A DNA stretch of 64,000 nt from Candidatus Microgenomates bacterium (GTDB lineage Bacteria > Patescibacteriota > Microgenomatia > UBA1406 > HO2-37-13b): assembly GCA_025449735.1 (NCBI GenBank), contig JANWIV010000001.1, positions 12,654-76,653 on the forward strand, in the 5' to 3' direction. Below the pieces are notes generated by a model. The model searched no databases and was not told the origin of the DNA. It worked only from the letters and a program-made list of their open reading frames with translations. The translations under genes were made by a program, and so were the position numbers. Positions 1 to 64,000 of this stretch are shown in pieces (positions within the stretch are counted from its first letter, which is position 1; each line of letters starts with the position of its first letter).

Positions 1-686
1 TCTCCATCAAAAGCGATTTTGCCACCTTTAAGATAAATTACTCGGTTGCAAAATTCCTTCACCTGCATCATACTGTGTGAAATATAAATTATGGTGATAT
101 TACGCTCTTTAAATTCATTCATTTTTTGAAAACACTTCTTTTGAAAAGCGCTATCACCAACAGCAAGAATTTCATCAACCAGCAAGATATCAGGATCAGT
201 AAATATCGCAATTGAAAAAGCTAACCTCATATACATTCCGGATGAATAATGCTTAACCGGCATTTGGATAAATTTCTCCTCAAGCTCTGAGAAACTACAA
301 ATATCCTTAAATTTTTTACTAATTTGCTCCTCAGTCATACCCAATATCACTCCATTTAAATAGATATTTTCACGCCCCGTAAGCTCAGGATGAAATCCAG
401 CACCAAGCTCGATTAAAGGCGCTACTTTACCGGTTATTTTTAAGGCTCCTGATGTCGCTTTCGTCACCCCTGCCATCAATTTAAGCATTGTTGACTTTCC
501 AGCGCCATTTCTGCCGATTATTCCGACGGTAGTCCCTTTTTCGACTTCAAAACTAACATCCTGAAGCGCATAGACCTTCTCTCTTGTCTTCTGACCTTTA
601 AATATCGCCTGAACGAGCTCTTTTATTGTCCTTTGATGATGCAGAAAATAAGATTTATTTACAGCATTAAAAATTATCGGTTTCAT
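1..686 (-). CDS. ABC transporter ATP-binding protein, polysaccharide/teichoic-acid export type (TagH/Wzt-like); C-terminus runs off the window
   Basis: Own reverse translation from ATG at 686-684: MKPIIFNAVNKSYFLHHQRTIKELVQAIFKGQKTREKVYALQDVSFEVEKGTTVGIIGRNGAGKSTML... It has Walker A GRNGAGKST, signature YSSGM and Walker B ILLVDE. It is absent from the ORF track because the window edge truncates it. Confidence 0.85.
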   Translation of the reverse strand, partial: MKPIIFNAVNKSYFLHHQRTIKELVQAIFKGQKTREKVYALQDVSFEVEKGTTVGIIGRNGAGKSTMLKLMAGVTKATSGALKITGKVAPLIELGAGFHPELTGRENIYLNGVILGMTEEQISKKFKDICSFSELEEKFIQMPVKHYSSGMYMRLAFSIAIFTDPDILLVDEILAVGDSAFQKKCFQKMNEFKERNITIIYISHSMMQVKEFCNRVIYLKGGKIAFDG

Positions 687-708
687 TAGTTTATTCTAGC
701 ACAGATAG

Positions 709-1524
709 CTAACTTAGGACAGATTTTATCAGTCCATTTAGATTCCTAAATCTCTCAAACAACAGTGATGGCGAATGAAGCGTTATAAACCGCCATGAAA
801 AGTTTTTTAAAACAATCCGAATCCAATTTTTGAAATCCTGTCTTTGTTTGTAACTACCCATGGTAATACTTGTCGCCATGTGATAATGAAGACAAGTCGC
901 ATTCACTGTCGGATAATATTTGTAGCCAGCGCTATTTAGTCTGATAAACAAGTCCACATCTTCGAGATAGGAATGAAAGGAATTGTCAAACATCCCAATT
1001 TTAGTGAAAATGTCCCGTTTTATCAAAAGGCAAGTCGCTGAAAGTCCGTAAATAAATCTTTTGTTGTTAACTTTTGGAATTTTTAATTCCGCTTTTACCA
1101 CTTCAGCTCGACCTATATATGTATCAACAACATAGCCAATATTCTCAACCACTTCCTCATTAACACCATTTTTTATACCATACACCATTGGCTGGGTAGC
1201 AACAAATTGAGGGTTATTAACTAAAAAATCAATCATCAATTTAGTTGAATTTTTCTCAAGCAGGCAATCATCATTTAATATAAGCAAATAATCTCCCTGT
1301 GCCAATCTCGCTCCCTTGTTAATTGCACCGGTAAAACCTAAATTGCCTTCAGATTGCAATAGCTTTATATGCCTTGAGTCTAATTTACCAAAATCAATCG
1401 GTCTCAAGCCATTATTCACTATAATTATTTCATAAGTAAATCCAGTTAGTGAGTTGTGTAAATGATCTAGGGTTTGAATCAAGTATTCTCCCTTAAGAGT
1501 CGGGATAATAACCGATAATTTCAT
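709..1524 (-). CDS. Glycosyltransferase family 2 (GT-A fold)
   Basis: 271 aa. N-terminal LSVIIPT beta-strand start and acidic LILNDDCLL motif, a typical GT2 layout. ATG start checked. Confidence 0.8.
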   Translation of the reverse strand: MKLSVIIPTLKGEYLIQTLDHLHNSLTGFTYEIIIVNNGLRPIDFGKLDSRHIKLLQSEGNLGFTGAINKGARLAQGDYLLILNDDCLLEKNSTKLMIDFLVNNPQFVATQPMVYGIKNGVNEEVVENIGYVVDTYIGRAEVVKAELKIPKVNNKRFIYGLSATCLLIKRDIFTKIGMFDNSFHSYLEDVDLFIRLNSAGYKYYPTVNATCLHYHMATSITMGSYKQRQDFKNWIRIVLKNFSWRFITLHSPSLLFERFRNLNGLIKSVLS

Positions 1525-1530
1525 ATCTCT

Positions 1531-1536
1531 ATTTTA
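1531..1536 (-). promoter_or_regulatory. -10 box TAAAAT, 6 nt upstream of the GT2 ATG (1524)
   Basis: Minus-strand reading ggTAAAATagagatATG. No Shine-Dalgarno sequence would fit in the gap. Confidence 0.4.
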
Positions 1537-1544
1537 CCGCGATC

Positions 1545-1553
1545 TGTTAAAAT
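1545..1553 (+). promoter_or_regulatory. Extended -10 TGtTAAAAT, 8 nt upstream of ATG 1562
   Basis: ctgttaaaataatgcgatATG. Confidence 0.4.
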
Positions 1554-1561
1554 AATGCGAT

Positions 1562-2902
1562 ATGAATGTCGCTTTTGAAATAAGCCCACTAATAACTGCT
1601 TCCGGTACATTTGGTGACAAGTCAGGAGTCTACAGATACATGATAGGACTACTTAAGGCCTATATTAAACATGTGCATAAAATGGACAAACGATCAAAGG
1701 TTATCCTTTTCTCATTCAATCGTGATTTTATGAGATATCCACTGAACCCTGAAATACTTATACTACTTCAAAATCCCCATGTAGTTATGTTAAATAAAAT
1801 TCCTAAGATCCATAAGAAATCGTACATCGAGACAATTCGCGATACGATAGTTATGGATATACCTCTTCTGACAACGATTCTTCGAGCTACAAATAAAATT
1901 TTATCAATAACTAAAATTGATAAAGAACTTGAAAATCGTGCCAATTTTAAAAGATATCGAAAATTTCTAAACCGAGAATTTGAAAAAAATAACGTTAAGG
2001 TCGTTTGCCACTCAGATACTGGTTTTTATCAAATGCCTGGGTTTCTAAACATTACTGTTATCTATGATTTAACTGCCGTCACTATGACCCATATGCATCG
2101 AGAAGATACCAACGATCTTCAAAAACGCAAGCTCCGTTTTGCTCGTTTGTGGTGCAACGGAATTGTATGTATTAGTTCAAAAACCAAAAAGGACCTCATT
2201 CGTTTTTCACCTGATTTTTTACAAAAGAAAATAGTAATCTGTTATCCAGGCATAGATGATAGTTTTAAAAAAAGGATCAATAATTCCGTAGGCTCAATTA
2301 CAAGAGTCAATAAAATTGTCGCTAAGAAAAAGATTCGACTTAAGTCTAAAAAATACTTACTCTACTATGGTACTTTTGAACCTAGAAAAAATCTTTTATA
2401 TTTGGTGAGAGCATTTTGTGACTTAGTTGAAGAGGGTAGTGTGCCGAAAGATTTTAGATTAGTAATGACTGGTGGTGAGGGTTGGGGAGGTGTAAAAAAG
2501 TTAATTAAGAATTATATTACTGAAAATTATCAAATTTCAGATGAAAATAAGGTTGTCTTATTAGGTTTTATGAAAGATGATAATTTAATCGATTTTATTC
2601 AAAATGCACAAGGAATTGTATATCCCAGCTTATATGAGGGTTTTGGATTACCAGTGCTGGAATCAATGGCACTCTCAACTCCAGTGATATGTTCGAAAAC
2701 CTCATCTTTACCAGAAGTAGGTGGACAATCAGTGTTATATATCGATCCTCATGATTACTATGATTTGAAAGATAAGATGAAATTACTTATAAAGGATAAT
2801 AAGCTAGCCCAGGATCTAGGTAAAAGAGGTCATGAGCAAAGTAAAAAATTTACTTGGGAAAACTCAGCTAAAAATTTATATGACTTTGTAAAAGCCTTAT
2901 GA
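1562..2902 (+). CDS. Glycosyltransferase family 4 (GT-B fold)
   Basis: 446 aa. C-terminal YEGFGLPVLESMALSTPVICSKTSSLPEV block is typical of GT4 retaining transferases. Confidence 0.8.
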   Translation: MNVAFEISPLITASGTFGDKSGVYRYMIGLLKAYIKHVHKMDKRSKVILFSFNRDFMRYPLNPEILILLQNPHVVMLNKIPKIHKKSYIETIRDTIVMDIPLLTTILRATNKILSITKIDKELENRANFKRYRKFLNREFEKNNVKVVCHSDTGFYQMPGFLNITVIYDLTAVTMTHMHREDTNDLQKRKLRFARLWCNGIVCISSKTKKDLIRFSPDFLQKKIVICYPGIDDSFKKRINNSVGSITRVNKIVAKKKIRLKSKKYLLYYGTFEPRKNLLYLVRAFCDLVEEGSVPKDFRLVMTGGEGWGGVKKLIKNYITENYQISDENKVVLLGFMKDDNLIDFIQNAQGIVYPSLYEGFGLPVLESMALSTPVICSKTSSLPEVGGQSVLYIDPHDYYDLKDKMKLLIKDNKLAQDLGKRGHEQSKKFTWENSAKNLYDFVKAL

Positions 2903-4026
2903 AAATAGGAGTTGATTTATCAATGCTGGTATATGCGGGCAGTGGTGTTGCCACCTACACCCTTAACTTTGCTCAAGAGTTATTGAAGCGTCAGTCAAGC
3001 AATAATTATGTATTTTTTTATTCTTCTCTAAGAAAACCTAAAAACTTCACTTATTTGAATGTCTTAAGAGATTTCGGAGCGAATATTAAAGAGTTACCGC
3101 TACCAACGAGTGCCATCAGGTTCCTCTGGAATAAGCATTCGCTTCTGCCTGTTGAAGCTTTAATTGGCAAAGTCGATTTTTATCATTCCTCTGACTATTT
3201 GAGGCCACCACTATTGCCAGGGACTAAAGGAATAACTACAATTCATGACCTAACTTGGAAGCTTTTTCCACAGTATCATACCGAGGACGTTATTCGCCAT
3301 CATGAACGCAAGCTAGAAAGAACTATCAAGTATCAGGATATAATAATTGTTGATTCTCAAAATACCGAGCACGACCTGCTTAAACTTTATCCAATGATTG
3401 ATGAAAAAAAAGTTCATATCATATATCTTGGCATAGATGATCGCTTTCAGAAAGTTAGTGATACAAAAAAAATTGCCTCAGTACTTTCCAAATACTCAAT
3501 ACCAAATACTAAATACTTGCTCTACGTTGGCGCTATTGAGCCAAGGAAAAATCTACCAGTCGCCATTAATGTGTACAATGAATTATTGAAAGATAAAAAA
3601 TATTCCGACTATCATTTTGTCATTGCTGGTCGAGCCGGTTGGAAAAATGAATCAGTATATCAATTAGTCAAAGAATTGAACCTTGAAGATAGAATCCATT
3701 TTATCGGTTTTGTCGAAGATATTGACCTACCTACTTTATACTCTGGCGCCAGTGTCTTTATTTATTTGAGTTTATATGAGGGATTTGGTCTTCCACCACT
3801 GGAGGCGGCCGCTTGTGGCACACCTAGTCTAATATATAGAAACTCTTCCCTCGCTGAATCTTTTCCAAATGAATACCCTTTTGCTGAGAAAGGAAATGAA
3901 TTGAAGACTCTAATAAATTTAATTGAAAATCCAGAAAGAATCAAACTTTCTTTTGTCACAAAATATTCCTGGAAGAATTACGTAAATAATTTCCTTGCGG
4001 TTCTTAGTCAATTCCAATCTCTTTAA
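2899..4026 (+). CDS. Glycosyltransferase family 4 (GT-B fold)
   Basis: 375 aa. YEGFGLPPLEAAACGTPSLIYRNSSLAE block. ATGA overlap with the upstream GT4. Confidence 0.8.
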   Translation: MKIGVDLSMLVYAGSGVATYTLNFAQELLKRQSSNNYVFFYSSLRKPKNFTYLNVLRDFGANIKELPLPTSAIRFLWNKHSLLPVEALIGKVDFYHSSDYLRPPLLPGTKGITTIHDLTWKLFPQYHTEDVIRHHERKLERTIKYQDIIIVDSQNTEHDLLKLYPMIDEKKVHIIYLGIDDRFQKVSDTKKIASVLSKYSIPNTKYLLYVGAIEPRKNLPVAINVYNELLKDKKYSDYHFVIAGRAGWKNESVYQLVKELNLEDRIHFIGFVEDIDLPTLYSGASVFIYLSLYEGFGLPPLEAAACGTPSLIYRNSSLAESFPNEYPFAEKGNELKTLINLIENPERIKLSFVTKYSWKNYVNNFLAVLSQFQSL

Positions 4027-6217
4027 AGGCGGCACTCAATTTCCTATTGTCTAGTGAAAGACCTATTTCTACTGGGGAATATTGATTCTCAAACTCGAAT
4101 CGTAAATGATGGATAGTTTTTTTATTATATGAAGGTTGGATCTTGTGGCGATAAGTTAAAAACTCCTCCTCCAAATCATCTTCTCCTATTAAAATTTCAT
4201 CCATGTATATTTTGACGTGCTGAGGTTTTTCTAATGTCCGCGCCGTATAAGTAAGCGTAGTAGGTGACGATTTAGAAATAAGCCTAATGGTTGTCACTTT
4301 TGCATTTGCCCAACGACCCTCTGGTTCCGATACATCCCAACCCTCTAAGAGCAACATATCCTCGCAACAATTTGAATTAAAATTAATCCTAGAATAATCT
4401 GTGTTACTAGTTGTAAGGCAATTGTCGCTAATACAAACATTCCCTAAACGGTAAAAGCTGTTTTCCCAAACAATATTTTCTAAATGAATCCTAGCAGGAC
4501 TTGTTAGCATATCTTTGGATTGTAAAATCAAGCTAGTTTCTGTTGGTACATTAAAAAATATTTGATTCGAAGTATAAACTGTACGTAGCTTTGGATATAA
4601 AAAGTATTCCAACCAGATATCGCGCCAATAATTAATTTTGCCACTATAAAAACCATCTAGAAAAATTGGGCCGGATATATTTGTATTTTTGCTTAATTCT
4701 GAAATTGATATTAAATCACGACCAACGATTTTAGATTCCCTAATAAATCGTTTGTTCATTAATACACCGTTATAAATCACAAGTAATAACAGAGAAGTCA
4801 ACAGCAAGAACTTAAATTTTTTTAATTTGTTGAGTATTGAAACAAGGCCAATCGATAAAAAAATTATTAAAATTGGTAGTGAAAAAGTGATTGTCCGGTT
4901 ATAAACAAAGAAGTTTGGAGCAAATATTGTGCTCCAAAAAATAAAAATACCATAAATAATAACAATACCAAAAGTCATTACTTTCATTTTTGAGTTTTTA
5001 ATACCAAAACAAAAAATTATTAAGGTTAAAATGCTCAAAATAATTGATAAAAATAATGATAATGGGGGGTAGTTATGCATGCTATGAAACCCGAAAAATT
5101 CGAATGGGTAAGCAAAAGGAGTTTGTTCACGAAACAAAGCCCATCCAATTGGTTTACCAATATTACTCGCCTGCGCTATATCTAATTTAATCGCATGAAA
5201 AATAGCTGGAACGGAAATAATAAAAGCGGTTGATAATATTTTTAACAAGGATTCAATAAATCTAAAGTAACGTTGGTGCAAAATAAAAGTTACACAAATA
5301 TAAAAAACTAATGGAAAAATTATAAAAATACCACCTTCATGATATGATAAAAATACAGAAGCAATTATTATTCCTATTAATATTTCATTGACACTTTTAT
5401 AAGTTTTATCTGTTGATAATAATTTAAAATGAGCAATTACAAATACGTACAAATAGCTCTGCAGCAGCCAAAAAAAAACTTGACCTGTGAAATTATGGTA
5501 AAGCATATATAACAGATCAGCATTAAACGCTGTCATGAAAGCGATAATCAAAGCACCATAATGACTAGGCCGGTAGAATAAACTAAATAGGATGTACCCT
5601 AGCGGGATAGTCAGAGCAAAAATAATCACTGGGAAAATATAAGCAATTTGATAACCCTGAAGTGAGAGTAGTGATTCAAAAAAAGCAATGACAGCAGGAC
5701 TTCCCCAACGAAATCCGGAAACAATCATATTCATTATTCCAGTCGGATCATCGTTTACTTTTTCTGGTTTAATTAATAAATTATCAGCAATCGACCTCCC
5801 AACTAGATAATCTGGTACAGAAGCATATACCAAGGCATCAGTATTGCCAAGTGATACTGAAGTCAAAAAACGCGCATGTCTAAGCGGGGCAAGATTAATA
5901 AAAATACTAGTCAGAATAACAATAAACAGAAGACCATCGATTAAATAATTGATCTTCAATCTATTATTTTTGAAAAGATAGCTATAAATTGTTGTCAATG
6001 TGAGCAATACAAAAATCACTGGCGTCACATATTTTAAAGGAATACCAACCAGGCTAAGAATTGTTAAGAAAACACTTAAAAAAACAACAAGGGTCGCTGG
6101 CGAGAGCCAAAGGGAAAATTTGCTTAAATTTTTAGGTAAAATTAATGTTGTAATCCCGAATCCAAGGAAAAAAAGACTGAAGTAAAGGGCCCCAGTATAA
6201 AATATAAGTTCAACCAT
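4004..6217 (-). CDS. Polytopic membrane protein, paralog family A, with C-terminal GW..E..RW/DNR.L module (putative GT-C-like glycosyltransferase)
   Basis: 737 aa, mostly hydrophobic helices. Motifs LGNTDALVYASVPDYL and FRWGS are shared with 6220-8019 and 15184-17388. C-terminal soluble tail EGWDVSEPEGRW...DNRKLSAAF. Confidence 0.6.
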   Translation of the reverse strand: MVELIFYTGALYFSLFFLGFGITTLILPKNLSKFSLWLSPATLVVFLSVFLTILSLVGIPLKYVTPVIFVLLTLTTIYSYLFKNNRLKINYLIDGLLFIVILTSIFINLAPLRHARFLTSVSLGNTDALVYASVPDYLVGRSIADNLLIKPEKVNDDPTGIMNMIVSGFRWGSPAVIAFFESLLSLQGYQIAYIFPVIIFALTIPLGYILFSLFYRPSHYGALIIAFMTAFNADLLYMLYHNFTGQVFFWLLQSYLYVFVIAHFKLLSTDKTYKSVNEILIGIIIASVFLSYHEGGIFIIFPLVFYICVTFILHQRYFRFIESLLKILSTAFIISVPAIFHAIKLDIAQASNIGKPIGWALFREQTPFAYPFEFFGFHSMHNYPPLSLFLSIILSILTLIIFCFGIKNSKMKVMTFGIVIIYGIFIFWSTIFAPNFFVYNRTITFSLPILIIFLSIGLVSILNKLKKFKFLLLTSLLLLVIYNGVLMNKRFIRESKIVGRDLISISELSKNTNISGPIFLDGFYSGKINYWRDIWLEYFLYPKLRTVYTSNQIFFNVPTETSLILQSKDMLTSPARIHLENIVWENSFYRLGNVCISDNCLTTSNTDYSRINFNSNCCEDMLLLEGWDVSEPEGRWANAKVTTIRLISKSSPTTLTYTARTLEKPQHVKIYMDEILIGEDDLEEEFLTYRHKIQPSYNKKTIHHLRFEFENQYSPVEIGLSLDNRKLSAAFKEIGID

Positions 6218-6219
6218 TG

Positions 6220-8019
6220 TTACAATTCTGAACTTACTGGAATAGGTTCAATACGACCCAACTGATAAAATTCGTTTTCCCATATGATTTTTTTGTAGTT
6301 AATGACCTTATCGTCGTTTGAAGTCTTATTTTTGGCAGTGAGTACTGGTAATTTAACATTGTATTCTGAAATTAAAGTTACATAATTCGCCTTAGTTATA
6401 ATTTTTTTATGATTCAGAAAATAGTAAGTCCAGACTCGATTCCACAGATCATATTCAGTAAAATAAACGTCTGAGGTGACGAATGGTTTTTTAATTTTGG
6501 TATTTTTATCTAATTGTATAAGGGAAATAAGCGGCCGATCTACGGAGCGATGGTGACTGGCAAATTGAAACATTGTGCGATTAGCCGATCGCAGCGATAA
6601 AAAAATCATTATTCCAAAGACAAAAATTATAATCAATCTGTAATTGAATCTATCAAATAGGCGAGTCATGCCAATTGAGAAAACTGCAGAAAAAAGGAAA
6701 ACTGAATAAGTGATGGTCCGATGGTAAACGAAAAAATTTGGTTTAATAAATTTAAACAAAAATAAAAATCCGATGAAAAAAATCGCATAGCTTAGAATTA
6801 GCAATTTATTTTTTATCCTTAAAAATCCAAGGAAAGCGATGCCTAGGATTACAACGGTAAGTATGACATCAAATAAAATCGGAAGATCGCGATAATAATT
6901 CAGATTGTAAAATCCTAGTGCCTCGGCAGGAAAAGCATGGCGAATCGCTTCCCAACCAATATGCTCCTCAATTGTAGTAACTTTGACCATCCGAATAAAC
7001 CATCTTGCCATTGTGCCAAAAGTAAATGGATTGAAAATAATAGAAAGAATTATAATTTTTACAATTTTGAATAAATTTTCGACATTTTTAGTAATTAATT
7101 GAGTAGCGCCATAAATAAGCATCGGAAAGACTGCCAAAAAATACCCCTCGGGATAAATTGTTGTAATCGAGGATAAAATTAGGCCTAGTGTCAAATCATA
7201 ATGGTTTAAATTATGGGTTTTTAATTTGTCAGATAAATATTGACACAGCAGAACCAAAGTAAGCGCTATTAAACCTCCAAAAATTATCTGCCCAAAAAAA
7301 GCATTGTATAGAATGTAAAGCAGAGTTGAATTAATCCCATATGTCAGAAAGGTAAGAACGGCAATCTTCAGTTTATCCTTTTTATAAATTAGTACCGCCA
7401 ATACATATACCAATGGATAGGTAAGGGCAAAAAAAATACTTATCAATGTCGTAAATATTTCATATGACCTGGTGTTCAGCAGGACCGCAAAATAGCTAAA
7501 GATAATTCCACTACCCCATCGGAAGCTGTAGGTGATCAAATCACTGGCGCTAGCCACGCTAGGAACAAATGGGTCTTGAAAATCACCCCCAAAAACTGAA
7601 TTTTTAATTAAATAGTCCCCAGTCGTCGCATAAGCAACTGGATCAAGATTGCCAAGCGACATTACCGTCGGATAACCAACCCTAAAAATCATTGGCCATA
7701 TATTATAGAGCAGAATAAACGAAGTCATAATTAATACAGACAGTGACACTTTTGAAAATTTCAGCTGTGCTTTATCTCTTAATAAGCAATGTAGGAAAAG
7801 TAGGCTAGAAATTAGAAATATCGGTCTACTAGCCTGTTCCATCGTAAACCCCGCCATGCTCATATAGACGCTGGCCACAACAATTCCTATGGTTCCTAAC
7901 CACGGAGAAATGAAGAAGGTATAAGATTTGAGAGATTTGGGTAATATAATTGAAGATAGACCTAGACCAGATATATAAAGCAATAGGACAAGTTTAATTG
8001 TTAAAATAAGTGTTTCCAT
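6220..8019 (-). CDS. Polytopic membrane protein, paralog family A, tail-less member
   Basis: 599 aa. LGNLDPVAYATTGDYL and FRWGS motifs. It ends right after WENEFYQLG, where its paralogs continue into the C-terminal module. Confidence 0.6.
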   Translation of the reverse strand: METLILTIKLVLLLYISGLGLSSIILPKSLKSYTFFISPWLGTIGIVVASVYMSMAGFTMEQASRPIFLISSLLFLHCLLRDKAQLKFSKVSLSVLIMTSFILLYNIWPMIFRVGYPTVMSLGNLDPVAYATTGDYLIKNSVFGGDFQDPFVPSVASASDLITYSFRWGSGIIFSYFAVLLNTRSYEIFTTLISIFFALTYPLVYVLAVLIYKKDKLKIAVLTFLTYGINSTLLYILYNAFFGQIIFGGLIALTLVLLCQYLSDKLKTHNLNHYDLTLGLILSSITTIYPEGYFLAVFPMLIYGATQLITKNVENLFKIVKIIILSIIFNPFTFGTMARWFIRMVKVTTIEEHIGWEAIRHAFPAEALGFYNLNYYRDLPILFDVILTVVILGIAFLGFLRIKNKLLILSYAIFFIGFLFLFKFIKPNFFVYHRTITYSVFLFSAVFSIGMTRLFDRFNYRLIIIFVFGIMIFLSLRSANRTMFQFASHHRSVDRPLISLIQLDKNTKIKKPFVTSDVYFTEYDLWNRVWTYYFLNHKKIITKANYVTLISEYNVKLPVLTAKNKTSNDDKVINYKKIIWENEFYQLGRIEPIPVSSEL

Positions 8020-8024
8020 TTTTT

Positions 8025-10211
8025 TTACTTTTTAATACTCAGCTTTGAAAAAAATACGGCTAGATTTCGATTATCTTGATTATCTTTATATATGTTCGAC
8101 GGCCTAACATTTTTTTCAAAAATAAATGTAATTCTATTTACGCCTACTTTTAAATTTTGCTGTAAGCTAAAATGATATTTCTTTCTCTCTTTATCAAAAT
8201 TTAAATTATATGTGGGGAGACCATTGATATTGATCGTGGCTTGTTGATTATCAACGATGGTATTGGCTTCAAAATCGAGATTAATTCCAGCCTTGCGATT
8301 GGTCTTAAAAAAAATCGTCGCTACCTTATCAAGAGTCCATCGACCTTCGGGTTCGTAGGGTGCCCATCCGTAACCAAAATAAAACTGTCGCTGACTGCTC
8401 GATAATTCATCTAGGTAAAATTCCTGTCGTTTTATCATCCTATTGTACAGACTATAACCGTTATCATTTATTGACAACTCATATCCAAGCGAAATCAGTA
8501 TGTCGTTTATAGCTTCCGAATATGGCTCTTTTTGCTTTAGCACGATATTTTCCAATCCAAAAAATTCGATTGAATCAAGCATCTTATCTCTATCTAAAGT
8601 CAGATTCGATTGACTACTAGGATCAATCAGCTGAGCTAGATAACCAATAAAAGCGTCATTGCGATAATAGTCAAATACGGCTGGGTTCAATCTACCCGCA
8701 TAGACACTAAACTTTGGTTTTTTGTATATTAATTGTGTTCGTAGTGATGAAACAGCATTAAAATCACCAATGTATTGCAACCCGTCTCTTATGACAAAAG
8801 GGATCTCCATAACTGGTCCCGTCGGAGAACTTTCTAAACGATCGTATATTTTTTGTGGAATTGGTTGGAGCACTTGTCCAAAAGATGCCGTATAAGATTG
8901 GTCGATTAAAAAAATGAAAATTGCCAGAATACAAAGAGTGAAATATGTTAGTCTATCCTTAACTTTCTTATCTGCGAAGTCCTGGGCTAATAAGGCAGTC
9001 ACTATCGTCATAAGAAAGATCGCAGGGACAATAAACCGGGCCGGACTCCTTGCTAGCTGAACGTATGGAATACTATTTAGAATCTTAAAGGGCAATACTA
9101 TAAAAGTTTCATGACCGAAAATATGTAACTTTGGTCCCAGTGTCAGAATCCAAAAGCAGAGGATGACAAATAACATTGGATTGATTTTTCTTTTTATTTT
9201 AAGACTGATCTTTTTATTGAAGAAAATAACGTATAGTACCCCTAACAAGATTATTATTCCAGGATAAACTAAATTTTCAAAAGCCGGTCTTAAAGCCAAA
9301 ATTGATGACATATACTCAAGAAATTTGCCAAATACTAATCCCGTAGTTGCTGGAGTGAAAATTCCAATTAAGTCTGATGAAAATTGAATACTGTCTTTGG
9401 AAAAATGAAAGTCGATACCCTGACTTAACAAGAGGCTTCGGTAAACCTTAATAATCCATGGGTAAAGCAATATTAAGCCAAGAAATAGAATAATGAGTAA
9501 GTATTGGTATCGGCTCTTGATGAAACTTGTCAATACATTTTTGTTTGAGATTAAATAATAGCTTAGAAAAAAAGACACCATCAGTGCGAGCATCACTGTG
9601 AAATACAGATTCGTAAGAACTAATACTGCCACACTAATCGTTAGTCCAAAACTATTGATTACAATGAACTTTTTAGTTTTACTCCTGAGAACACTAATAA
9701 AAAAGAATGCTATCGCTGGAAATAAATACAAAGCTGTGTAGGTAGGATGTCCTAACCTGGCGACAACGAAAGGAGAGTAGCCATATACCAAACTCAAGAC
9801 ATAAGAGATGCCGCGCCTTATCTCAAATTGTCTCAACAATAGATACATAAAGGCACAACTGGCTACGATACCAAACATTACTATTATAGTAAAGGCATCA
9901 TGGACTGAAAAGAAAGGGCGCAGAAAAAGGAAATAAACTCCATTAATGGGTGCCACATCCTCAAGGGCAAAATTCCAACCAAATGGAAAAAGCAAGGGAG
10001 CTTCGTTAAACGGGTTACGAAGTGAAAGAATATTAAGTCTTACCGTTTCGGCCACATACTCGTACACTGGCCACTCTCCAAAAACCACTAATGTATTTGG
10101 TACTTTGAAAATTGAATAGTGCCAAATATTGAAATTAAAAATGTAGTTTAATAGTGTGTAACTGAGAAGTATTAAGAAAGGGATAGAAACTTTTTTTTTC
10201 AAAAAATTCAT
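8025..10211 (-). CDS. Polytopic membrane protein, paralog family B, with C-terminal GW..E..RW/DNR.L module (putative GT-C-like glycosyltransferase)
   Basis: 728 aa. NPFNEAPLLFPFGWNFALEDVAPINGVYFLFLRPF near the N-terminus, MEIPFVIRDGLQYIGD late in the protein, and tail GYGWAPYEPEGRW...DNRNLAVFF. Confidence 0.6.
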   Translation of the reverse strand: MNFLKKKVSIPFLILLSYTLLNYIFNFNIWHYSIFKVPNTLVVFGEWPVYEYVAETVRLNILSLRNPFNEAPLLFPFGWNFALEDVAPINGVYFLFLRPFFSVHDAFTIIVMFGIVASCAFMYLLLRQFEIRRGISYVLSLVYGYSPFVVARLGHPTYTALYLFPAIAFFFISVLRSKTKKFIVINSFGLTISVAVLVLTNLYFTVMLALMVSFFLSYYLISNKNVLTSFIKSRYQYLLIILFLGLILLYPWIIKVYRSLLLSQGIDFHFSKDSIQFSSDLIGIFTPATTGLVFGKFLEYMSSILALRPAFENLVYPGIIILLGVLYVIFFNKKISLKIKRKINPMLFVILCFWILTLGPKLHIFGHETFIVLPFKILNSIPYVQLARSPARFIVPAIFLMTIVTALLAQDFADKKVKDRLTYFTLCILAIFIFLIDQSYTASFGQVLQPIPQKIYDRLESSPTGPVMEIPFVIRDGLQYIGDFNAVSSLRTQLIYKKPKFSVYAGRLNPAVFDYYRNDAFIGYLAQLIDPSSQSNLTLDRDKMLDSIEFFGLENIVLKQKEPYSEAINDILISLGYELSINDNGYSLYNRMIKRQEFYLDELSSSQRQFYFGYGWAPYEPEGRWTLDKVATIFFKTNRKAGINLDFEANTIVDNQQATININGLPTYNLNFDKERKKYHFSLQQNLKVGVNRITFIFEKNVRPSNIYKDNQDNRNLAVFFSKLSIKK

Positions 10212-10214
10212 ATG

Positions 10215-10931
10215 TCAATTATAGCGCTTCATTTCAAAAAAAAGACGCAAATCACCAACAATTTTTTCACGGATTAAATCAAGGATATTATAATTCGAAG
10301 TTCCCCAAATTCTTGGATAATGAGATACTGGCACCTCAGCGAATGTAGCTCCGGATATTTGAAGTTTTTTTACGAGCTCCGGCAAAATTGATGAATCAGT
10401 ACTATCTAATTTTATTTTTGCAAGCCTCGACTTTCTAATTAGCCTGAAATCGCAATCGACATCGCGGACTGGAAGCTGAAGAATTGTTTTGCTAAATTTA
10501 GCATACAGATTACCTAAGAGAACTCGAATAAAAGCATCTCTTCTGGATTTTTTATATCCATTAACGACATCGACATTAGTCTTCTGCTGTTTTTCTACTA
10601 GGTGCTCCAAATCAGTTTCTAAATGGTACTGAGCGTCGCCATCAGTATAAAAAATCCATTTCTTATTGGCATTTGCAAAACCGTGTTTTATGACCGCATA
10701 ACCTTCCTGATTGCGAGATCTATCAACTATCTTTAGATTTGGATAAATAGACTTCATCTCTTTGATTCTTTGAGTAGTTTTATCCTGGGACCTGCCGCCG
10801 ATAATAGCAATTACCTGCAGATTATCTGTCATTCGTCGTCCGATGCTATATGCCAAGTGAATTTGTCGAGATACAGTTCCTTCATCGTTTAAAAAGGGAA
10901 AAAAAATAGATAAGCTTTCAAGTTTTTTCAT
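10215..10931 (-). CDS. Glycosyltransferase family 2, DPM1/polyprenyl-phosphate sugar synthase-like, soluble form
   Basis: 238 aa. LSIFFPFLNDEG start and YTDGDAQY DxD-type motif. No C-terminal TM helices. Confidence 0.65.
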   Translation of the reverse strand: MKKLESLSIFFPFLNDEGTVSRQIHLAYSIGRRMTDNLQVIAIIGGRSQDKTTQRIKEMKSIYPNLKIVDRSRNQEGYAVIKHGFANANKKWIFYTDGDAQYHLETDLEHLVEKQQKTNVDVVNGYKKSRRDAFIRVLLGNLYAKFSKTILQLPVRDVDCDFRLIRKSRLAKIKLDSTDSSILPELVKKLQISGATFAEVPVSHYPRIWGTSNYNILDLIREKIVGDLRLFFEMKRYN

Positions 10932-12039
10932 AGAAGTTTTTTATTTTTGAGACAATATATTGTACCTCTTTATCGGTCAAATACTCATGAAAAGGCAGGC
11001 TCAGAATATGTTTCGATAAGTATTCCGAATTGGGGAAATTTTTATTTTTTATATTACCAAAAGCCTTAACCTTATTAACTGGATATGGATAGTGGATCAT
11101 GGTCTCAATTCCATTTTTCAATAAGTATTTTTTTAATTGACTGCGTTTTCTCACCGTTAGCGTCATGAGGTGCAATATTGGTACAGACGACTCAATCGAT
11201 TCGAGTAGTCTTGCATTATTGCTCAAGTTTGAATTAAGAATTGCCTTATTATAAATGTAATACAACTGTTTTTTAACCCGCATTACCTGCTTAAAATCTT
11301 TTAGGTATAAATTCAAAATCTCTGCCTGAATTTCTGGTAGGCGACTATGACCGGCAATAAATTGACTACGATAACGAGCCTTCTCACCATATTGTCTGGC
11401 CTTTAAAATATAAGAGTAATATTTTTTATTACCAGTGATAATAGCGCCACCATCGCCAAGCGCCCCCAAATTCTTTGTCGGGTAAAAAGAAAAACAACCC
11501 ATATCTCCAAATGTCCCAAGGTGTTTGCCTTTAAACTTGCTACCGAAAGATTGAGCGCAATCTTCGATTAAAACTAGATTATATTTTTTAGCTATTTTTA
11601 GAATTGACTCAATATCTCCAGCCAAACCATATAAGTGAACCATTATAATCACTTTAGTTTTTTTAGTTATTTTCTTTTCCACCTCAAAAGGATCAAGCTG
11701 GCCATTAATATCAACGTCGACGGGGACTGGTTTTCCAGAAGACAGAAAAACTGGGAAAGCAGTTGGATAGGCGTTGGCAGGAAATATGATTTCGTCATCA
11801 CTCTTTAAATCAAGAGCATTTAGTGCCATAAGAAGTGCATCATGTCCTGAGGCGACCGCAATTGCTGAACTGGCAAACATTGTTGATAATTTTCTTTCGA
11901 GACTTATTACCTTATTGCCGTTTAAAAAAACTCCTCGATCAATTATCGAACTTACGCTGCTTAATATTTCTTTCCTATATTTTTTTGCTTTAAGTCGAGT
12001 TGAAGAAAAAGGAATCGCTGGCAGAGTTTTTTGAGTCAT
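10918..12039 (-). CDS. DegT/DnrJ/EryC1/StrS-family sugar aminotransferase
   Basis: GHDALLMALNAL and FSFYPTKNLGALGDGGAIIT (PLP-lysine region). I moved the start to ATG 12039 (MTQKTLPAIPF), which removes the 46-nt overlap of the longer track ORF. Confidence 0.8.
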   Translation of the reverse strand: MTQKTLPAIPFSSTRLKAKKYRKEILSSVSSIIDRGVFLNGNKVISLERKLSTMFASSAIAVASGHDALLMALNALDLKSDDEIIFPANAYPTAFPVFLSSGKPVPVDVDINGQLDPFEVEKKITKKTKVIIMVHLYGLAGDIESILKIAKKYNLVLIEDCAQSFGSKFKGKHLGTFGDMGCFSFYPTKNLGALGDGGAIITGNKKYYSYILKARQYGEKARYRSQFIAGHSRLPEIQAEILNLYLKDFKQVMRVKKQLYYIYNKAILNSNLSNNARLLESIESSVPILHLMTLTVRKRSQLKKYLLKNGIETMIHYPYPVNKVKAFGNIKNKNFPNSEYLSKHILSLPFHEYLTDKEVQYIVSKIKNFYEKT

Positions 12040-12044
12040 ACTAT

Positions 12045-12593
12045 TTAATCTCGTTTTGGTTTCCAAAAATCGCGACCCAAAGAATCCCAAGGAATTCTTT
12101 TTTCGTCGGCTTTTTTTAAATTAAATTGTTGATTGACAAAGACATAAAGCTCAACTGGTTTGCTCGTAAAAATTGCCGAACCATGTGCTACCCCTTTTGG
12201 AATATAAAGCATATGAGCACTGCCGCCACCAAGGACCACTCTCATCGTCTTGCCGACTGAAGGCGACTTCGTTCTTACATCCCACAAACCCGCCAATAGG
12301 TGGTCAAGCGGACTAACATACCAAATTTCATCTTGGCGATAATGAAGATGCCAAGCTTTAATAGAGCCGGGGATAAGTGTTGTTCGATTAATTTGGGCCA
12401 GTTTAAAACCCTTTATATTTTCAAGATTGCCGTTTTTTATTCGTAGTATTTCGGAGAAATCACCCTCTTCTGCAGGAATGTTTTTCAAATCGATTATTCT
12501 TACTCCTTCAATATTTTCTTGTTCACTATAATCAGCCGGGTAAATTAATTTAGAAGCATCAAGAACAATATCTTTGGCAGTAAGGTTTTTCAT
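12045..12593 (-). CDS. RmlC-like cupin (NDP-4-keto-6-deoxyhexose 3,5-epimerase family)
   Basis: 182 aa. AWHLHYRQDEIWYV, LYIPKGVAHG and RIPWDS correspond to the RmlC core motifs. Confidence 0.65.
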   Translation of the reverse strand: MKNLTAKDIVLDASKLIYPADYSEQENIEGVRIIDLKNIPAEEGDFSEILRIKNGNLENIKGFKLAQINRTTLIPGSIKAWHLHYRQDEIWYVSPLDHLLAGLWDVRTKSPSVGKTMRVVLGGGSAHMLYIPKGVAHGSAIFTSKPVELYVFVNQQFNLKKADEKRIPWDSLGRDFWKPKRD

Positions 12594-12627
12594 CAGAGCT
12601 CCATTGTATCAAATTACGCGCCATATG

Positions 12628-14415
12628 TCAGTTATTATTGTTAGCATCAACTCTTTGCCATAATGAGTAGCCATTATCCCTCATTATAAGTGTAAAGTTG
12701 AGATGTTTAAGAATGGACTCTGAATCCAAACTATACTTTTGGTAATCTCTTAAAATAGCATAGCTTATATTTTTAAATTCGAGACTTTCTTCCGCTTTGT
12801 CAAAATCAATTTCGTTTAATATTTTTGCTCGGTCCGTTGTTTTTACGTCTATTAATCTGCCAAGTGGACCAAATAAAGCATCGTTTTGAATAGTTGAGAA
12901 AGCAACCTCTGGAACTCTCCCGGCATATAAACTAAATATCGAATGTCCATGCAAGCTCATTACCCGAGTGGACCAAACGCTATTAGCAAAACCAAAATTT
13001 TTAATTCCGTCGCGAACAGTAAACGGTATTTCGAGGAGCGGTCCTTCCTGATGATGCAGTAATAAAGAGTATATTTTGGTGGGCAAAACAATTGTTTCAA
13101 CGGGAGCCGGTTTTACTGATTGATCAATAAGTACAGCAGCTAACAGCAATAAAGCTATAGTAATTTTTTTTAACCGGGTAGTTTTTTTTGTTAGATATGA
13201 TAGTACATACGCTAAAATAATTGAAAGTAGGAAAATTACCGGCGCAATAAATCTACCCGGAGCTCTTGCCATTTGAACAAATGGCAATCGGTATAAAAAT
13301 TGATATGGAAGATCAATAAACGTGGTTTTGCCAATAAATCTTAGGAATGGGCCTAATGTAAAAATGTAAAGAAATATTGAACTAGCAAAAATAGCCTTTA
13401 AAAAAAGGGGCAACTTATTTCTAATCTTAAGATACAAAATGCTTGTGCTAATTAATGCAACTCCGAGGTATGAATAAATTTCAAACCGGGGACGAAAACT
13501 CAATACATCTGACAACGGCAAGATGATGGAAGCATAAAAAGGATTGCGGACTGGCCAAAGTATACTAATCAGATCGGCTGAAAGCAAAACACTGTCAGTA
13601 ACTGGCCGAGCTTCCGCATAACCGTTAAAGTAAAGTGATTCGATAACTTTTACAACCCAAGGTAATAATAACAAGCAAGAGAACCAGACAGCCCAAACAA
13701 TATGTCTATAATTTCCTTTAACGATAGTTATAATTTTCTTTCTTTCGAAGACAAGTCCTATTGTCGTAACTAGTCCAATCATCAACCCGATCATAATCGT
13801 AAAATATAAATTTGTTAGTGGGCAAAGGGCCAGATTTACTCCAAGCAAACTCGAATACAAAAATTTTATCGACGGTCTCTTTTCTTTTGAAAGTAATATA
13901 AAAAATAAGGCCGGTAATGAAAAAAGATAAAGCGCTACATAAGTGGGATGCCCCCAGATTCGATACGAAACAAATGGAGTGAAACCGTAAACCGCTCCTG
14001 TGATAAATGACACTAATCGATCGTGATCAAGTACACGAGCCAACAAATACATACTAAAACTGGATAAAATAACACTCAGTATTACAATTAGCATAAATGC
14101 TTGATGTATTGAAAGAAACGGTCGCAATAATAAAAAGTAAAAACCATTAATCGGAGCGACATCGTCTGGGGCAAAATTCCATCCATAAGGGTTCAGTACT
14201 TCAGGTATTTCGGAGAAAGGATTTTTTAGAGAAATAATATTTTGATATACAGTCTCAGCAACAAATTCATAGACATGACTTTCCCCTTGAGCCGTTAGTA
14301 TGTCAGCTGGATCTTGATAAATAACCTGTTGCCAAATTTGACCGTAGAAAATAAAACTAATAAGTAAATATCCAAGGGTAACAATTAATATTGGGAACCA
14401 ATTAATTTTTTTCAT
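12628..14415 (-). CDS. Polytopic membrane protein, paralog family B, tail-less member
   Basis: NPFSEIPEVLNPYGWNFAPDDVAPINGFYFLLLRPF and LLEIPFTVRDGIKNFG. It ends after DNGYSLWQR, where paralogs continue into the C-terminal module. The track start at 14421 is TTG, so I prefer ATG 14415 (MKKINWFP). Confidence 0.6.
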   Translation of the reverse strand: MKKINWFPILIVTLGYLLISFIFYGQIWQQVIYQDPADILTAQGESHVYEFVAETVYQNIISLKNPFSEIPEVLNPYGWNFAPDDVAPINGFYFLLLRPFLSIHQAFMLIVILSVILSSFSMYLLARVLDHDRLVSFITGAVYGFTPFVSYRIWGHPTYVALYLFSLPALFFILLSKEKRPSIKFLYSSLLGVNLALCPLTNLYFTIMIGLMIGLVTTIGLVFERKKIITIVKGNYRHIVWAVWFSCLLLLPWVVKVIESLYFNGYAEARPVTDSVLLSADLISILWPVRNPFYASIILPLSDVLSFRPRFEIYSYLGVALISTSILYLKIRNKLPLFLKAIFASSIFLYIFTLGPFLRFIGKTTFIDLPYQFLYRLPFVQMARAPGRFIAPVIFLLSIILAYVLSYLTKKTTRLKKITIALLLLAAVLIDQSVKPAPVETIVLPTKIYSLLLHHQEGPLLEIPFTVRDGIKNFGFANSVWSTRVMSLHGHSIFSLYAGRVPEVAFSTIQNDALFGPLGRLIDVKTTDRAKILNEIDFDKAEESLEFKNISYAILRDYQKYSLDSESILKHLNFTLIMRDNGYSLWQRVDANNNN

Positions 14416-14426
14416 AGACAATAAGC

Positions 14427-14432
14427 TATAAT
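14427..14432 (+). promoter_or_regulatory. -10 box TATAAT, 9 nt upstream of ATG 14442
   Basis: gctataattgcctccatATG. The divergent gap to the family B gene start (14415) is only 26 bp. Confidence 0.4.
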
Positions 14433-14441
14433 TGCCTCCAT

Positions 14442-15176
14442 ATGAAGCAAAATGAATATTACACTATGTTTGCCGTTGAAGATAGTCATTTTTGGTATCG
14501 AGGAATGAAACAAATCACCAGCACTCTTATCAAAAGCAATTTTAAAAAAAATCAGAAATATAAAATCCTTGATGCTGGCTGTGGTACTGGCGCTGGCATG
14601 ATAGCACTTTCAAAATTTGGCGAAGTTGCAGGTGTTGACTATTCGCCTCTCGCGATTGAACTTTGCAAAAAAAGGGGACTCAAAAAAGTTTCTGTTGCCA
14701 GTATCGAAAAATTGCCTTTCAAAAACTCCTCATTCGATCTAGTCATTTCCTCTGATGTGTTGGGCCAAATGGAAGTAAATCAGGATATGACGGCAATTAA
14801 TGAATTCTATCGAGTGCTAAAACCTGAGGGAATTTTGATTTTGCGAACCGCTGCTTTCAATTGGCTATACAGCTATCATGACCGTGCGGTCCATACTAAA
14901 CATCGCTATACAGATAATGAACTCAAAGCGCTTCTTAAGAAAGGCAAATTTAAAATAATAAAAACTACCTATGCGAATATGTTTCTCTTTCCAATATCCT
15001 TTATTCTAAGAATAGCCAGTAACTTTTTGAAGATTGAACCAAAAAACTCTGATGTCAAACCCTTGAATCCCATTATCAATCAGCTTTTTTATTTTCCTTT
15101 TTTTATTGAAAACCAACTTATTAAAAGGGGCTCTCTTCCTTTTGGCTTATCGATCATCATGGTAGGTAAAAAATAA
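14442..15176 (+). CDS. Class I SAM-dependent methyltransferase
   Basis: 244 aa. Motif I ILDAGCGTGAG. Confidence 0.8.
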   Translation: MKQNEYYTMFAVEDSHFWYRGMKQITSTLIKSNFKKNQKYKILDAGCGTGAGMIALSKFGEVAGVDYSPLAIELCKKRGLKKVSVASIEKLPFKNSSFDLVISSDVLGQMEVNQDMTAINEFYRVLKPEGILILRTAAFNWLYSYHDRAVHTKHRYTDNELKALLKKGKFKIIKTTYANMFLFPISFILRIASNFLKIEPKNSDVKPLNPIINQLFYFPFFIENQLIKRGSLPFGLSIIMVGKK

Positions 15177-15183
15177 AGGTAAA

Positions 15184-17388
15184 TTATTCCAGTCTCATCT
15201 TTCTCACATTTGCTGATAAAGCTCGATTGTCAAAACCTTGCCCATACTCAGAGGGCTTGTATGATGAGGAAAATTCAAAGGTAATGCTGTGGATGCCGGG
15301 TAGTACCTTAATAGGAATCCGGAATTCCTGCCAATTTTCTGTTAATTTAATTGTCGCCATCTTTTGATTATCAACCTTCACTGTCATTGCTTGAGGGGTT
15401 TGGAAAGTTATCGCTTCGATTATAAGACTTCTTGTGATATGTTTATTTATGAGCCGAACGCTAGCCAGCTTATCAACGATCCAACGGTGATCACCCTCAT
15501 TCACACCCCAACCATCAACTAATAGAGAATCGACATATTGGCTCTCAGCAAAGTCGATTTGGGATAAATCCTCAACGTTATTAAGAAGACACTTGTCACT
15601 GATACATAGAGAACCTAATTTATAGTAATTATTCTCCCAAACTACCTTATTAAAAAGTAGGTTGCTAGGAATAATATACTTTACTACTTTTGAAATCAAA
15701 ACAAGATCATCATCCTTAATTTTATTATTACTCTGTGCATATTCGAGACTAGTGATGAAATTGACCTTATCGCCTAAGAAGTACTCCGCCCAAAGCTCTT
15801 TCCAAATTGGCAAATCGGGGTTAAATATTTGTTCTGAATAAATAATTGAGTCTTCAGTGAGTTTTGGCATGTCAGACAGAATAGTCATCCAGCGATCAAC
15901 TGCTAAATTTTCACGCCAGTAGCGCTTCATCAGCAATCCATTATTGATGAAACTTATCCAAACAATTACCACCAAAATATAAGGAATTAAATGTTTTTTT
16001 GACTGTAATAAACTTACTAAGCCAATCATAAGTAAGGTTATGAGAATTGGTGCCCCATAAGAAACCGCTCGATCATAAAACCAGAAATTGGGCCGCACCA
16101 AGCTTAGGAGCAGGATGAAAAAACCATAGGTAGCAACAAAACTACTCATAAGAATATTATTGTTAGACTTTTTGGCACCATACAATATCATTCCAATTAC
16201 TCCCAGGCTTAAAATTATGGAAATAATTATTGGTAGTGATGGCAAACTATGGATGCTATATAAGCCTGTCATCTCAAATGGACTGATAAAGGAGCTACCT
16301 GATTGACGAAACGCCTGCCAACCTACCTCCGCGTTAAAGTCACCGGTTCGATAAAATATCGCAAAACGTATTGAATGAATAATCGCTGGCCAAGCCAGTA
16401 AGAAAGTTAAAAAAAGAGATTTAGAATAGGCTACGGTCCACACTAAACTTTTTTGCTTTGAGAAAATATGAAATAAGGCAATAATCCCTATTGGGATTAA
16501 TATAAATACTGCCGCTTCATGATATGAAAAAAATATCACTGAAAGGACTACTGAAATTAAAAAGTCATGACGATTAAATATAAGGCTTACTTTTTCCTGC
16601 TTTTTAAGGATCTTCTCATAACTGATAAGCAGAATAGTAACCAGGAGTGACAACCCGAGGAAAATAATTTGTCCGATAAAGTTGTGATAAAGATAATAGA
16701 TAATATTAACATTAGTTCCTACTAAAATTGCTGTTACTATTGCGACGAAGTTATTCTTTTCTCGATTTAATAAATTAAACAGAATATAAATCAGCGGCAT
16801 CGCCGCTGCAAAAAGCACCGTCTGAATTATTGTCAGGAGTTGATAACCAGCAAGACCTAACAACTGTTGAAAAAATGCCATCAAGACTGATGGGCCAACA
16901 CGCCACCCAAAAGAAAATAAAGTATGGACTTCAAAGTTAGTTTGCTCCTCAAAGGCTTGGCGCACCGAATGAGTCAAAAGATAATCAGGGACGGCGGCAA
17001 ATGCCTTAGCATCATTTCCTCCTAGTGAAAGTGTGGTTAAGAATCGTTGCTGTAATAACATTGGCAGCAGATTAAGCAAAACTAATACTAAAGCAAGGGC
17101 GAAAATAATCTTGGTAGACAAATCGACTTTCGGCAATCCAAACTTTACAATTACGTAGATTGAGCTCAAAATCATGGTTGTTGTCAAGATGATTACAATC
17201 AACTTCGTACTTAAACCGAGACTACCTAAAATAACCATCGAAAAAATGACAGCAATAACTGTTACCCAGGGCGAGATCGGTAATGAATACGGTTGTAATT
17301 TTTTCGGTAATAAGAGTCGACTAATACCGTAACCTAAGAAATAAAATACGAAAAATAGAATCACTGGATAAATGATTGCAGATTCCAT
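15184..17388 (-). CDS. Polytopic membrane protein, paralog family A, with C-terminal module
   Basis: 734 aa. LGGNDAKAFAAVPDYL and FGWRVG motifs. Tail DGWGVNEGDHRW...DNRALSANV. Confidence 0.6.
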   Translation of the reverse strand: MESAIIYPVILFFVFYFLGYGISRLLLPKKLQPYSLPISPWVTVIAVIFSMVILGSLGLSTKLIVIILTTTMILSSIYVIVKFGLPKVDLSTKIIFALALVLVLLNLLPMLLQQRFLTTLSLGGNDAKAFAAVPDYLLTHSVRQAFEEQTNFEVHTLFSFGWRVGPSVLMAFFQQLLGLAGYQLLTIIQTVLFAAAMPLIYILFNLLNREKNNFVAIVTAILVGTNVNIIYYLYHNFIGQIIFLGLSLLVTILLISYEKILKKQEKVSLIFNRHDFLISVVLSVIFFSYHEAAVFILIPIGIIALFHIFSKQKSLVWTVAYSKSLFLTFLLAWPAIIHSIRFAIFYRTGDFNAEVGWQAFRQSGSSFISPFEMTGLYSIHSLPSLPIIISIILSLGVIGMILYGAKKSNNNILMSSFVATYGFFILLLSLVRPNFWFYDRAVSYGAPILITLLMIGLVSLLQSKKHLIPYILVVIVWISFINNGLLMKRYWRENLAVDRWMTILSDMPKLTEDSIIYSEQIFNPDLPIWKELWAEYFLGDKVNFITSLEYAQSNNKIKDDDLVLISKVVKYIIPSNLLFNKVVWENNYYKLGSLCISDKCLLNNVEDLSQIDFAESQYVDSLLVDGWGVNEGDHRWIVDKLASVRLINKHITRSLIIEAITFQTPQAMTVKVDNQKMATIKLTENWQEFRIPIKVLPGIHSITFEFSSSYKPSEYGQGFDNRALSANVRKMRLE

Positions 17389-17390
17389 GA

Positions 17391-19631
17391 TTATTTTGAA
17401 TCCAACAACTCGATAAATTCAAATTCAGCGGCAGTCAACCCATCGTCATTAACCGAATCAAAAAAGAAATGAATCTCATTGATTCCTGGATTTAGTTTGT
17501 TGTTAGTATCAATTTTATAGCTACTGTTTTTAGGCGTTAATAATAATTGACCGATATTTTTTTTATTGACATCTATTGAGACGGATTTTGGCCTTTCAAC
17601 ATGCGTTATAAAACGTAGAGTCATATCTCGCTTTTTTGTTAACTTCATCATTACTGAGGCCTTTTTTTCGGCCAATCGAAATTGCCCCTCTTTTTCCTGC
17701 CATCCCATGCCTAAATAGGTCACTAAATTAGGCGTATCAAAATCAACTTTCAAAAACTCCCGATTTTTAGGAGGCCTCATCAGCAAGGAAAATCGCCCGT
17801 CAGTCATCATTTCCTTAAAACCAAGGTCTATTAGCGTTTTGCTAACCGTGTCAGAATAAATTTCTTTGTTATCAACAATGACGTATTTAATATCAAGGAA
17901 ATCAATAACCAATAAGGCGCTCTGTTTGTCCAGAGTTGACCATTTTGATAGCTCCTTTTGATCGATAATTGGATTTTTAGAAACATTTGAGTCCATAGCT
18001 CGACCAAGATAGCCAAGAAACGGATTGCGATAATAATAGGCCCGTTTATAATCGGCGATTCTCCCGGTGTAACCACCGATTATTGGTTTACCATGATAAG
18101 ATTCGCCGACAATGCCGGATACGGCATCTTCATCACCAAAATAGGTAAAGCCATCGCGTACTGTGAAAGGAATTTCCATCACCGTTGAAAAAGAAGGGTC
18201 TTTGGCAATAGTTTCGTAGATTTTGTATGGATAGTCGACATCTGGAGGTGTTAAATTACTTACATAGCGTTGATCAAAAATAAATACTAAAAGCAGTGCA
18301 CCAAAAAACAAGCTACGAAAAAAGCTCGATCGCTTTCTGATTAAATATTCAAAAACATATGCAACGGTAATATATGCAAAGAAAATAAATGCGACGACCA
18401 GTCGACCTGGCACACGAATATTTTCGAAAAGTGGTATAAAATGAAGCAAAACATAAGGCATTGGAATAACTAATTTAATAGTGTCATCTAAATAGTAACC
18501 GCCTCTTCCAAATACATGCAGAAATGGTCCCAATGTCAGCACAAAAAAAACAATCGTAACAAAAAAGAATGGCTGAGATGGTTTCATTTTTACCCTGTGG
18601 CCTTTTTTTAAATGAAGGATTGAGTAAAGTACAAGCCCAATGAGAATAATTAATCCCGGATAAACAAAGTTTTCAAAGGCACCTTCGGCAAAATGAGCAT
18701 AAGTTTTAACTATTTTTTCATACAAATCCGGATAATAATTATTTATGTAGTGATTGTAGCCACTAGGTACAAGAAAGGAAAATAAGTCAGCCGAAAAATC
18801 AATCGCCCCACCCCAACCAGGTAAGCGCGGAATGCTCTCAAACTTTATCCCCTCATAAACTCCTTTGATCCAGGGAATAAGAAGAAGAATTATAAAAAGG
18901 ACCGTCCTTAATAAGTCGAGCCACCTTTCCTTTAATTTAATAAACAATTGCTTTTTTGCAATCGTTAAGTAATAAATAAGGAAGGCTCCAATCGATATTA
19001 CAATCATGATGAAATAGTAAAAATTAGTCCAAAGAGATAAAGCAAAAAAAACTGCCGCTCCAAGTCCACTCACAATTCTTGTTGATGCCTCCTTTGAGAT
19101 GAGTAGTGAATAGCCACACAAATAAAACCAAGGGAAAACATAGATCATGAAATAGTTCAGATGCCCTTGCCTGACTGCCAAAAAAGTCATATAGCCAAAG
19201 GCGAGTGCTATTATAAAAGACACCATTTTACTTATCTGAAATTTCCTCAGTAACAAATACATACCAATATTTGCCATCAGCTGACTGAGCGCCATGATAA
19301 TTGAGAAGCTAGTATAGGATGAGAAGAAAGGTCTCAAAGGAAGATAAAACAATCCATTACCAGCATCAGTTAAACCAATTTGCAGCCGAAAAGGATAGAG
19401 CATACCAGTATAAAAACCAAAGGGATTTTGTCCAGCAACGATTGCCTCATAAAATTTATTTGTTAACCATTCATAAACTCTAACCTCCCCCCAAATAGAC
19501 CCGTTTGTTGAGCTGTCAAAAAAAATCTGACTCCAAAAAAGGCTGCCATTAAACCAGAAGCTAAAAAAGAGAAAGCCAAACAATACAAACCAAATTGATC
19601 TTTTATCTATGTATTCGCTAATTTTTATCAT
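17391..19631 (-). CDS. Polytopic membrane protein, paralog family B, with C-terminal module
   Basis: 746 aa. NPFGFYTGMLYPFRLQIGLTDAGNGLFYLPLRPF and VMEIPFTVRDGFTYFGD. Tail GMGWQEKEGQFRL... Confidence 0.6.
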   Translation of the reverse strand: MIKISEYIDKRSIWFVLFGFLFFSFWFNGSLFWSQIFFDSSTNGSIWGEVRVYEWLTNKFYEAIVAGQNPFGFYTGMLYPFRLQIGLTDAGNGLFYLPLRPFFSSYTSFSIIMALSQLMANIGMYLLLRKFQISKMVSFIIALAFGYMTFLAVRQGHLNYFMIYVFPWFYLCGYSLLISKEASTRIVSGLGAAVFFALSLWTNFYYFIMIVISIGAFLIYYLTIAKKQLFIKLKERWLDLLRTVLFIILLLIPWIKGVYEGIKFESIPRLPGWGGAIDFSADLFSFLVPSGYNHYINNYYPDLYEKIVKTYAHFAEGAFENFVYPGLIILIGLVLYSILHLKKGHRVKMKPSQPFFFVTIVFFVLTLGPFLHVFGRGGYYLDDTIKLVIPMPYVLLHFIPLFENIRVPGRLVVAFIFFAYITVAYVFEYLIRKRSSFFRSLFFGALLLVFIFDQRYVSNLTPPDVDYPYKIYETIAKDPSFSTVMEIPFTVRDGFTYFGDEDAVSGIVGESYHGKPIIGGYTGRIADYKRAYYYRNPFLGYLGRAMDSNVSKNPIIDQKELSKWSTLDKQSALLVIDFLDIKYVIVDNKEIYSDTVSKTLIDLGFKEMMTDGRFSLLMRPPKNREFLKVDFDTPNLVTYLGMGWQEKEGQFRLAEKKASVMMKLTKKRDMTLRFITHVERPKSVSIDVNKKNIGQLLLTPKNSSYKIDTNNKLNPGINEIHFFFDSVNDDGLTAAEFEFIELLDSK

Positions 19632-19633
19632 TA

Positions 19634-21913
19634 TTATTCAAGGGTCAAACTATAGAATTGCATTGCCAAGTCTCTATTATCAAGATTATTTGTCAAAACA
19701 ATACTCGGTTTAAATGATTTTGAGTAGACAAAATCAATTCTATTTAAGCCGCTATTTAGATTACCCTTAGTCTTGATTGTATATTGCTTCCGTTTGGTTT
19801 CTACATCGATTCCATCAAGGAATACGTCATTTAGATAAATTGATATTTCTTGCGGTAAGTGAAACGAGGCGGCTTCAAAATTAATATCTTGACTACTCGC
19901 TTTATTAGTTTTAATAAATACGGTTGACGATTTGCCCAAACCCCATCTAAATCCTCTCTCTGGCGCACTAAAATTTCTCCCGGCGAAAAGCGCGCTTTCT
20001 TTGTCGCCAAACGAGATGTTTGTAAATTCAAGGTCTTTACTTCGACGAAAATAGAGACTATGAGAGCCATCCTCCATAACTGACTTAAAGCCTAACTCAA
20101 TCAATTTCTCTTGAATAATCTGAGAGTATAACTCATCATTTTTGACAATGACATAATTTATATCTAACAATTCAATCTCCTCTAAAAGCATTTCGTTTGA
20201 TGCTAAAAATTGACTAACACTCGGCGTTTTTGCTGGTTCTTTATACAAATGAAAATTTCCTTTATCAATTATTTTCCCAATGTGACCAATAAAGGGAAGG
20301 GCGCGGTAATAATCAAAAATCGCGCTGTCAATTCGCGATAAATAGCCTCCAATAATTGGGTGCTCATGGATCATCGCACCACGCATAATCTGCTGAGCGT
20401 GCACATCTCCCATATACTGCAAACCATCTCGCAACACAAATGGCACCTCCAGCACCGTGCCACCAGTTTGGTGATTATTGATATATTGATAAGTCTCAAC
20501 TGGTAATTCCGCTGGAGCACGATTAGGGACAAAATATGTCTGATCAACAATGAAAATGAGTAAAACAAGTATAAAAAATTTCAGCAATTTCTCTTTTTTC
20601 AAATGGTCGCTAATAAATTGGAAAATAAAAGCAGCAAATATTGAACCAAAAAATACCGTGCCGGTTATGAATCGAGAAGGGGCGGAGATGATATCAAAAA
20701 AGGGTATAAAATGAAGCGCTAAGAAAGGCAAAGGAAAGTAGATTGGAATTTCTTCGGGCAAAATTATATACCACTTGTTAAAAACCTTAAGTAGTGGCCC
20801 TAAAGAAAGAATGGCAAAGATGATTCCTGATACGGCAAAAACCTTCATGTATTGCTTGGTAATGCTTGGTATTTTTTTGCGAGCAAAGAAATAAATTACA
20901 AAGGAAACAAGAATTAAAATTCCAGGATAGCCAAATCGACCCCAATTGCCTTCAAAAAAAACTGACAATTTCGCGAGTAAAGAATTTTTGTTTGAGATAG
21001 TGTCAAAGATATAATTATAAAGCGGATTAAATTCACTGGGGAATAATAAATTCATCAAGTCGGAAGAGAGAGTCAACGGTCGAACAATTCCTTTGAGCTC
21101 TGGCAATCTATTTCTCATCAGATATTCATTGGCCGACAAAATCCATGGTAATAAAAATACCAAAAATGACAATATAGAGATCGGTACTAATCCCAAATTT
21201 GCGACCATAGTGCCAATGGCTCTTTTCTTAAAGTAAACAAGAGAGCAAACAAAAAGCAGTAAACTACCGATTACTGCCGTAATGAAGTAGTAAGGATTAG
21301 CATAGTAAAGACCCGCCCAGACAGCGCCCCAAAATATTGAGAATAGCACTCGTTGACGATTTGAATTATTGTTTAGAATCGAATGTCCAATCAGCATCAG
21401 CAGCGGAAAAAAATAAGTGGCTGTATAGGTCAAATGCCCTAAAACTCGATAAGAAAGATACGGCGAAAAGCCATATATTAGAGCGCCAATCATTGATGCA
21501 AAGTTTGATAATTTAAATCGTCTCAATAGCAAATACATAACTAAATTTCCTAATGCGATGTTAAAAAGTACAATTAATTGAGTCGCTTGGTGAATATCAA
21601 GTAGGGGACGAAGTACAAAAAGAAACGGTACATTGATAAAAGAAGTATCTTGAAAAGCAAAATTGGTTTCGAACGGATACAAAACTTTTGTAGTCGTAGC
21701 AAACGGGTTATTGAAATGAGACAAACTTTTATATTCAGTTTCCGTCAGAAACTCGGTCACCACTCCGTCATCAATTGGAATTGTCATCGAGTCATATAAT
21801 ATGACGTTTCGCAGAATTTGAAAATTGAAAACTATTGTAAGTAAAGAAACTAGAAGCGTAAAAGCGATTTCATATCTGAATATTAGTGCTTTTTCTTTTA
21901 TCGCTTTCAACAT
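19634..21913 (-). CDS. Polytopic membrane protein, paralog family B, with C-terminal module
   Basis: NPFATTTKVLYPFETNFAFQDTSFINVPFLFVLRPL and VLEVPFVLRDGLQYMGD. Tail APERGFRW...DNRDLAMQF. The track start 21958 is TTG, so I prefer ATG 21913 (MLKAIKEK). Confidence 0.6.
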   Translation of the reverse strand: MLKAIKEKALIFRYEIAFTLLVSLLTIVFNFQILRNVILYDSMTIPIDDGVVTEFLTETEYKSLSHFNNPFATTTKVLYPFETNFAFQDTSFINVPFLFVLRPLLDIHQATQLIVLFNIALGNLVMYLLLRRFKLSNFASMIGALIYGFSPYLSYRVLGHLTYTATYFFPLLMLIGHSILNNNSNRQRVLFSIFWGAVWAGLYYANPYYFITAVIGSLLLFVCSLVYFKKRAIGTMVANLGLVPISILSFLVFLLPWILSANEYLMRNRLPELKGIVRPLTLSSDLMNLLFPSEFNPLYNYIFDTISNKNSLLAKLSVFFEGNWGRFGYPGILILVSFVIYFFARKKIPSITKQYMKVFAVSGIIFAILSLGPLLKVFNKWYIILPEEIPIYFPLPFLALHFIPFFDIISAPSRFITGTVFFGSIFAAFIFQFISDHLKKEKLLKFFILVLLIFIVDQTYFVPNRAPAELPVETYQYINNHQTGGTVLEVPFVLRDGLQYMGDVHAQQIMRGAMIHEHPIIGGYLSRIDSAIFDYYRALPFIGHIGKIIDKGNFHLYKEPAKTPSVSQFLASNEMLLEEIELLDINYVIVKNDELYSQIIQEKLIELGFKSVMEDGSHSLYFRRSKDLEFTNISFGDKESALFAGRNFSAPERGFRWGLGKSSTVFIKTNKASSQDINFEAASFHLPQEISIYLNDVFLDGIDVETKRKQYTIKTKGNLNSGLNRIDFVYSKSFKPSIVLTNNLDNRDLAMQFYSLTLE

Positions 21914-21921
21914 AGAATGTC

Positions 21922-21935
21922 CTATTATATAATAG
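21922..21935. promoter_or_regulatory. Perfect 14-bp palindrome CTATTATATAATAG giving TATAAT on both strands (back-to-back divergent -10 boxes)
   Basis: It lies in the 31-bp gap between ATG 21913 (minus strand) and ATG 21945 (plus strand). Distances from the -10 boxes to the ATGs are 10 and 11 nt. Confidence 0.5.
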
Positions 21936-21944
21936 CCTTTGAAT

Positions 21945-22886
21945 ATGAGTGACACCAATCTAATTAAAAAATATCTTCGTCCTTTTTACCGACGAACTTC
22001 TAAAAGAATGTTTAAGTTTTTAAAATTAGATGAGCTAATGGATATGTTGCTGCAAATTAATCATCGCGCTTTTACAATTGAAGAAGAGCTGCAAAAATTG
22101 AAGAAGATTCAAGCGGCAACCAATCTCATCCTTTCGGGCCAAGATTCTTATCAAAATGAACTCTACCGAAAATACGAAATCGCCCCTTTGGAAATTTTTG
22201 ATCTTAGTACGGCGATAGCCGGTGAAAGCAAAAGTGAAATTGATATTATTAATTTCATCGACCGGACGGGTCTCGATTTTGCAAATAAAACAGTCACGAT
22301 AATTGGCGGCAATAGCGATCTATACGCTCATATTTTGCAAAAAAAAGGGGCTAAAAAAATACACCGGATAGAAAGTAATCCCCAAATTTCAAAAGACATT
22401 GAAGAGAACAATGTTAGTTTTATTTATCCCTTAAACCTAGGCAAAGCTTCTCGTGAACATTGTGACATCTTACTTATTCCAAGCGCTAGTTGGACCACGC
22501 TATTATCCTCACGTAGCTTTGCCGGGTTTGGCAGCTTTGTTAAGGAGTCGATTATACTTCAGTCTCGAGTCAATTCTCAAACTTCATATAGCTCAAGCTT
22601 AGAACCGGCTATATTTGATGACGACGGCCGACTTAGTTTGAATGATAATTATTTAAGGCGACAATTACATTTAAGCGGTTTTGTTGAAGTTGAATGCATT
22701 TATACAGAAGGAGTTTATATTGATAACTATTTTGATTTGAAGGTAACTAAATTTAATCAATTGAATGGATTTACCATAATTAAAAAAAATAGAAGACCAA
22801 CTAAGGATCAGTTACTAAAAATAAAAGACTCAACAGAGAAGATATATATTGGTCGAAAACTTCCCAGTAAAAAATACCTTTCATGA
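21945..22886 (+). CDS. Hypothetical protein (coiled-coil N-terminus, Rossmann-like middle)
   Basis: Long ORF. The track start 21939 is TTG and the first ATG is 21945. VTIIGGNSDLYAHILQKKGAKKIHRIE looks like a nucleotide-binding strand-loop, but no clear family motif is present. Confidence 0.5.
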   Translation: MSDTNLIKKYLRPFYRRTSKRMFKFLKLDELMDMLLQINHRAFTIEEELQKLKKIQAATNLILSGQDSYQNELYRKYEIAPLEIFDLSTAIAGESKSEIDIINFIDRTGLDFANKTVTIIGGNSDLYAHILQKKGAKKIHRIESNPQISKDIEENNVSFIYPLNLGKASREHCDILLIPSASWTTLLSSRSFAGFGSFVKESIILQSRVNSQTSYSSSLEPAIFDDDGRLSLNDNYLRRQLHLSGFVEVECIYTEGVYIDNYFDLKVTKFNQLNGFTIIKKNRRPTKDQLLKIKDSTEKIYIGRKLPSKKYLS

Positions 22887-23821
22887 AAACTACCTTTTTA
22901 TTTTATGGTTTTGGTGCAGAATACGTGCTTCATTCACTTTATGAAGAGTTATTGAAAAGAGGGGAGGCCTGCATTGAAATTGATGCCCTGACCACGCTTG
23001 ATTCAAGAAGGTTGATCAAAAGGTTAACAGCTAAACCTGTAGTTCTTCTTACATCAGCCCATCTTCTCCTTGATAGAAAAAGTTTTACCGACTTCTATCC
23101 AACTAAAAGCAAGTTCTACAGTGTTCTCGAAATAATTTCATTGATAAAACCACTTAAAACCTTTTTCTTTCCTCATGATTTAACAGAGCCCTTGATTGAA
23201 TATGAAGAAAAATACCTAAATCAGCTTGATTTATTTTTATCCCCCGGTGAGCCGTTTACCACTATTTTTTCACAATATGTCATGACCGAAGAAGTCGGTT
23301 GGATTAAATACAAAAAAAATAACTCGCGACCTAAAAAACCAAATAGAAGCAAACAAAAAAATGCTATCTGGTTTTTATCCGATTTTATTATATATATCAA
23401 CATGGGTAAAGTTGCGGCATATGAATTCTTATCACCCATACTTTCGCAAGGAATCAGTATGAAGCTCCCACTTTGGGAGAGTAGTGAAGAATTTGAGAAA
23501 TATTTTATAGAGAAGGGTGTAAAAATGTATCCGGCGCGCGAAAATGCGATTGAGCTAATTCAAAATCACGATATTACTATTACAAATGGTCTTTCATCGA
23601 TAATTGCCGAAAGCTATTATTTAGGCAAAACGACAGTAAATATCAAGGAACGCTCTCATTATGGCAACAAACTTTCTCATCTTGAGAATCAGTTTCCAGA
23701 TTTGATATTTTATGAAAATATAGTAGACTTCACCTTGTCAGAAGTTCCTAAAAAGATGCGGAAGCCAACTCTAAAACCATTCGACATGAAAAAAACAATT
23801 GAATTAATTACAAAATTATGA
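22883..23821 (+). CDS. Hypothetical protein
   Basis: 312 aa. ATGA-coupled to the upstream gene. No motif I can assign. Confidence 0.5.
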   Translation: MKTTFLFYGFGAEYVLHSLYEELLKRGEACIEIDALTTLDSRRLIKRLTAKPVVLLTSAHLLLDRKSFTDFYPTKSKFYSVLEIISLIKPLKTFFFPHDLTEPLIEYEEKYLNQLDLFLSPGEPFTTIFSQYVMTEEVGWIKYKKNNSRPKKPNRSKQKNAIWFLSDFIIYINMGKVAAYEFLSPILSQGISMKLPLWESSEEFEKYFIEKGVKMYPARENAIELIQNHDITITNGLSSIIAESYYLGKTTVNIKERSHYGNKLSHLENQFPDLIFYENIVDFTLSEVPKKMRKPTLKPFDMKKTIELITKL

Positions 23822-24411
23822 GGTATAATTTCGCTTTTGACCTAGATGGCACAATCACTACTAAGGAAATCTTACCGATTTTAGCTAAAGAACTAGGACT
23901 ATATAACGAGATGTCTAAGTTGACCGAAGCTTCAATGGCAGGAGAGATTCCATTTGATCAAAGTTTCCAAAAAAGAGTCTCGATGCTTAAAAAAATTCCC
24001 ATTTCTAAAGTTCAAAAAATAATTCTTGGGATTCCATTGAACAAGCATATCGTCAGTTTTATAAAGGAGAATCGAAATCGGTGTCATATCGTCACTCAAA
24101 ACTTAGATGTTTGGATTGAACCCTTACTCATGCGAATTGGTGCCCCTTATCTAGCTTCTACCGCGGACTATAAGGGGGACCACTTAATTGACATCAAGAA
24201 GATTTTACGAAAAAAGACAATTCATCATGATGTCGACTACCCAATAGTTGCCATAGGTGAAGGTTTTAATGACTTGGAAATGATGGTTGATGCCCCATTA
24301 AGCATTGCTTTTGGCGGTATTCACCAGCCAGTCCCGGCGGTACTGGACGCTTGTGATTATGCAATTTATGAGGCTCAGCATCTATGCAACTTCCTAAAAC
24401 AATTATTATAA
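23818..24411 (+). CDS. HAD-superfamily phosphatase (subfamily IB, phosphoserine-phosphatase-like)
   Basis: Motif I FAFDLDGTIT and motif III GEGFNDLEMM. Confidence 0.75.
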   Translation: MRYNFAFDLDGTITTKEILPILAKELGLYNEMSKLTEASMAGEIPFDQSFQKRVSMLKKIPISKVQKIILGIPLNKHIVSFIKENRNRCHIVTQNLDVWIEPLLMRIGAPYLASTADYKGDHLIDIKKILRKKTIHHDVDYPIVAIGEGFNDLEMMVDAPLSIAFGGIHQPVPAVLDACDYAIYEAQHLCNFLKQLL

Positions 24412-25034
24412 GCGCCGCCGGTGCTGGCTCGAGGCTTAGCTTTGCTCATACCAAAGCGCTCTTAAAAATAGCCGGTAAACCAATTATTATTCATCACCTT
24501 GAGGCACTTGACGATTTTGATGACATCCGCATTATTGTCGGCTATGATGCTGAGAATGTCATTAAAACTGTGTTAAATTATCGGCGCGACGTCACATTCG
24601 TCTTCAATCATCGTTATCAAACGACAAACACCCTACATAGTTTATACCTAGGGACACGCTTTGCACAAAAATATATTGTCTCACTGGATGGAGACTTATT
24701 AGTAAACCCTAAAGATTTGAGAAGCTTTCTAAAGGAGGATGGCGAGGTAATGGGGCTTATTCCTACCTATTCAGATGAACCGGTTTGTACTAAAATAGTG
24801 AATAAGGGTAAAGATATCATGATTACCGGATTTACCAGGAAAAGACTCGAATATGAGTGGACTGGTCTACTTCAAATAAAAAGTGAGCGTATTATCGACA
24901 CTGGCACTTATGTTTATCATTGTGTTGAAAATGCCCTGCCTTTCAAAGCCGCCTTTGTCGATTGTCGCGAAGTTGATACCCCAGATGATTATCAGCGAGC
25001 TGTCGAATGGGGGCTTAAAGTATTTAAAAAATGA
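24384..25034 (+). CDS. Sugar-/alcohol-phosphate nucleotidyltransferase (MobA-like NTP-transferase, LicC/IspD-like)
   Basis: N-terminal IIISAAGAGSRL glycine-rich loop followed by KALLKIAGKPII. Confidence 0.65.
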   Translation: MQLPKTIIISAAGAGSRLSFAHTKALLKIAGKPIIIHHLEALDDFDDIRIIVGYDAENVIKTVLNYRRDVTFVFNHRYQTTNTLHSLYLGTRFAQKYIVSLDGDLLVNPKDLRSFLKEDGEVMGLIPTYSDEPVCTKIVNKGKDIMITGFTRKRLEYEWTGLLQIKSERIIDTGTYVYHCVENALPFKAAFVDCREVDTPDDYQRAVEWGLKVFKK

Positions 25035-26113
25035 CAGAACAAAACTCAAATTCACCATTAACAGAATTCATTGGCGTTCTTCCTGAAGATAAACGCTTAT
25101 CCTTCGCTCGCTATATGACCTCGCTGTCATCTTTTGAAATTGGCAAGTCTCTACTACTTCATGGTCGAATCCGTGATCGATCGCTTACCGTTATAGATAA
25201 AGTTCGAGGGTCAAACCACCTTGGCACTGTCGAGCGATCATTTCGAAACATTACTGGTCATGAACTTACAGTAGCAGCAAGCTTAAACGCCCTGTCAAGT
25301 ATGATGGGTTTTAGTGATGAGGGAATAACAACTGCAACAATTGCCGGATATGCCCATGATGCTACCAAACCAACCCAAATAGTACTAGATAATTTTCGTA
25401 TAGTTGCTGTAAATCAGGGTGGTGAAAACGGATATTCAAAAGGCGAAGTTCAATCGTCCCGTAGGATCGCGCAAGAATGGCTTGAGTATTATAATTTGCC
25501 AGCTGGAGATTTATTGAATCGAATTGAAACCTCTGGTCCTGAAGAAAATATTCACCTTTTTGAGCAAGATGTAAACATTCCAATACTTAATTCAATTCTT
25601 AGAGAAGCTGGTGTGGATTCAAAGGAACGAGATGAACTTCTAACTTTAGCATCATGTGATACCTGGAACGGCATGCCGAACATGATTGCAATGACCGCAA
25701 GGACTGTAGGTGACAAGGGTGAGAAATTTTCACATCTTGTCAGCTATCTTCTATCGCGGAATAGACTTCCTAAGGTCTCTTTGTCAGAACAAGACCAATT
25801 AATGGCAATGATGTTGTGGTACACTGATGCCATTGCTGCTGGCGACACGCTTCGTACTGTCGATGGTCGAATTGATGAACTCGAACACAGAATAGATTAT
25901 TCTGAGCTAAATACTTGGGCGAAAGAATTTTATGGTATTGAGTCAATTACTGAAGTCAATCGAATACTTAACCATTCGATAGAAGAGGTCCTAATGGACA
26001 AACTAATTGCCGCTGGAAAAATAAAACCAGACACTCCCGCCTCAGAACTACCGATTTTGATTCTAAATCATATCCTAGAGTCGGTCAACAGTTTTGCAGA
26101 AAGCAAAAAATAG
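25031..26113 (+). CDS. Hypothetical protein, possible HD-domain phosphohydrolase
   Basis: GHELTVAASLNAL...(about 25 aa)...AGYAHDATKP resembles the H...HD signature. Weak by-eye paralogy to 52148-53479. Confidence 0.4.
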   Translation: MTEQNSNSPLTEFIGVLPEDKRLSFARYMTSLSSFEIGKSLLLHGRIRDRSLTVIDKVRGSNHLGTVERSFRNITGHELTVAASLNALSSMMGFSDEGITTATIAGYAHDATKPTQIVLDNFRIVAVNQGGENGYSKGEVQSSRRIAQEWLEYYNLPAGDLLNRIETSGPEENIHLFEQDVNIPILNSILREAGVDSKERDELLTLASCDTWNGMPNMIAMTARTVGDKGEKFSHLVSYLLSRNRLPKVSLSEQDQLMAMMLWYTDAIAAGDTLRTVDGRIDELEHRIDYSELNTWAKEFYGIESITEVNRILNHSIEEVLMDKLIAAGKIKPDTPASELPILILNHILESVNSFAESKK

Positions 26114-26145
26114 AGTTAAATTCAATCAGCCATATCGAATAAATT

Positions 26146-26790
26146 ATGAAAACTCAAATAGATCGGAAAAAAATTGATGCCTTTTGGAAAAAGCGTACTA
26201 AAGTCACCAATGTCCGGGTTTCAACTCACTTCAGAATTGATGACATGCATGAGTTTGATCTGAAGCTCATTGAAAAATATATAACAAAAAAAACCAGACT
26301 ACTTGATCTAGGGGCTGGCACTTGTTACCACGCCAACAGACTAATTGGCAAAGTGGCCTATATCAAGGCAACAGATAAATTCGGTGAATTTTTGCATCAT
26401 TGCAAAGTGGGGGATAATTTCGAGACCCAAACTGCCGACGCCCTCACCTATGACGATCATAAAAAATATGATGTCATACTGCTTTTGGGAGTGATGAATT
26501 ACTTTAGTGACAAAGAAGCCAGTCAAATTTACAAAAATTGCCATTCCATGCTTGCCGAGGGCGGCACGTTAATTATCAAGCATCAATCTGGAGTTAAAGA
26601 AGATATTGTCGTTGATAAATATTCTGAGGTAATAGGGGATTCCTACCATGCTCTGTATCGTCAAAAAGAAAAAGATGTCAAGTTGATGGAAAAATATTTC
26701 CAAGTTGAAACAATCGACATTTACCCCAAACGCCTCAACCCTTGGCCCAATACCCATTTCTATGCCTACGTCTGTAAAAATAAAAATTAA
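26146..26790 (+). CDS. Class I SAM-dependent methyltransferase
   Basis: Motif I LLDLGAGTCYH. 214 aa. Confidence 0.7.
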   Translation: MKTQIDRKKIDAFWKKRTKVTNVRVSTHFRIDDMHEFDLKLIEKYITKKTRLLDLGAGTCYHANRLIGKVAYIKATDKFGEFLHHCKVGDNFETQTADALTYDDHKKYDVILLLGVMNYFSDKEASQIYKNCHSMLAEGGTLIIKHQSGVKEDIVVDKYSEVIGDSYHALYRQKEKDVKLMEKYFQVETIDIYPKRLNPWPNTHFYAYVCKNKN

Positions 26791-26792
26791 AT

Positions 26793-28772
26793 CTAATTGT
26801 TAGATCTTTTCAATTTATATATCTCTAAGATGCCTGCTGTTTTATCAAATTGATAGAATGGTTTTGTCGCTTCAAACAGTTCATTTGCACCTTGGTATGA
26901 AGAGGGGGTCGGAAACTGCGGATAATTTTTATCGACAAATATGTATTCTGGTTTAGGATCCATATTGATTAGCGTTTTTTTAGCTTTTTCCAATTCACTT
27001 TGATAATAAAATTGCTCCATCATTGGTACTGGTAGCAGTTGGGTTTTCTCCGCCATGACAAGAATTACGGTATCAAATTGAGAAAATAAAAGAATTTTTT
27101 TTTCACCTGATGACAGTTTTTTTATTGCTGATACTGATTCGAATAATTCGTTCACCGTTCGTCCCGCATCTTCGTTGTAGGAGACCACATAAAAAGCACG
27201 ATTGCCGGGATACTTTTTTGAAATCTTTACCTGATTGTAGGCATAGGAGCGATATTCAATTCTTTTAGCTAAGTAATATGTACTAAAGCAGAATATTGCG
27301 ATAAAAGAAATAAATATCGTTATCTTAATTAGCTTTGAAAAGTTGTCCTTAAAATTTGACAGTTGGTCAAAAAAAATAATTAAAATAAGCAAAGCCGGCA
27401 AAATAACCACTGGCAAATTCGAACTGACACTACGGCTAATATAATAATTAAAAAGCATCAAACCATATCCAGCAAGACCAGCTGTGGCAGCATATATCCA
27501 GTTAAACGGTTTTTTACTAACAAATATTTGATTTAGAGAAAGAATGATAGTCAAAAAATAAATAGCCAAAATTGGCAAGTGCAAACCGAGGACTGGGGTT
27601 TTGACATTAGAAATTCCTTCTTGTGCTAAATAAACAAACTTAAAAAAGAAATTCCAGTTTGGCCAAGAACCAGAAACAGCTAATGTATAGATTGAAAAAA
27701 TTACAAAAACAAGAACTAAAGAGGTTAAGAAAAATGATGATTTTTTAAGAAAGAAAATAAGTCTCGCTTTTAGCGATAATTCATATTTTGATAAGGAGGC
27801 AAACAAAGTAAATGACATCAGCCCAATCGACAAAGCCAGACCTGTCTCTAAATTGTAAAGAACCGAGCCGGTCGTCAAAAAACAAGCAATTACAAATAGG
27901 GGAGTGGAAGATAAATTTTTATTCTTGTAAAGCAGATAAAATACCGGGATATCTAGAAAATATCTAAGCACGGTTGCTCCGGGCCAGACATAATTTTCCG
28001 ACACCGGATAAGTCGGGTAATTAAAAAGGGTAGTTACACCCATCATAATAAATAACCCGAAAAGACAAAGCAACTTATTCTGAGTCACGCGAAGCAAGAA
28101 AAAATACAAGAAAAAATAGTAAATCATCGTGACGACCATAAATACAAAATAAAGATTCATGTAAGAAAATGGGATTACAAATTGAAACAGTTTGTATAGC
28201 ACAAAAGGTAGTAGCATTCCATATTGGCTATATGTGTCAACCAACAGATGTTTGCCGGCAAACAAGTCATTGATGGTGGCGATAATAAAATTATGATGGT
28301 AATAATTAATCCAAATCCCAGTCTCAAGCAAGTAGCCAAAATTGAAAAGGACAACAAAAATCAGCAACATTGCCACTGCTAAATGATTTTTATTTAGAAA
28401 GTTTTTTATTGGTGAAATTTTCTTTTCTATCTTTAAATACTGATTACGCATACCAAAACCAAATTTCGGTAGTTTAAAAGAGAGATTTATATCTTTTTTA
28501 AAGAATCGACTTAACTTCATCGATAACAGAATCGTTACAATCGGTATGAAAATCAAAGACAGGTTATAAAATAATTTAAAATACCTCTTAGGGTTAAATT
28601 CTTCATGCCGCCATGAAACTAATTGCGTCCGATCGATACGATTCATTGACTCCTCAACGCCTAAATATTTCAAAACAATATAAATTACTCCCAAAATTAA
28701 TACTGATAATAAAAAACTGAATACAAGAACTAAAATTGATGAAGAAATTCGAATAGAATTATTTTTTTGCAT
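26793..28772 (-). CDS. Polytopic membrane protein (third type, unrelated by eye to families A/B) with C-terminal soluble domain
   Basis: 659 aa with many hydrophobic helices and a C-terminal hydrophilic domain of about 150 aa. The stop lies 3 nt from the convergent methyltransferase. Confidence 0.5.
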   Translation of the reverse strand: MQKNNSIRISSSILVLVFSFLLSVLILGVIYIVLKYLGVEESMNRIDRTQLVSWRHEEFNPKRYFKLFYNLSLIFIPIVTILLSMKLSRFFKKDINLSFKLPKFGFGMRNQYLKIEKKISPIKNFLNKNHLAVAMLLIFVVLFNFGYLLETGIWINYYHHNFIIATINDLFAGKHLLVDTYSQYGMLLPFVLYKLFQFVIPFSYMNLYFVFMVVTMIYYFFLYFFLLRVTQNKLLCLFGLFIMMGVTTLFNYPTYPVSENYVWPGATVLRYFLDIPVFYLLYKNKNLSSTPLFVIACFLTTGSVLYNLETGLALSIGLMSFTLFASLSKYELSLKARLIFFLKKSSFFLTSLVLVFVIFSIYTLAVSGSWPNWNFFFKFVYLAQEGISNVKTPVLGLHLPILAIYFLTIILSLNQIFVSKKPFNWIYAATAGLAGYGLMLFNYYISRSVSSNLPVVILPALLILIIFFDQLSNFKDNFSKLIKITIFISFIAIFCFSTYYLAKRIEYRSYAYNQVKISKKYPGNRAFYVVSYNEDAGRTVNELFESVSAIKKLSSGEKKILLFSQFDTVILVMAEKTQLLPVPMMEQFYYQSELEKAKKTLINMDPKPEYIFVDKNYPQFPTPSSYQGANELFEATKPFYQFDKTAGILEIYKLKRSNN

Positions 28773-29649
28773 AGATAACCAGATTCCCAGGATATATTTT
28801 AATTTTGAGTTGAACTAGTCGAAATGTCTCAAACACTTGAATTATAAGCTTTTTTGCCGGCGTCGGCAGTGGAAAAAGTCTCACCCAATAAGCCAGAGCA
28901 TGAATATTGAATACGCTCTCCACCGCCATGACCTTAAAATTGTGTTTCTTAAAAATTTTCTTTATTGTTTTTTTATTAAACAAATACATGTGCTCAATAT
29001 CAATAATAGGACTTCGCTCACCGAGCACTCGATTGAGTATCGCTCCTTCATCATGATTTAAAAAAAGGATGATGCCATCCTTTTTCAAGATGCGATAGCT
29101 TTCCTTCAAAAAACTGTTTGGATCGGGGATATGATCGAATGTCTGAAAACAAGTTATCACGTCAAAAAAGTCGGCTTTAAATTGACCCTCACGAAAAATG
29201 TCTATGGTGATGTTTTTTTTGATATCAGGCAATGCTTTGTCGACTGATTTTTTACCTGGCTCCACCCCGTAGACATTTTTGTACCCTTGCCTCTTGGCTT
29301 CCTTCAAAAAAAACCCATTACCACAACCAATCTCAAGCAGGTTATTTTTTTTGACATTATATTTCTCAAGTTGGGAAAGATAATAGCCATAGGTCTCATT
29401 AAGATTATCTATATGCTCATCATAGCTAACAAAGCTTTTTTGATAAAGTTTCTCAATTATTTTTTGATCAAGGATTGGGGTTGAAAAAAGCAGTTTGCAG
29501 ATTCTGCATCGAACAAATCGAAAGTGGACCTGATCTGGTAAACGTCTGGCGGAAAAAGTTTTTTCGTTTACTTTCTTCACATCAAAATTGGCTTCGTAAA
29601 TTATTTCAAAATTATTTTTTTTACAAATGGCGCAACTTTGGTCTATCAT
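28759..29649 (-). CDS. Class I SAM-dependent methyltransferase with N-terminal 4-Cys zinc ribbon
   Basis: CAIC...(about 34 aa)...CRIC, then motif I LLEIGCGNGFFL. Confidence 0.75.
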   Translation of the reverse strand: MIDQSCAICKKNNFEIIYEANFDVKKVNEKTFSARRLPDQVHFRFVRCRICKLLFSTPILDQKIIEKLYQKSFVSYDEHIDNLNETYGYYLSQLEKYNVKKNNLLEIGCGNGFFLKEAKRQGYKNVYGVEPGKKSVDKALPDIKKNITIDIFREGQFKADFFDVITCFQTFDHIPDPNSFLKESYRILKKDGIILFLNHDEGAILNRVLGERSPIIDIEHMYLFNKKTIKKIFKKHNFKVMAVESVFNIHALAYWVRLFPLPTPAKKLIIQVFETFRLVQLKIKIYPGNLVIYAKK

Positions 29650-29700
29650 ATAGGCGTTTTGTGATAATATACAGGTATTCTACAGTATATAAATGTGAAA

Positions 29701-30501
29701 ATGAAAATAGGCAATAAAAATCAAATTAGTATTCTTTTAAGAAAGCGCATTCTTGATTTTGCGGTGAAGACCGAGAAAGCCCATGTCCATATTGGTTCTT
29801 GCCTGTCAGCTATCGATATTCTAATTGAAACACTGGTATTTCAGATGGGGAGTCGTGACCGTTTTATTCTTTCCAAAGGTCATGCTTCGCTTGCGCTTTA
29901 TGTCGTCTTTAATTATTTAAAAAAAATATCCAACAAAGAGCTCGCTTCTTATTTTGAAGAGGGGACTCATTTTGGAATTCATACTCCGGGATCAATGCCG
30001 GATTTGATTCCACTGGCCACTGGTAGTCTTGGCCATGGCCTTTCTTTCGCTGCCGGAGTCGCCCTTGGCTACAAAATGCAGGATCAAAAAACAAAACGAC
30101 ACGTCTATGTGATGATCTCAGATGGCGAATGCAATGAGGGGGCGGTATGGGAAGCAGCGCAATTTGCCGTCGCCATAAGAATTGACAATCTGACGGTAAT
30201 CATCGACAAAAATAGAGTTCAAGCCCTTGGTAGAAATAAGGAGGTATTAGGCGATGGTGCCAGTGTTGCCAAATGGCGCGCCTTTGGATTCAATGTGGGG
30301 ACATGCAATGGCCACTCTTTTGCTGATTTGTCTGCCGGCTTTTCTGCTCTCAATAAACTTAAAAATAATCGGCCATCAGTCTTAATCTGCAAAACAATCA
30401 GAGGCCGAGGAATCAAATCAATTGAAAATAAAGTGGTATCGAATTACACCGCAGTCACTAAAGAAGTTTATGAGGAAGCAATTTTAAATTTGAAATCTTA
30501 G
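29701..30501 (+). CDS. Split transketolase, N-terminal (ThDP-binding) subunit, copy 1
   Basis: GHASLALY, GSLGHGL and ThDP motif SDGECNEGAVWEAAQFA...NLTVIIDKN. ATG at 29701 (the track starts at GTG 29695). Confidence 0.8.
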   Translation: MKIGNKNQISILLRKRILDFAVKTEKAHVHIGSCLSAIDILIETLVFQMGSRDRFILSKGHASLALYVVFNYLKKISNKELASYFEEGTHFGIHTPGSMPDLIPLATGSLGHGLSFAAGVALGYKMQDQKTKRHVYVMISDGECNEGAVWEAAQFAVAIRIDNLTVIIDKNRVQALGRNKEVLGDGASVAKWRAFGFNVGTCNGHSFADLSAGFSALNKLKNNRPSVLICKTIRGRGIKSIENKVVSNYTAVTKEVYEEAILNLKS

Positions 30502-30513
30502 TAATTATTAGTA

Positions 30514-30657
30514 TTTCGAATAAGATTTACGCGTGAAGTGGATGTTTGAGCAAGGGAGTGAATCGTGAGTCCAAGCATTGCTCGGCCGAGCGACGAACGA
30601 CCGGTCCCGACGGTACCGTCGGGATGCGAGTTCACTTCCAAGTAAATCTTGTTTGAA
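30514..30657. repeat. GC-rich structured element (MITE-like or structured RNA) between the two transketolase subunit genes
   Basis: Imperfect inverted arms tttcgaataagatttacgcgtgaagtg / cacttccaagtaaatcttgtttgaaa. Inner hairpins gagcaa..ttgctc and tcccgacgg-tac-ccgtcggga. An 8-bp direct repeat TTTGAAAT occurs at 30489-30496 and 30652-30659. Confidence 0.6.
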
Positions 30658-30665
30658 ATTTAACT

Positions 30666-31571
30666 ATGCGATACATTTTTGCAGAACAATTTCAAAAAAT
30701 AGCCGATAGCGACAAAAAAACTGTCTTTATGACAGGCGACCTGGGTTTTAATGCCTTTGAGCCTTTGATTCAGTCAATGGGTCCTCGTTTTATCAATGCC
30801 GGAGTCGCCGAGCATAATATGGTAACGGCGGCGGCAGGTCTGGCATATTCAGGTTTAAAACCCTGGATATATAGCATTGCTCCTTTTGTCAGCATAAAAG
30901 TGCTTGAGGAATTAAGAAACGATGTCTGCTTGCCAAATGCCAATGTCAAAATTGTCGCCCTTGGAGGTGGCTTTGATTATGCCATTGCCGGTCCCACCCA
31001 TCATGCGCTTGAAGATGTGGCACTAATGTTGACGCTGCCCAATATGAAGATTTATGTCCCTTCTTTTCCCCAAGATATCGCCCCCATCATCAAAGAAATG
31101 AGTGAGCATCAATCGCCCTCCTATCTGCGTCTTACCAAGGCGCATACTACAAACATTAATATCCCCGCCTTTAAACCGATGCGTCAAGTGATAAAGGGAG
31201 ATAAGCTTACTATCGTCGTCTTAGGCTCCCTTGCGGTTGAGGTGATTGATGCAGTCTCTAAATTTGAATACAAAATTGATCTTTGGGCAGTGTCTCAATT
31301 GCCGCTAAGAATTGATGATGCTTTTGAAGAATCAATTAAAAAAACTAAATCATTGATTATTATCGAAGAACACGTCGAGCATGGTGGGCTGGGGCAATAT
31401 TTATCCGCCTACCTGATGAAGCGCGGCCGAGTCAGTCCAAATTTTATTCACCTCGCAACCAAGGGCTATCAATCCGGGCTCTATGGCAGTCGAGATTTCT
31501 ATTTAAAAGAAAACTCACTTGACAAGAAAAGCATTGCTAGAATAGTTGAAAAATATTTAAGTCGATTATGA
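30666..31571 (+). CDS. Split transketolase, C-terminal (pyrimidine-binding) subunit, copy 1
   Basis: FINAGVAEHNMVTAAAGLA and GPTHHALEDVALM motifs. Confidence 0.8.
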   Translation: MRYIFAEQFQKIADSDKKTVFMTGDLGFNAFEPLIQSMGPRFINAGVAEHNMVTAAAGLAYSGLKPWIYSIAPFVSIKVLEELRNDVCLPNANVKIVALGGGFDYAIAGPTHHALEDVALMLTLPNMKIYVPSFPQDIAPIIKEMSEHQSPSYLRLTKAHTTNINIPAFKPMRQVIKGDKLTIVVLGSLAVEVIDAVSKFEYKIDLWAVSQLPLRIDDAFEESIKKTKSLIIIEEHVEHGGLGQYLSAYLMKRGRVSPNFIHLATKGYQSGLYGSRDFYLKENSLDKKSIARIVEKYLSRL

Positions 31572-32524
31572 ATGACCACCTCATAATAAAACTCCAAGGA
31601 CCGATTGCGATATTTGGCGCTGCTGGCTTTGTCGGCAGCCATTTAATGGCTCAAATATCCTCGGTCAGGTTGGACGTCATCGGTTTCACAAGAAATCCTA
31701 AAAGTTCTTGGCGACTTAAAAAACTTGGTATTGATAAAAAACAAATTGCGAGATGTGATTTATTAAACAAAGAATCAATAAACAAAGTGATTAAAAAATA
31801 CAGACCAAAAACGATATTTAATCTCGCCGCCTATGGTGCCTATTCCTGGCAAGAAGATATCCCGCGTATCTATGGGACAAATTTTAACTCGACATTGACT
31901 CTAGTCGAATGCCTTAAAAAATATCCAATCAAAATTTATATTCATGCTGGCTCTCAATCAGAATATGGACTTAATGCGAATCGTCCGAGCGAGGATAGCG
32001 AACTGCTACCCAACAGCCACTATGCAGTCTCGAAAGTAAACACCTATTATTTACTCAAGTACTATGCGATGAAGGAAAACTTTCCCGCTCTTCATTTGCG
32101 ACTCTACTCGGTATACGGACCACTTGAGGAAACTGGTCGCCTGATGCCGACTTTAATTGAAAAAGTTAAAGATGGTGCTTTGCCCAATTTTGTTGACCAA
32201 AATATTTCTCGCGACTTCATTTATATTGATGATGTTATTTCTGCCATGTTAACAGTCGCTACAAAAGCAACAAAAAAACATTATGGTCAAGCCTACAATG
32301 TCGCCACTGGCAAAAAAACTACTATGAAAGATCTTGCCTCAACAACAAGGAAACTTTTCAATATCAAACAAAGCCCTAAATTTGGTACGATGAAAAAGAG
32401 AGCTTGGGATTTGTCAGATTGGGTAGGAGAGCCATCAAAAATTAAGCGTGACTTTTCCTGGCAGGCAAAAACACCACTGAACGAGGGTTTAAAAAAATAC
32501 TTCGAATATGAAAAAAATAGTTGA
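31568..32524 (+). CDS. NAD-dependent epimerase/dehydratase (extended SDR)
   Basis: IFGAAGFVGSHL glycine motif and YAVSK catalytic Y-x3-K. Confidence 0.75.
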   Translation: MNDHLIIKLQGPIAIFGAAGFVGSHLMAQISSVRLDVIGFTRNPKSSWRLKKLGIDKKQIARCDLLNKESINKVIKKYRPKTIFNLAAYGAYSWQEDIPRIYGTNFNSTLTLVECLKKYPIKIYIHAGSQSEYGLNANRPSEDSELLPNSHYAVSKVNTYYLLKYYAMKENFPALHLRLYSVYGPLEETGRLMPTLIEKVKDGALPNFVDQNISRDFIYIDDVISAMLTVATKATKKHYGQAYNVATGKKTTMKDLASTTRKLFNIKQSPKFGTMKKRAWDLSDWVGEPSKIKRDFSWQAKTPLNEGLKKYFEYEKNS

Positions 32525-33212
32525 TTATTCAATAGTCTTTCCAGTGATGAATCAGAGTGATCATATTGAGAGAGTCATCCGCGCCTATCACAAACTTTTA
32601 ACAAAGCGTAAAATTTCTTTTGAGTTAGTTGCAGTTGTCAATGGGACGACAGATAACAGCTTTACAATTTGTCAAAATGTTTCAAAAACATTTGATAACG
32701 TCAAGGCATTCGAACTTAAAGAGGGTGGTTATGGTTTAGGAATATTGCATGGCTTTGCGCATTCGGAGGGCAAATATTTATGCTATCTAAATTGTGCCCG
32801 GATAAATGCTGAAGATTTGGTTCTGGCACTTCGTGAATTTGAGAAAGATAAAAATGATATTGTTCATGGTGTCCGCGCTTCTCGTGATAGTGTGCCCTGG
32901 AGAAAACTCGGCTCAAATATTTATAATACTTATTGCCAGTTATTATTTTCACTTAAAACCAACGACATCAATGGTAACCCCAATGTTTTCTCAAGAGCTA
33001 ATTTTGAAAAACTCAAGCTCACCTATACTGACAGTATGATTGATCTGCAACTTTTAGACCGTGCCCGACAACTCAAAATAAAAGTGAGAGAGATTGAAAT
33101 AGGCAATTATACCCGCGCCGGCGGCATTTCTACCTCTAATTTCAAAACAATTTTCCGATTAATTAAAGAAGTTACCATTTATTTTTTCAAAACAAGAGTA
33201 AAGAAATCGTAA
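32508..33212 (+). CDS. Glycosyltransferase family 2, DPM1-like soluble form
   Basis: YSIVFPVMNQSDHIERV start and GT2-like layout. 234 aa. Confidence 0.6.
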   Translation: MKKIVDYSIVFPVMNQSDHIERVIRAYHKLLTKRKISFELVAVVNGTTDNSFTICQNVSKTFDNVKAFELKEGGYGLGILHGFAHSEGKYLCYLNCARINAEDLVLALREFEKDKNDIVHGVRASRDSVPWRKLGSNIYNTYCQLLFSLKTNDINGNPNVFSRANFEKLKLTYTDSMIDLQLLDRARQLKIKVREIEIGNYTRAGGISTSNFKTIFRLIKEVTIYFFKTRVKKS

Positions 33213-33224
33213 ATATAGCTATCT

Positions 33225-33292
33225 TGTCATTCCCGCGAAGGCGGGAATCTATTTCGTTTTTTTATGGATCCCGTATCAAGTACGGGATGACA
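33225..33292. repeat. TGTCAT-type double-hairpin repeat (family R1)
   Basis: tgtcattcccgcgaaggcgggaatc ... ggatcccgtatcaagtacgggatgaca. Two inverted TGTCATYC-stem-loop-GRATC units. Confidence 0.8.
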
Positions 33293-33331
33293 AAAATACA
33301 ATAACCTATTGTAAATATTACAAGTACTATC

Positions 33332-33337
33332 TATAAT
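33332..33337 (+). promoter_or_regulatory. -10 box TATAAT, 7 nt upstream of ATG 33345
   Basis: tctataatcccattaATG. Confidence 0.4.
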
Positions 33338-33344
33338 CCCATTA

Positions 33345-34556
33345 ATGAAAAATTCTGACAAGTCACTTCGCGTCCCATATGGCCAGGCTGTCCATGACAA
33401 AGAAGAAACTGCCGCCGTTGTTAAAGTACTCAATGAACATCGCAGCATCATGGGACCGGAAACAAAAAAGTTTGAATCTAGTGTCGCCAAACTTTATAAC
33501 AAAAAATATGGCGTCATGGTTAATTCTGGTAGCAGCGCCAATCTCCTGGCAATTGAACTGCTCAATCTTCCCGCTGGTAGCGAAGTCATCACCCCAATTT
33601 TAACTTTTGCTACCACCGTCGGTCCCTTAGTCATGAAAGGGTTGACCCCGGTATTTGTCGATGTTGAACATGGCACCTACAATGTCAATGTCGACGCAGT
33701 TGAGCGAGCGATTACAAAGAAAACTCGTGCCCTGATGATCCCGCTACTTCTTGGCAATACTTCCGACATAAAAAGATTGTCTCAAATTGCCAAAAAGAAT
33801 AAGCTCTTTTTTATCGAAGATTCCTGCGATACCTTAGGTGCTAAATTTGATGGCAAACCTACCGGCAGTTATTCAGATATTTCTGTCACCAGTTTTTATG
33901 GCAGCCATATAATCACTGCCGGTGGGGGTGGGGGAATCCTGATGATGAATAAGACCGCTTGGTATGACCGTGCTAGAGTACTCAGAGGTTGGGGAAGAAC
34001 TAGTTCTTTATTTGGCGAATCAGAAGATATTAAAATTCGCTTCAAAGGTAAGATTGGAGTCATTCCTTATGACGCCAAATTTATTTTTGATGAAATTGGC
34101 TATAACTTTGTACCTATGGAGATAGGGAGCGCCTTTGGCAATGTGCAGCTCAAAAAACTGCCTACTTTTAGGAAAACGCGCGAAAGAAACTTTGCCAGTC
34201 TCTATAAATTTTTTGAGCAATATGAAAAGTATTTCATCCTTCCCAAGACTCATCCAAAATTAAAGACTCAGTGGCTCGCTTTTCCACTAACAATTAGAAA
34301 AACTGCTCCATTCAAACGGTTGGAACTAGCATCGTTTTTAGAAAACGCTAATATTCAAACTCGACCAATATTCACTGGTAATATCCTTTATCAGCCCGGA
34401 TTTAAAAATATCACTCATCGCAAGTTTGGGAATAGCTTCCCGGTGGCCGAGCAGGTGATGAAGCATGGCATTGTCGTCGGCGCCCATCATGGACTAAATG
34501 ACAAGCAGATTGAAAAAATAAAGAGCACCTTCTCCGAATTCCTAAGCAAATATTGA
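33345..34556 (+). CDS. RfbH/E1-like (or ColD-like) PMP/PLP-dependent NDP-4-keto-6-deoxyhexose 3-dehydrase
   Basis: VMVNSGSSANLLA, VITP, VFVDV..TYN and SFYGSHIITAGGGG, with His where aminotransferases carry the PLP lysine. There is only one Cys in the whole protein. Confidence 0.65.
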   Translation: MKNSDKSLRVPYGQAVHDKEETAAVVKVLNEHRSIMGPETKKFESSVAKLYNKKYGVMVNSGSSANLLAIELLNLPAGSEVITPILTFATTVGPLVMKGLTPVFVDVEHGTYNVNVDAVERAITKKTRALMIPLLLGNTSDIKRLSQIAKKNKLFFIEDSCDTLGAKFDGKPTGSYSDISVTSFYGSHIITAGGGGGILMMNKTAWYDRARVLRGWGRTSSLFGESEDIKIRFKGKIGVIPYDAKFIFDEIGYNFVPMEIGSAFGNVQLKKLPTFRKTRERNFASLYKFFEQYEKYFILPKTHPKLKTQWLAFPLTIRKTAPFKRLELASFLENANIQTRPIFTGNILYQPGFKNITHRKFGNSFPVAEQVMKHGIVVGAHHGLNDKQIEKIKSTFSEFLSKY

Positions 34557-34575
34557 TCTAGAAGTCTTTTTAGTC

Positions 34576-34584
34576 TGATATAAT
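34576..34584 (+). promoter_or_regulatory. Extended -10 TGaTATAAT, 7 nt upstream of ATG 34592
   Basis: tctgatataatagtccaaATG. Confidence 0.45.
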
Positions 34585-34591
34585 AGTCCAA

Positions 34592-35665
34592 ATGAAAATA
34601 GAGCAGTGGCAGATAACTCTTCAAAGTTCTACTTGGCCAAAAGTCGATTCAAGTAATAATGCAGAAGTGCTTTCGAACTTTTCGCTATCATCTCCTGAGG
34701 CATCTAGACTGATGCAACCGTTGCGATCAATTTTACTGGAAGATCAAAGTGGTTTTTATCGACTGCTATTAGAATCAAATGTTTTGAGTCTCAGATTAGG
34801 AACTGCCGATGTAGAGTTAGATTATGAAACGTATAATTTTCGTGGAGAACTAATTCAAAGGACAGCCACACTTACTTTTGACGAGATCAGTAAACATACT
34901 TATGAAGCTAATGGTTTTACTCAACCTGATGTCTCAAATCCAGAAGTGGCGCTCTTTCCAAAATATGATCTTGTTCGACAAGCTACTGAAGCCAATAGAT
35001 CAGATCAAGTAAAAGTAGTGGAGAATATCAGCGATGGCCCAATAGGCTTACTTGTCAATGGCATTGGCAAATATAACCCAATTACACTAGAGCATTTGGG
35101 TTTTGATGAAATACCGCTTACCGATCTCGAAGCCCAAACAATCGCAATCTCAAACCAAATGAGAGCATATCATGATCGTATAGGGACTATAGAGACAATT
35201 TTGTTTGTTGCTTCAAGAGATAGAGTTCATCGAACTGGTGTTGAAAATTTTTCAGATTATGGATTTTCGGCTCTACGCCCTTATCTTAATTCTGATGGCA
35301 GGCATGCGCTACATTTAAAATCTCTGTATGATTTGTCAAAGTCGATAAATATACCTTTAGATACATTTTACAGATCTGGGATAAAACACACTCGTTTTAC
35401 CTTTATGCCAACAATACCATTATTAAATGCTTGCCATGCTCTTAAAAAAGAAGTGTTGGTGCACAAAGCTCGCTATTCATCGATTAGTTATCTTAAATTA
35501 CAACCCTTTGAAGAAATGTTGCAAAGAGCTGAATCTTATCTTGAGTCAACTTCGGAAGCTATCGTTCGGGAAAAAATACTAGAGCTGGCCGGCGAGGTAA
35601 AACCGGATTTTACATCATCAGTAAGAGAAGCTAATCCATGGTTAGCAGAATACGGGATAACCTAA
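34592..35665 (+). CDS. Hypothetical protein
   Basis: 357 aa ORF with its own promoter-like TGaTATAAT 7 nt upstream. No recognisable motifs. Confidence 0.5.
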   Translation: MKIEQWQITLQSSTWPKVDSSNNAEVLSNFSLSSPEASRLMQPLRSILLEDQSGFYRLLLESNVLSLRLGTADVELDYETYNFRGELIQRTATLTFDEISKHTYEANGFTQPDVSNPEVALFPKYDLVRQATEANRSDQVKVVENISDGPIGLLVNGIGKYNPITLEHLGFDEIPLTDLEAQTIAISNQMRAYHDRIGTIETILFVASRDRVHRTGVENFSDYGFSALRPYLNSDGRHALHLKSLYDLSKSINIPLDTFYRSGIKHTRFTFMPTIPLLNACHALKKEVLVHKARYSSISYLKLQPFEEMLQRAESYLESTSEAIVREKILELAGEVKPDFTSSVREANPWLAEYGIT

Positions 35666-35669
35666 GCCT

Positions 35670-35756
35670 CTAACCCTTCGGGCTTCGGCCGTGAGCCCTC
35701 GGCGTGAGCGTAAGTCGAACGCTCAGCCGAACGGTTAATTGTTACTCGTACCCTTT
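35670..35756. repeat. REP-like repeat family R2, copy with a 50-nt GC-rich internal insertion
   Basis: CTAACCCTTCGGG (35670-35682) and GGTTAATTGTTACTCGtACCCTTT (35733-35756) match the reverse complement of the 54374 copy. The segment 35683-35732 between them is GC-rich and palindromic. Confidence 0.65.
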
Positions 35757-35888
35757 GATTTGAAATAAATTCTGTCAAATTTCCACCTCAACATTTACAA
35801 TTAAACGTTTAAATGTAAATGTTTAACTCAAAAAATGCAGAAATTAACTTAAGAGTACCCAACTCGAGGCTATTCTAAGTTAAATTTG

Positions 35889-35897
35889 TGATATAAT
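35889..35897 (+). promoter_or_regulatory. Extended -10 TGaTATAAT, 6 nt upstream of ATG 35904
   Basis: tgtgatataattggttaATG. Confidence 0.45.
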
Positions 35898-35903
35898 TGG
35901 TTA

Positions 35904-36329
35904 ATGACTGAACAATCACCCAATACTCCCATCACGGTGTCATTGCCAGATTTGATTTCAAAAGCATTAGTCAAATTTAAGGGTAAGGAAACGGTTGTTG
36001 ACGAATTTGGTAATGAAAGATTCTATAGTAGCGATCATGCGGCTGATGATGTATTAGATGAGCTTCTCGTAGATCATAGACTCGATATTAAAGATGTCCT
36101 CTTTGAAATAATTGGGCAAACAACTAAGGAAGCTCGTGATTTAGAAGGTACAAGCTTTGATGGGTTTGATAATTATGAGAATCTATTTCGGATATTAGCT
36201 TCAACTATAATTTATTATGAAATGAGAGATCAAGACGCCAGCATTATTGCTGAAGACGAGAGACGTGATGAAGCTGATTTGGTAAAATATCAAAAAGCTC
36301 AAGATAAGAAAAGCGTATTTGAATTGTAA
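35904..36329 (+). CDS. Hypothetical acidic protein
   Basis: 141 aa, D/E-rich. TGaTATAAT lies 6 nt upstream of the ATG. Confidence 0.45.
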   Translation: MTEQSPNTPITVSLPDLISKALVKFKGKETVVDEFGNERFYSSDHAADDVLDELLVDHRLDIKDVLFEIIGQTTKEARDLEGTSFDGFDNYENLFRILASTIIYYEMRDQDASIIAEDERRDEADLVKYQKAQDKKSVFEL

Positions 36330-36332
36330 GAC

Positions 36333-37271
36333 TTACTTTCTCCCATTCTGGATTTTTTCGATGATATATTTGGGGCGGGCTTTTATTTCATCAAACATTA
36401 TGCTCAAATAGTGAGCAATGATTGACAGCGACAAAATCTGAATCCCTCCCAATAATAAAGTGGTTAAGAGCAAGGTCTGAATACCTCGTGGTGTCCCTGG
36501 ATAGGTGAAATAGCGAATGGTAAATATAATTATTCCAACTCCCGTCAATCCCAAGGCACCAAAAGCAAGCCAGGAAATAAGTTCAAGTGGCGCATAGGAA
36601 AATGAAAAGATCGCAAAAATCGCCCAGCGAACATTATCAATAAATGAATTGGTGGTGAAACCACGATGGCGCTCTTGGCGCTCATAAGGGACGCCAATGC
36701 TTTTAAAACCGACCCAGGCGCGAAGTCCGCGGATATATCGATTTTTCTCTGGTAGTTTTTTGAAAATGTCGACTACCTTGCGATCCATGAGTGAGAAGTC
36801 TCCAGCGTCTACTGGAATATCAATATAAGAAAGCTTTTTGAAAATTCGATAAAAGGTTTTGTAGGTCACTCTTCGAAACATGCTGTCATTTCGTTTCACT
36901 CGTGAACCATAAACCACATCATACCCCTCTTCCCATTTTTTGATTAATTGAGGAATGATCTCTGGTGGATCCTGAATGTCCCCGTCAATAAGGACCACGG
37001 CATCGCTGTCTACAAAATCAATTCCAGCTGTATATGCACCTTGAGATTTATAGAAGTTTCGCGACAGCGTCAAGACAACGACATGTTTGTCGCGGTTAGC
37101 AAGACTGGCAAATATAATCGCTGAGTCATCAATACTACCGTTATCGATATATACAAATTCATAATCATAATTTAATTTCTTGAATACTTGACTTAGTCGT
37201 TTATACATTGACTCAATATTGCCGCTCTCATTGTAGCAGGGGATAATTACCGATATCTTTTTCTTTTTCAT
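36333..37271 (-). CDS. Polyprenyl-phosphate sugar synthase, GT2 (GtrB/ArnC/DPM-synthase type, two C-terminal TM helices)
   Basis: KISVIIPCYNESGNI, LIDGDIQDPPE and two C-terminal hydrophobic helices. The start is set to ATG 37271 because the track start 37304 is TTG. This gives 312 aa, the same length as 39357-40295. Confidence 0.75.
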   Translation of the reverse strand: MKKKKISVIIPCYNESGNIESMYKRLSQVFKKLNYDYEFVYIDNGSIDDSAIIFASLANRDKHVVVLTLSRNFYKSQGAYTAGIDFVDSDAVVLIDGDIQDPPEIIPQLIKKWEEGYDVVYGSRVKRNDSMFRRVTYKTFYRIFKKLSYIDIPVDAGDFSLMDRKVVDIFKKLPEKNRYIRGLRAWVGFKSIGVPYERQERHRGFTTNSFIDNVRWAIFAIFSFSYAPLELISWLAFGALGLTGVGIIIFTIRYFTYPGTPRGIQTLLLTTLLLGGIQILSLSIIAHYLSIMFDEIKARPKYIIEKIQNGRK

Positions 37272-37278
37272 GATTAAA

Positions 37279-38208
37279 CTATTCCTTTTTGAAAGCCTTG
37301 ACAATCTGGTCAGTTAACCCCGAAGCTGAAAGTCCAAAAGTCTCTCGCAGATAATCATGATTGCCTAGTTCTTTAATGAACCGGTCATCAGTACCAATAA
37401 TAAGTAGACGGGGAGAGCCTACTACTTGAGATAAAACCTCAGCCACGGCCGAGCCAAATCCGCCAATACGATAATGCTCCTCGACGCTAACTGCAAGAGT
37501 CTTGCCGGCTGAAATGCGCTCAATCAATTTGGCATCAATTGGTTTAACGGTATGTACATCGACAACAGTTGGCATAATACCTTGCTTCTCAAGCAAGGGA
37601 ATGGCCTTGACCACCTCCGACAAAATTGGCCCGGTAGCAAAAATCACAATATTATCCCGTTTTGACTCAGAATAAATGTTGGCCTTACCGAAGGTGAAAC
37701 TAAAAGGCTTTTCATATACCGTCGGCTCGCTTTTTTTGCCGACTCGCACATAAACCGGCCCCTGGCGATTGAGCAGTGCCTCCATCCCGAGCACCGCTTC
37801 CATCTCGTCGCTCGGACTAAAGATATTCATATGAGGTAATGGCCGCATGATAGCAAAATCCTCCAAAGCAAAGTGAGTCGCCGATAAGACTCCATAAGAA
37901 AGACCCCCGCCAAGCCCAATTATCATCACATCCAAATTGTGATAGCAAATATCATTTCTTATTTGCTCATAACACCGCATAGTAACAAACGGAACAATTG
38001 AATAAACAAAGACTTTTTTACCTGATAATGCCAAGCCCGAGGCAACACCGATCATGTTTTGCTCAGCCACCCCCATGTTGATGACGCGTGTGGGAAATTC
38101 TTTTTGCAATTCCTCAAGAACGGAAAAACCAAGGTCTCCAGTTAAGAAGTAGGAATCCTTATTTTTCTTCATGTGATTATGCACTGCTTTGATTATTCCT
38201 GGTCTCAT
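37279..38208 (-). CDS. Split transketolase, C-terminal subunit, copy 2
   Basis: VINMGVAEQNMIGVASGLA and ATHFALEDFAIM. ATGA overlap with the N-terminal subunit gene. Confidence 0.8.
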   Translation of the reverse strand: MRPGIIKAVHNHMKKNKDSYFLTGDLGFSVLEELQKEFPTRVINMGVAEQNMIGVASGLALSGKKVFVYSIVPFVTMRCYEQIRNDICYHNLDVMIIGLGGGLSYGVLSATHFALEDFAIMRPLPHMNIFSPSDEMEAVLGMEALLNRQGPVYVRVGKKSEPTVYEKPFSFTFGKANIYSESKRDNIVIFATGPILSEVVKAIPLLEKQGIMPTVVDVHTVKPIDAKLIERISAGKTLAVSVEEHYRIGGFGSAVAEVLSQVVGSPRLLIIGTDDRFIKELGNHDYLRETFGLSASGLTDQIVKAFKKE

Positions 38209-39026
38209 GATTTTTTATTAAAACTACTCAATAATTCGGCTTTTTTTTCTTCACTGATTGAATAATAGTGAGATTCAAATTTGCCTTCAAAAAAAGGAAT
38301 GCCGCGACCTTTGATGGTTTTGGCAATAATAATATTTGGTTTATCTGACTGGCTATTTTGCGCCTCTGTCATGGCTTTTTTGAGTGATTGCAAATCATGA
38401 CCATCAGCCTCCTGTACTGCCCACCCGAATGATTCCAATTTTTCCTTAATTGGCTCAACAGAAATCACCTCTTCAGTTTTACCAAAACCCTGCAAGCCAT
38501 TTTTGTCAATTATGGCAATGACATTGTTTAGTTTATGCTGGCTAGCAAATAAAAATGCCTCCCAGTTGCTGCCCTCATCTAGCTCGCCATCAGACATCAA
38601 GACAAATACTTTATTTGGTCGTTTGTCTCTCTTAGCTGATAATGCCAAACCCAAGCCAACTGGCAAACCATGCCCAAGAGATCCAGTTGATAATTCCACC
38701 CCAGAGACCACTCTTGAGGCGTGCTCGGGCAAAAGACCACCATTAGTATCATATTGCGACAATAGCTTTTTATCAAAAAAACCACGCAAGGCAAGGGTCG
38801 CATAAAGAGAAGCGCCGGCATGACCTTTGGAAAGAATAAAGTAGTCACGGTTTATGTCTTCTGGATTCTTGGGGTCAATATTCATCACCTCAAAATAAAG
38901 CGCGGTTAAAATCTCGACAATCCCCAATGAACAACCAATATGATGCGACTCTAGGGGAACAAGCATTTTGATAATTTCGTAGCGGATTTGGTGTGCGATT
39001 GCATCAAGTTTATTATCTATTGCCAT
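38205..39026 (-). CDS. Split transketolase, N-terminal subunit, copy 2
   Basis: GHAGASLY, GSLGHGLP and MSDGELDEGSNWEAFLFA...NVIAIIDKNG. Confidence 0.8.
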   Translation of the reverse strand: MAIDNKLDAIAHQIRYEIIKMLVPLESHHIGCSLGIVEILTALYFEVMNIDPKNPEDINRDYFILSKGHAGASLYATLALRGFFDKKLLSQYDTNGGLLPEHASRVVSGVELSTGSLGHGLPVGLGLALSAKRDKRPNKVFVLMSDGELDEGSNWEAFLFASQHKLNNVIAIIDKNGLQGFGKTEEVISVEPIKEKLESFGWAVQEADGHDLQSLKKAMTEAQNSQSDKPNIIIAKTIKGRGIPFFEGKFESHYYSISEEKKAELLSSFNKKS

Positions 39027-39272
39027 AGGAAGTTTTTAAATTAGAGCATCATTGTATCATTCATCTGCAATTGTACTAAACTTTTCTTGTTTTTGTTATG
39101 CCCCTTCGCTTAATAATACCTAGCGTAGCTTTGAGTTTTATTATACATTTAAGTTTCTATAGTAGACTGATACCTATCCTGAAAGCTACGGGGGCATATA
39201 CCCATTTGTTGCAAACTCAAAGCAGAGTGGTATATAATCGTGCCAGTTCAGAAACGTTGGCGATTTTGGATC

Positions 39273-39332
39273 TGTCATCCTGAGTGAAATGAAGGATCTA
39301 ATGAGATTCTTCACCTTTGGCTCAGAATGACA
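39273..39332. repeat. TGTCAT-type double-hairpin repeat (family R1)
   Basis: tgtcatcctgagtgaaatgaaggatct aatg agattcttcacctttggctcagaatgaca. Confidence 0.8.
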
Positions 39333-39356
39333 AACTGTCAGTGAAAGTAAATTCAT

Positions 39357-40295
39357 ATGAAAAACGATAAAAAACTAATCTCATTTGTCTTTCCGGTCTA
39401 TAACGAAGCTGAAAATTTGCCTGAGCTTTTAAAACAATTAAAGGCATTATTTGATAAAGAGGCAAGCTACCTTTGGGAAGCCGTATTTGTTGAGCATGGT
39501 TCAATTGATGCTTCTTTTGAAATTCTGAATAAAGTAGCGACAAAAGACAATCGAATAAAAGTGTTAAGACTATCTCGCAACTTTGGGGCTGATGGGGGAG
39601 TGGCCGCGGGGATGAAATACGCCAATGGTGAAGCCCTTATAATCATGATGGCTGATCTACAAGAACCTTTTGAGATAGTCCCCAAATTTGTAAAACGTTG
39701 GGAAGAGGGTAATGAAATTGTCTACGGTGTCGTCAAAAAAAGAACGGCCAGCAAAGCGCGCAATTTTATGTCAAAGCTCTTTTATAGAATTATGAATCTT
39801 TTGACTGGGCACATATTCCCAGAAAATGCCAGTGACTTTCGCCTGATCGATCGCAAAGTCTATGCCGCCATCAATAGCATGCCAGAGCAAAATAAATATT
39901 TGCGGGGCTTGGTGGCCTGGACTGGTTTTAAAAGCGCTGGTGTTGAGTTTGACCGCAAAGCAAGATTTGCCGGGGAATCAAAAGCCGATTTTAAAACCGT
40001 TTTCAAAGTGGCAAGTAATGGCATCTTTTCTTTTTCTTATTTTCCACTTCGCTTAGTATCGATTACCGGAATTGGCCTGACATTTGTCTCCTTCCTATTA
40101 GGACTATTTTATTTGGGTCTATTTATCGTCCATGGTAGAGTAGCACCGGGCGCGGCGACGATCATCTTGATCATGCTTTTTCTTTTTGGGGTGTTATTTT
40201 TTATTCTTGGCATTATCAGCGAATACCTAGCGCGGATGTATGAAGAGGTCAAGGGCCGACCGACTCATATTGTCAAAGAGACTGTCAACTTATGA
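39357..40295 (+). CDS. Polyprenyl-phosphate sugar synthase, GT2 (GtrB/ArnC type, two C-terminal TM helices)
   Basis: ISFVFPVYNEAENL, MMADLQEPFE and two C-terminal helices. 312 aa. Confidence 0.75.
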   Translation: MKNDKKLISFVFPVYNEAENLPELLKQLKALFDKEASYLWEAVFVEHGSIDASFEILNKVATKDNRIKVLRLSRNFGADGGVAAGMKYANGEALIIMMADLQEPFEIVPKFVKRWEEGNEIVYGVVKKRTASKARNFMSKLFYRIMNLLTGHIFPENASDFRLIDRKVYAAINSMPEQNKYLRGLVAWTGFKSAGVEFDRKARFAGESKADFKTVFKVASNGIFSFSYFPLRLVSITGIGLTFVSFLLGLFYLGLFIVHGRVAPGAATIILIMLFLFGVLFFILGIISEYLARMYEEVKGRPTHIVKETVNL

Positions 40296-41218
40296 AAAAG
40301 CCCATTCTTTTTTTTGGAATAGTTTTCTTTTTTGCAATTCGTTCTGTTTTATATGCAGAGGTAAATCAAACTTTTACTTCTGATCAAATGACTGGAACAG
40401 CTGCTGCGGGAATATCATTAACTGCAACTAGCGCTGCTCTAACTTCTACCTTTTTAAGCATAACGCCGAATGGTCCAACTTTGACTGCGCGAGCAGGCTT
40501 AACTTTAACTATGGCCGTTAACTTAACAGCAACAGAAGCAAAAAGACAGAGCAACCTAACAACATCTCCACAAGCTCCACAGCCGACGGCGACTTCAGCT
40601 CCAGGTAGCTCAAGTGGATCATCTGATCCCGCGCCAACTGCATTACCCACTGTTGAAGGAGTACCAACGATTTCTTCTGATGAAGCCACTCTTTCTGGCA
40701 GCCCGACGCCGACACCTTCTCCTTCACCAACTCCAGCAGTCTTAGGCGAGCAAACTAAGGAGCTTGATCGATTTGACGTCACGGTAGTTGTTGTTGATAA
40801 GAAAAGTCATCCTATCAACAGAGTCAAAGTGACGCTTGGTGAAGGAGGGGAGGCAAAACGCACCAATGGTGACGGGAAATTAATTTTCACCGGTCTTAAG
40901 CGCGGCAAACATACCTTCTTCGCCTATTATAACGGAGAGATGAAAATTAAAATCGTCAAAGCCCAAGGCACCACCAAGGGAATCGAGACGACAATTGAAT
41001 TTGAAAGAGGCCATCCATTGTTAAAAACAATCATCAAACTTCTGCTCACTATTGCGCTGCTCGCATTCTTGCAAAAAAGAGGCTACTTCAAAAGGATTGA
41101 AGAAAGTCCAAGACTAGCACCAATTTTTGCTAAATTAAATAAACTCCTAAACAAACTGCCTTTAACTAAAATAAAAACACTCTTTGACAACCTTCTTTCT
41201 AAATTTAGTCGAAAATAA
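40292..41218 (+). CDS. Secreted/anchored protein with Thr/Ser/Pro-rich linker, beta-sandwich-like domain and C-terminal TM helix
   Basis: Signal-peptide-like MKKPILFFGIVFFFAIRSVLYA. A T/S/P/A-rich stretch of about 130 aa (PTPTPSPSPTP). VTVVVVDKKSHPINRVKVTLGEGGEAKRTNGDGKLIFTGL resembles carboxypeptidase-regulatory/Ig-like folds. Hydrophobic LLLTIALLAFL lies near the end. Confidence 0.6.
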   Translation: MKKPILFFGIVFFFAIRSVLYAEVNQTFTSDQMTGTAAAGISLTATSAALTSTFLSITPNGPTLTARAGLTLTMAVNLTATEAKRQSNLTTSPQAPQPTATSAPGSSSGSSDPAPTALPTVEGVPTISSDEATLSGSPTPTPSPSPTPAVLGEQTKELDRFDVTVVVVDKKSHPINRVKVTLGEGGEAKRTNGDGKLIFTGLKRGKHTFFAYYNGEMKIKIVKAQGTTKGIETTIEFERGHPLLKTIIKLLLTIALLAFLQKRGYFKRIEESPRLAPIFAKLNKLLNKLPLTKIKTLFDNLLSKFSRK

Positions 41219-41237
41219 CTTTAAACAAGCCTTTTGC

Positions 41238-41388
41238 ATACTTTTAACTTTTTTATGGCGGTGGAGGCAGCGTAGAAACTGTTTCAAAATGATGCCAGGA
41301 GACGGCCATTGCCCGAGGTGTTCCTCGCATGAATTTTGAAATTCAGTTTCTAGACCCGAAACATAGACACTAAAAAAGTTAAAAGTAT
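41238..41388. repeat. Nested inverted-repeat element (MITE-like or large stem-loop)
   Basis: Perfect 18-bp arms atacttttaactttttta (41238-41255) and taaaaaagttaaaagtat (41371-41388). Inner arms tagaaactgtttcaaaat (41273-41290) and attttgaaattcagtttcta (41333-41352). The core is GC-rich with a cgagg-tgtt-cctcg hairpin. Confidence 0.7.
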
Positions 41389-41463
41389 AATTTGACTTAG
41401 GATCATGTCGACAATGTGTGGCAGATACGGCTCCTTTTTGTTATACTCATCTCACTCTTTTTC

Positions 41464-42369
41464 ATGAAAAAACCGAGCAAACAAAAAACTAAAAAGTCTA
41501 AAAAAATCCCAGTCGGCATTATAGGTACTGGCAACATTGGTACTGATCTTTTGCTTAAAATCGGCCGTTCAAAAGTCTTGGAATGCAAAATGTTTGCTGG
41601 CGTCCGCGCCGACTCTGAAGGAATAAAAAGAGCCATAGAAATGGGGATCCCGACCTCTATTGAGTCTATTGAAGTTTTCAAAAAAAATAAGGGTCTGGTT
41701 GATATTGTTTTTGATGCCACCTCGGCGAGTGCGCACAAAATCCATGCCCCGATTTTAAAAAAACTCGGCATTTTCACCATTGATTTGACTCCGGCCAAAA
41801 TAGGACGCATGTGTGTGCCGCAAATAAACCTGCAGTCTTGCATGAATATCGATAATGTCAACATGATTACCTGCGGCGGTCAAGCGACGATTCCGATCAT
41901 TGCTGAAATTCTTAAAGTACACCCCAAGACAAAATATGTCGAGGTAGTCTCAAGCATTTCATCTAAATCGGCTGGCATGGCGACGCGCGACAACATTGAC
42001 GAATACACCCAAACTACCGCTGAGTCAATTCGCGAATTTTCCGGAATAAAATCAGCCAAAGCGATAATAATATTGAATCCCGCTGAGCCGCCAATCTTAA
42101 TGAATAACACTATTTATGCGCTGATTGAGAAGCCGGACCTTAAAAAATTAAAGCAGGGGATTAATCGGGTCGTTTCTGAGATTAAAAAGTATGTCCCCGG
42201 CTATGAAATTATTTTGGGACCAATTCATGAAAATAATCGACTAGTCGTCATGATGAGAGTCCGCGGTAGAGGAGATTTCTTGCCAGAATATGCGGGTAAC
42301 CTTGATATAATCAACGCGGCGGCAATTGTGACGGCTGAAGAATATGCGAAGAAAAAATTGCGTCATTAA
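41464..42369 (+). CDS. Acetaldehyde dehydrogenase (acylating), DmpF/MhpF-like
   Basis: VGIIGTGNIGTDLLLK and catalytic-Cys region NMITCGGQATIP. The start is moved to ATG 41464 (MKKPSKQ) because the longer track ORF adds a hydrophobic leader that is probably not translated. Confidence 0.8.
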   Translation: MKKPSKQKTKKSKKIPVGIIGTGNIGTDLLLKIGRSKVLECKMFAGVRADSEGIKRAIEMGIPTSIESIEVFKKNKGLVDIVFDATSASAHKIHAPILKKLGIFTIDLTPAKIGRMCVPQINLQSCMNIDNVNMITCGGQATIPIIAEILKVHPKTKYVEVVSSISSKSAGMATRDNIDEYTQTTAESIREFSGIKSAKAIIILNPAEPPILMNNTIYALIEKPDLKKLKQGINRVVSEIKKYVPGYEIILGPIHENNRLVVMMRVRGRGDFLPEYAGNLDIINAAAIVTAEEYAKKKLRH

Positions 42370-42373
42370 ATAA

Positions 42374-43423
42374 ATGAAAAATAAAGAAATTCTAATAATC
42401 GACTCCACCCTTCGAGATGGCAGTCATGCGGTGCATCACCAACTGACTGTCAAACAAGTGGCTGACTATAGCATGGCGGCAGAGAAAACTGGAATAAAGA
42501 TCCTAGTCGTCGGTCATGGTAATGGACTCGGCGCCTCTTCCCTTCATCTTGGCCAATCGGCTGTCGGGGATACCGAAATGCTAACTACTGCCAAAAAATA
42601 TCTTAAATCAACCAAGCTTTCAGCATTTCTAATTCCTGGATTTGGTACGATTAAAGACAATCTCAAACCGGCTCTTGACGCTGGAATTACCGCCTTGATG
42701 GTCGCCAGTCATTGCACCGAGGCCAATGTCACCCGTCAACATATTGAGTTTGCCGTCAAAAATAATCTTGAGACATATGGCATCCTTATGATGAGTCATA
42801 TGATTTCAGCGAGTGAGCTACTCACTCAAGCAAAACTAATGGAAAGCTATGGCGTGAACGGAGTCATCTTAATGGACTCGGCTGGCGCTTATTTGACGAG
42901 TGATGTCCGTCGAAAAATAAGCACTCTAGTCTCTGGTCTTAAAATTGGGGTTGGCTTTCATGCCCACAACAACTTGGGCCTTGCCATTGCCAATTCTGTG
43001 ACTGCAGTCGAAAACGGTGCTACCATTCTCGACACCACCTCACGTGGCTTTGGTGCGGGCGCTGGTAATTGCCAGATGGAAGTGGTGGTGGCGGTCCTGG
43101 AAAAAATGGGCTATCAGACTAATCTTGATTTATATCGATTGATGGATATTAGCGAGGAAATCGTCTCGCATTTCATGACACATTCTCAAGAAATAAATAA
43201 AATGACGCTCAGTAGTGGATTGGCGGGAGTTTTTTCTGGTTTTGCTCCACATGCTCAAAAGGCGGCCGAAAAATATGGTGTCGATGTTCGCGATATTTTT
43301 ATGGAGCTAGGCAAAAGAAGCATTGTCGCCGGACAAGAAGATGCTATAATAGACGTTGCCATGAACCTAAAACAGAAAAAGAGTAGCAGTGAAGAAAATT
43401 TTCAAATAGAATCCTTAACATGA
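42374..43423 (+). CDS. 4-hydroxy-2-oxovalerate aldolase, DmpG/MhpE-like (DRE-TIM metallolyase)
   Basis: IIDSTLRDGSHAVHHQ, VGHGNGLGASS and FHAHNNLGLAIANS motifs. Confidence 0.8.
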   Translation: MKNKEILIIDSTLRDGSHAVHHQLTVKQVADYSMAAEKTGIKILVVGHGNGLGASSLHLGQSAVGDTEMLTTAKKYLKSTKLSAFLIPGFGTIKDNLKPALDAGITALMVASHCTEANVTRQHIEFAVKNNLETYGILMMSHMISASELLTQAKLMESYGVNGVILMDSAGAYLTSDVRRKISTLVSGLKIGVGFHAHNNLGLAIANSVTAVENGATILDTTSRGFGAGAGNCQMEVVVAVLEKMGYQTNLDLYRLMDISEEIVSHFMTHSQEINKMTLSSGLAGVFSGFAPHAQKAAEKYGVDVRDIFMELGKRSIVAGQEDAIIDVAMNLKQKKSSSEENFQIESLT

Positions 43424-45201
43424 GAGTCAGCGATTACATCATCAAATATTTGAGTGAAAAAGGCGTCAACACTGTATTCATGGTTGCCGGTGGACAAGCA
43501 ATGTTTTTAAATGACGCGGTCTACAATTCAAAACGCATCACTCCAATATTTACCCACCACGAACAAGCCGCGGGTATGGCTGCCGAAGCATATGGTCGCA
43601 TCTCAGGTCGTCTTGGCGTCGCCATGGTGACAGCCGGACCGGGAGCGATTAATGCTCTTAATGGTGTTGCTGGTGCCTGGACTGACTCCTCTCCTATGCT
43701 GGTCTTGTCTGGTCAATCAGCTCTTTCTAACGTCAACTATATGAAGAAGACCAATATTCGCCAATACGGATTGCAAGGTATATATACCGAGCCGATGGCT
43801 AAGGCGATAACTAAATATTTTGTCACGGTTGAAGACCCCGCTAGCATTGCCTATCATCTAGAAAAAGCAATTTATTTAGCGACTACCGGCCGTGCCGGAC
43901 CAGTCTGGCTTGAGATTCCACTCGATGTCCAGCGAATGGAAGTGCCAAAAGCACTACTTAAGCATTTCGAGACACCAAGAACTAAAATAAATGGTGGCAC
44001 CAAAAACCAAGTCAAAAAAACCCTGTCTTTACTATATAAAAGCAAGCGACCCCTAATCATCGCCGGTCAAGGAATTCGCGTCAGTAATGCTCAGGAAACA
44101 TTTTCAAAATTAATAAATAAAATAAAGTCTCCAGTCGCTACCAGTCGACTCGGTATTGATCTAATTGAAACAGACAGTCCGCTTTTTGTTGGCCGTCCTG
44201 GTCTTTATGGAGACAGGTTTGCCAACCTTTCGGTGCAACTCGCTGATTTCATATTGGTAATTGGAGCCAGGCTTGACCCAGGAATAATTGGTTATGATGC
44301 GGCTGACTGGGGTAGAGGAGCGCAAAAGGTAATTGTTGATATTGATGAAAAAGAACTCAATAAACCCGGCATTCAAAATGCGACGCTCTTCTTGAATGAT
44401 GCCAAGGTTTTCTTAGATGAAATGGCTAAAGAACTAGACCTAAAAAAACTACCACAAACAAAAGAGTGGGTCGCGAGATGCAATAAATTGAAAAAGGCTT
44501 ATCCGACGGTATTGACCTCTTATAAAAAAGAGCATCCAGTAAACTCTTACTACCTTACCGATAGAATCTCCGCTGCTGCCAAACCGAGTGACGTCATTGT
44601 CGTTGATACCAGCTCCCCATTTCATGTCGTCTGCCAGGCTTGGAATATCAAAAAAGGCCAGCGCTTTATCACCACTGGTGGTATTTCGACCATGGGTTAT
44701 TGGCCAGCCGCTATTGGCGCTTGTCTAGCTAACAATCGAAAACGCACTATCTGCGTCACTGGTGATGGTTGCTTACAAATGAATATACAGGAGTTGGCTA
44801 CAGTGAAGCATAATAAACTGCCGATTAAACTTTTTATTGTCAACAATAATGGCTATTTACTTATCAGACACACCCAAAAAACTCATATGGAAGGACGACT
44901 CTTGGGAGAAAGTCCTAAGACCGGTCTTTGGTGCCCAGACTCAATCAAAATCGCTCAGGCCTATGGCATCAAATCAGTCAAGATTACGAGCACGAAAGAC
45001 ATTGATAAAAAAATCCGTATGGTCCTAGACTATAATGGACCTGTCATCTGTGATGTCGACTCTCCCCAATGGCAACTGATTATCCCCAGAATTTCATCTG
45101 AGAAAAAAGCCGATGGATCGATGGTCTCCAAACCATATGAAGACATGTTCCCATTTTTAGATCGGGATGAATATGAGAATATTATAAAAGTTGAAAAGTA
45201 A
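43420..45201 (+). CDS. Thiamine-diphosphate enzyme of the acetolactate-synthase large-subunit family (YerE-like candidate)
   Basis: 593 aa with a three-domain layout. HEQAAGMAAEAYGR and ThDP motif GDGCLQMNIQELATV...LFIVNNNGY. Confidence 0.75.
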   Translation: MRVSDYIIKYLSEKGVNTVFMVAGGQAMFLNDAVYNSKRITPIFTHHEQAAGMAAEAYGRISGRLGVAMVTAGPGAINALNGVAGAWTDSSPMLVLSGQSALSNVNYMKKTNIRQYGLQGIYTEPMAKAITKYFVTVEDPASIAYHLEKAIYLATTGRAGPVWLEIPLDVQRMEVPKALLKHFETPRTKINGGTKNQVKKTLSLLYKSKRPLIIAGQGIRVSNAQETFSKLINKIKSPVATSRLGIDLIETDSPLFVGRPGLYGDRFANLSVQLADFILVIGARLDPGIIGYDAADWGRGAQKVIVDIDEKELNKPGIQNATLFLNDAKVFLDEMAKELDLKKLPQTKEWVARCNKLKKAYPTVLTSYKKEHPVNSYYLTDRISAAAKPSDVIVVDTSSPFHVVCQAWNIKKGQRFITTGGISTMGYWPAAIGACLANNRKRTICVTGDGCLQMNIQELATVKHNKLPIKLFIVNNNGYLLIRHTQKTHMEGRLLGESPKTGLWCPDSIKIAQAYGIKSVKITSTKDIDKKIRMVLDYNGPVICDVDSPQWQLIIPRISSEKKADGSMVSKPYEDMFPFLDRDEYENIIKVEK

Positions 45202-45305
45202 TTAATATTGTACGGGTGCCAAGCCCGGAGGGACAACCCAACCGGTATGTGCGACGATTAAATAATTTTCTCGTCATCCTGATCTTGTTTCAAAATGCAG
45301 TATTT

Positions 45306-45380
45306 TGTCATTGCGAACCGACGGCACTCGGTGAAGCAATCTCTTGATTCTGAGATCGCCGCGCTTTGCTCGCGATGACA
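45306..45380. repeat. TGTCAT-type double-hairpin repeat (family R1)
   Basis: tgtcattgcgaacc...gaagcaatctc ttgattct gagatcgccgcgctttgctcgcgatgaca. A partial unit (cgtcatcctgatc) lies at 45272. Confidence 0.75.
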
Positions 45381-45402
45381 AGAAAGATAAGAGTAAGTTA
45401 TC

Positions 45403-46590
45403 ATGACAAATATTAAAACAAATTCTCCAAAGCTTGCTAAAAAATTAAACTTTTTCAAATCCGCTGGTTCTTTTGCCATGCTTGTTAAAGCAACCGCCCT
45501 TGAAGCTAAAGGAAAGCGTATTATTCATCTAGAAAGTGGCCAACCAGATTTCCCAACACCCAAGCATATCGTCAGCGCCGCCGTTGACGCCATGCACGAT
45601 GGCAAAACCAAATATACCCCACCATTAGGAATCCTGCCGCTTCGCACCGCTATCGCAAACAACTTGTCAAAAAAGTTCCAAGTCAAAGTAGAGGCAAATA
45701 ATATTGCCATCACCCCTAGTGGCAAGACGGCTATTTTTGCTGCCTTAAGCGCGGTTATTGAACCGGGTGATGAGATTATTTATCCCAATCCTGGTTTCCC
45801 CGTATATGAGACCATGATTCAATACCTGGGCGGCAAACCAATGCCAGTGCCGATTACCTCAAAAAACAATTTTAGTTTCGATATGGAAATCTTTAGAAAA
45901 AAATTCTCAAGTAAAACTAAGCTTATAATTCTCAATTCTCCTAGCAACCCAACTGGCGGCATCATTCCCAAAAGCGATTTGCAGATAATAGCGCGCATGG
46001 TGCGCGACAGCAAATGTTGGGTAATGACTGATGAGATCTATGACAATATCGTCTATGACGATAACTACCAAAGTTTTTATAGTCTGGACCATGTCCGCGA
46101 TCGTACCTTTCTCGTCAATGGCTTTTCCAAAACCTATTCAATGACTGGCTGGAGAATCGGTTATCTGGCGGCTCCCAATGGCATTATGGAAAAAATGGAT
46201 TATTTACTCACTCATATTGTCGGCTGCACTGCGAGCTTTACCCAATATGCCGCCATGACCGCAATTGAGGGATCGATGAGCGAACCAAATCATATGGTCA
46301 AAGAATTTAAAAGAAGGCGCGATTATTTTGTTGGTGCCCTAAACGAAATTCCCGGTATTCACTGTTCATTACCACAAGGCGCCTTTTATGCCTGGCCTAA
46401 TATCAAAAGTTTTAAAAAAAGCTCCTCTTGGATGGCTGACTATCTCTTAAAAGAAGCCGGAGTTGCCACCTTACCGGGGTCTGATTTTGGTAAATGGGGT
46501 GAAGGCTACCTACGTCTTTCCTTTGCCACTAGCATGGAAAACCTGGAGCAAGCGATCAAACTAATCAAAAAGGCCTTAGCCAAAATATAA
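45403..46590 (+). CDS. Class I/II (aspartate-type) PLP aminotransferase
   Basis: LESGQPDFPTP, NSPSNPTG and PLP-lysine motif SKTYSMTGWRIGY. Confidence 0.8.
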   Translation: MTNIKTNSPKLAKKLNFFKSAGSFAMLVKATALEAKGKRIIHLESGQPDFPTPKHIVSAAVDAMHDGKTKYTPPLGILPLRTAIANNLSKKFQVKVEANNIAITPSGKTAIFAALSAVIEPGDEIIYPNPGFPVYETMIQYLGGKPMPVPITSKNNFSFDMEIFRKKFSSKTKLIILNSPSNPTGGIIPKSDLQIIARMVRDSKCWVMTDEIYDNIVYDDNYQSFYSLDHVRDRTFLVNGFSKTYSMTGWRIGYLAAPNGIMEKMDYLLTHIVGCTASFTQYAAMTAIEGSMSEPNHMVKEFKRRRDYFVGALNEIPGIHCSLPQGAFYAWPNIKSFKKSSSWMADYLLKEAGVATLPGSDFGKWGEGYLRLSFATSMENLEQAIKLIKKALAKI

Positions 46591-46613
46591 TACGCTACTT
46601 TCTTGCTCTTTAC

Positions 46614-46874
46614 TTACTTTTTCTTCTCGTATTGAAACTTCAGAAGAATTATTATCATCACCAAAATAAAAATTAGAATATTAGCGACTATAACTGGAAA
46701 AGAATTTGTCATGACGCCATAAGTTGTCCAAATGATATTCCCGGTTCCAAAAAGGGCAAAGGCAGAATAAGAGATATCACGCGTTTGCTTCGTTGAATAA
46801 ACTTTAATTACTTGCGGAAGGAAGGAGACAGTACTAATTATGGAGCCGATATAGCCTACAATTTCCGGATTCAT
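46614..46874 (-). CDS. SemiSWEET / PQ-loop sugar transporter (3-TM unit)
   Basis: 86 aa with three hydrophobic helices and PQ motif in SFLPQVIKVY. Confidence 0.7.
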   Translation of the reverse strand: MNPEIVGYIGSIISTVSFLPQVIKVYSTKQTRDISYSAFALFGTGNIIWTTYGVMTNSFPVIVANILIFILVMIIILLKFQYEKKK

Positions 46875-47044
46875 GGGAAGATTTTACTAAAATTAGTACC
46901 GAAACTCAAACTCAAATAATTTTAATAACAACATCGATTTAGACTGCTAGGACAGGCTATATAGCTATTTAAACCTGTTAGCAGACTTTGGTGTCGTCTG
47001 CTAATGCTTATTTCGAGGATTTAATCGTCACAAGGCTCTACAAC

Positions 47045-47932
47045 CTATAAAGCGTGGGTTAATTCTTTTTTGTCAATTAATTTTAACTGCTTTCCATACC
47101 AATCATACATTTCGCTTATCGCAACAGGCATTGGGGTAAATTGAAGATTTTTTATTTCCCCTTTCAGTCGATTGTTGTTGCCACTATATTCTTTTTTAAA
47201 TCCTGGCTTCATTATTTTAATTTTGAGATTTTTTTGAGATATTTTTACAACCTCTTCGGCAATTGTCCTCAAATCTACTGATCGGCCAGTGCAAATATTG
47301 TAATGATGGTGTTTCAATCGACGAGTCAACATTTTTTCAATGATTGGAGCTAAATCTTTGACATAGAGATAATCAAAACGTACGTTTTGCCCAATTTTTA
47401 TATCCATGTCATAGATAGCCTTACAAATCGACTGGGAAATAAATCTTACTTGCCACCGTTCGCCTGGTCCAAAGCAACCAAAAAGTCGAAGATTATAAAT
47501 ATTATCGCTTTTGCCAGCATATAGAGCGCATATATATTTCGAAAAACCATATGGGTCAACAGGTACATGGGCGTCAAAATATTTCTCGTTCATTTTTGGT
47601 TTGTAATGGTGAGCATCATATTCGGCACCTGACCCAAAATAAAACATCCGTTTGTAAAGGCCTTGACAACGGGCTAAACTGAAAAACATCATCAAGTTAT
47701 TGTGCAAAATCTGTAATTGATTAGAATCTCCATGGCGGGTTGGCACGTCAGCCGCCGCATGGATAACAATATCTGGTTTTACTTTCTTAAGATATTTCTC
47801 AGTGTCTACAGAGTCAAGAAGATTGAGTAATTTTGAATTAGGTGAGTAAACCTGATAATTTCTGTTGATTGAAAAATACTCAACCAAATTACGCCCGACA
47901 AATCCACTTCCTCCGGTAATGAGAATTTTCAT
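47045..47932 (-). CDS. NAD(P)-dependent sugar epimerase/reductase (extended SDR)
   Basis: ILITGGSGFVGRNL and YGFSK Y-x3-K. ATGA-type overlap with the upstream dehydratase. Confidence 0.7.
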   Translation of the reverse strand: MKILITGGSGFVGRNLVEYFSINRNYQVYSPNSKLLNLLDSVDTEKYLKKVKPDIVIHAAADVPTRHGDSNQLQILHNNLMMFFSLARCQGLYKRMFYFGSGAEYDAHHYKPKMNEKYFDAHVPVDPYGFSKYICALYAGKSDNIYNLRLFGCFGPGERWQVRFISQSICKAIYDMDIKIGQNVRFDYLYVKDLAPIIEKMLTRRLKHHHYNICTGRSVDLRTIAEEVVKISQKNLKIKIMKPGFKKEYSGNNNRLKGEIKNLQFTPMPVAISEMYDWYGKQLKLIDKKELTHAL

Positions 47933-48900
47933 GACATCAGTTTCATATGGTAGCCATAGTACCAGCGATTGATTTGAGACAAGGTGTCAGCTACTGAATG
48001 TTTTGGTATCCAGTTAAGTATTCTCTTGGCTTTATTAAAATCAAGGACCTGATAGGGGATTTCGTTTTTGGCAATATCCAGAATTTCAAAATCAATTTTC
48101 TTATTTAAAGATTCCTCAGCCACCTTTATCAGGTTTAATACTGACATATCATCCCGGGAACCAAAATTAAAAGCCTCACCAGAAATTTTCTTAATATTCT
48201 CAGCAAGCATTAGATAGCCCGCTACGACATCCTTGACATAGACATAATCCCTAACGAATTTACCATTACTACGAATCATTAATTTTTGCCCCGAAATCAA
48301 AGCTTCCATAATACCAGGGATAATTCGTGAGAAATTAAGATCCCCCTCGCCATATACATTGCCGAATCGAGCCGTCACTACCGGCAGGCCATAGGTACTA
48401 TGATAGGTTTTGACAATCAGATCAGTTGCTGATTTGGAAACCTCATAAGGATGGTCCCCAGATAGTCGGTCAGTTTCCAAATATTTCTTCTTCTTGGTTT
48501 TGCCATAAGCTTTGTCCGAGGAGGCGACGACGACGGCTTCAATTTTTGGATAAAGCCGAGCGGTCTCCAAGACATTGACCGTCCCCATGATATTTGATGA
48601 TAAGGTGCGTCTCGGATTATAAAAGGCGACATCGACCAAGGGTTGAGCCGCTAAGTGAAAAATGTGAGAAATATCATGCTTGGTGACAACATGCATCAAT
48701 GACTCAAAATCTTCAATATTGATGTTGGACATTATTGTCCTTTTGTCAAGTTCCTTCCCATAAAAATAGGAGTAGGGATTTTGGGTCTGATAGGTCGTTA
48801 CAACTCGAGCTCCAATACTTAACAATTTTTCCACCAGATGACTACCGATAAATCCAGTACCACCGGTAACTAATATGTTCTTAGTATTTAATTTATGCAT
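47929..48900 (-). CDS. NDP-hexose 4,6-dehydratase, CDP-glucose 4,6-dehydratase (RfbG)-like
   Basis: ILVTGGTGFIGSHL, HLAAQPLV, NIMGTVNVLET, SSDKAYG and YEVSK. These blocks resemble RfbG. Confidence 0.6.
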   Translation of the reverse strand: MHKLNTKNILVTGGTGFIGSHLVEKLLSIGARVVTTYQTQNPYSYFYGKELDKRTIMSNINIEDFESLMHVVTKHDISHIFHLAAQPLVDVAFYNPRRTLSSNIMGTVNVLETARLYPKIEAVVVASSDKAYGKTKKKKYLETDRLSGDHPYEVSKSATDLIVKTYHSTYGLPVVTARFGNVYGEGDLNFSRIIPGIMEALISGQKLMIRSNGKFVRDYVYVKDVVAGYLMLAENIKKISGEAFNFGSRDDMSVLNLIKVAEESLNKKIDFEILDIAKNEIPYQVLDFNKAKRILNWIPKHSVADTLSQINRWYYGYHMKLMS

Positions 48901-49020
48901 AATGTTATTTGTATTGATTTTAGATAGTTGGCGATAAAAGTATAAAGGGGTAAGTATAAGGAATAATGGGAGATCCTTTTAAACCCATAATACTTAATAC
49001 TTTCCCCATAATACTTATTT

Positions 49021-49800
49021 TCATTCCCATACCTTCCATGGTGCCTTCTTACTGCTCCACAATTTATTCAGTTCCTCCACTTCCTTATAAGTGTCCATTG
49101 CATACCAAAAACCGTCATGTCGATAAATTGATAGCTGATTTTCCTTGGCCAGTCTTCTTAGCGCCGGATGCTCAGTCTCACCTTCTTTTATATACTTGAA
49201 AAACCGCTTGTCAAAAACCATGTAGCCGCCATTGACATAATCGTCCAAAACCGGCTTTTCAGTAAAATCAACTACTTTGCTGTCTTTACCTACTTTCACC
49301 AGCCCAAATTTGCTTCGTGGATGGACCCCGGTAATGGTGCCTATGGTATGCTGTTTCTTGTGAAACTTTACCAAATCTCGAATATCAAGATCAGTCACTC
49401 CATCACCATAGGTGACCATAAAATATTTATCTCGTGAAGAAATATATTTTTCGCATCTTAATATTCTTTCTCCCGGGGTAGTGTCAAGACCAGTATCGAC
49501 AAAAGTAATTTTTAAATCATCAACTGTCTCTCTATCTTTCAAATAGAATTTGCGTTTATGAGTTTTGGTTTGCAAAGTGAAGTCGCTCGTGAAGGCTTTT
49601 TGATTTAGGAAAAAATCCTTGATATAGTCGGCTTTATAGCCAAGCGCCAAGATGAATTCATTGAAACCGCAATAGGCATATATTTTCATGATGTGCCAGA
49701 TTATCGGCTGGCCGCCTACATAGACCATTGGCTTTGGTTTAAATTCGGTCTCTTCTTTGAGCCTAGTACCGGTGCCGCCACAAAGGATTATTGTTTTCAT
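49021..49800 (-). CDS. rfbF: Glucose-1-phosphate cytidylyltransferase
   Basis: MKTIILCGGTGTRLKEETEFKPKPMVYVGGQPIIWHIMKIY closely matches the RfbF N-terminus. The start is set to ATG 49800 because the track ORF adds 20 unlikely residues. Confidence 0.8.
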   Translation of the reverse strand: MKTIILCGGTGTRLKEETEFKPKPMVYVGGQPIIWHIMKIYAYCGFNEFILALGYKADYIKDFFLNQKAFTSDFTLQTKTHKRKFYLKDRETVDDLKITFVDTGLDTTPGERILRCEKYISSRDKYFMVTYGDGVTDLDIRDLVKFHKKQHTIGTITGVHPRSKFGLVKVGKDSKVVDFTEKPVLDDYVNGGYMVFDKRFFKYIKEGETEHPALRRLAKENQLSIYRHDGFWYAMDTYKEVEELNKLWSSKKAPWKVWE

Positions 49801-49885
49801 GATAATTATGTAATATGTATTATGTAGAATGTAAAACAAGCTTAAACGCTTGGCACTCACACAGGCAAAATATCTTATAAACTCA

Positions 49886-49939
49886 TGTCATTCTGGCCCG
49901 CTTCGCCAAAGCTTCAGCGAGGCGAGCTTGACCAGAATC
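49886..49939. repeat. TGTCAT-type repeat, single unit (family R1)
   Basis: tgtcattctgg cccgcttcgccaaagcttcagcgaggcgagcttga ccagaatc. Confidence 0.65.
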
Positions 49940-50016
49940 TATTTCATTATTACCTATGCGAAGTTCATTGTAGTTTTTTTGCAATAAAATGCAACTGTTC
50001 AAAAGCGCACTTATAC

Positions 50017-50045
50017 TTGCTTTTTATATCACTTGGCGTTAGAAT
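50017..50045 (+). promoter_or_regulatory. TTGCTT-17-TAGAAT promoter, 9 nt upstream of ATG 50055
   Basis: -35-like TTGCTT at 50017-50022 and -10 TAGAAT at 50040-50045. Confidence 0.4.
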
Positions 50046-50054
50046 AAGCTATAT

Positions 50055-50792
50055 ATGACAACTCCAAATAAATTCGCCCTTTTTGATATCGATTACACCT
50101 TAACCCGGGGTGGGGGAACCACCTTTATTGAAGGGCACCGGGTGGCGCTACGTGAAGTTCTTGAGGTTGATTTGCCGGCAGACTTCGACCTGACTCCCCA
50201 TGAGGGCAAAACGGCCGCTGGTTTTTTTGTCGATGTGGCCGAAGAGCTTGGTGTAGAAAGAGAAAAAACTATAAAAAATCTAGGTAGCCTTGAGACTACT
50301 TTGACTAAATTTTGTCTAAAACATGCCGACGAGCTAGGAGTAGTTCCTATGCCTGGAGTTGAGAAATGTCTGGGCGCCATGCAAGAAGAGGGAGTCGGAC
50401 TAGGCATTCTTACTGGTAATTTCAAAGGTATCGCGCACTTAAAATTACGACTCGGTGGTATCGATGATTACTTCAGCTTTGGTGCCTACGGCGATGTCTC
50501 AGAAAACCGAGTTGATTTGGTCACCGCCGCAGAACGAGAAGCAAGTGAAGTCTATGGTACTTTTGTTCGTCGGGACCAATTTTTTATTGTAGGAGACAGT
50601 TGGCGTGATATGCAGTGCGCCCGCGAAGCCGGTATTGGCGCAATTGGTGTTGTCACCGGACCAAACAATGTCGAGGACCTCGATGAAGCTGGAGCTGATT
50701 TGGTAATTCCCACTTTAGAATCATATCGAGCAATTATAAATTTTACCCGAGGACCCGAAAATGCGTACTCCCGAAATGAGAGAAGAAATTGA
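50055..50792 (+). CDS. HAD-superfamily hydrolase
   Basis: Motif I ALFDIDYTLT and motif III VGDSWRDMQCA. GC is higher than in the glycan island. Confidence 0.7.
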   Translation: MTTPNKFALFDIDYTLTRGGGTTFIEGHRVALREVLEVDLPADFDLTPHEGKTAAGFFVDVAEELGVEREKTIKNLGSLETTLTKFCLKHADELGVVPMPGVEKCLGAMQEEGVGLGILTGNFKGIAHLKLRLGGIDDYFSFGAYGDVSENRVDLVTAAEREASEVYGTFVRRDQFFIVGDSWRDMQCAREAGIGAIGVVTGPNNVEDLDEAGADLVIPTLESYRAIINFTRGPENAYSRNERRN

Positions 50793-51402
50793 AACCGCTG
50801 ATTTAAATGTTGTGATTCTGCCAGATGAGGAGACTCGACAAGCATTAATTTCACTAAGTCAAGAATTATCAAAAAAGGTAGATTCGCATTTTATATTAAA
50901 CGAAGCAGAGTTTCGCCCCCACCTATCCCTTTTTCCCAATCAATTTCCAACTCGTAACCGACAGGGAATCGAAAATGCCCTGAAGGCTTTAGGTGAAAGT
51001 TCAGAATCGTTAAATATTCAATTAACAGGTTATTCGCAAATTTCCGGCTACATTTTTATTGACGCCGTAAAAACCGCAGACTTAATCAACTTGCACTCCG
51101 ATGCAGTCTCTGTCTTGAACCCACTTAGAGAAGGCCATATGCCGGCATTGGTTTCACATTTGAAAGGTCTGAATGATTCTCAAAGAGACAACGTGGAGAC
51201 TTATGGAAATCCGATTGTGCTATCTACCTGGGAACCACATGTAACACTTACTCATATTGATGACCTTGAAAGAGCCAAGCAAATTTTAGCCGAACTACCA
51301 CCAATCAACCTAAAATTTAATGCCGCCGCCATGCATCTCTCTCGCTTTGCACGCTGGGGAACCTGTCCGGAGATTCTTGAATCATTTCCACTTCGTAGTT
51401 AG
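50761..51402 (+). CDS. 2H phosphoesterase superfamily protein (LigT/2',5'-RNA-ligase-like)
   Basis: Two H-x-S/T-x motifs: RPHLSLF and EPHVTLTH. The start is uncertain (50761 or 50776). Confidence 0.6.
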   Translation: MRTPEMREEIETADLNVVILPDEETRQALISLSQELSKKVDSHFILNEAEFRPHLSLFPNQFPTRNRQGIENALKALGESSESLNIQLTGYSQISGYIFIDAVKTADLINLHSDAVSVLNPLREGHMPALVSHLKGLNDSQRDNVETYGNPIVLSTWEPHVTLTHIDDLERAKQILAELPPINLKFNAAAMHLSRFARWGTCPEILESFPLRS

Positions 51403-51422
51403 AAAAACTGCTTAGGTTTAGA

Positions 51423-52133
51423 TTATTCTTTTTCCGGCCTTTGATTCCGCCAGCCTTCAATACTAGCATCAACTTCGGGAATTCGGATTCGTCGGCCCTC
51501 GCCAACGATTCTCAGACTCGGATCAAGTGTAAGCAAATGAGCTTCGGCTTTTTCTAAATAGAATAATTCCTTCATCTGCCAATAACCTTCGGGTAGCTCA
51601 CCCTCATCATGACTCATTGCCCAGTGCAACGCGCTCAATTGGTCTCCATGTCCGACAATTCCAATCCTGCTTCCTTTGCGCAAATTAAATGCATATTGCA
51701 TCCGTCTTTGACGAGTTATAATATCGGCAATTGATTCTTGATCTTTAATATAAAAAGATTGTTCTGGTGTCTGAGGGGCAAATGAGTAAATATCGCCATT
51801 CGTTAACCTAATAAATTCTTCCTTTGAGATTCCATCCCAATTCGGAGCATAAACATCACGAAGTATTTTTTGTTCTTGAATATTAATGTTATTTTTCATA
51901 CCTCTGACTAGGGCTGTAGCAGAATCAATCGCCCTTTGGTAATCACTAGAAATAATCATATCAGGAGATATTCCTTCAATTCGTAGAGTTCGACCAAGAG
52001 ACTCCAGTTGACTTCGACCCATTTCTGTCAATTGAGCCGTATCTCCATTGTAGATAAGCTCTGGTCGGGGAGTGCCGGTCTCATCAACATAAACCACATC
52101 CCCATGCCGTATTAAAAGTAATTGTGTATTCAT
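51423..52133 (-). CDS. Histidine phosphatase (phosphoglycerate-mutase family)
   Basis: LLLIRHGD (RHG motif) and second His in GIVGHGDQL. Confidence 0.7.
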   Translation of the reverse strand: MNTQLLLIRHGDVVYVDETGTPRPELIYNGDTAQLTEMGRSQLESLGRTLRIEGISPDMIISSDYQRAIDSATALVRGMKNNINIQEQKILRDVYAPNWDGISKEEFIRLTNGDIYSFAPQTPEQSFYIKDQESIADIITRQRRMQYAFNLRKGSRIGIVGHGDQLSALHWAMSHDEGELPEGYWQMKELFYLEKAEAHLLTLDPSLRIVGEGRRIRIPEVDASIEGWRNQRPEKE

Positions 52134-52147
52134 AAAGTATGATGTTA

Positions 52148-53479
52148 TTATTCCGTAGAGACCCCGGTCTCAGAATTGTAATAAAATTTTCCAAGTATAC
52201 CATCAAAATCATTAAGCGTGCTTTCCCAACGATGATTTTCTCTGTTGTATTCAGCTGAAGATAAAAAGTACCCGCGATCTAGCGCATCTCGACAATGATT
52301 GGCTATAGATTCTCCAGCAGATTTCATTTCAACATAAAACAAATTAAATGCTGCCTCTGTCCACCAATTTCCTTTGGGGAAATCCTTATCGTAACGAATT
52401 AGCTCCGTCCAATTAACTGCCTCCTCGAACTGTCCTGTTTCCCGACGATCCTGAATAGCTGCAAAAACACTTTCACGCGCAAACTCTACATATTGTTCTC
52501 TAATATCGCGCTCCCATGCTGGCATTGGGATTGATTCTTCATTGAAATTTTCGGTGTCAATGCCAAGAGCTTCAAGGTCGGCTTCAGTATTTGCATCAGT
52601 TAACATCAGACCCAAAAACATTCGCAGTGTCAGGCGTTCGGAACCATCACTGGCTCCAAATTCTTTCGCCAAGCGAACTGCTTCTTCAATTCCCATTTTA
52701 ACTTCTTCACCACGGCGCATTGCTTTTCTCTGATCAACGACCTTTTGGATGACTTCTATCGCACCTGTCAAACTCTCTTGTGTTTGGGTACCTGACTCAA
52801 GAAAGTTTCTATTCAAAAAGTCTCCCATTCGGTTGGCAATTGTGTCATATTCCTGACCGGTGCGATGATCAGCCCACATAGCAATTCGATATTCTCCAGA
52901 GTCAAGCATTGCGTAATCAACATTGAAACGATCCAGCTCATGCCCCAGCGCCACGACGATATTAAATGCCCCTTCAGAAACTTGACCGCGAATAAGCCTC
53001 ATTCCTGTAACTTCATTTATTACTCCTTGATTTCGCTCTTCAACGTTAGCGCTTGGCGCATCATTTTTGTACCAACCCGCTTCATCCCATACCCGACGCC
53101 CCGCATGACTCACCAAACCACCATCAAGTAGCGCTTGAATGTCAATATTAGTAGCGGTTCGTTCGTTGACTTGTTGTGCAAAATGAATTGCGGCTCGAGT
53201 CATCATCCATGTATGATTTTGAATACCACTCCATTCCTTACTGTCACGCCAATCAGTTAGCCCCCAGAGCCCAGCACCTTCCTGAACCAAAGAGACTCCT
53301 TCGACTTGTCGACCGCCAGCGGCTTTATCTTCTGGGGTTTTAAAAGAGGTGACAGTTTGTGGTTCAGAGATTTTTCCTCGCAAAACGTCAAAAACTTCTG
53401 GAGAAGGGGAGAGTTCATTAATTGTAGGAATCTCTGATCGGTCTGGGGTCATGTTTGGTCTAACATTTTCTGCAGTCAT
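52148..53479 (-). CDS. Hypothetical protein, weak paralog of 25031-26113 with altered HD-like signature
   Basis: 443 aa. NHTWMMTRAAIHF...LVSHAGRR sits where the paralog has H...HD. AMWADHRTG..DTIANRMGDFL resembles LWYTDAIAAGDTLRTVDGRIDEL. Confidence 0.4.
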   Translation of the reverse strand: MTAENVRPNMTPDRSEIPTINELSPSPEVFDVLRGKISEPQTVTSFKTPEDKAAGGRQVEGVSLVQEGAGLWGLTDWRDSKEWSGIQNHTWMMTRAAIHFAQQVNERTATNIDIQALLDGGLVSHAGRRVWDEAGWYKNDAPSANVEERNQGVINEVTGMRLIRGQVSEGAFNIVVALGHELDRFNVDYAMLDSGEYRIAMWADHRTGQEYDTIANRMGDFLNRNFLESGTQTQESLTGAIEVIQKVVDQRKAMRRGEEVKMGIEEAVRLAKEFGASDGSERLTLRMFLGLMLTDANTEADLEALGIDTENFNEESIPMPAWERDIREQYVEFARESVFAAIQDRRETGQFEEAVNWTELIRYDKDFPKGNWWTEAAFNLFYVEMKSAGESIANHCRDALDRGYFLSSAEYNRENHRWESTLNDFDGILGKFYYNSETGVSTE

Positions 53480-53642
53480 AAAATTATTTAAGAATTAATA
53501 AGTAATGCGGATTATAGCAATAGTCCAAACCAAAAGTCAATATTACAAAGTAATATTTTAATTATCAAACCGTAGTATTATTACTTTTTTGTATTACCAT
53601 AACAATCTAAATGCTATAAATATATTTTTCTCCAACCCTCTT

Positions 53643-53676
53643 CCAACCCTTCGGGTTGAAGTGAGCTTGAACCCTT
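53643..53676. repeat. REP-like repeat family R2, diverged copy
   Basis: ccaacccttcgggttgaagtgagcttgaaccctt, with hairpin caaccc-ttc-gggttg. It shares AACCCTTCGGGTT and GAACCCTT blocks with the copies at 35670 and 54374. Confidence 0.6.
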
Positions 53677-53686
53677 CGTTTTTTAA

Positions 53687-54349
53687 TCAAAAAAGCAAAT
53701 CCTTTATTTCTTTAAGCCTTCGTTGGTAATCAACTTGGTCAAATACAAACTGCTTATATTTTTCAGGTTTCTTAAAATATTCCATGATATCTCTAGTTTC
53801 AATATAGTTGTATTGAAAACCACCAATATAGGTCCCAAAAGAGCTTCTTGGTTCATTAGCTAATTTTTCAATCTCGATTAAATATGAAGTAACGTGATTT
53901 AAATGTATATAACGAGATGTATGAATAAACTGTTCAACTGACTCAATCCGAACCGCCTTGAATGGATGGATAAAAAGACTTCCTTGCCGCTCATTCTTGA
54001 TATTGAAATATTTAGCAAAACTATTTTGAAAGTTTGAGATAAATTGTGAAATTCCACCTGTTTTCAGTTGTTTTAGCAAAAAATGCCAATGATTAGGCAT
54101 AAGTGAAAATGCGTGTATTTCGAGTAGTTGATCTTCAACGCTTCTTTTCCTTAGTATTTCATGCTGAACATCTTGACTTGAGTTCAGAAACGAAGATAAA
54201 CTGAAAGAGTTTGAATAACGATAATAATCCATTATTTCTATTGCTTTTTTCACGTTTCTTTTTCCATCAAAACTTATCTCCCTCCCAACCGTCTTATTAA
54301 ATACATGATAAAATTCCCCATTAGCAAATATTGTTTTTCTACCTAACAT
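53687..54349 (-). CDS. IS200/IS605-type Y1 HUH transposase homolog, REP-associated tyrosine transposase (RAYT)-like
   Basis: GEFYHVFNKTVGRE..F start, HUH motif MPNHWHFLL, GSLF..PFKAV, and catalytic Tyr region SRYIHLNHV. Palindromic repeats flank it on both sides. Confidence 0.75.
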   Translation of the reverse strand: MLGRKTIFANGEFYHVFNKTVGREISFDGKRNVKKAIEIMDYYRYSNSFSLSSFLNSSQDVQHEILRKRSVEDQLLEIHAFSLMPNHWHFLLKQLKTGGISQFISNFQNSFAKYFNIKNERQGSLFIHPFKAVRIESVEQFIHTSRYIHLNHVTSYLIEIEKLANEPRSSFGTYIGGFQYNYIETRDIMEYFKKPEKYKQFVFDQVDYQRRLKEIKDLLF

Positions 54350-54355
54350 ATGAAT

Positions 54356-54364
54356 AATATAGCA
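54356..54364 (-). promoter_or_regulatory. Extended -10 TGcTATATT, 6 nt upstream of the RAYT ATG (54349)
   Basis: Minus-strand reading ttgctatattattcatATG. It directly abuts the REP hairpin at 54374-54424. Confidence 0.4.
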
Positions 54365-54373
54365 AATAAATTA

Positions 54374-54424
54374 AAGGGTTCGAGTAACAATTAACCCGAA
54401 GGGTTAGAAGTTACTCGAACCCTT
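54374..54424. repeat. REP-like repeat family R2, full palindromic copy
   Basis: aagggttcgagtaac / aattaacccgaagggttagaa / gttactcgaaccctt. Perfect 15-bp arms, and the 21-nt loop contains a nested aaccc-gaa-gggtt hairpin. Confidence 0.75.
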
Positions 54425-54483
54425 TCTCTTTAGTTACATAACAAGTCAATAAAACTGTTCAAATTTATAATAATTTTAAAATG

Positions 54484-54492
54484 TGATAGAAT
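54484..54492 (+). promoter_or_regulatory. Extended -10 TGaTAGAAT, 9 nt upstream of ATG 54502
   Basis: tgtgatagaatttttaaataATG. Confidence 0.4.
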
Positions 54493-54501
54493 TTTTAAAT
54501 A

Positions 54502-55392
54502 ATGACATTTAGCCCTCAACAAATCGCTATCTGCATGATCACCCAATACCCCAATTGGTATTCGGGGGAGGCAAGGGGACTAAAAAACATCGACAAGGTC
54601 CGCGGTGACTTGGCACTAGAGTCAATTGCCCTGTCAGTCAAAAAAGGATATCATACGGTCATTGGCTATGATCCTGACTCCAGCGAATTTAACCAAGCCC
54701 TCGAAGCCATTGGTGATGTCATTCTTGTCAGAAGAGAAACCAAAAAAAGCTCACCTAGCAAACGTCAGATCATTGAAAAAGCTACCGAACTTCCTCAAAT
54801 AAAGGTAATTGTGTTGACTGAACCCGAAAAAGTTTCTTTTGTTAAAGATTGTATTGAAGAAACAGTAAAGCCAATTCTTGACGGCAGCGCTGACATTGTC
54901 ATTCCCAAAAGAGACGAAATTCTATTTAAAGATACCTACCCCGACTATATGTATCAGTCTGAGAAAGAGGGGATTGCGCTTTATAATGAGGAGCTCCGGG
55001 CCCATGGACTTATTGATAAAAATAGTGAAGATTTTGATATGTTTTTTGGACCACGGGTACTAGCTAATAACCAAGAAATAGTTGACTTATTCTTGAAGGA
55101 GTACTTGTTAGAAATCGAAAAAATTTCTCTTCCTAAGATTTATTTTGATGCCGATCAACTTTCTAACACTCAATTTTTCCCAGTGGTCTTGGCCTTAAAA
55201 CATAAGAACAAGGTAAAAACAATCACAGTCCCATTTCACTATCCAGAGAGTCAAAAACAAAATGAGACGATTCAACAAAAGGATTTTTTTATGGAAAAAC
55301 GACGCACTCAAAAACTAGGTCTAATTATTGAGTTAATGCATTTCGTCAGCTTTCTTGAAAAAAACCAATCGAGTCGAGTCGAACTAGTTTAA
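54502..55392 (+). CDS. Hypothetical protein, possible GT-A-fold glycosyltransferase
   Basis: 296 aa. VIVLTEPEK...DGSADIVIPKR resembles a nucleotide-sugar-binding acidic loop. The assignment is weak. Confidence 0.35.
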   Translation: MTFSPQQIAICMITQYPNWYSGEARGLKNIDKVRGDLALESIALSVKKGYHTVIGYDPDSSEFNQALEAIGDVILVRRETKKSSPSKRQIIEKATELPQIKVIVLTEPEKVSFVKDCIEETVKPILDGSADIVIPKRDEILFKDTYPDYMYQSEKEGIALYNEELRAHGLIDKNSEDFDMFFGPRVLANNQEIVDLFLKEYLLEIEKISLPKIYFDADQLSNTQFFPVVLALKHKNKVKTITVPFHYPESQKQNETIQQKDFFMEKRRTQKLGLIIELMHFVSFLEKNQSSRVELV

Positions 55393-55574
55393 TGAGAATG
55401 GGCTTCGCCTTTTTTATAAACCTCCCGACATTGACTACATCTCATACGCTCCTCAAACTCTTCCCCCTCACAAGTACAACCCTTGGTGCCACATTGCACG
55501 AGGCCGTTTTCATAATCTTCGGCGCTGACAACCGAATGACAAGTACCGGTGCAACAATATACTGTCTCATCCAT
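55389..55574 (-). CDS. Small cysteine-rich protein (putative metal-binding)
   Basis: MDETVYCCTGTCHSVV...QCGTKGCTCEGEEF...RCSQCREVY, with 9 Cys in 61 aa. The longer track version starts at TTG 55631 and overlaps the upstream gene, so I prefer ATG 55574. Confidence 0.45.
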   Translation of the reverse strand: MDETVYCCTGTCHSVVSAEDYENGLVQCGTKGCTCEGEEFEERMRCSQCREVYKKGEAHSH

Positions 55575-55602
55575 ATATATGGTTTGAAATTTATAAATAT
55601 CA

Positions 55603-55950
55603 TCAAACTCGAGACAAACAGACCACTCCAACCATTATTAATAGTACACCAAAAACTTTCATTCCCGTGATTGGTTCGCCAAAAAAATAATTTGAAGTAA
55701 ACAAAATTATTACATAAGCCAGGCTCATTGAAGGCAAAAAAATGGACAAGGGGAATTTCTGCAAAGCGAAAAGAGAGATAATTGAAGCACCGCCATAGAA
55801 AATAAAACCAAGAATAATATGCGGTGTGAAAAGAGTATGGATAATTGAAGTCAAATCAGCCTTCACTGGTGTCATGTCAACCCCTTTTTTGAGGAATAGC
55901 TGCCCAACGGCGACCATTATCACGGTACTAATCAAAAGCACATATCGCAT
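55603..55950 (-). CDS. Small EamA/SMR-like 4-TM membrane protein (ArnE/ArnF-like flippase subunit candidate)
   Basis: 115 aa, four hydrophobic helices. VAVGQLFLKKG resembles the EamA half-domain start. Confidence 0.5.
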   Translation of the reverse strand: MRYVLLISTVIMVAVGQLFLKKGVDMTPVKADLTSIIHTLFTPHIILGFIFYGGASIISLFALQKFPLSIFLPSMSLAYVIILFTSNYFFGEPITGMKVFGVLLIMVGVVCLSRV

Positions 55951-55969
55951 ATGTTTTTATTTTATCAAA

Positions 55970-56968
55970 TTATGAGTCCCAACCGTGAGGATGAGATGTA
56001 TACCATTTCACGAGCGAATTCACAGAGTCTGATAAAGACCGCTTTGGTTGCCATTTTAAAATTGACCCTGCTTTTTTAATGTCAGCAACCGCCCTTGGAT
56101 ATTCGCCAACTCGCGCTTGCGTCGTCTTTTTTTCTATAATCGCCCCAGTAATTTCTTCTACTTGTTTAATTATAGAAAGCACCGAGTTGCCCGTACCAGT
56201 GCCAAGATTAATAACCTCGCTTTCACCCCCAGCAAATAAATATAAGAGAGCCAATAAATGTGCTTCATTTAAATCAACCACATTGACATAATCCCTAATT
56301 GGCGTATGGTCAGGGGTATCAACAGTAGGGCAAGTGAGAAAAAATGGCTCAATGCCAAGGACCCCGCGCACCGCATTTTGCATTAGGTGCACTGAGGGCT
56401 TTTTGGAGTCGCCGATGTCGCCTTCATCAGTAGCACCACAAACATTGAAATAACGCAAAATGACATAAATCAGTCCGGAGTTTTTGATCTCTTCCTCAAT
56501 CTTAAGTTTCGATTCACCATAGGGATTGACCGGCAAAGTTGATGCGTCTTCTGTAATTGACATCTCCTTAGCATTGCCATAAACAGCGCAAGTGGAAGAA
56601 AAAATTATTTTATCAACCCCAGCTTGCTTAATTGCTTTTATTAAACGCTGACTGCCGATGACATTATTTTTTTCATAAAGTTCGGGGTGGAGTACTGATT
56701 CATTTACTGAGCAAAGCGCTCCATAATGGACCACCGCTTCGATATTTTGCTCCGCTTCAAAGACAGCCCCGATGTCATCTTCAGCAAGATCAATCTCATA
56801 AACTTTCAATCTATCCTCACCATATTTTTTCTTCAGAAATTCGAGTGGACTCTTAAAACCACGAGAAAAATTATCTAATGCCACAATATTGAATCCCTTT
56901 TTTAAAAATAAATCGCAAGCTACTGAACCAATATAGCCACCGGCACCAGTGATAATGATTTTACGCAT
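55970..56968 (-). CDS. galE: UDP-glucose 4-epimerase
   Basis: IIITGAGGYIGS, SSTCAVYG, YGESK and RYFNVCGA are GalE-typical blocks. Confidence 0.85.
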   Translation of the reverse strand: MRKIIITGAGGYIGSVACDLFLKKGFNIVALDNFSRGFKSPLEFLKKKYGEDRLKVYEIDLAEDDIGAVFEAEQNIEAVVHYGALCSVNESVLHPELYEKNNVIGSQRLIKAIKQAGVDKIIFSSTCAVYGNAKEMSITEDASTLPVNPYGESKLKIEEEIKNSGLIYVILRYFNVCGATDEGDIGDSKKPSVHLMQNAVRGVLGIEPFFLTCPTVDTPDHTPIRDYVNVVDLNEAHLLALLYLFAGGESEVINLGTGTGNSVLSIIKQVEEITGAIIEKKTTQARVGEYPRAVADIKKAGSILKWQPKRSLSDSVNSLVKWYTSHPHGWDS

Positions 56969-56974
56969 GACAAT

Positions 56975-56980
56975 ATTTTA
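56975..56980 (-). promoter_or_regulatory. -10 box TAAAAT, 6 nt upstream of the galE ATG (56968)
   Basis: Minus-strand reading gtgTAAAATattgtcATG. Confidence 0.4.
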
Positions 56981-57014
56981 CACGATCTTGAGTAGTGAAA
57001 ACGGTCGAATTTTA

Positions 57015-57023
57015 TGGTATAAT
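57015..57023 (+). promoter_or_regulatory. Extended -10 TGgTATAAT, 9 nt upstream of ATG 57033
   Basis: ttatggtataataccgctatcATG. Confidence 0.45.
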
Positions 57024-57032
57024 ACCGCTATC

Positions 57033-57581
57033 ATGACGCGTCCTACGATTCTTCAAAAAAACGATGATTTGCTTGCTCAGATAGCTTTTCCGGTTCGTGC
57101 TAATGCGGTAAAAATTAGTACCGTACAAACTATCATTGACTCGCTAATCGATGTCATCAACTCCCAAAAATTAACTGCCCTTTCAGCTCCCCAAATTGGC
57201 GAAAGTCAAAGAATTATCGCCATCAAACATACTGGCGCCCCAAGAATACCACTCACTATTGTCGTTAATCCCGTCGTCTTAGAGCGTTCACCCGATAAGG
57301 AACTATTTTTTGAATCTAGCCCCTCAGTTGACGAAGGCGAAACTTATGCTTTGGTCCCTCGTAGTTCCCAAATCAAGATTATCGGTTTTGATCGAGAAGG
57401 CAAAAAGGTTGATATAGAAGCCACCGGAATTCATGCCAGACTCCTGCTTCATGCAATTGACTTTTTGGAAGGCCGAAATTTTTTGAAAAAAACCAGCGGT
57501 GAGCTTTCAAAATATGTGGTTACAAAGTCAATTTGGACCAAAAAATATCAAAAAAAATGGCCTAGCCCTAAACCGGCTTAA
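57033..57581 (+). CDS. Peptide-deformylase homolog with degenerate active site
   Basis: Motif 1 is kept (ALSAPQIG). Motif 2 EGCLS reads ESSPS, and motif 3 HEhDH reads HAIDF. The start is set to ATG 57033 (MTRPTIL), 9 nt after TGgTATAAT. Confidence 0.65.
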   Translation: MTRPTILQKNDDLLAQIAFPVRANAVKISTVQTIIDSLIDVINSQKLTALSAPQIGESQRIIAIKHTGAPRIPLTIVVNPVVLERSPDKELFFESSPSVDEGETYALVPRSSQIKIIGFDREGKKVDIEATGIHARLLLHAIDFLEGRNFLKKTSGELSKYVVTKSIWTKKYQKKWPSPKPA

Positions 57582-57587
57582 ATAAAA

Positions 57588-57926
57588 ATGAAAAAACCAA
57601 CTATCACTTATGATGATTTTGATCGTCTCGATCTTCGCGCTGGTTTGGTCAAATCTGTTGAGTCGGTTGCCGACTCCAAAAAACTACTAGCACTAATGGT
57701 TGATTTTGGTTCAGAGCTTGGTGAGATTGAAATCCTGGCTGGTCTGAAGGAATATTTTAGGGAAGATAATTTCATTAATAAAACCTTTGTTTTTCTGGTC
57801 AATCTTGAACCAAAGCCAATGGGAGGAAAAATATCTAATGGAATGATTCTCGCCGCCGACATCGAAGGCAATCCTCAACTGATTCCTTTGTCTCCAATTA
57901 TTGCTCCAGGAAGCATAATCAGATAA
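57588..57926 (+). CDS. tRNA-binding domain protein (CsaA/Trbp111/EMAP-like OB fold)
   Basis: FDRLDLRAGLVKSVE...LLALMVDFG...ILAGLK...VFLVNLEPKPMGG..SNGMILAA matches the MetRS-C/CsaA domain pattern. Confidence 0.75.
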   Translation: MKKPTITYDDFDRLDLRAGLVKSVESVADSKKLLALMVDFGSELGEIEILAGLKEYFREDNFINKTFVFLVNLEPKPMGGKISNGMILAADIEGNPQLIPLSPIIAPGSIIR

Positions 57927-57939
57927 GATAAATATTGCC

Positions 57940-58917
57940 ATGACAAAAATCATTGTCATTACCGGACCTACCGCGACTGGCAAAACTGCCTTTGCGCTAA
58001 AGCTTGCCAAGCGCATTAACGGTGAGCTAATCAGCGCCGACTCTAGACAGATTTATAAAGGTCTTGATATTGTGACTGGCAAAGATATCCCCAAAAAGGC
58101 AGAATTCTATATTGATAAAAAACTTTCAATTATATCCTCAAAAAATGTCCGCAGTAGTAAAATGGTTATGGGATATTATTTGGCAAATTCTATTCCAATT
58201 TGGCTTTATGATGTCGTCTCACTACGGGAATATTTTTCCTCGTATGATTTCGCTCGTATGGCGCGAGAAGTAATTACTGATATTTTAACTCGCGACAAAA
58301 CTCCAATCGTTATCGGTGGTAGCTACCTATATATCAAACACTTAATTTATGGCCTTGATACTGATGGCATTCCTCCAAATTGGATTGAAAGAGAAAAGTT
58401 AAAAGATTCTTCAGTCACAGAACTTTTTGAAATATTAAAGTCGATTGATCTCAAAACTGCTTCTGTTCTCAATCAATCAGACAAAAACAATCCCCATCGC
58501 TTAATGAGAAAGATTGAACTGGCAGAATACCATCGTCATTCTGGTAAGCCGAAGGCGCATCCAGAATCTCAAGGGGATCCTGGACAGGCCAGGATGACCT
58601 ATCCACTAGGTCAATTTATTGGGCTTAAATTCAAAAACAAAGAAGCCCTTGACCAATTAATTAGGCATAGAGTAGAGGAGCGAATAAAAGCAGGAGCAAT
58701 TGAAGAAATTAAGCAATTACTTGAGAAAGGTTACTCCAAATCTGATCCAGGACTTTGCACTATCGGAGCGAAACAAATTATTGATTATTTATCGGGCAAA
58801 ACAACCTTTGATGAAATGGAATCTTTATGGACCACTGCTGAGACCCAATATGCCGGTCGCCAAATGACCTTTATGAAAACCGACCAGAATATAAAATGGC
58901 AGATTGTAAAAAAATAA
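57940..58917 (+). CDS. miaA: tRNA dimethylallyltransferase
   Basis: P-loop ITGPTATGKTAFAL, ISADSRQIYKGLDIVTGK, and GGSYLYIKHLIYG. A repeat-derived segment lies at 58534-58599. Confidence 0.85.
   Translation: MTKIIVITGPTATGKTAFALKLAKRINGELISADSRQIYKGLDIVTGKDIPKKAEFYIDKKLSIISSKNVRSSKMVMGYYLANSIPIWLYDVVSLREYFSSYDFARMAREVITDILTRDKTPIVIGGSYLYIKHLIYGLDTDGIPPNWIEREKLKDSSVTELFEILKSIDLKTASVLNQSDKNNPHRLMRKIELAEYHRHSGKPKAHPESQGDPGQARMTYPLGQFIGLKFKNKEALDQLIRHRVEERIKAGAIEEIKQLLEKGYSKSDPGLCTIGAKQIIDYLSGKTTFDEMESLWTTAETQYAGRQMTFMKTDQNIKWQIVKK
58534..58599. repeat. TGTCAT-type double-hairpin repeat (family R1) lying in frame inside miaA
   Basis: cgtcattctgg taagccgaaggcgca tccagaatc tcaagg ggatcctgg acagg ccaggatgac. 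It is translated as RHSGKPKAHPESQGDPGQARMT. Confidence 0.65.
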
Positions 58918-58939
58918 TTAAAAAGCGGTATTAATTATT

Positions 58940-59015
58940 AAAAAATAGGTACTACCGATGGGCAAGTCGACGCGAGTCGACTTGAGGGCAGTTGAGCCCC
59001 ATCGGTAGATTTTTG
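58940..59015. terminator. Bidirectional intrinsic terminator between convergent miaA and the GC-rich secreted-protein gene
   Basis: Stem ctaccgatggg (58952-58962) / cccatcggtag (58998-59008), with a nested aagtcgac-gcga-gtcgactt hairpin. It is flanked by an A-run (58940-58946) and a T-run (59010-59014). Confidence 0.6.
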
Positions 59016-59043
59016 CCCTGCTTCAGGAGAGACTACTTATGAC

Positions 59044-60165
59044 TCAGTAGGCGAGTTCGCTTCCCACGCTCAGTGGATTGGTCGGCACTAGGTGCTCAGT
59101 CACTCCAAAGAACGAGGCGGACCCGCCATACTCCAGGAAGATGTCCGAGACCTTAGTGAATCCGATGCCCTTCATTTGATCGACGAATTCCCAGTTTTGT
59201 GAGTTGCCCGGCGTTGATGCAGCACAGAAACTGGGATTGCCAATACACCGCCAGATCTTGTGATAGGTGGTGTAGGTTGACTCATGCCACCAGAGATCGC
59301 CATCCAGAAAGGTTTCCCAGTCTGCTGGCCAAGTGCAGGTCGGTGCTGAACTAGTCGCATTCGTGGCCATGATGATCAGCGAGTGCTGGAGCCCGGGATC
59401 CGGGCACTCCCAGCTGATATCGGTGACGACGCAGTTGTTTGCAAACACCTCAAACTCTCCGCCTGGCTGATAGACAATCCAGTTGGAGAAAGTGTTTTCC
59501 TCACTCCCGTAGAACTTCATCCAGATGTTATATTGCGGTGGAGGCATACCGGCTTCGATGATTCCGATGTAGCCGGTCGCGTTTCCTGACAACCACTGGG
59601 ATACGTCCATTCCTCGATCGTTTCCACAGTACCATTCGAAGTTACCTTGATAACCAGTATCTGCCGGTACTGTTACGAGATATTCCCAGTACGGATTGGG
59701 AATGCCCTCGTACGGTCGGTTGTTATGGCACGGTGCGTTGTCAGTGAGACACCTGTAGAGGGCCACCGAATGCATGATCGGTGTGTTGAAATCGATTTCG
59801 GTCGAGGGTTCGACCGGATCACCGAATCCCGCATCAAATGGAACAAAGACACACGATGGCGTCCCGTGAGGGGGCGCCCCATTGCCGAAAAAGAGATGAG
59901 CCATCGGGATATTGAGTCCCCCATAGGCCCACGCCCAGGAGCAATCCTCCACCGTACAGTTGGTGTTGAAGAACTCCAATGGGTTAATGTCATGCTCACA
60001 GTATGGTGGAATCGTCTGCCAGCCAACAGCCCACCAGTCGGTCCAACCGTTCTCCTCGACGAAAAACTCCACATCGGGAGCGGCGGCAACGGTTCTGGCA
60101 TTGAGCCCGAACAGGGCGGCGATGACGATGAGCAGCGTTGTGATGCGAAGGATGTTTCGCGTCAT
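59044..60165 (-). CDS. Secreted Cys/Trp-rich protein with two internally homologous halves, on a GC-rich island
   Basis: About 55% GC versus about 35% around it. ATG 60165 is preceded by AGGAGG, while the track start 60186 is GTG. Signal-like ILRITTLLIVIAALFGLNARTVAAAP. LEFFNTNCTVEDCSW resembles FEVFANNCVVTDISW. Confidence 0.65.
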   Translation of the reverse strand: MTRNILRITTLLIVIAALFGLNARTVAAAPDVEFFVEENGWTDWWAVGWQTIPPYCEHDINPLEFFNTNCTVEDCSWAWAYGGLNIPMAHLFFGNGAPPHGTPSCVFVPFDAGFGDPVEPSTEIDFNTPIMHSVALYRCLTDNAPCHNNRPYEGIPNPYWEYLVTVPADTGYQGNFEWYCGNDRGMDVSQWLSGNATGYIGIIEAGMPPPQYNIWMKFYGSEENTFSNWIVYQPGGEFEVFANNCVVTDISWECPDPGLQHSLIIMATNATSSAPTCTWPADWETFLDGDLWWHESTYTTYHKIWRCIGNPSFCAASTPGNSQNWEFVDQMKGIGFTKVSDIFLEYGGSASFFGVTEHLVPTNPLSVGSELAY

Positions 60166-60446
60166 GGTTTGAGTGCCTCCTAGCACTCGGATTTTTTGTA
60201 CATGGAGTTAGACCATTCACTCATATGAATTTCAGTTTTGTTTATAGCTCTCCTGTATTGTAAAGGCGCGTATGAATCCAAAACGGCCCCACGCGGATGC
60301 AGACCATTAGATTCAAAGATGAGTAATTATAGCATAGCAACGCTCTTTTTGATAGTAAATTGATATTATAAAAAAACTATTATGCTTTGGCAAATATCGA
60401 CATCGTGAGGTGAAAAAATTTTAGACCAAAAGGAATATTTAAGAAT

Positions 60447-61427
60447 TTATTTCGCAGACAATCTTTTCAAATCAGCCTCAACCATCATCTTGACTAACTC
60501 CTCAAATCCGATCTTTGGTTGCCAACCCAATTTTTCACGCGCTTTATCAGCTCGCGCTTTAAGATCAGGCACCTCAGCTGGACGCATAAATCGAGGATCT
60601 ATCGTGACAAATGTCTCCCAATCGGCAATATCAACCGCCTTGAAGGCCATCTCGACAAATTCTCGCACCGAATGATTTTCACCAGTACCAATGACATAAT
60701 CGTCCGCCTCTTCTTGTTGCATCATGGCATACATCGCCTCGACATAGTCGCCGGCAAAACCCCAATCACGCTTAGAATCCATGTTCCCCAATCGCAATTC
60801 CTGAGCCAACCCCAATTTGATTTTCGCCACACCATCGGTAATCTTGCGCGTCACAAACTCAATGCCACGAAGTGGCGACTCATGATTAAAAAGAATCCCA
60901 TTGCAGGCATAAAGGCTATATGACTCTCTGAAATTAACTGTCATCCAATAGGCATAAACTTTACTTACCCCATAGGGGGAACGGGGATGAAACGGTGTCT
61001 TTTCATCCTGCCAGCCATCAACATTGCCCAGCCCAAACATCTCGCTTGTTGCCGCTTGATAAAATTTGGTAGTAGGGGAGAAGTGTTTAATTGCAGTCAA
61101 TAAGTATAATACTCCAAGGCCATTGGCTTCAGTGGTAAACTTCGCTAAATCCCAGCTAGAACCAACAAACGATTGGGCTGCCAAATTATAAATCTCATCA
61201 GGCCGGATGCTTTTTACTAAATTCATTAAACTCGACTCATCAGTCATGTCCCCAGTGACATATTCGATCTTATCTTCAATATCGAGATAGCTTAAATTTT
61301 CAAAGTTAGGTTTTGAATATCGCCTGATCATGCCGTAGACTTTATAATCTTTAGAGAGGAGTAGTTTCGCTAAATATGGCCCATCTTGACCCAAAATCCC
61401 AGTGACGATGGCGGTTTTTTTCTGCAT
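60447..61427 (-). CDS. gmd: GDP-mannose 4,6-dehydratase
   Basis: AIVTGILGQDGPYLAKLLL, YNLAAQSFV, YGVSKVYAYW and GILFNHESPLRG are Gmd-typical. Confidence 0.85.
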   Translation of the reverse strand: MQKKTAIVTGILGQDGPYLAKLLLSKDYKVYGMIRRYSKPNFENLSYLDIEDKIEYVTGDMTDESSLMNLVKSIRPDEIYNLAAQSFVGSSWDLAKFTTEANGLGVLYLLTAIKHFSPTTKFYQAATSEMFGLGNVDGWQDEKTPFHPRSPYGVSKVYAYWMTVNFRESYSLYACNGILFNHESPLRGIEFVTRKITDGVAKIKLGLAQELRLGNMDSKRDWGFAGDYVEAMYAMMQQEEADDYVIGTGENHSVREFVEMAFKAVDIADWETFVTIDPRFMRPAEVPDLKARADKAREKLGWQPKIGFEELVKMMVEADLKRLSAK

Positions 61428-61434
61428 GGAGATA

Positions 61435-61443
61435 ACTATACCA
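61435..61443 (-). promoter_or_regulatory. Extended -10 TGgTATAGT, 7 nt upstream of the gmd ATG (61427)
   Basis: Minus-strand reading tatggtatagttatctcATG. Confidence 0.45.
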
Positions 61444-61496
61444 TATGACCAAATAATAAAGCAATATTTTAAATTGATAAAAAAATAATTTCCCTA

Positions 61497-61525
61497 TTGA
61501 CAGAGTGAAAAATTAGGCATAGAAT
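61497..61525 (+). promoter_or_regulatory. Consensus sigma-70-type promoter TTGACA-17 nt-TAGAAT, ending 6 nt before ATG 61532
   Basis: TTGACA at 61497-61502, TAGAAT at 61520-61525, spacer exactly 17 nt. Confidence 0.55.
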
Positions 61526-61531
61526 AAATTT

Positions 61532-61993
61532 ATGGCGCAAAACAAAAGTGTTATGTCCGCACTGAGCTCACTCGAAACTACTCTTGATCAGTATCTTGTC
61601 AAAAAAGCCCCTGCAATCCCGACAGCTTGGAAAGACGTCATTGTCAAAGTGGCGCCATGGCTCTCGCTACTTATGGTAATTGTATCAATCCCGGCAATTT
61701 TAGTGCTCTTTGGTATAACCGCATTTGTCTTACCTTTTAGTATGTTCGCCGGACCCTATGCACCAGCGGGGATTTCAATCGCCGTCATTTTAATGATCGC
61801 AACAATCGCGCTTGAAGCGCTCGCCATCCCAGGACTTTTCAAACGAAGTCGTCAGGGTTGGAACTTCGTCTTTTGGTCAGCCTTGGTCGGGGCATTATCA
61901 AATATAATTTCTCTCAACATCGGCGGCTTTATAATCGGCACATTGCTATCTCTATATATTCTTTTCCAAGTCAAAAGCTACTATAAAGCTTGA
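61532..61993 (+). CDS. Hypothetical membrane protein
   Basis: 153 aa with 3-4 hydrophobic helices. A consensus TTGACA-17-TAGAAT promoter ends 6 nt before the ATG. Confidence 0.55.
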   Translation: MAQNKSVMSALSSLETTLDQYLVKKAPAIPTAWKDVIVKVAPWLSLLMVIVSIPAILVLFGITAFVLPFSMFAGPYAPAGISIAVILMIATIALEALAIPGLFKRSRQGWNFVFWSALVGALSNIISLNIGGFIIGTLLSLYILFQVKSYYKA

Positions 61994-62006
61994 ATTTGGA
62001 ATCTAA

Positions 62007-62100
62007 AGTCATCCTGAGCATGTCTAAGGCGAAGGATCTTTGAACAATGAGATTCTCACGTCGTCATCCGCAAGTTGTCGGACTCCTCCTCAGAATGACA
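62007..62100. repeat. TGTCAT-type double-hairpin repeat (family R1), long variant
   Basis: agtcatcctgagcatgtctaaggcgaaggatct ... agattctcacg...cctcctcagaatgaca. Confidence 0.75.
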
Positions 62101-62278
62101 GGGCTTAACTGATTTTATCTGAGTCTACTGATTGCAATTGAATATAACTGGATCTACTAGTCTCGTGCTATAATAGCCTTATATTTCTGCACCTGCCTTA
62201 AGACTTCAAATAAGTCAAGGCAAGCACCTTGACACTACGGATAGCACCCAAAAAAAATCGCTAAGGAGGCGACAGCTC

Positions 62279-62497
62279 ATGGACTGGTACTGGATCTTTC
62301 AGTTTGGCCTTGCTACTGGGTCATTAATGTCAACATTGGTTTTAGCAGAACTGTATTTAACAGACTATATCGATGGCGGGCCAGGATTTTTCCTGTCCGT
62401 CTGTGCTTTTTGTTTTTTCATTTGGGTCATATTCACCGAGCAACCTGAGCGGTTGACCAAGCGCTTGCTCGGTTGGCTCTATCGCAACATGCCCTAA
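62279..62497 (+). CDS. Small membrane protein
   Basis: 72 aa, two helices. AAGGAGG Shine-Dalgarno upstream. Lies in a GC-rich segment. Confidence 0.5.
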   Translation: MDWYWIFQFGLATGSLMSTLVLAELYLTDYIDGGPGFFLSVCAFCFFIWVIFTEQPERLTKRLLGWLYRNMP

Positions 62498-62525
62498 ACC
62501 ATAACTACACGAGAAGGGGAAAACA

Positions 62526-62831
62526 ATGCTAACTAGACTTCGTGGCTTTCTCTTCGGCGTCAAAACCGGCGATCCTGAAATCGATAGTTTGGGCAAAGCG
62601 CAACGATACGTCCTTCGCACTGTAGCAAAAGGACCGGGAGATGGCTGGGAGCTAAAAGCTCGAATGCCAAAGATCGGATATTCAGCAACCATGTATGAAT
62701 CGCTCAAACAGCTTTTCGATATGGACCTGATCGGACGAGAGAATTTGTACATAAATGGCAGAATACGCATCCGCTACTTTGCCACCGAAAAAGGTAAAGA
62801 GCTGGCACAGCGAATGGAGGAGCTATTATGA
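62526..62831 (+). CDS. PadR-like winged-helix transcriptional regulator
   Basis: GWELKARM...SATMYESLKQLFDMDLIGRE...GRIRIRYFATEKGKEL fits the PadR wHTH pattern. Confidence 0.5.
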   Translation: MLTRLRGFLFGVKTGDPEIDSLGKAQRYVLRTVAKGPGDGWELKARMPKIGYSATMYESLKQLFDMDLIGRENLYINGRIRIRYFATEKGKELAQRMEELL

Positions 62832-62956
62832 GAGTTCACTTCCGCGCCTGGTTTGAGGCGCTTCCAGAATCGGCAGATTGGCCCATAATGGTAATAATTG
62901 TAATCTTGGCCTATCTCCCGTTGATCCTCTCGGCTCTTTTCTTGTTCTATCGATAG
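62828..62956 (+). CDS. Small single-TM protein (42 aa, below the ORF-track cutoff)
   Basis: Own translation: MRVHFRAWFEALPESADWPIMVIIVILAYLPLILSALFLFYR. ATGA overlap with the PadR-like gene stop. Confidence 0.4.
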   Translation: MRVHFRAWFEALPESADWPIMVIIVILAYLPLILSALFLFYR

Positions 62957-62984
62957 AGCCTACACTCACCAGGAGGAGCTTCAA

Positions 62985-63458
62985 ATGAACATAAGTGAAT
63001 ACGGATATATAGTTGGCCATACAGTTTTCTATACCTCGGCGTTTCTGTTCATCGCATTCTTGTTGTCGATGGTTCGTTTTAAGGTTGAACGCGACGCGGT
63101 AACCGCATTAGAATTCTTTGCCTTCCTTTCAGTTGGCCTAGGCCTTCTGTCTGGATGGCTGGGTTTATACTATGCCTCAGCACTCTTGATCGGGACTGGT
63201 ACAGGCATCCTCAGCCTTTACTACATCGGATGGAGGTTTATTGCTCTTTCATACATCAATGAGGAAAAAACCAAAGCTGACGCTGTAAATGTACAGATGC
63301 TTGAAGAAGAGGAGTCTGTCGACAGCCAAATCGACAACCCAGTGTTGGCTGAGGAGGAAAAAACCAAAGTTGACGCTTCAACGACTCCCGAACAAGAGAC
63401 GGAAGAGGCACCTGTCGACAACCAAGCCGCCAACCTGGCGCTAGCTGAGGAACAATGA
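62985..63458 (+). CDS. Membrane protein with acidic tandem-repeat C-terminal tail
   Basis: 157 aa with three N-terminal helices. AGGAGG lies upstream. The tail contains two copies of EEKTK(A/V)DA...VD(S/N)Q...LAEE. Confidence 0.55.
   Translation: MNISEYGYIVGHTVFYTSAFLFIAFLLSMVRFKVERDAVTALEFFAFLSVGLGLLSGWLGLYYASALLIGTGTGILSLYYIGWRFIALSYINEEKTKADAVNVQMLEEEESVDSQIDNPVLAEEEKTKVDASTTPEQETEEAPVDNQAANLALAEEQ
63261..63449 (+). repeat. Intragenic tandem duplication (two units of about 93-96 bp)
   Basis: Units start with gaggaaaaaaccaaag(c/t)tgacgct at 63261 and 63354. Both contain ctgtcgaca(g/a)ccaa and end in (t/a)(g/-)gctgag. Confidence 0.7.
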
Positions 63459-63664
63459 ACCAACCATTTCGTGATTTCTTAGGAGCGGCTGTTTTCATTG
63501 CCATTATCACCGTCGGCGCCATACCGATGACAAAAAAGCCAGAAGACCAGGACGCGCTCGCCATCTTTGTAGCGATGTTTATTGTCGGCATTCTCGTCGG
63601 CAGCGCCATCAATGGCTCACTCTTCGGTGCTATCCGTTATTTCCAGTCATATGAACCGGACTAG
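63455..63664 (+). CDS. Small membrane protein
   Basis: 69 aa, two helices. ATGA overlap with the upstream gene. Confidence 0.5.
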   Translation: MNQPFRDFLGAAVFIAIITVGAIPMTKKPEDQDALAIFVAMFIVGILVGSAINGSLFGAIRYFQSYEPD

Positions 63665-63669
63665 TCAGG

Positions 63670-63790
63670 TGCAGACTTCGCACAGGCTCGCTTCAAAAGC
63701 GAGCTGATCTTTTGTCCCGAAGCTTGGGATATTTGGTCGGCTCGCCCCCAATTCGCCTACCGGCGAAAAGGGCGAGCCTGTGCTTCTGCA
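63670..63790. repeat. GC-rich inverted-repeat structure downstream of the small-membrane-protein operon
   Basis: tgcagacttcgcacaggctcgc (63670-63691) pairs with gcgagcctgtgcttctgca (63772-63790). Internal hairpin ggctcgccc (63739-63747) / gggcgagcc (63770-63778). Confidence 0.55.
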
Positions 63791-63903
63791 TTTTAAATTC
63801 TTGCATTACTAGCCTCACTACACCTCGGGGGTGTGGACGCTCAACTATTGCAATATTTATTTTTTACTTAAAATCTAGATCAACTTTGCGTTAAACTAAG
63901 ATC

Positions 63904-64000
63904 ATGCCCAAATTCAAAAATCTCTTAAAAAATCGCACTCATCGCGATATTCTCGTCAACACCAGCGGCAATTATCTTGGCGTCATTTTTGCCTTACTAT
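63904..64000 (+). CDS. N-terminal fragment of a membrane protein, possibly a Wzx/PST-type polysaccharide flippase
   Basis: Own translation: MPKFKNLLKNRTHRDILVNTSGNYLGVIFALL... This resembles flippase N-termini, but only 32 codons are visible. Confidence 0.3.
   Translation, partial: MPKFKNLLKNRTHRDILVNTSGNYLGVIFALL

Follow-up and report, generated by a model that had tools for sequence, protein, structure and literature searches.

Attachment to other cells is the presumed way of life of CPR bacteria, and few of the proteins that mediate it are known. The stretch of DNA analysed here, 64 kb long and referred to as the window, contains between the genes miaA and gmd a GC-rich block that carries a single gene for a predicted secreted protein. 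The block raises two questions: did this gene arise within the lineage or arrive from elsewhere, and what kind of protein does it encode? The original prediction held that the gene was acquired horizontally and that its product is a secreted, disulfide-rich protein built from two homologous halves. The features on which the answer depends are collected in Table 1.

Table 1. Coordinates of features at and around the GC-rich island (window numbering)
Feature	Position	Strand	Evidence
Compositional island	58955..60189	.	Maximum-likelihood GC-rich segment, 54.3% versus 39.9% in flanks
Orphan predicted secreted protein, CDS, 373 aa, stop included	59044..60165	-	ORF listing, codon-position GC, shuffles
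Predicted Sec-type signal peptide, residues 1-28	60082..60165	-	Inspection and hydrophobicity
Putative module A, residues 29-207, 7 Cys	59545..60081	-	Collinear alignment with module B
Putative module B, residues 208-373, 5 Cys	59047..59544	-	Collinear alignment with module A
Shine-Dalgarno sequence AGGAGG	60176..60181	-	10 nt upstream of ATG; read from sequence
Sigma-70-type promoter-like site, TTGCCA/17 nt/TATAAT (putative)	60365..60393	-	11/12 consensus matches
Second candidate promoter, extended -10 box TGCTATAAT	60326..60334	-	Read from sequence; inference
Nested GC-rich hairpin, predicted bidirectional intrinsic terminator	58952..59008	.	Inverted repeats, RNA fold, T/U runs
miaA (tRNA dimethylallyltransferase), native left flank	57940..58917	+	Pfam IPPT, E 4e-47
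gmd (GDP-mannose 4,6-dehydratase), native right flank	60447..61427	-	Pfam GDP_Man_Dehyd, E 2e-121

The Island Is the Compositional Extreme of the Window

The island gene has a GC content of 54.2%, compared with 38.5% for the whole window, and 1122-nt sliding windows placed elsewhere average 38.1% (sd 3.6) with a maximum of 48.4%. The jump described in the original prediction, from about 35% to about 55%, is confirmed, but the neighbouring genes stand at 38% (miaA) and 43.5% (gmd) and not at 35%. The difference is most pronounced at third codon positions, where the gene reaches a GC3 of 0.65; the remaining ORFs of the window (mean GC 38%) have a mean GC3 of 0.355 and do not exceed 0.50, and the ceiling in relatives is 0.46. 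Measured against the window, the gene has z-scores of 4.1 for GC, 5.4 for GC3, and -7.1 for codon-usage log-likelihood. Tetranucleotide usage, tested after correction for base composition, correlates with that of the remaining window at 0.27, the lowest of 135 values (windows 0.645 ± 0.107; z -3.5), and the raw 4-mer distance of the island has a z of 9. In the codon and tetranucleotide comparison that had been proposed for this locus, the island thus deviates most, and the gene is the extreme of the window for GC, GC3, codon usage, and tetranucleotide signature alike. Across the 64 kb, GC content also drifts from 34% to 47%.

A Complete Gene with Its Own Initiation Signal

The gene begins with an ATG at 60165, ends with a stop codon at 59044-59046, and is intact, with 373 codons and no frameshift. 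GC content at its three codon positions is 0.51, 0.47, and 0.65, and an ORF of equal length appeared in 1 of 2000 dinucleotide shuffles (p about 0.0005). The six frames of the island contain stop-free runs of 387, 197, 162, 81, 74, and 64 codons; the long shadow ORFs that had been claimed for all six frames are found in three of them, the remaining three being short. GC-rich stretches of AT-rich genomes are often structural RNAs, and this, together with the several long shadow ORFs, could speak for an island that does not encode a protein but is a structured RNA or some other non-coding, GC-rich element whose reading frame arose by chance. Rfam, however, gives no match at E<=1 for the island and its flanks, the folding energies of the island are ordinary (z -0.7 to -2.2), and the length of the ORF, its codon-position periodicity, the well-spaced Shine-Dalgarno (SD) sequence, and a signal-peptide-like N terminus all argue against a non-coding element, which is extremely improbable.

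The claimed AGGAGG ribosome-binding site is indeed present at 60181-60176, ahead of the ATG. A small hairpin (60166-60193) contains it in its loop and the upper part of its stem. A public gene call, P0001 (380 aa), starts at a GTG at 60186, upstream of the SD sequence, and this codon is the less likely start compared with the ATG at 60165. Initiation of this kind is rare in the surrounding DNA: 49 of 56 window ORFs have no SD sequence and 2 of 56 have a complete AGGAGG, while 35 of 36 genes from relatives are also without one. Host-style starts are SD-less and probably leaderless.

On the 3′ side, the hairpin between miaA and the island gene is built from two perfect inverted repeats, I4 and I8 (11-nt and 9-nt), and folds with -38.8 kcal/mol (z -3.9). 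T/U runs flank it on both strands, in agreement with the bidirectional terminator that had been predicted there, and it is common to miaA and the island gene. The miaA/gmd spacer of one relative, L033, which is an empty site, likewise contains GC-rich hairpins, and the hairpin may be native instead of imported. On the 5′ side, the sigma-70-type promoter-like site lies ~200 nt upstream of the ATG in AT-rich DNA of host composition. The candidate box TGCTATAAT is located on the border of the GC-rich segment and is similar to the TATAAT boxes upstream of native genes.

The miaA/gmd Junction in Relatives

The sequences of its genes place the host within the Microgenomates (CPR), as a Roizmanbacteria-like bacterium, which would fit the episymbiotic lifestyle that the original prediction set as a condition. 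The best relatives of miaA come from Roizmanbacteria/Microgenomates, at 51% identity or less, and gmd has a host-style, SD-less start and 73-77% identity to the gmd genes that adjoin miaA in relatives. A survey of this junction had been suggested as a check, and its informative loci were taken from contigs that encode the top protein matches; 30 further loci, drawn from miaA relatives in GTDB genomes and JGI metagenomes, all lack a miaA/gmd junction. In three relatives (L033, L034, and L038), miaA and gmd are convergent and directly adjoining, and synteny with the window spans several genes. These empty-site relatives are distant, with miaA at 49-51% identity. In a fourth, L031, the same slot is filled by other cargo, two FG-GAP surface proteins. 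Because miaA and gmd adjoin directly in the three relatives and enclose different cargo in L031, the island gene is best read as an insertion into a conserved junction.

The two FG-GAP-repeat proteins share with the island protein the slot and the presence of a signal peptide. They differ in size (866 and 1043 aa), in their native composition and native SD-less starts, and in their orientation, which is opposite to that of the island gene; no sequence similarity to the island protein was detected (best blastp E 2.3). Their presence suggests that the miaA/gmd slot houses extracellular proteins. No tRNA gene is found within the 64-kb window, and neither an integrase nor a convincing target-site duplication is found at the island borders. 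The sole flanking repeats are AT-rich 18-mers that match at 13 of 18 positions, and the closest transposase-like gene, of IS200-like type, lies at a distance of 4.7 kb.

A native and old gene, whose odd composition stems from amino-acid content or selection, would be compatible with the GC drift along the window and with a protein whose share of G, P, A, W, and C residues lifts the GC of first and second codon positions. The anomaly is nevertheless greatest at synonymous third positions, the gene uses an SD sequence within an SD-less lineage, syntenic relatives lack it between miaA and gmd, and no homologue was found in any CPR genome among 5.8 billion clusters and 1.84 billion representatives. 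Native origin is accordingly very doubtful.

Similarly improbable is an assembly artefact, in which a piece of a GC-richer organism was misjoined into a CPR contig. The contig is metagenomic, and a search of sequencing runs found one low-depth soil run, X1, with five host records and one island record of 151 nt, all 100% identical, at a depth of 2-4. No X1 record spans either border of the island, and the sole island record ends with 10 unmatched bases at 59265. On the other hand, island and host reads occur in X1 at equal, very low depth. The block lies inside the contig between two stretches of DNA from one and the same lineage, and its edges coincide with gene signals (terminator to SD sequence) and not with arbitrary points. 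Two chimeric joins that happen to enclose precisely one whole gene are improbable.

The Encoded Protein

By eye, the N terminus can be divided into the n-, h-, and c-regions of a signal peptide, MTRNILR / ITTLLIVIAALFGL / NARTVAAA|AP. Hydrophobicity peaks are confined to residues 5-29, and the maximum 19-residue Kyte-Doolittle score beyond residue 30 is 0.83, which indicates that there is no second hydrophobic segment. The absence of a transmembrane anchor, as originally predicted, agrees with these values, and the predicted signal peptide is compatible with them. The protein has no lipobox (the first Cys does not occur before residue 56) and no twin-arginine/RR pair; neither a membrane anchor nor a sortase signal was found, and the C terminus is polar. 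The mature protein is acidic, with a pI of 4.1, and contains 12 Cys and 18 Trp. The predicted richness in Trp, Cys, Pro, and Gly is evident in the overall composition (W 4.8%, C 3.2%, P 7.8%, G 8.6%), and the contents of W, C, and K+R all lie beyond the native range.

The two pairs of repeated motifs described in the original prediction are found at residues 63-77/238-252 and 135-146/303-314. Modules A and B align collinearly over their full length with 24% identity and matched Cys spacing, and have in common the motifs EEN..W, E.F..NC.V.D.SW, P.C, RC......C, and WE. This alignment speaks for the claim of two homologous halves; against it, 18-106 of 2000 shuffles reach the same score (p about 0.009-0.05 across the gap costs used), and hhalign detects no similarity between the halves. 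A tandem two-module build is plausible, though statistically weak. AlphaFold2 gave unusable models both for the full protein (pLDDT 32) and for module A with module B as the alignment (pLDDT 34).

Searches for Homologues and Resemblance to Known Families

No homologue of the island protein was found in about 15 billion proteins. The whole protein has no match in Pfam, NCBIfam, PHROGs, or PADLOC, and six of its sub-domains have none in Pfam. Searches of the PDB with the whole protein, two sub-domains, and a two-module profile returned chance-level matches only (E 0.35 or worse). In a word-index search of 5.8 billion clusters, the protein query retrieved itself alone and the two-module profile at most itself; exhaustive phmmer against 1.84 billion representatives retrieved the island protein and one other, P0002. 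No relative was found in scans of IMG/VR and JGI metagenomes, and the best tblastn match among plasmids and phages had an E of 0.4. The protein forms a singleton cluster and was seen on one contig only.

The match to P0002 led to a comparison, through its nine repeats, with the Listeria-Bacteroides repeat of bacterial surface proteins (PF09479, Flg_new). Residues 81-140 of the island protein and these repeats have in common the gap-free pattern GG...P...F.FD...DFNTPI...V.LY. The pooled E-value of 2e-9, however, arises from a single weak match repeated nine times in near-identical form, and Listeria-Bacteroides repeats are not Cys-rich, whereas the island protein is. Membership in Flg_new was rejected because the Pfam model has no match at E<=10 in the whole protein or its sub-domains and because hhalign does not exceed a probability of 41% over 33 columns of the ~65-residue repeat, or 34% with the second module.

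Two other resemblances were considered. Each module ends in an aromatic-rich stretch, Y/W-[KR]-C-[LI]...P...W-E-x-[VL], which is reminiscent of the end of the CBM5/12 chitinase binding domain (YKCLQPH...W-Q-L). Neither the whole protein nor its sub-domains match CBM5/12 in Pfam, and no chitinase or CBM chain occurs among the PDB matches at E<=10; with sequence and profile searches negative, a type-3 chitin-binding module is unsupported. A resemblance to beta-gamma-crystallin-like motifs is supported by neither profile nor PDB search.

The protein could also be a secreted antagonistic effector, bacteriocin- or toxin-like and disulfide-rich, and not a protein of binding or adhesion. Secretion, Cys-richness, compactness, and horizontal acquisition are frequent among secreted toxins, and the island protein is predicted to combine all four. 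An effector is nonetheless unlikely: neither an immunity gene nor a dedicated exporter adjoins the gene, the toxin families of Pfam, NCBIfam, and PADLOC give no match, and the strongly acidic character of the protein contrasts with most membrane-active peptides.

Discussion

Horizontal acquisition, as originally proposed, is well supported at the level of sequence by the extremes of composition, a canonical SD sequence in an SD-poor lineage, and the empty junction in relatives. The explanation that we favour, with a probability of roughly 65%, is that ~1.2-1.3 kb of foreign DNA with one complete gene was inserted where miaA and gmd converge in a Roizmanbacteria-like Microgenomates (CPR) genome, and that the gene encodes a predicted Sec-secreted protein of two modules. 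From composition only, we infer a donor of higher GC content, whose genome would have had ~52-56% GC as estimated from synonymous codon use. The gene has retained a donor-style SD sequence, and the other genes of the lineage mostly start without one. Transcription would proceed from the upstream promoter-like boxes or by read-through from gmd, and translation by SD pairing. The product would be exported via the Sec pathway, cleaved after residue about 28, and released as a soluble, acidic, extracellular protein of 345 residues with up to six disulfides, consisting of two divergent copies of a ~170-residue module.

It is possible, though hardly probable, that the gene is a silent foreign passenger that landed recently, is not usefully expressed, and will decay. 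Its cluster is a singleton on one contig, its composition is un-ameliorated, SD-led initiation is practically unused in the host lineage, the SD sequence is partly sequestered in a hairpin, and an insertion disrupts least when it lands between convergent genes. Weighing against a silent gene are the intact 373-codon ORF, the near-consensus promoter-like site upstream together with the strong terminator downstream, and the fact that loss of the anti-SD sequence in CPR has been reported mainly from a Parcubacteria subgroup and not from Microgenomates (PMC9297842).

As for the role of the inserted gene's product, the aromatic-rich tandem modules might form a lectin- or adhesin-like binding protein at the cell surface. 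This is a tentative conjecture, made because the slot holds surface proteins in L031 and adjoins sugar-nucleotide genes; any choice of donor, or among adhesin, lectin, and toxin, is conjecture. More speculative, and rather unlikely, is the idea that the protein represents a hitherto unsampled and unrecognised family of disulfide-locked, Trp-rich extracellular binding modules, that a Roizmanbacteria-like episymbiont captured it from its GC-richer host or an unsampled soil organism, and that the miaA/gmd junction is a recurrent slot for surface-protein cassettes that tune attachment to the host in this clade. On present evidence, the case for horizontal transfer is sound but unremarkable, and the protein is not placeable in any family.

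The locus offers a well-delimited example of an apparently recent import of a gene for a predicted secreted protein into a CPR genome, with an empty-site control in relatives, and it contrasts donor-style (SD) with host-style (SD-less, probably leaderless) starts. If the gene is expressed, the lineage is still able to use SD-led genes, and the 345-residue soluble protein is a tractable candidate for a new extracellular fold. If it is silent, the locus is an ordinary orphan islet.

Patescibacteria are documented to carry genomic islands and singly transferred genes (PMC12455944). The transfers described there for groundwater Patescibacteria/CPR were inferred from pairs of homologues in donor and recipient, whereas the island gene has no donor or homologue in the collections searched, and its borders, set against those transfers, carry no mobility gene or repeat. 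Like them, the island gene deviates in composition within a streamlined genome, in this case between conserved neighbours, and would provide an accessory function that is likely related to the cell surface.

A complete gene of foreign composition between miaA and gmd

The miaA-gmd interval (58.9-60.4 kb) holds a single long ORF, on the minus strand, which encodes 373 residues if started at ATG 60165. Its public gene call (P0001, 380 aa) starts at GTG 60186, a less likely choice that lies upstream of the Shine-Dalgarno (SD) sequence AGGAGG. The long shadow ORFs originally described in all six frames were overstated; stop-free runs in the other frames span 64-197 codons. A stop-free run of the observed length occurred in only 1/2000 dinucleotide-preserving shuffles of the GC-rich segment, and GC at codon positions 1/2/3 (0.51/0.47/0.65) is as expected of a genuine gene whose source genome is moderately GC-rich. 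An Rfam scan gave no match at E<=1, and 300-nt pieces folded no better than shuffles (z -0.7 to -2.2). ORF length, Rfam and folding thus argue against a non-coding element, a reading that is barely credible; the ORF is protein-coding, neither a chance ORF nor an RNA.

Features of the window (coordinates on the window; strand in brackets where given)
Feature	Position	Details
Eight large ORFs	4004-21958 and 26793-28772 (-)	597-774 aa, 8-14 hydrophobic segments each
IS200-like Y1 transposase ORF	53687-54349 (-)	Pfam Y1_Tnp, E 8e-7; GC 31% (very low)
Epimerase, peptide deformylase, tRNA-binding protein block	55970-57926	between o55603 and miaA
miaA	57940-58917 (+)	Pfam IPPT, E 4e-47
Nested hairpin terminator	58952-59008 (both)	3' of stop; -38.8 kcal/mol, z -3.9
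Island gene	59044-60165 (-)
SD AGGAGG	60181-60176 (-)	10 nt 5' of ATG 60165
Candidate promoter, extended -10 box	60334-60326 (-)	TGCTATAAT; within 60190-60446
Promoter-like site TTGCCA-17-TATAAT	60393-60365 (-)	near-consensus, 11/12 matches
gmd	60447-61427 (-)	Pfam GDP_Man_Dehyd, E 2e-121
ORF 61532	61532-61993 (+)	codon usage third most atypical in window
ORF 62985	62985-63458 (+)	157-aa membrane-like protein, acidic tail, no Pfam match; GC3 0.50, highest besides island gene; codon usage second most atypical

The GC content of the island gene is 54.2%, against 38.5% for the window; same-length sliding windows elsewhere average 38.1% (sd 3.6) and reach at most 48.4%, and a two-boundary likelihood fit places the GC-rich segment at 58955-60189. 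The original prediction took composition as a sign of horizontal acquisition, and both codon and tetranucleotide usage bear this out: the synonymous codon log-likelihood under pooled native usage is -0.148 (rest 0.081 +/- 0.032, z -7.1), and the composition-normalised tetranucleotide correlation is 0.27 (rest 0.645 +/- 0.107, z -3.5), the bottom of 135 windows. Within the 64-kb window, native genes did not commonly reach a comparable GC content. The amino-acid make-up also falls beyond the native range, with 4.8% W (native maximum 2.7%), 3.2% C (native maximum 2.0%) and 2.9% K+R (native minimum 5.1%). That the gene is native is very improbable, given a GC3 of 0.65 against 0.355 on average in the rest of the window (sd 0.055, max 0.50, z 5.4) and 0.23-0.46 in relatives.

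The native GC background of the window is heterogeneous. Over the first 30 kb it is ~33-36%, and past 60 kb it has drifted to 43-47%; a 40-47% block at 40-46 kb covers TPP-enzyme and aminotransferase genes.

Translation start and expression signals

By annotation, the miaA proteins closest to that of the window (<=51% identity) are from Candidatus Roizmanbacteria, Microgenomates or Patescibacteria; the contig therefore comes from a Roizmanbacteria-like CPR lineage of which few members have been sampled. An SD-like motif is absent in 49/56 long ORFs of the window and in 35/36 genes of three relatives' loci (L031, L033, L038). Many window ORFs have a TATAAT-like box 5-9 nt 5' of the ATG, suggesting leaderless or near-leaderless mRNAs, and such initiation may be the norm in this lineage. 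The full AGGAGG precedes two window ORFs only, the island gene and ORF 62985. Initiation style had been proposed as a foreign sign; given the scarcity of SD motifs in the window and its relatives, the point holds and is stronger than first stated. Loss of the anti-SD in CPR has been reported chiefly for a Parcubacteria subgroup (PMC9297842), which makes SD-led translation plausible in the host Microgenomates lineage.

Beyond the hairpin 3' of the gene, the minus strand has a U-run and the plus strand a T-run; the hairpin can therefore act as terminator for miaA and the island gene alike, in line with the bidirectional terminator originally predicted. Upstream, the DNA at 60190-60446 is AT-rich and of host composition. 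The next gene upstream, gmd, is likewise on the minus strand, so read-through from it is also possible. The leader has no significant structure (z -1.1), and a small hairpin pairs part of the SD.

The junction in relatives

Initial scans across GTDB genomes and JGI metagenomes gave 30 miaA loci, none with the miaA/gmd arrangement; the informative loci (L031, L033, L034, L038) came from contigs of the best protein matches. In L033 and L034, which belong to a Roizmanbacteria genome, miaA(+) and gmd(-) converge on a 178-nt hairpin-rich spacer, and in L038 (GC 38.1%, similar to the window) the two genes abut. L038 has the order o51423, o52148, o54502, o55603, miaA, gmd (window ORFs named by position) in common with the window, and L033 the order TPP enzyme, NTP transferase, o54502, miaA, gmd; gmd of the syntenic relatives is 73-74% identical to that of the window. 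The proposed survey of this junction thus found the island gene absent from L033, L034 and L038, and their adjacent miaA and gmd indicate that the clade's ancestral state was a convergent, adjacent pair into which the window carries an insert. The closest relative, L031 (miaA 51% identical), has the same frame, and its slot (1266-7008) holds genes for two tandem FG-GAP-repeat proteins of 866 and 1043 aa. Both have N-termini that resemble signal peptides, a native composition and SD-less starts of the native type. The junction therefore appears to have received genes of extracellular proteins on at least two occasions.

In the L033 spacer (7970-8147, identical in L034) lie two GC-rich hairpins and a series of GTTACACG-like repeats (CTGTTACACGTTTCACGTAACGCGTTACACGTATCACATTACAC). 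Since such hairpins occur natively in this empty spacer, the window hairpin may have been the terminator that miaA and gmd shared before the insertion; the imported DNA would then begin just right of it.

Other differences surround the junction. The epimerase block has no counterpart in L038, where a single 280-aa ORF lies between o55603 and miaA; the miaA neighbourhood is rearranged on its left side as well. The Y1 transposase ORF was not found at the matching position of L038. Polysacc_synt and PMT_2 genes come after gmd in relatives, unlike in the window, where further foreign genes may lie right of gmd. Seven of the eight large ORFs form two paralogous subfamilies (25-39% identity), and five scanned against Pfam gave no match at 1e-5; they look like an expanded polytopic membrane protein family, and the locus around them has many sugar-nucleotide genes.

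An assembly chimera would also yield a GC-rich block, and none of six 151-nt records from a soil metagenome run (X1), 100% identical to the window, crosses an island border. Against this, the 1.2-kb block is internal with host DNA on both sides, its edges fall at the terminator and the SD, and its content is exactly one complete gene. Five records lie in host DNA and one in the island gene, all at depth 2-4, so that host and island are equally low in abundance. A chimera is accordingly a slim prospect. The sole island record matches perfectly over 141 nt and ends in 10 unmatched bases (TCTCTCTCCC) at 59265, which may reflect either a variant or an artefact of the read end (depth 2).

The window thus has, at a junction where syntenic relatives carry no insert, a complete, compositionally foreign gene whose product has a signal-peptide-like N-terminus. 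The gene was probably acquired horizontally, and its donor would be an unsampled organism with a GC content of roughly 52-56%.

The island protein

The N-terminus (MTRNILR, ITTLLIVIAALFGL, then NARTVAAA before AP) resembles a Sec signal with an AXA-type site, and neither a lipobox nor twin arginines are present (all judged by eye). Hydrophobicity over 19 residues peaks at 0.83 past residue 30, and there is therefore no membrane anchor. The mature protein has 345 residues, a pI of 4.1 and 16% aromatic residues; none of the 12 cysteines is in the signal peptide, and the first half has 7 of them and the second 5. The protein would be exported via Sec and stabilised by disulfides. The two halves, originally called homologous, align collinearly at 24% identity with similar Cys spacing and the motifs EEN..W, E.F..NC.V.D.SW, P.C, RC......C and WE in common. 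Their best local score was matched by 18/2000 shuffles, or 96-106/2000 under other gap costs, and hhalign of half against half found no similarity. The collinearity and motifs stand and homology is less firm; a two-module protein arisen by tandem duplication is plausible and rather favoured.

A search of 5.8 billion clusters returned the protein itself only, and NCBIfam, PHROGs, PADLOC, IMG/VR, JGI metagenomes, plasmids and phages gave no match. Exhaustive phmmer against 1.84 billion representatives added one protein, P0002, a surface protein of 1409 aa that carries nine repeats of the Listeria-Bacteroides (Flg_new) type. Each repeat is weakly similar to residues 81-140 (24-35 bits pairwise), and the pooled E of 2e-9 is this one weak similarity multiplied by nine near-identical copies. 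The Flg_new Pfam model matched neither protein nor sub-domain even at E<=10, and hhalign against the repeats gave 41% probability over 33 columns, or 34% once the second module was added; the resemblance would be a lead rather than membership. For a CBM5/12-like motif, Pfam and PDB searches gave no support. Two AlphaFold2 runs reached pLDDT 32 and 34, and a fold search was therefore unjustified.

We conjecture an extracellular binding role, lectin- or adhesin-like, with a probability of about one in four, on the basis of tandem modules rich in aromatic residues, the surface proteins encoded in the L031 slot and the neighbouring sugar-nucleotide genes. That the gene is a silent passenger is slightly less probable, and a secreted toxin is doubtful.

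Singleton proteins are frequent in metagenomes. Patescibacteria are documented to carry islands as well as genes transferred singly, which make up as much as 13% of genome length (PMC12455944). The islet therefore belongs to a known kind, as a clean, well-controlled case of horizontal transfer carrying an unplaceable orphan; what goes beyond routine is the evidence of an empty site, a slot used again for extracellular proteins and an SD-led start among SD-less ones.
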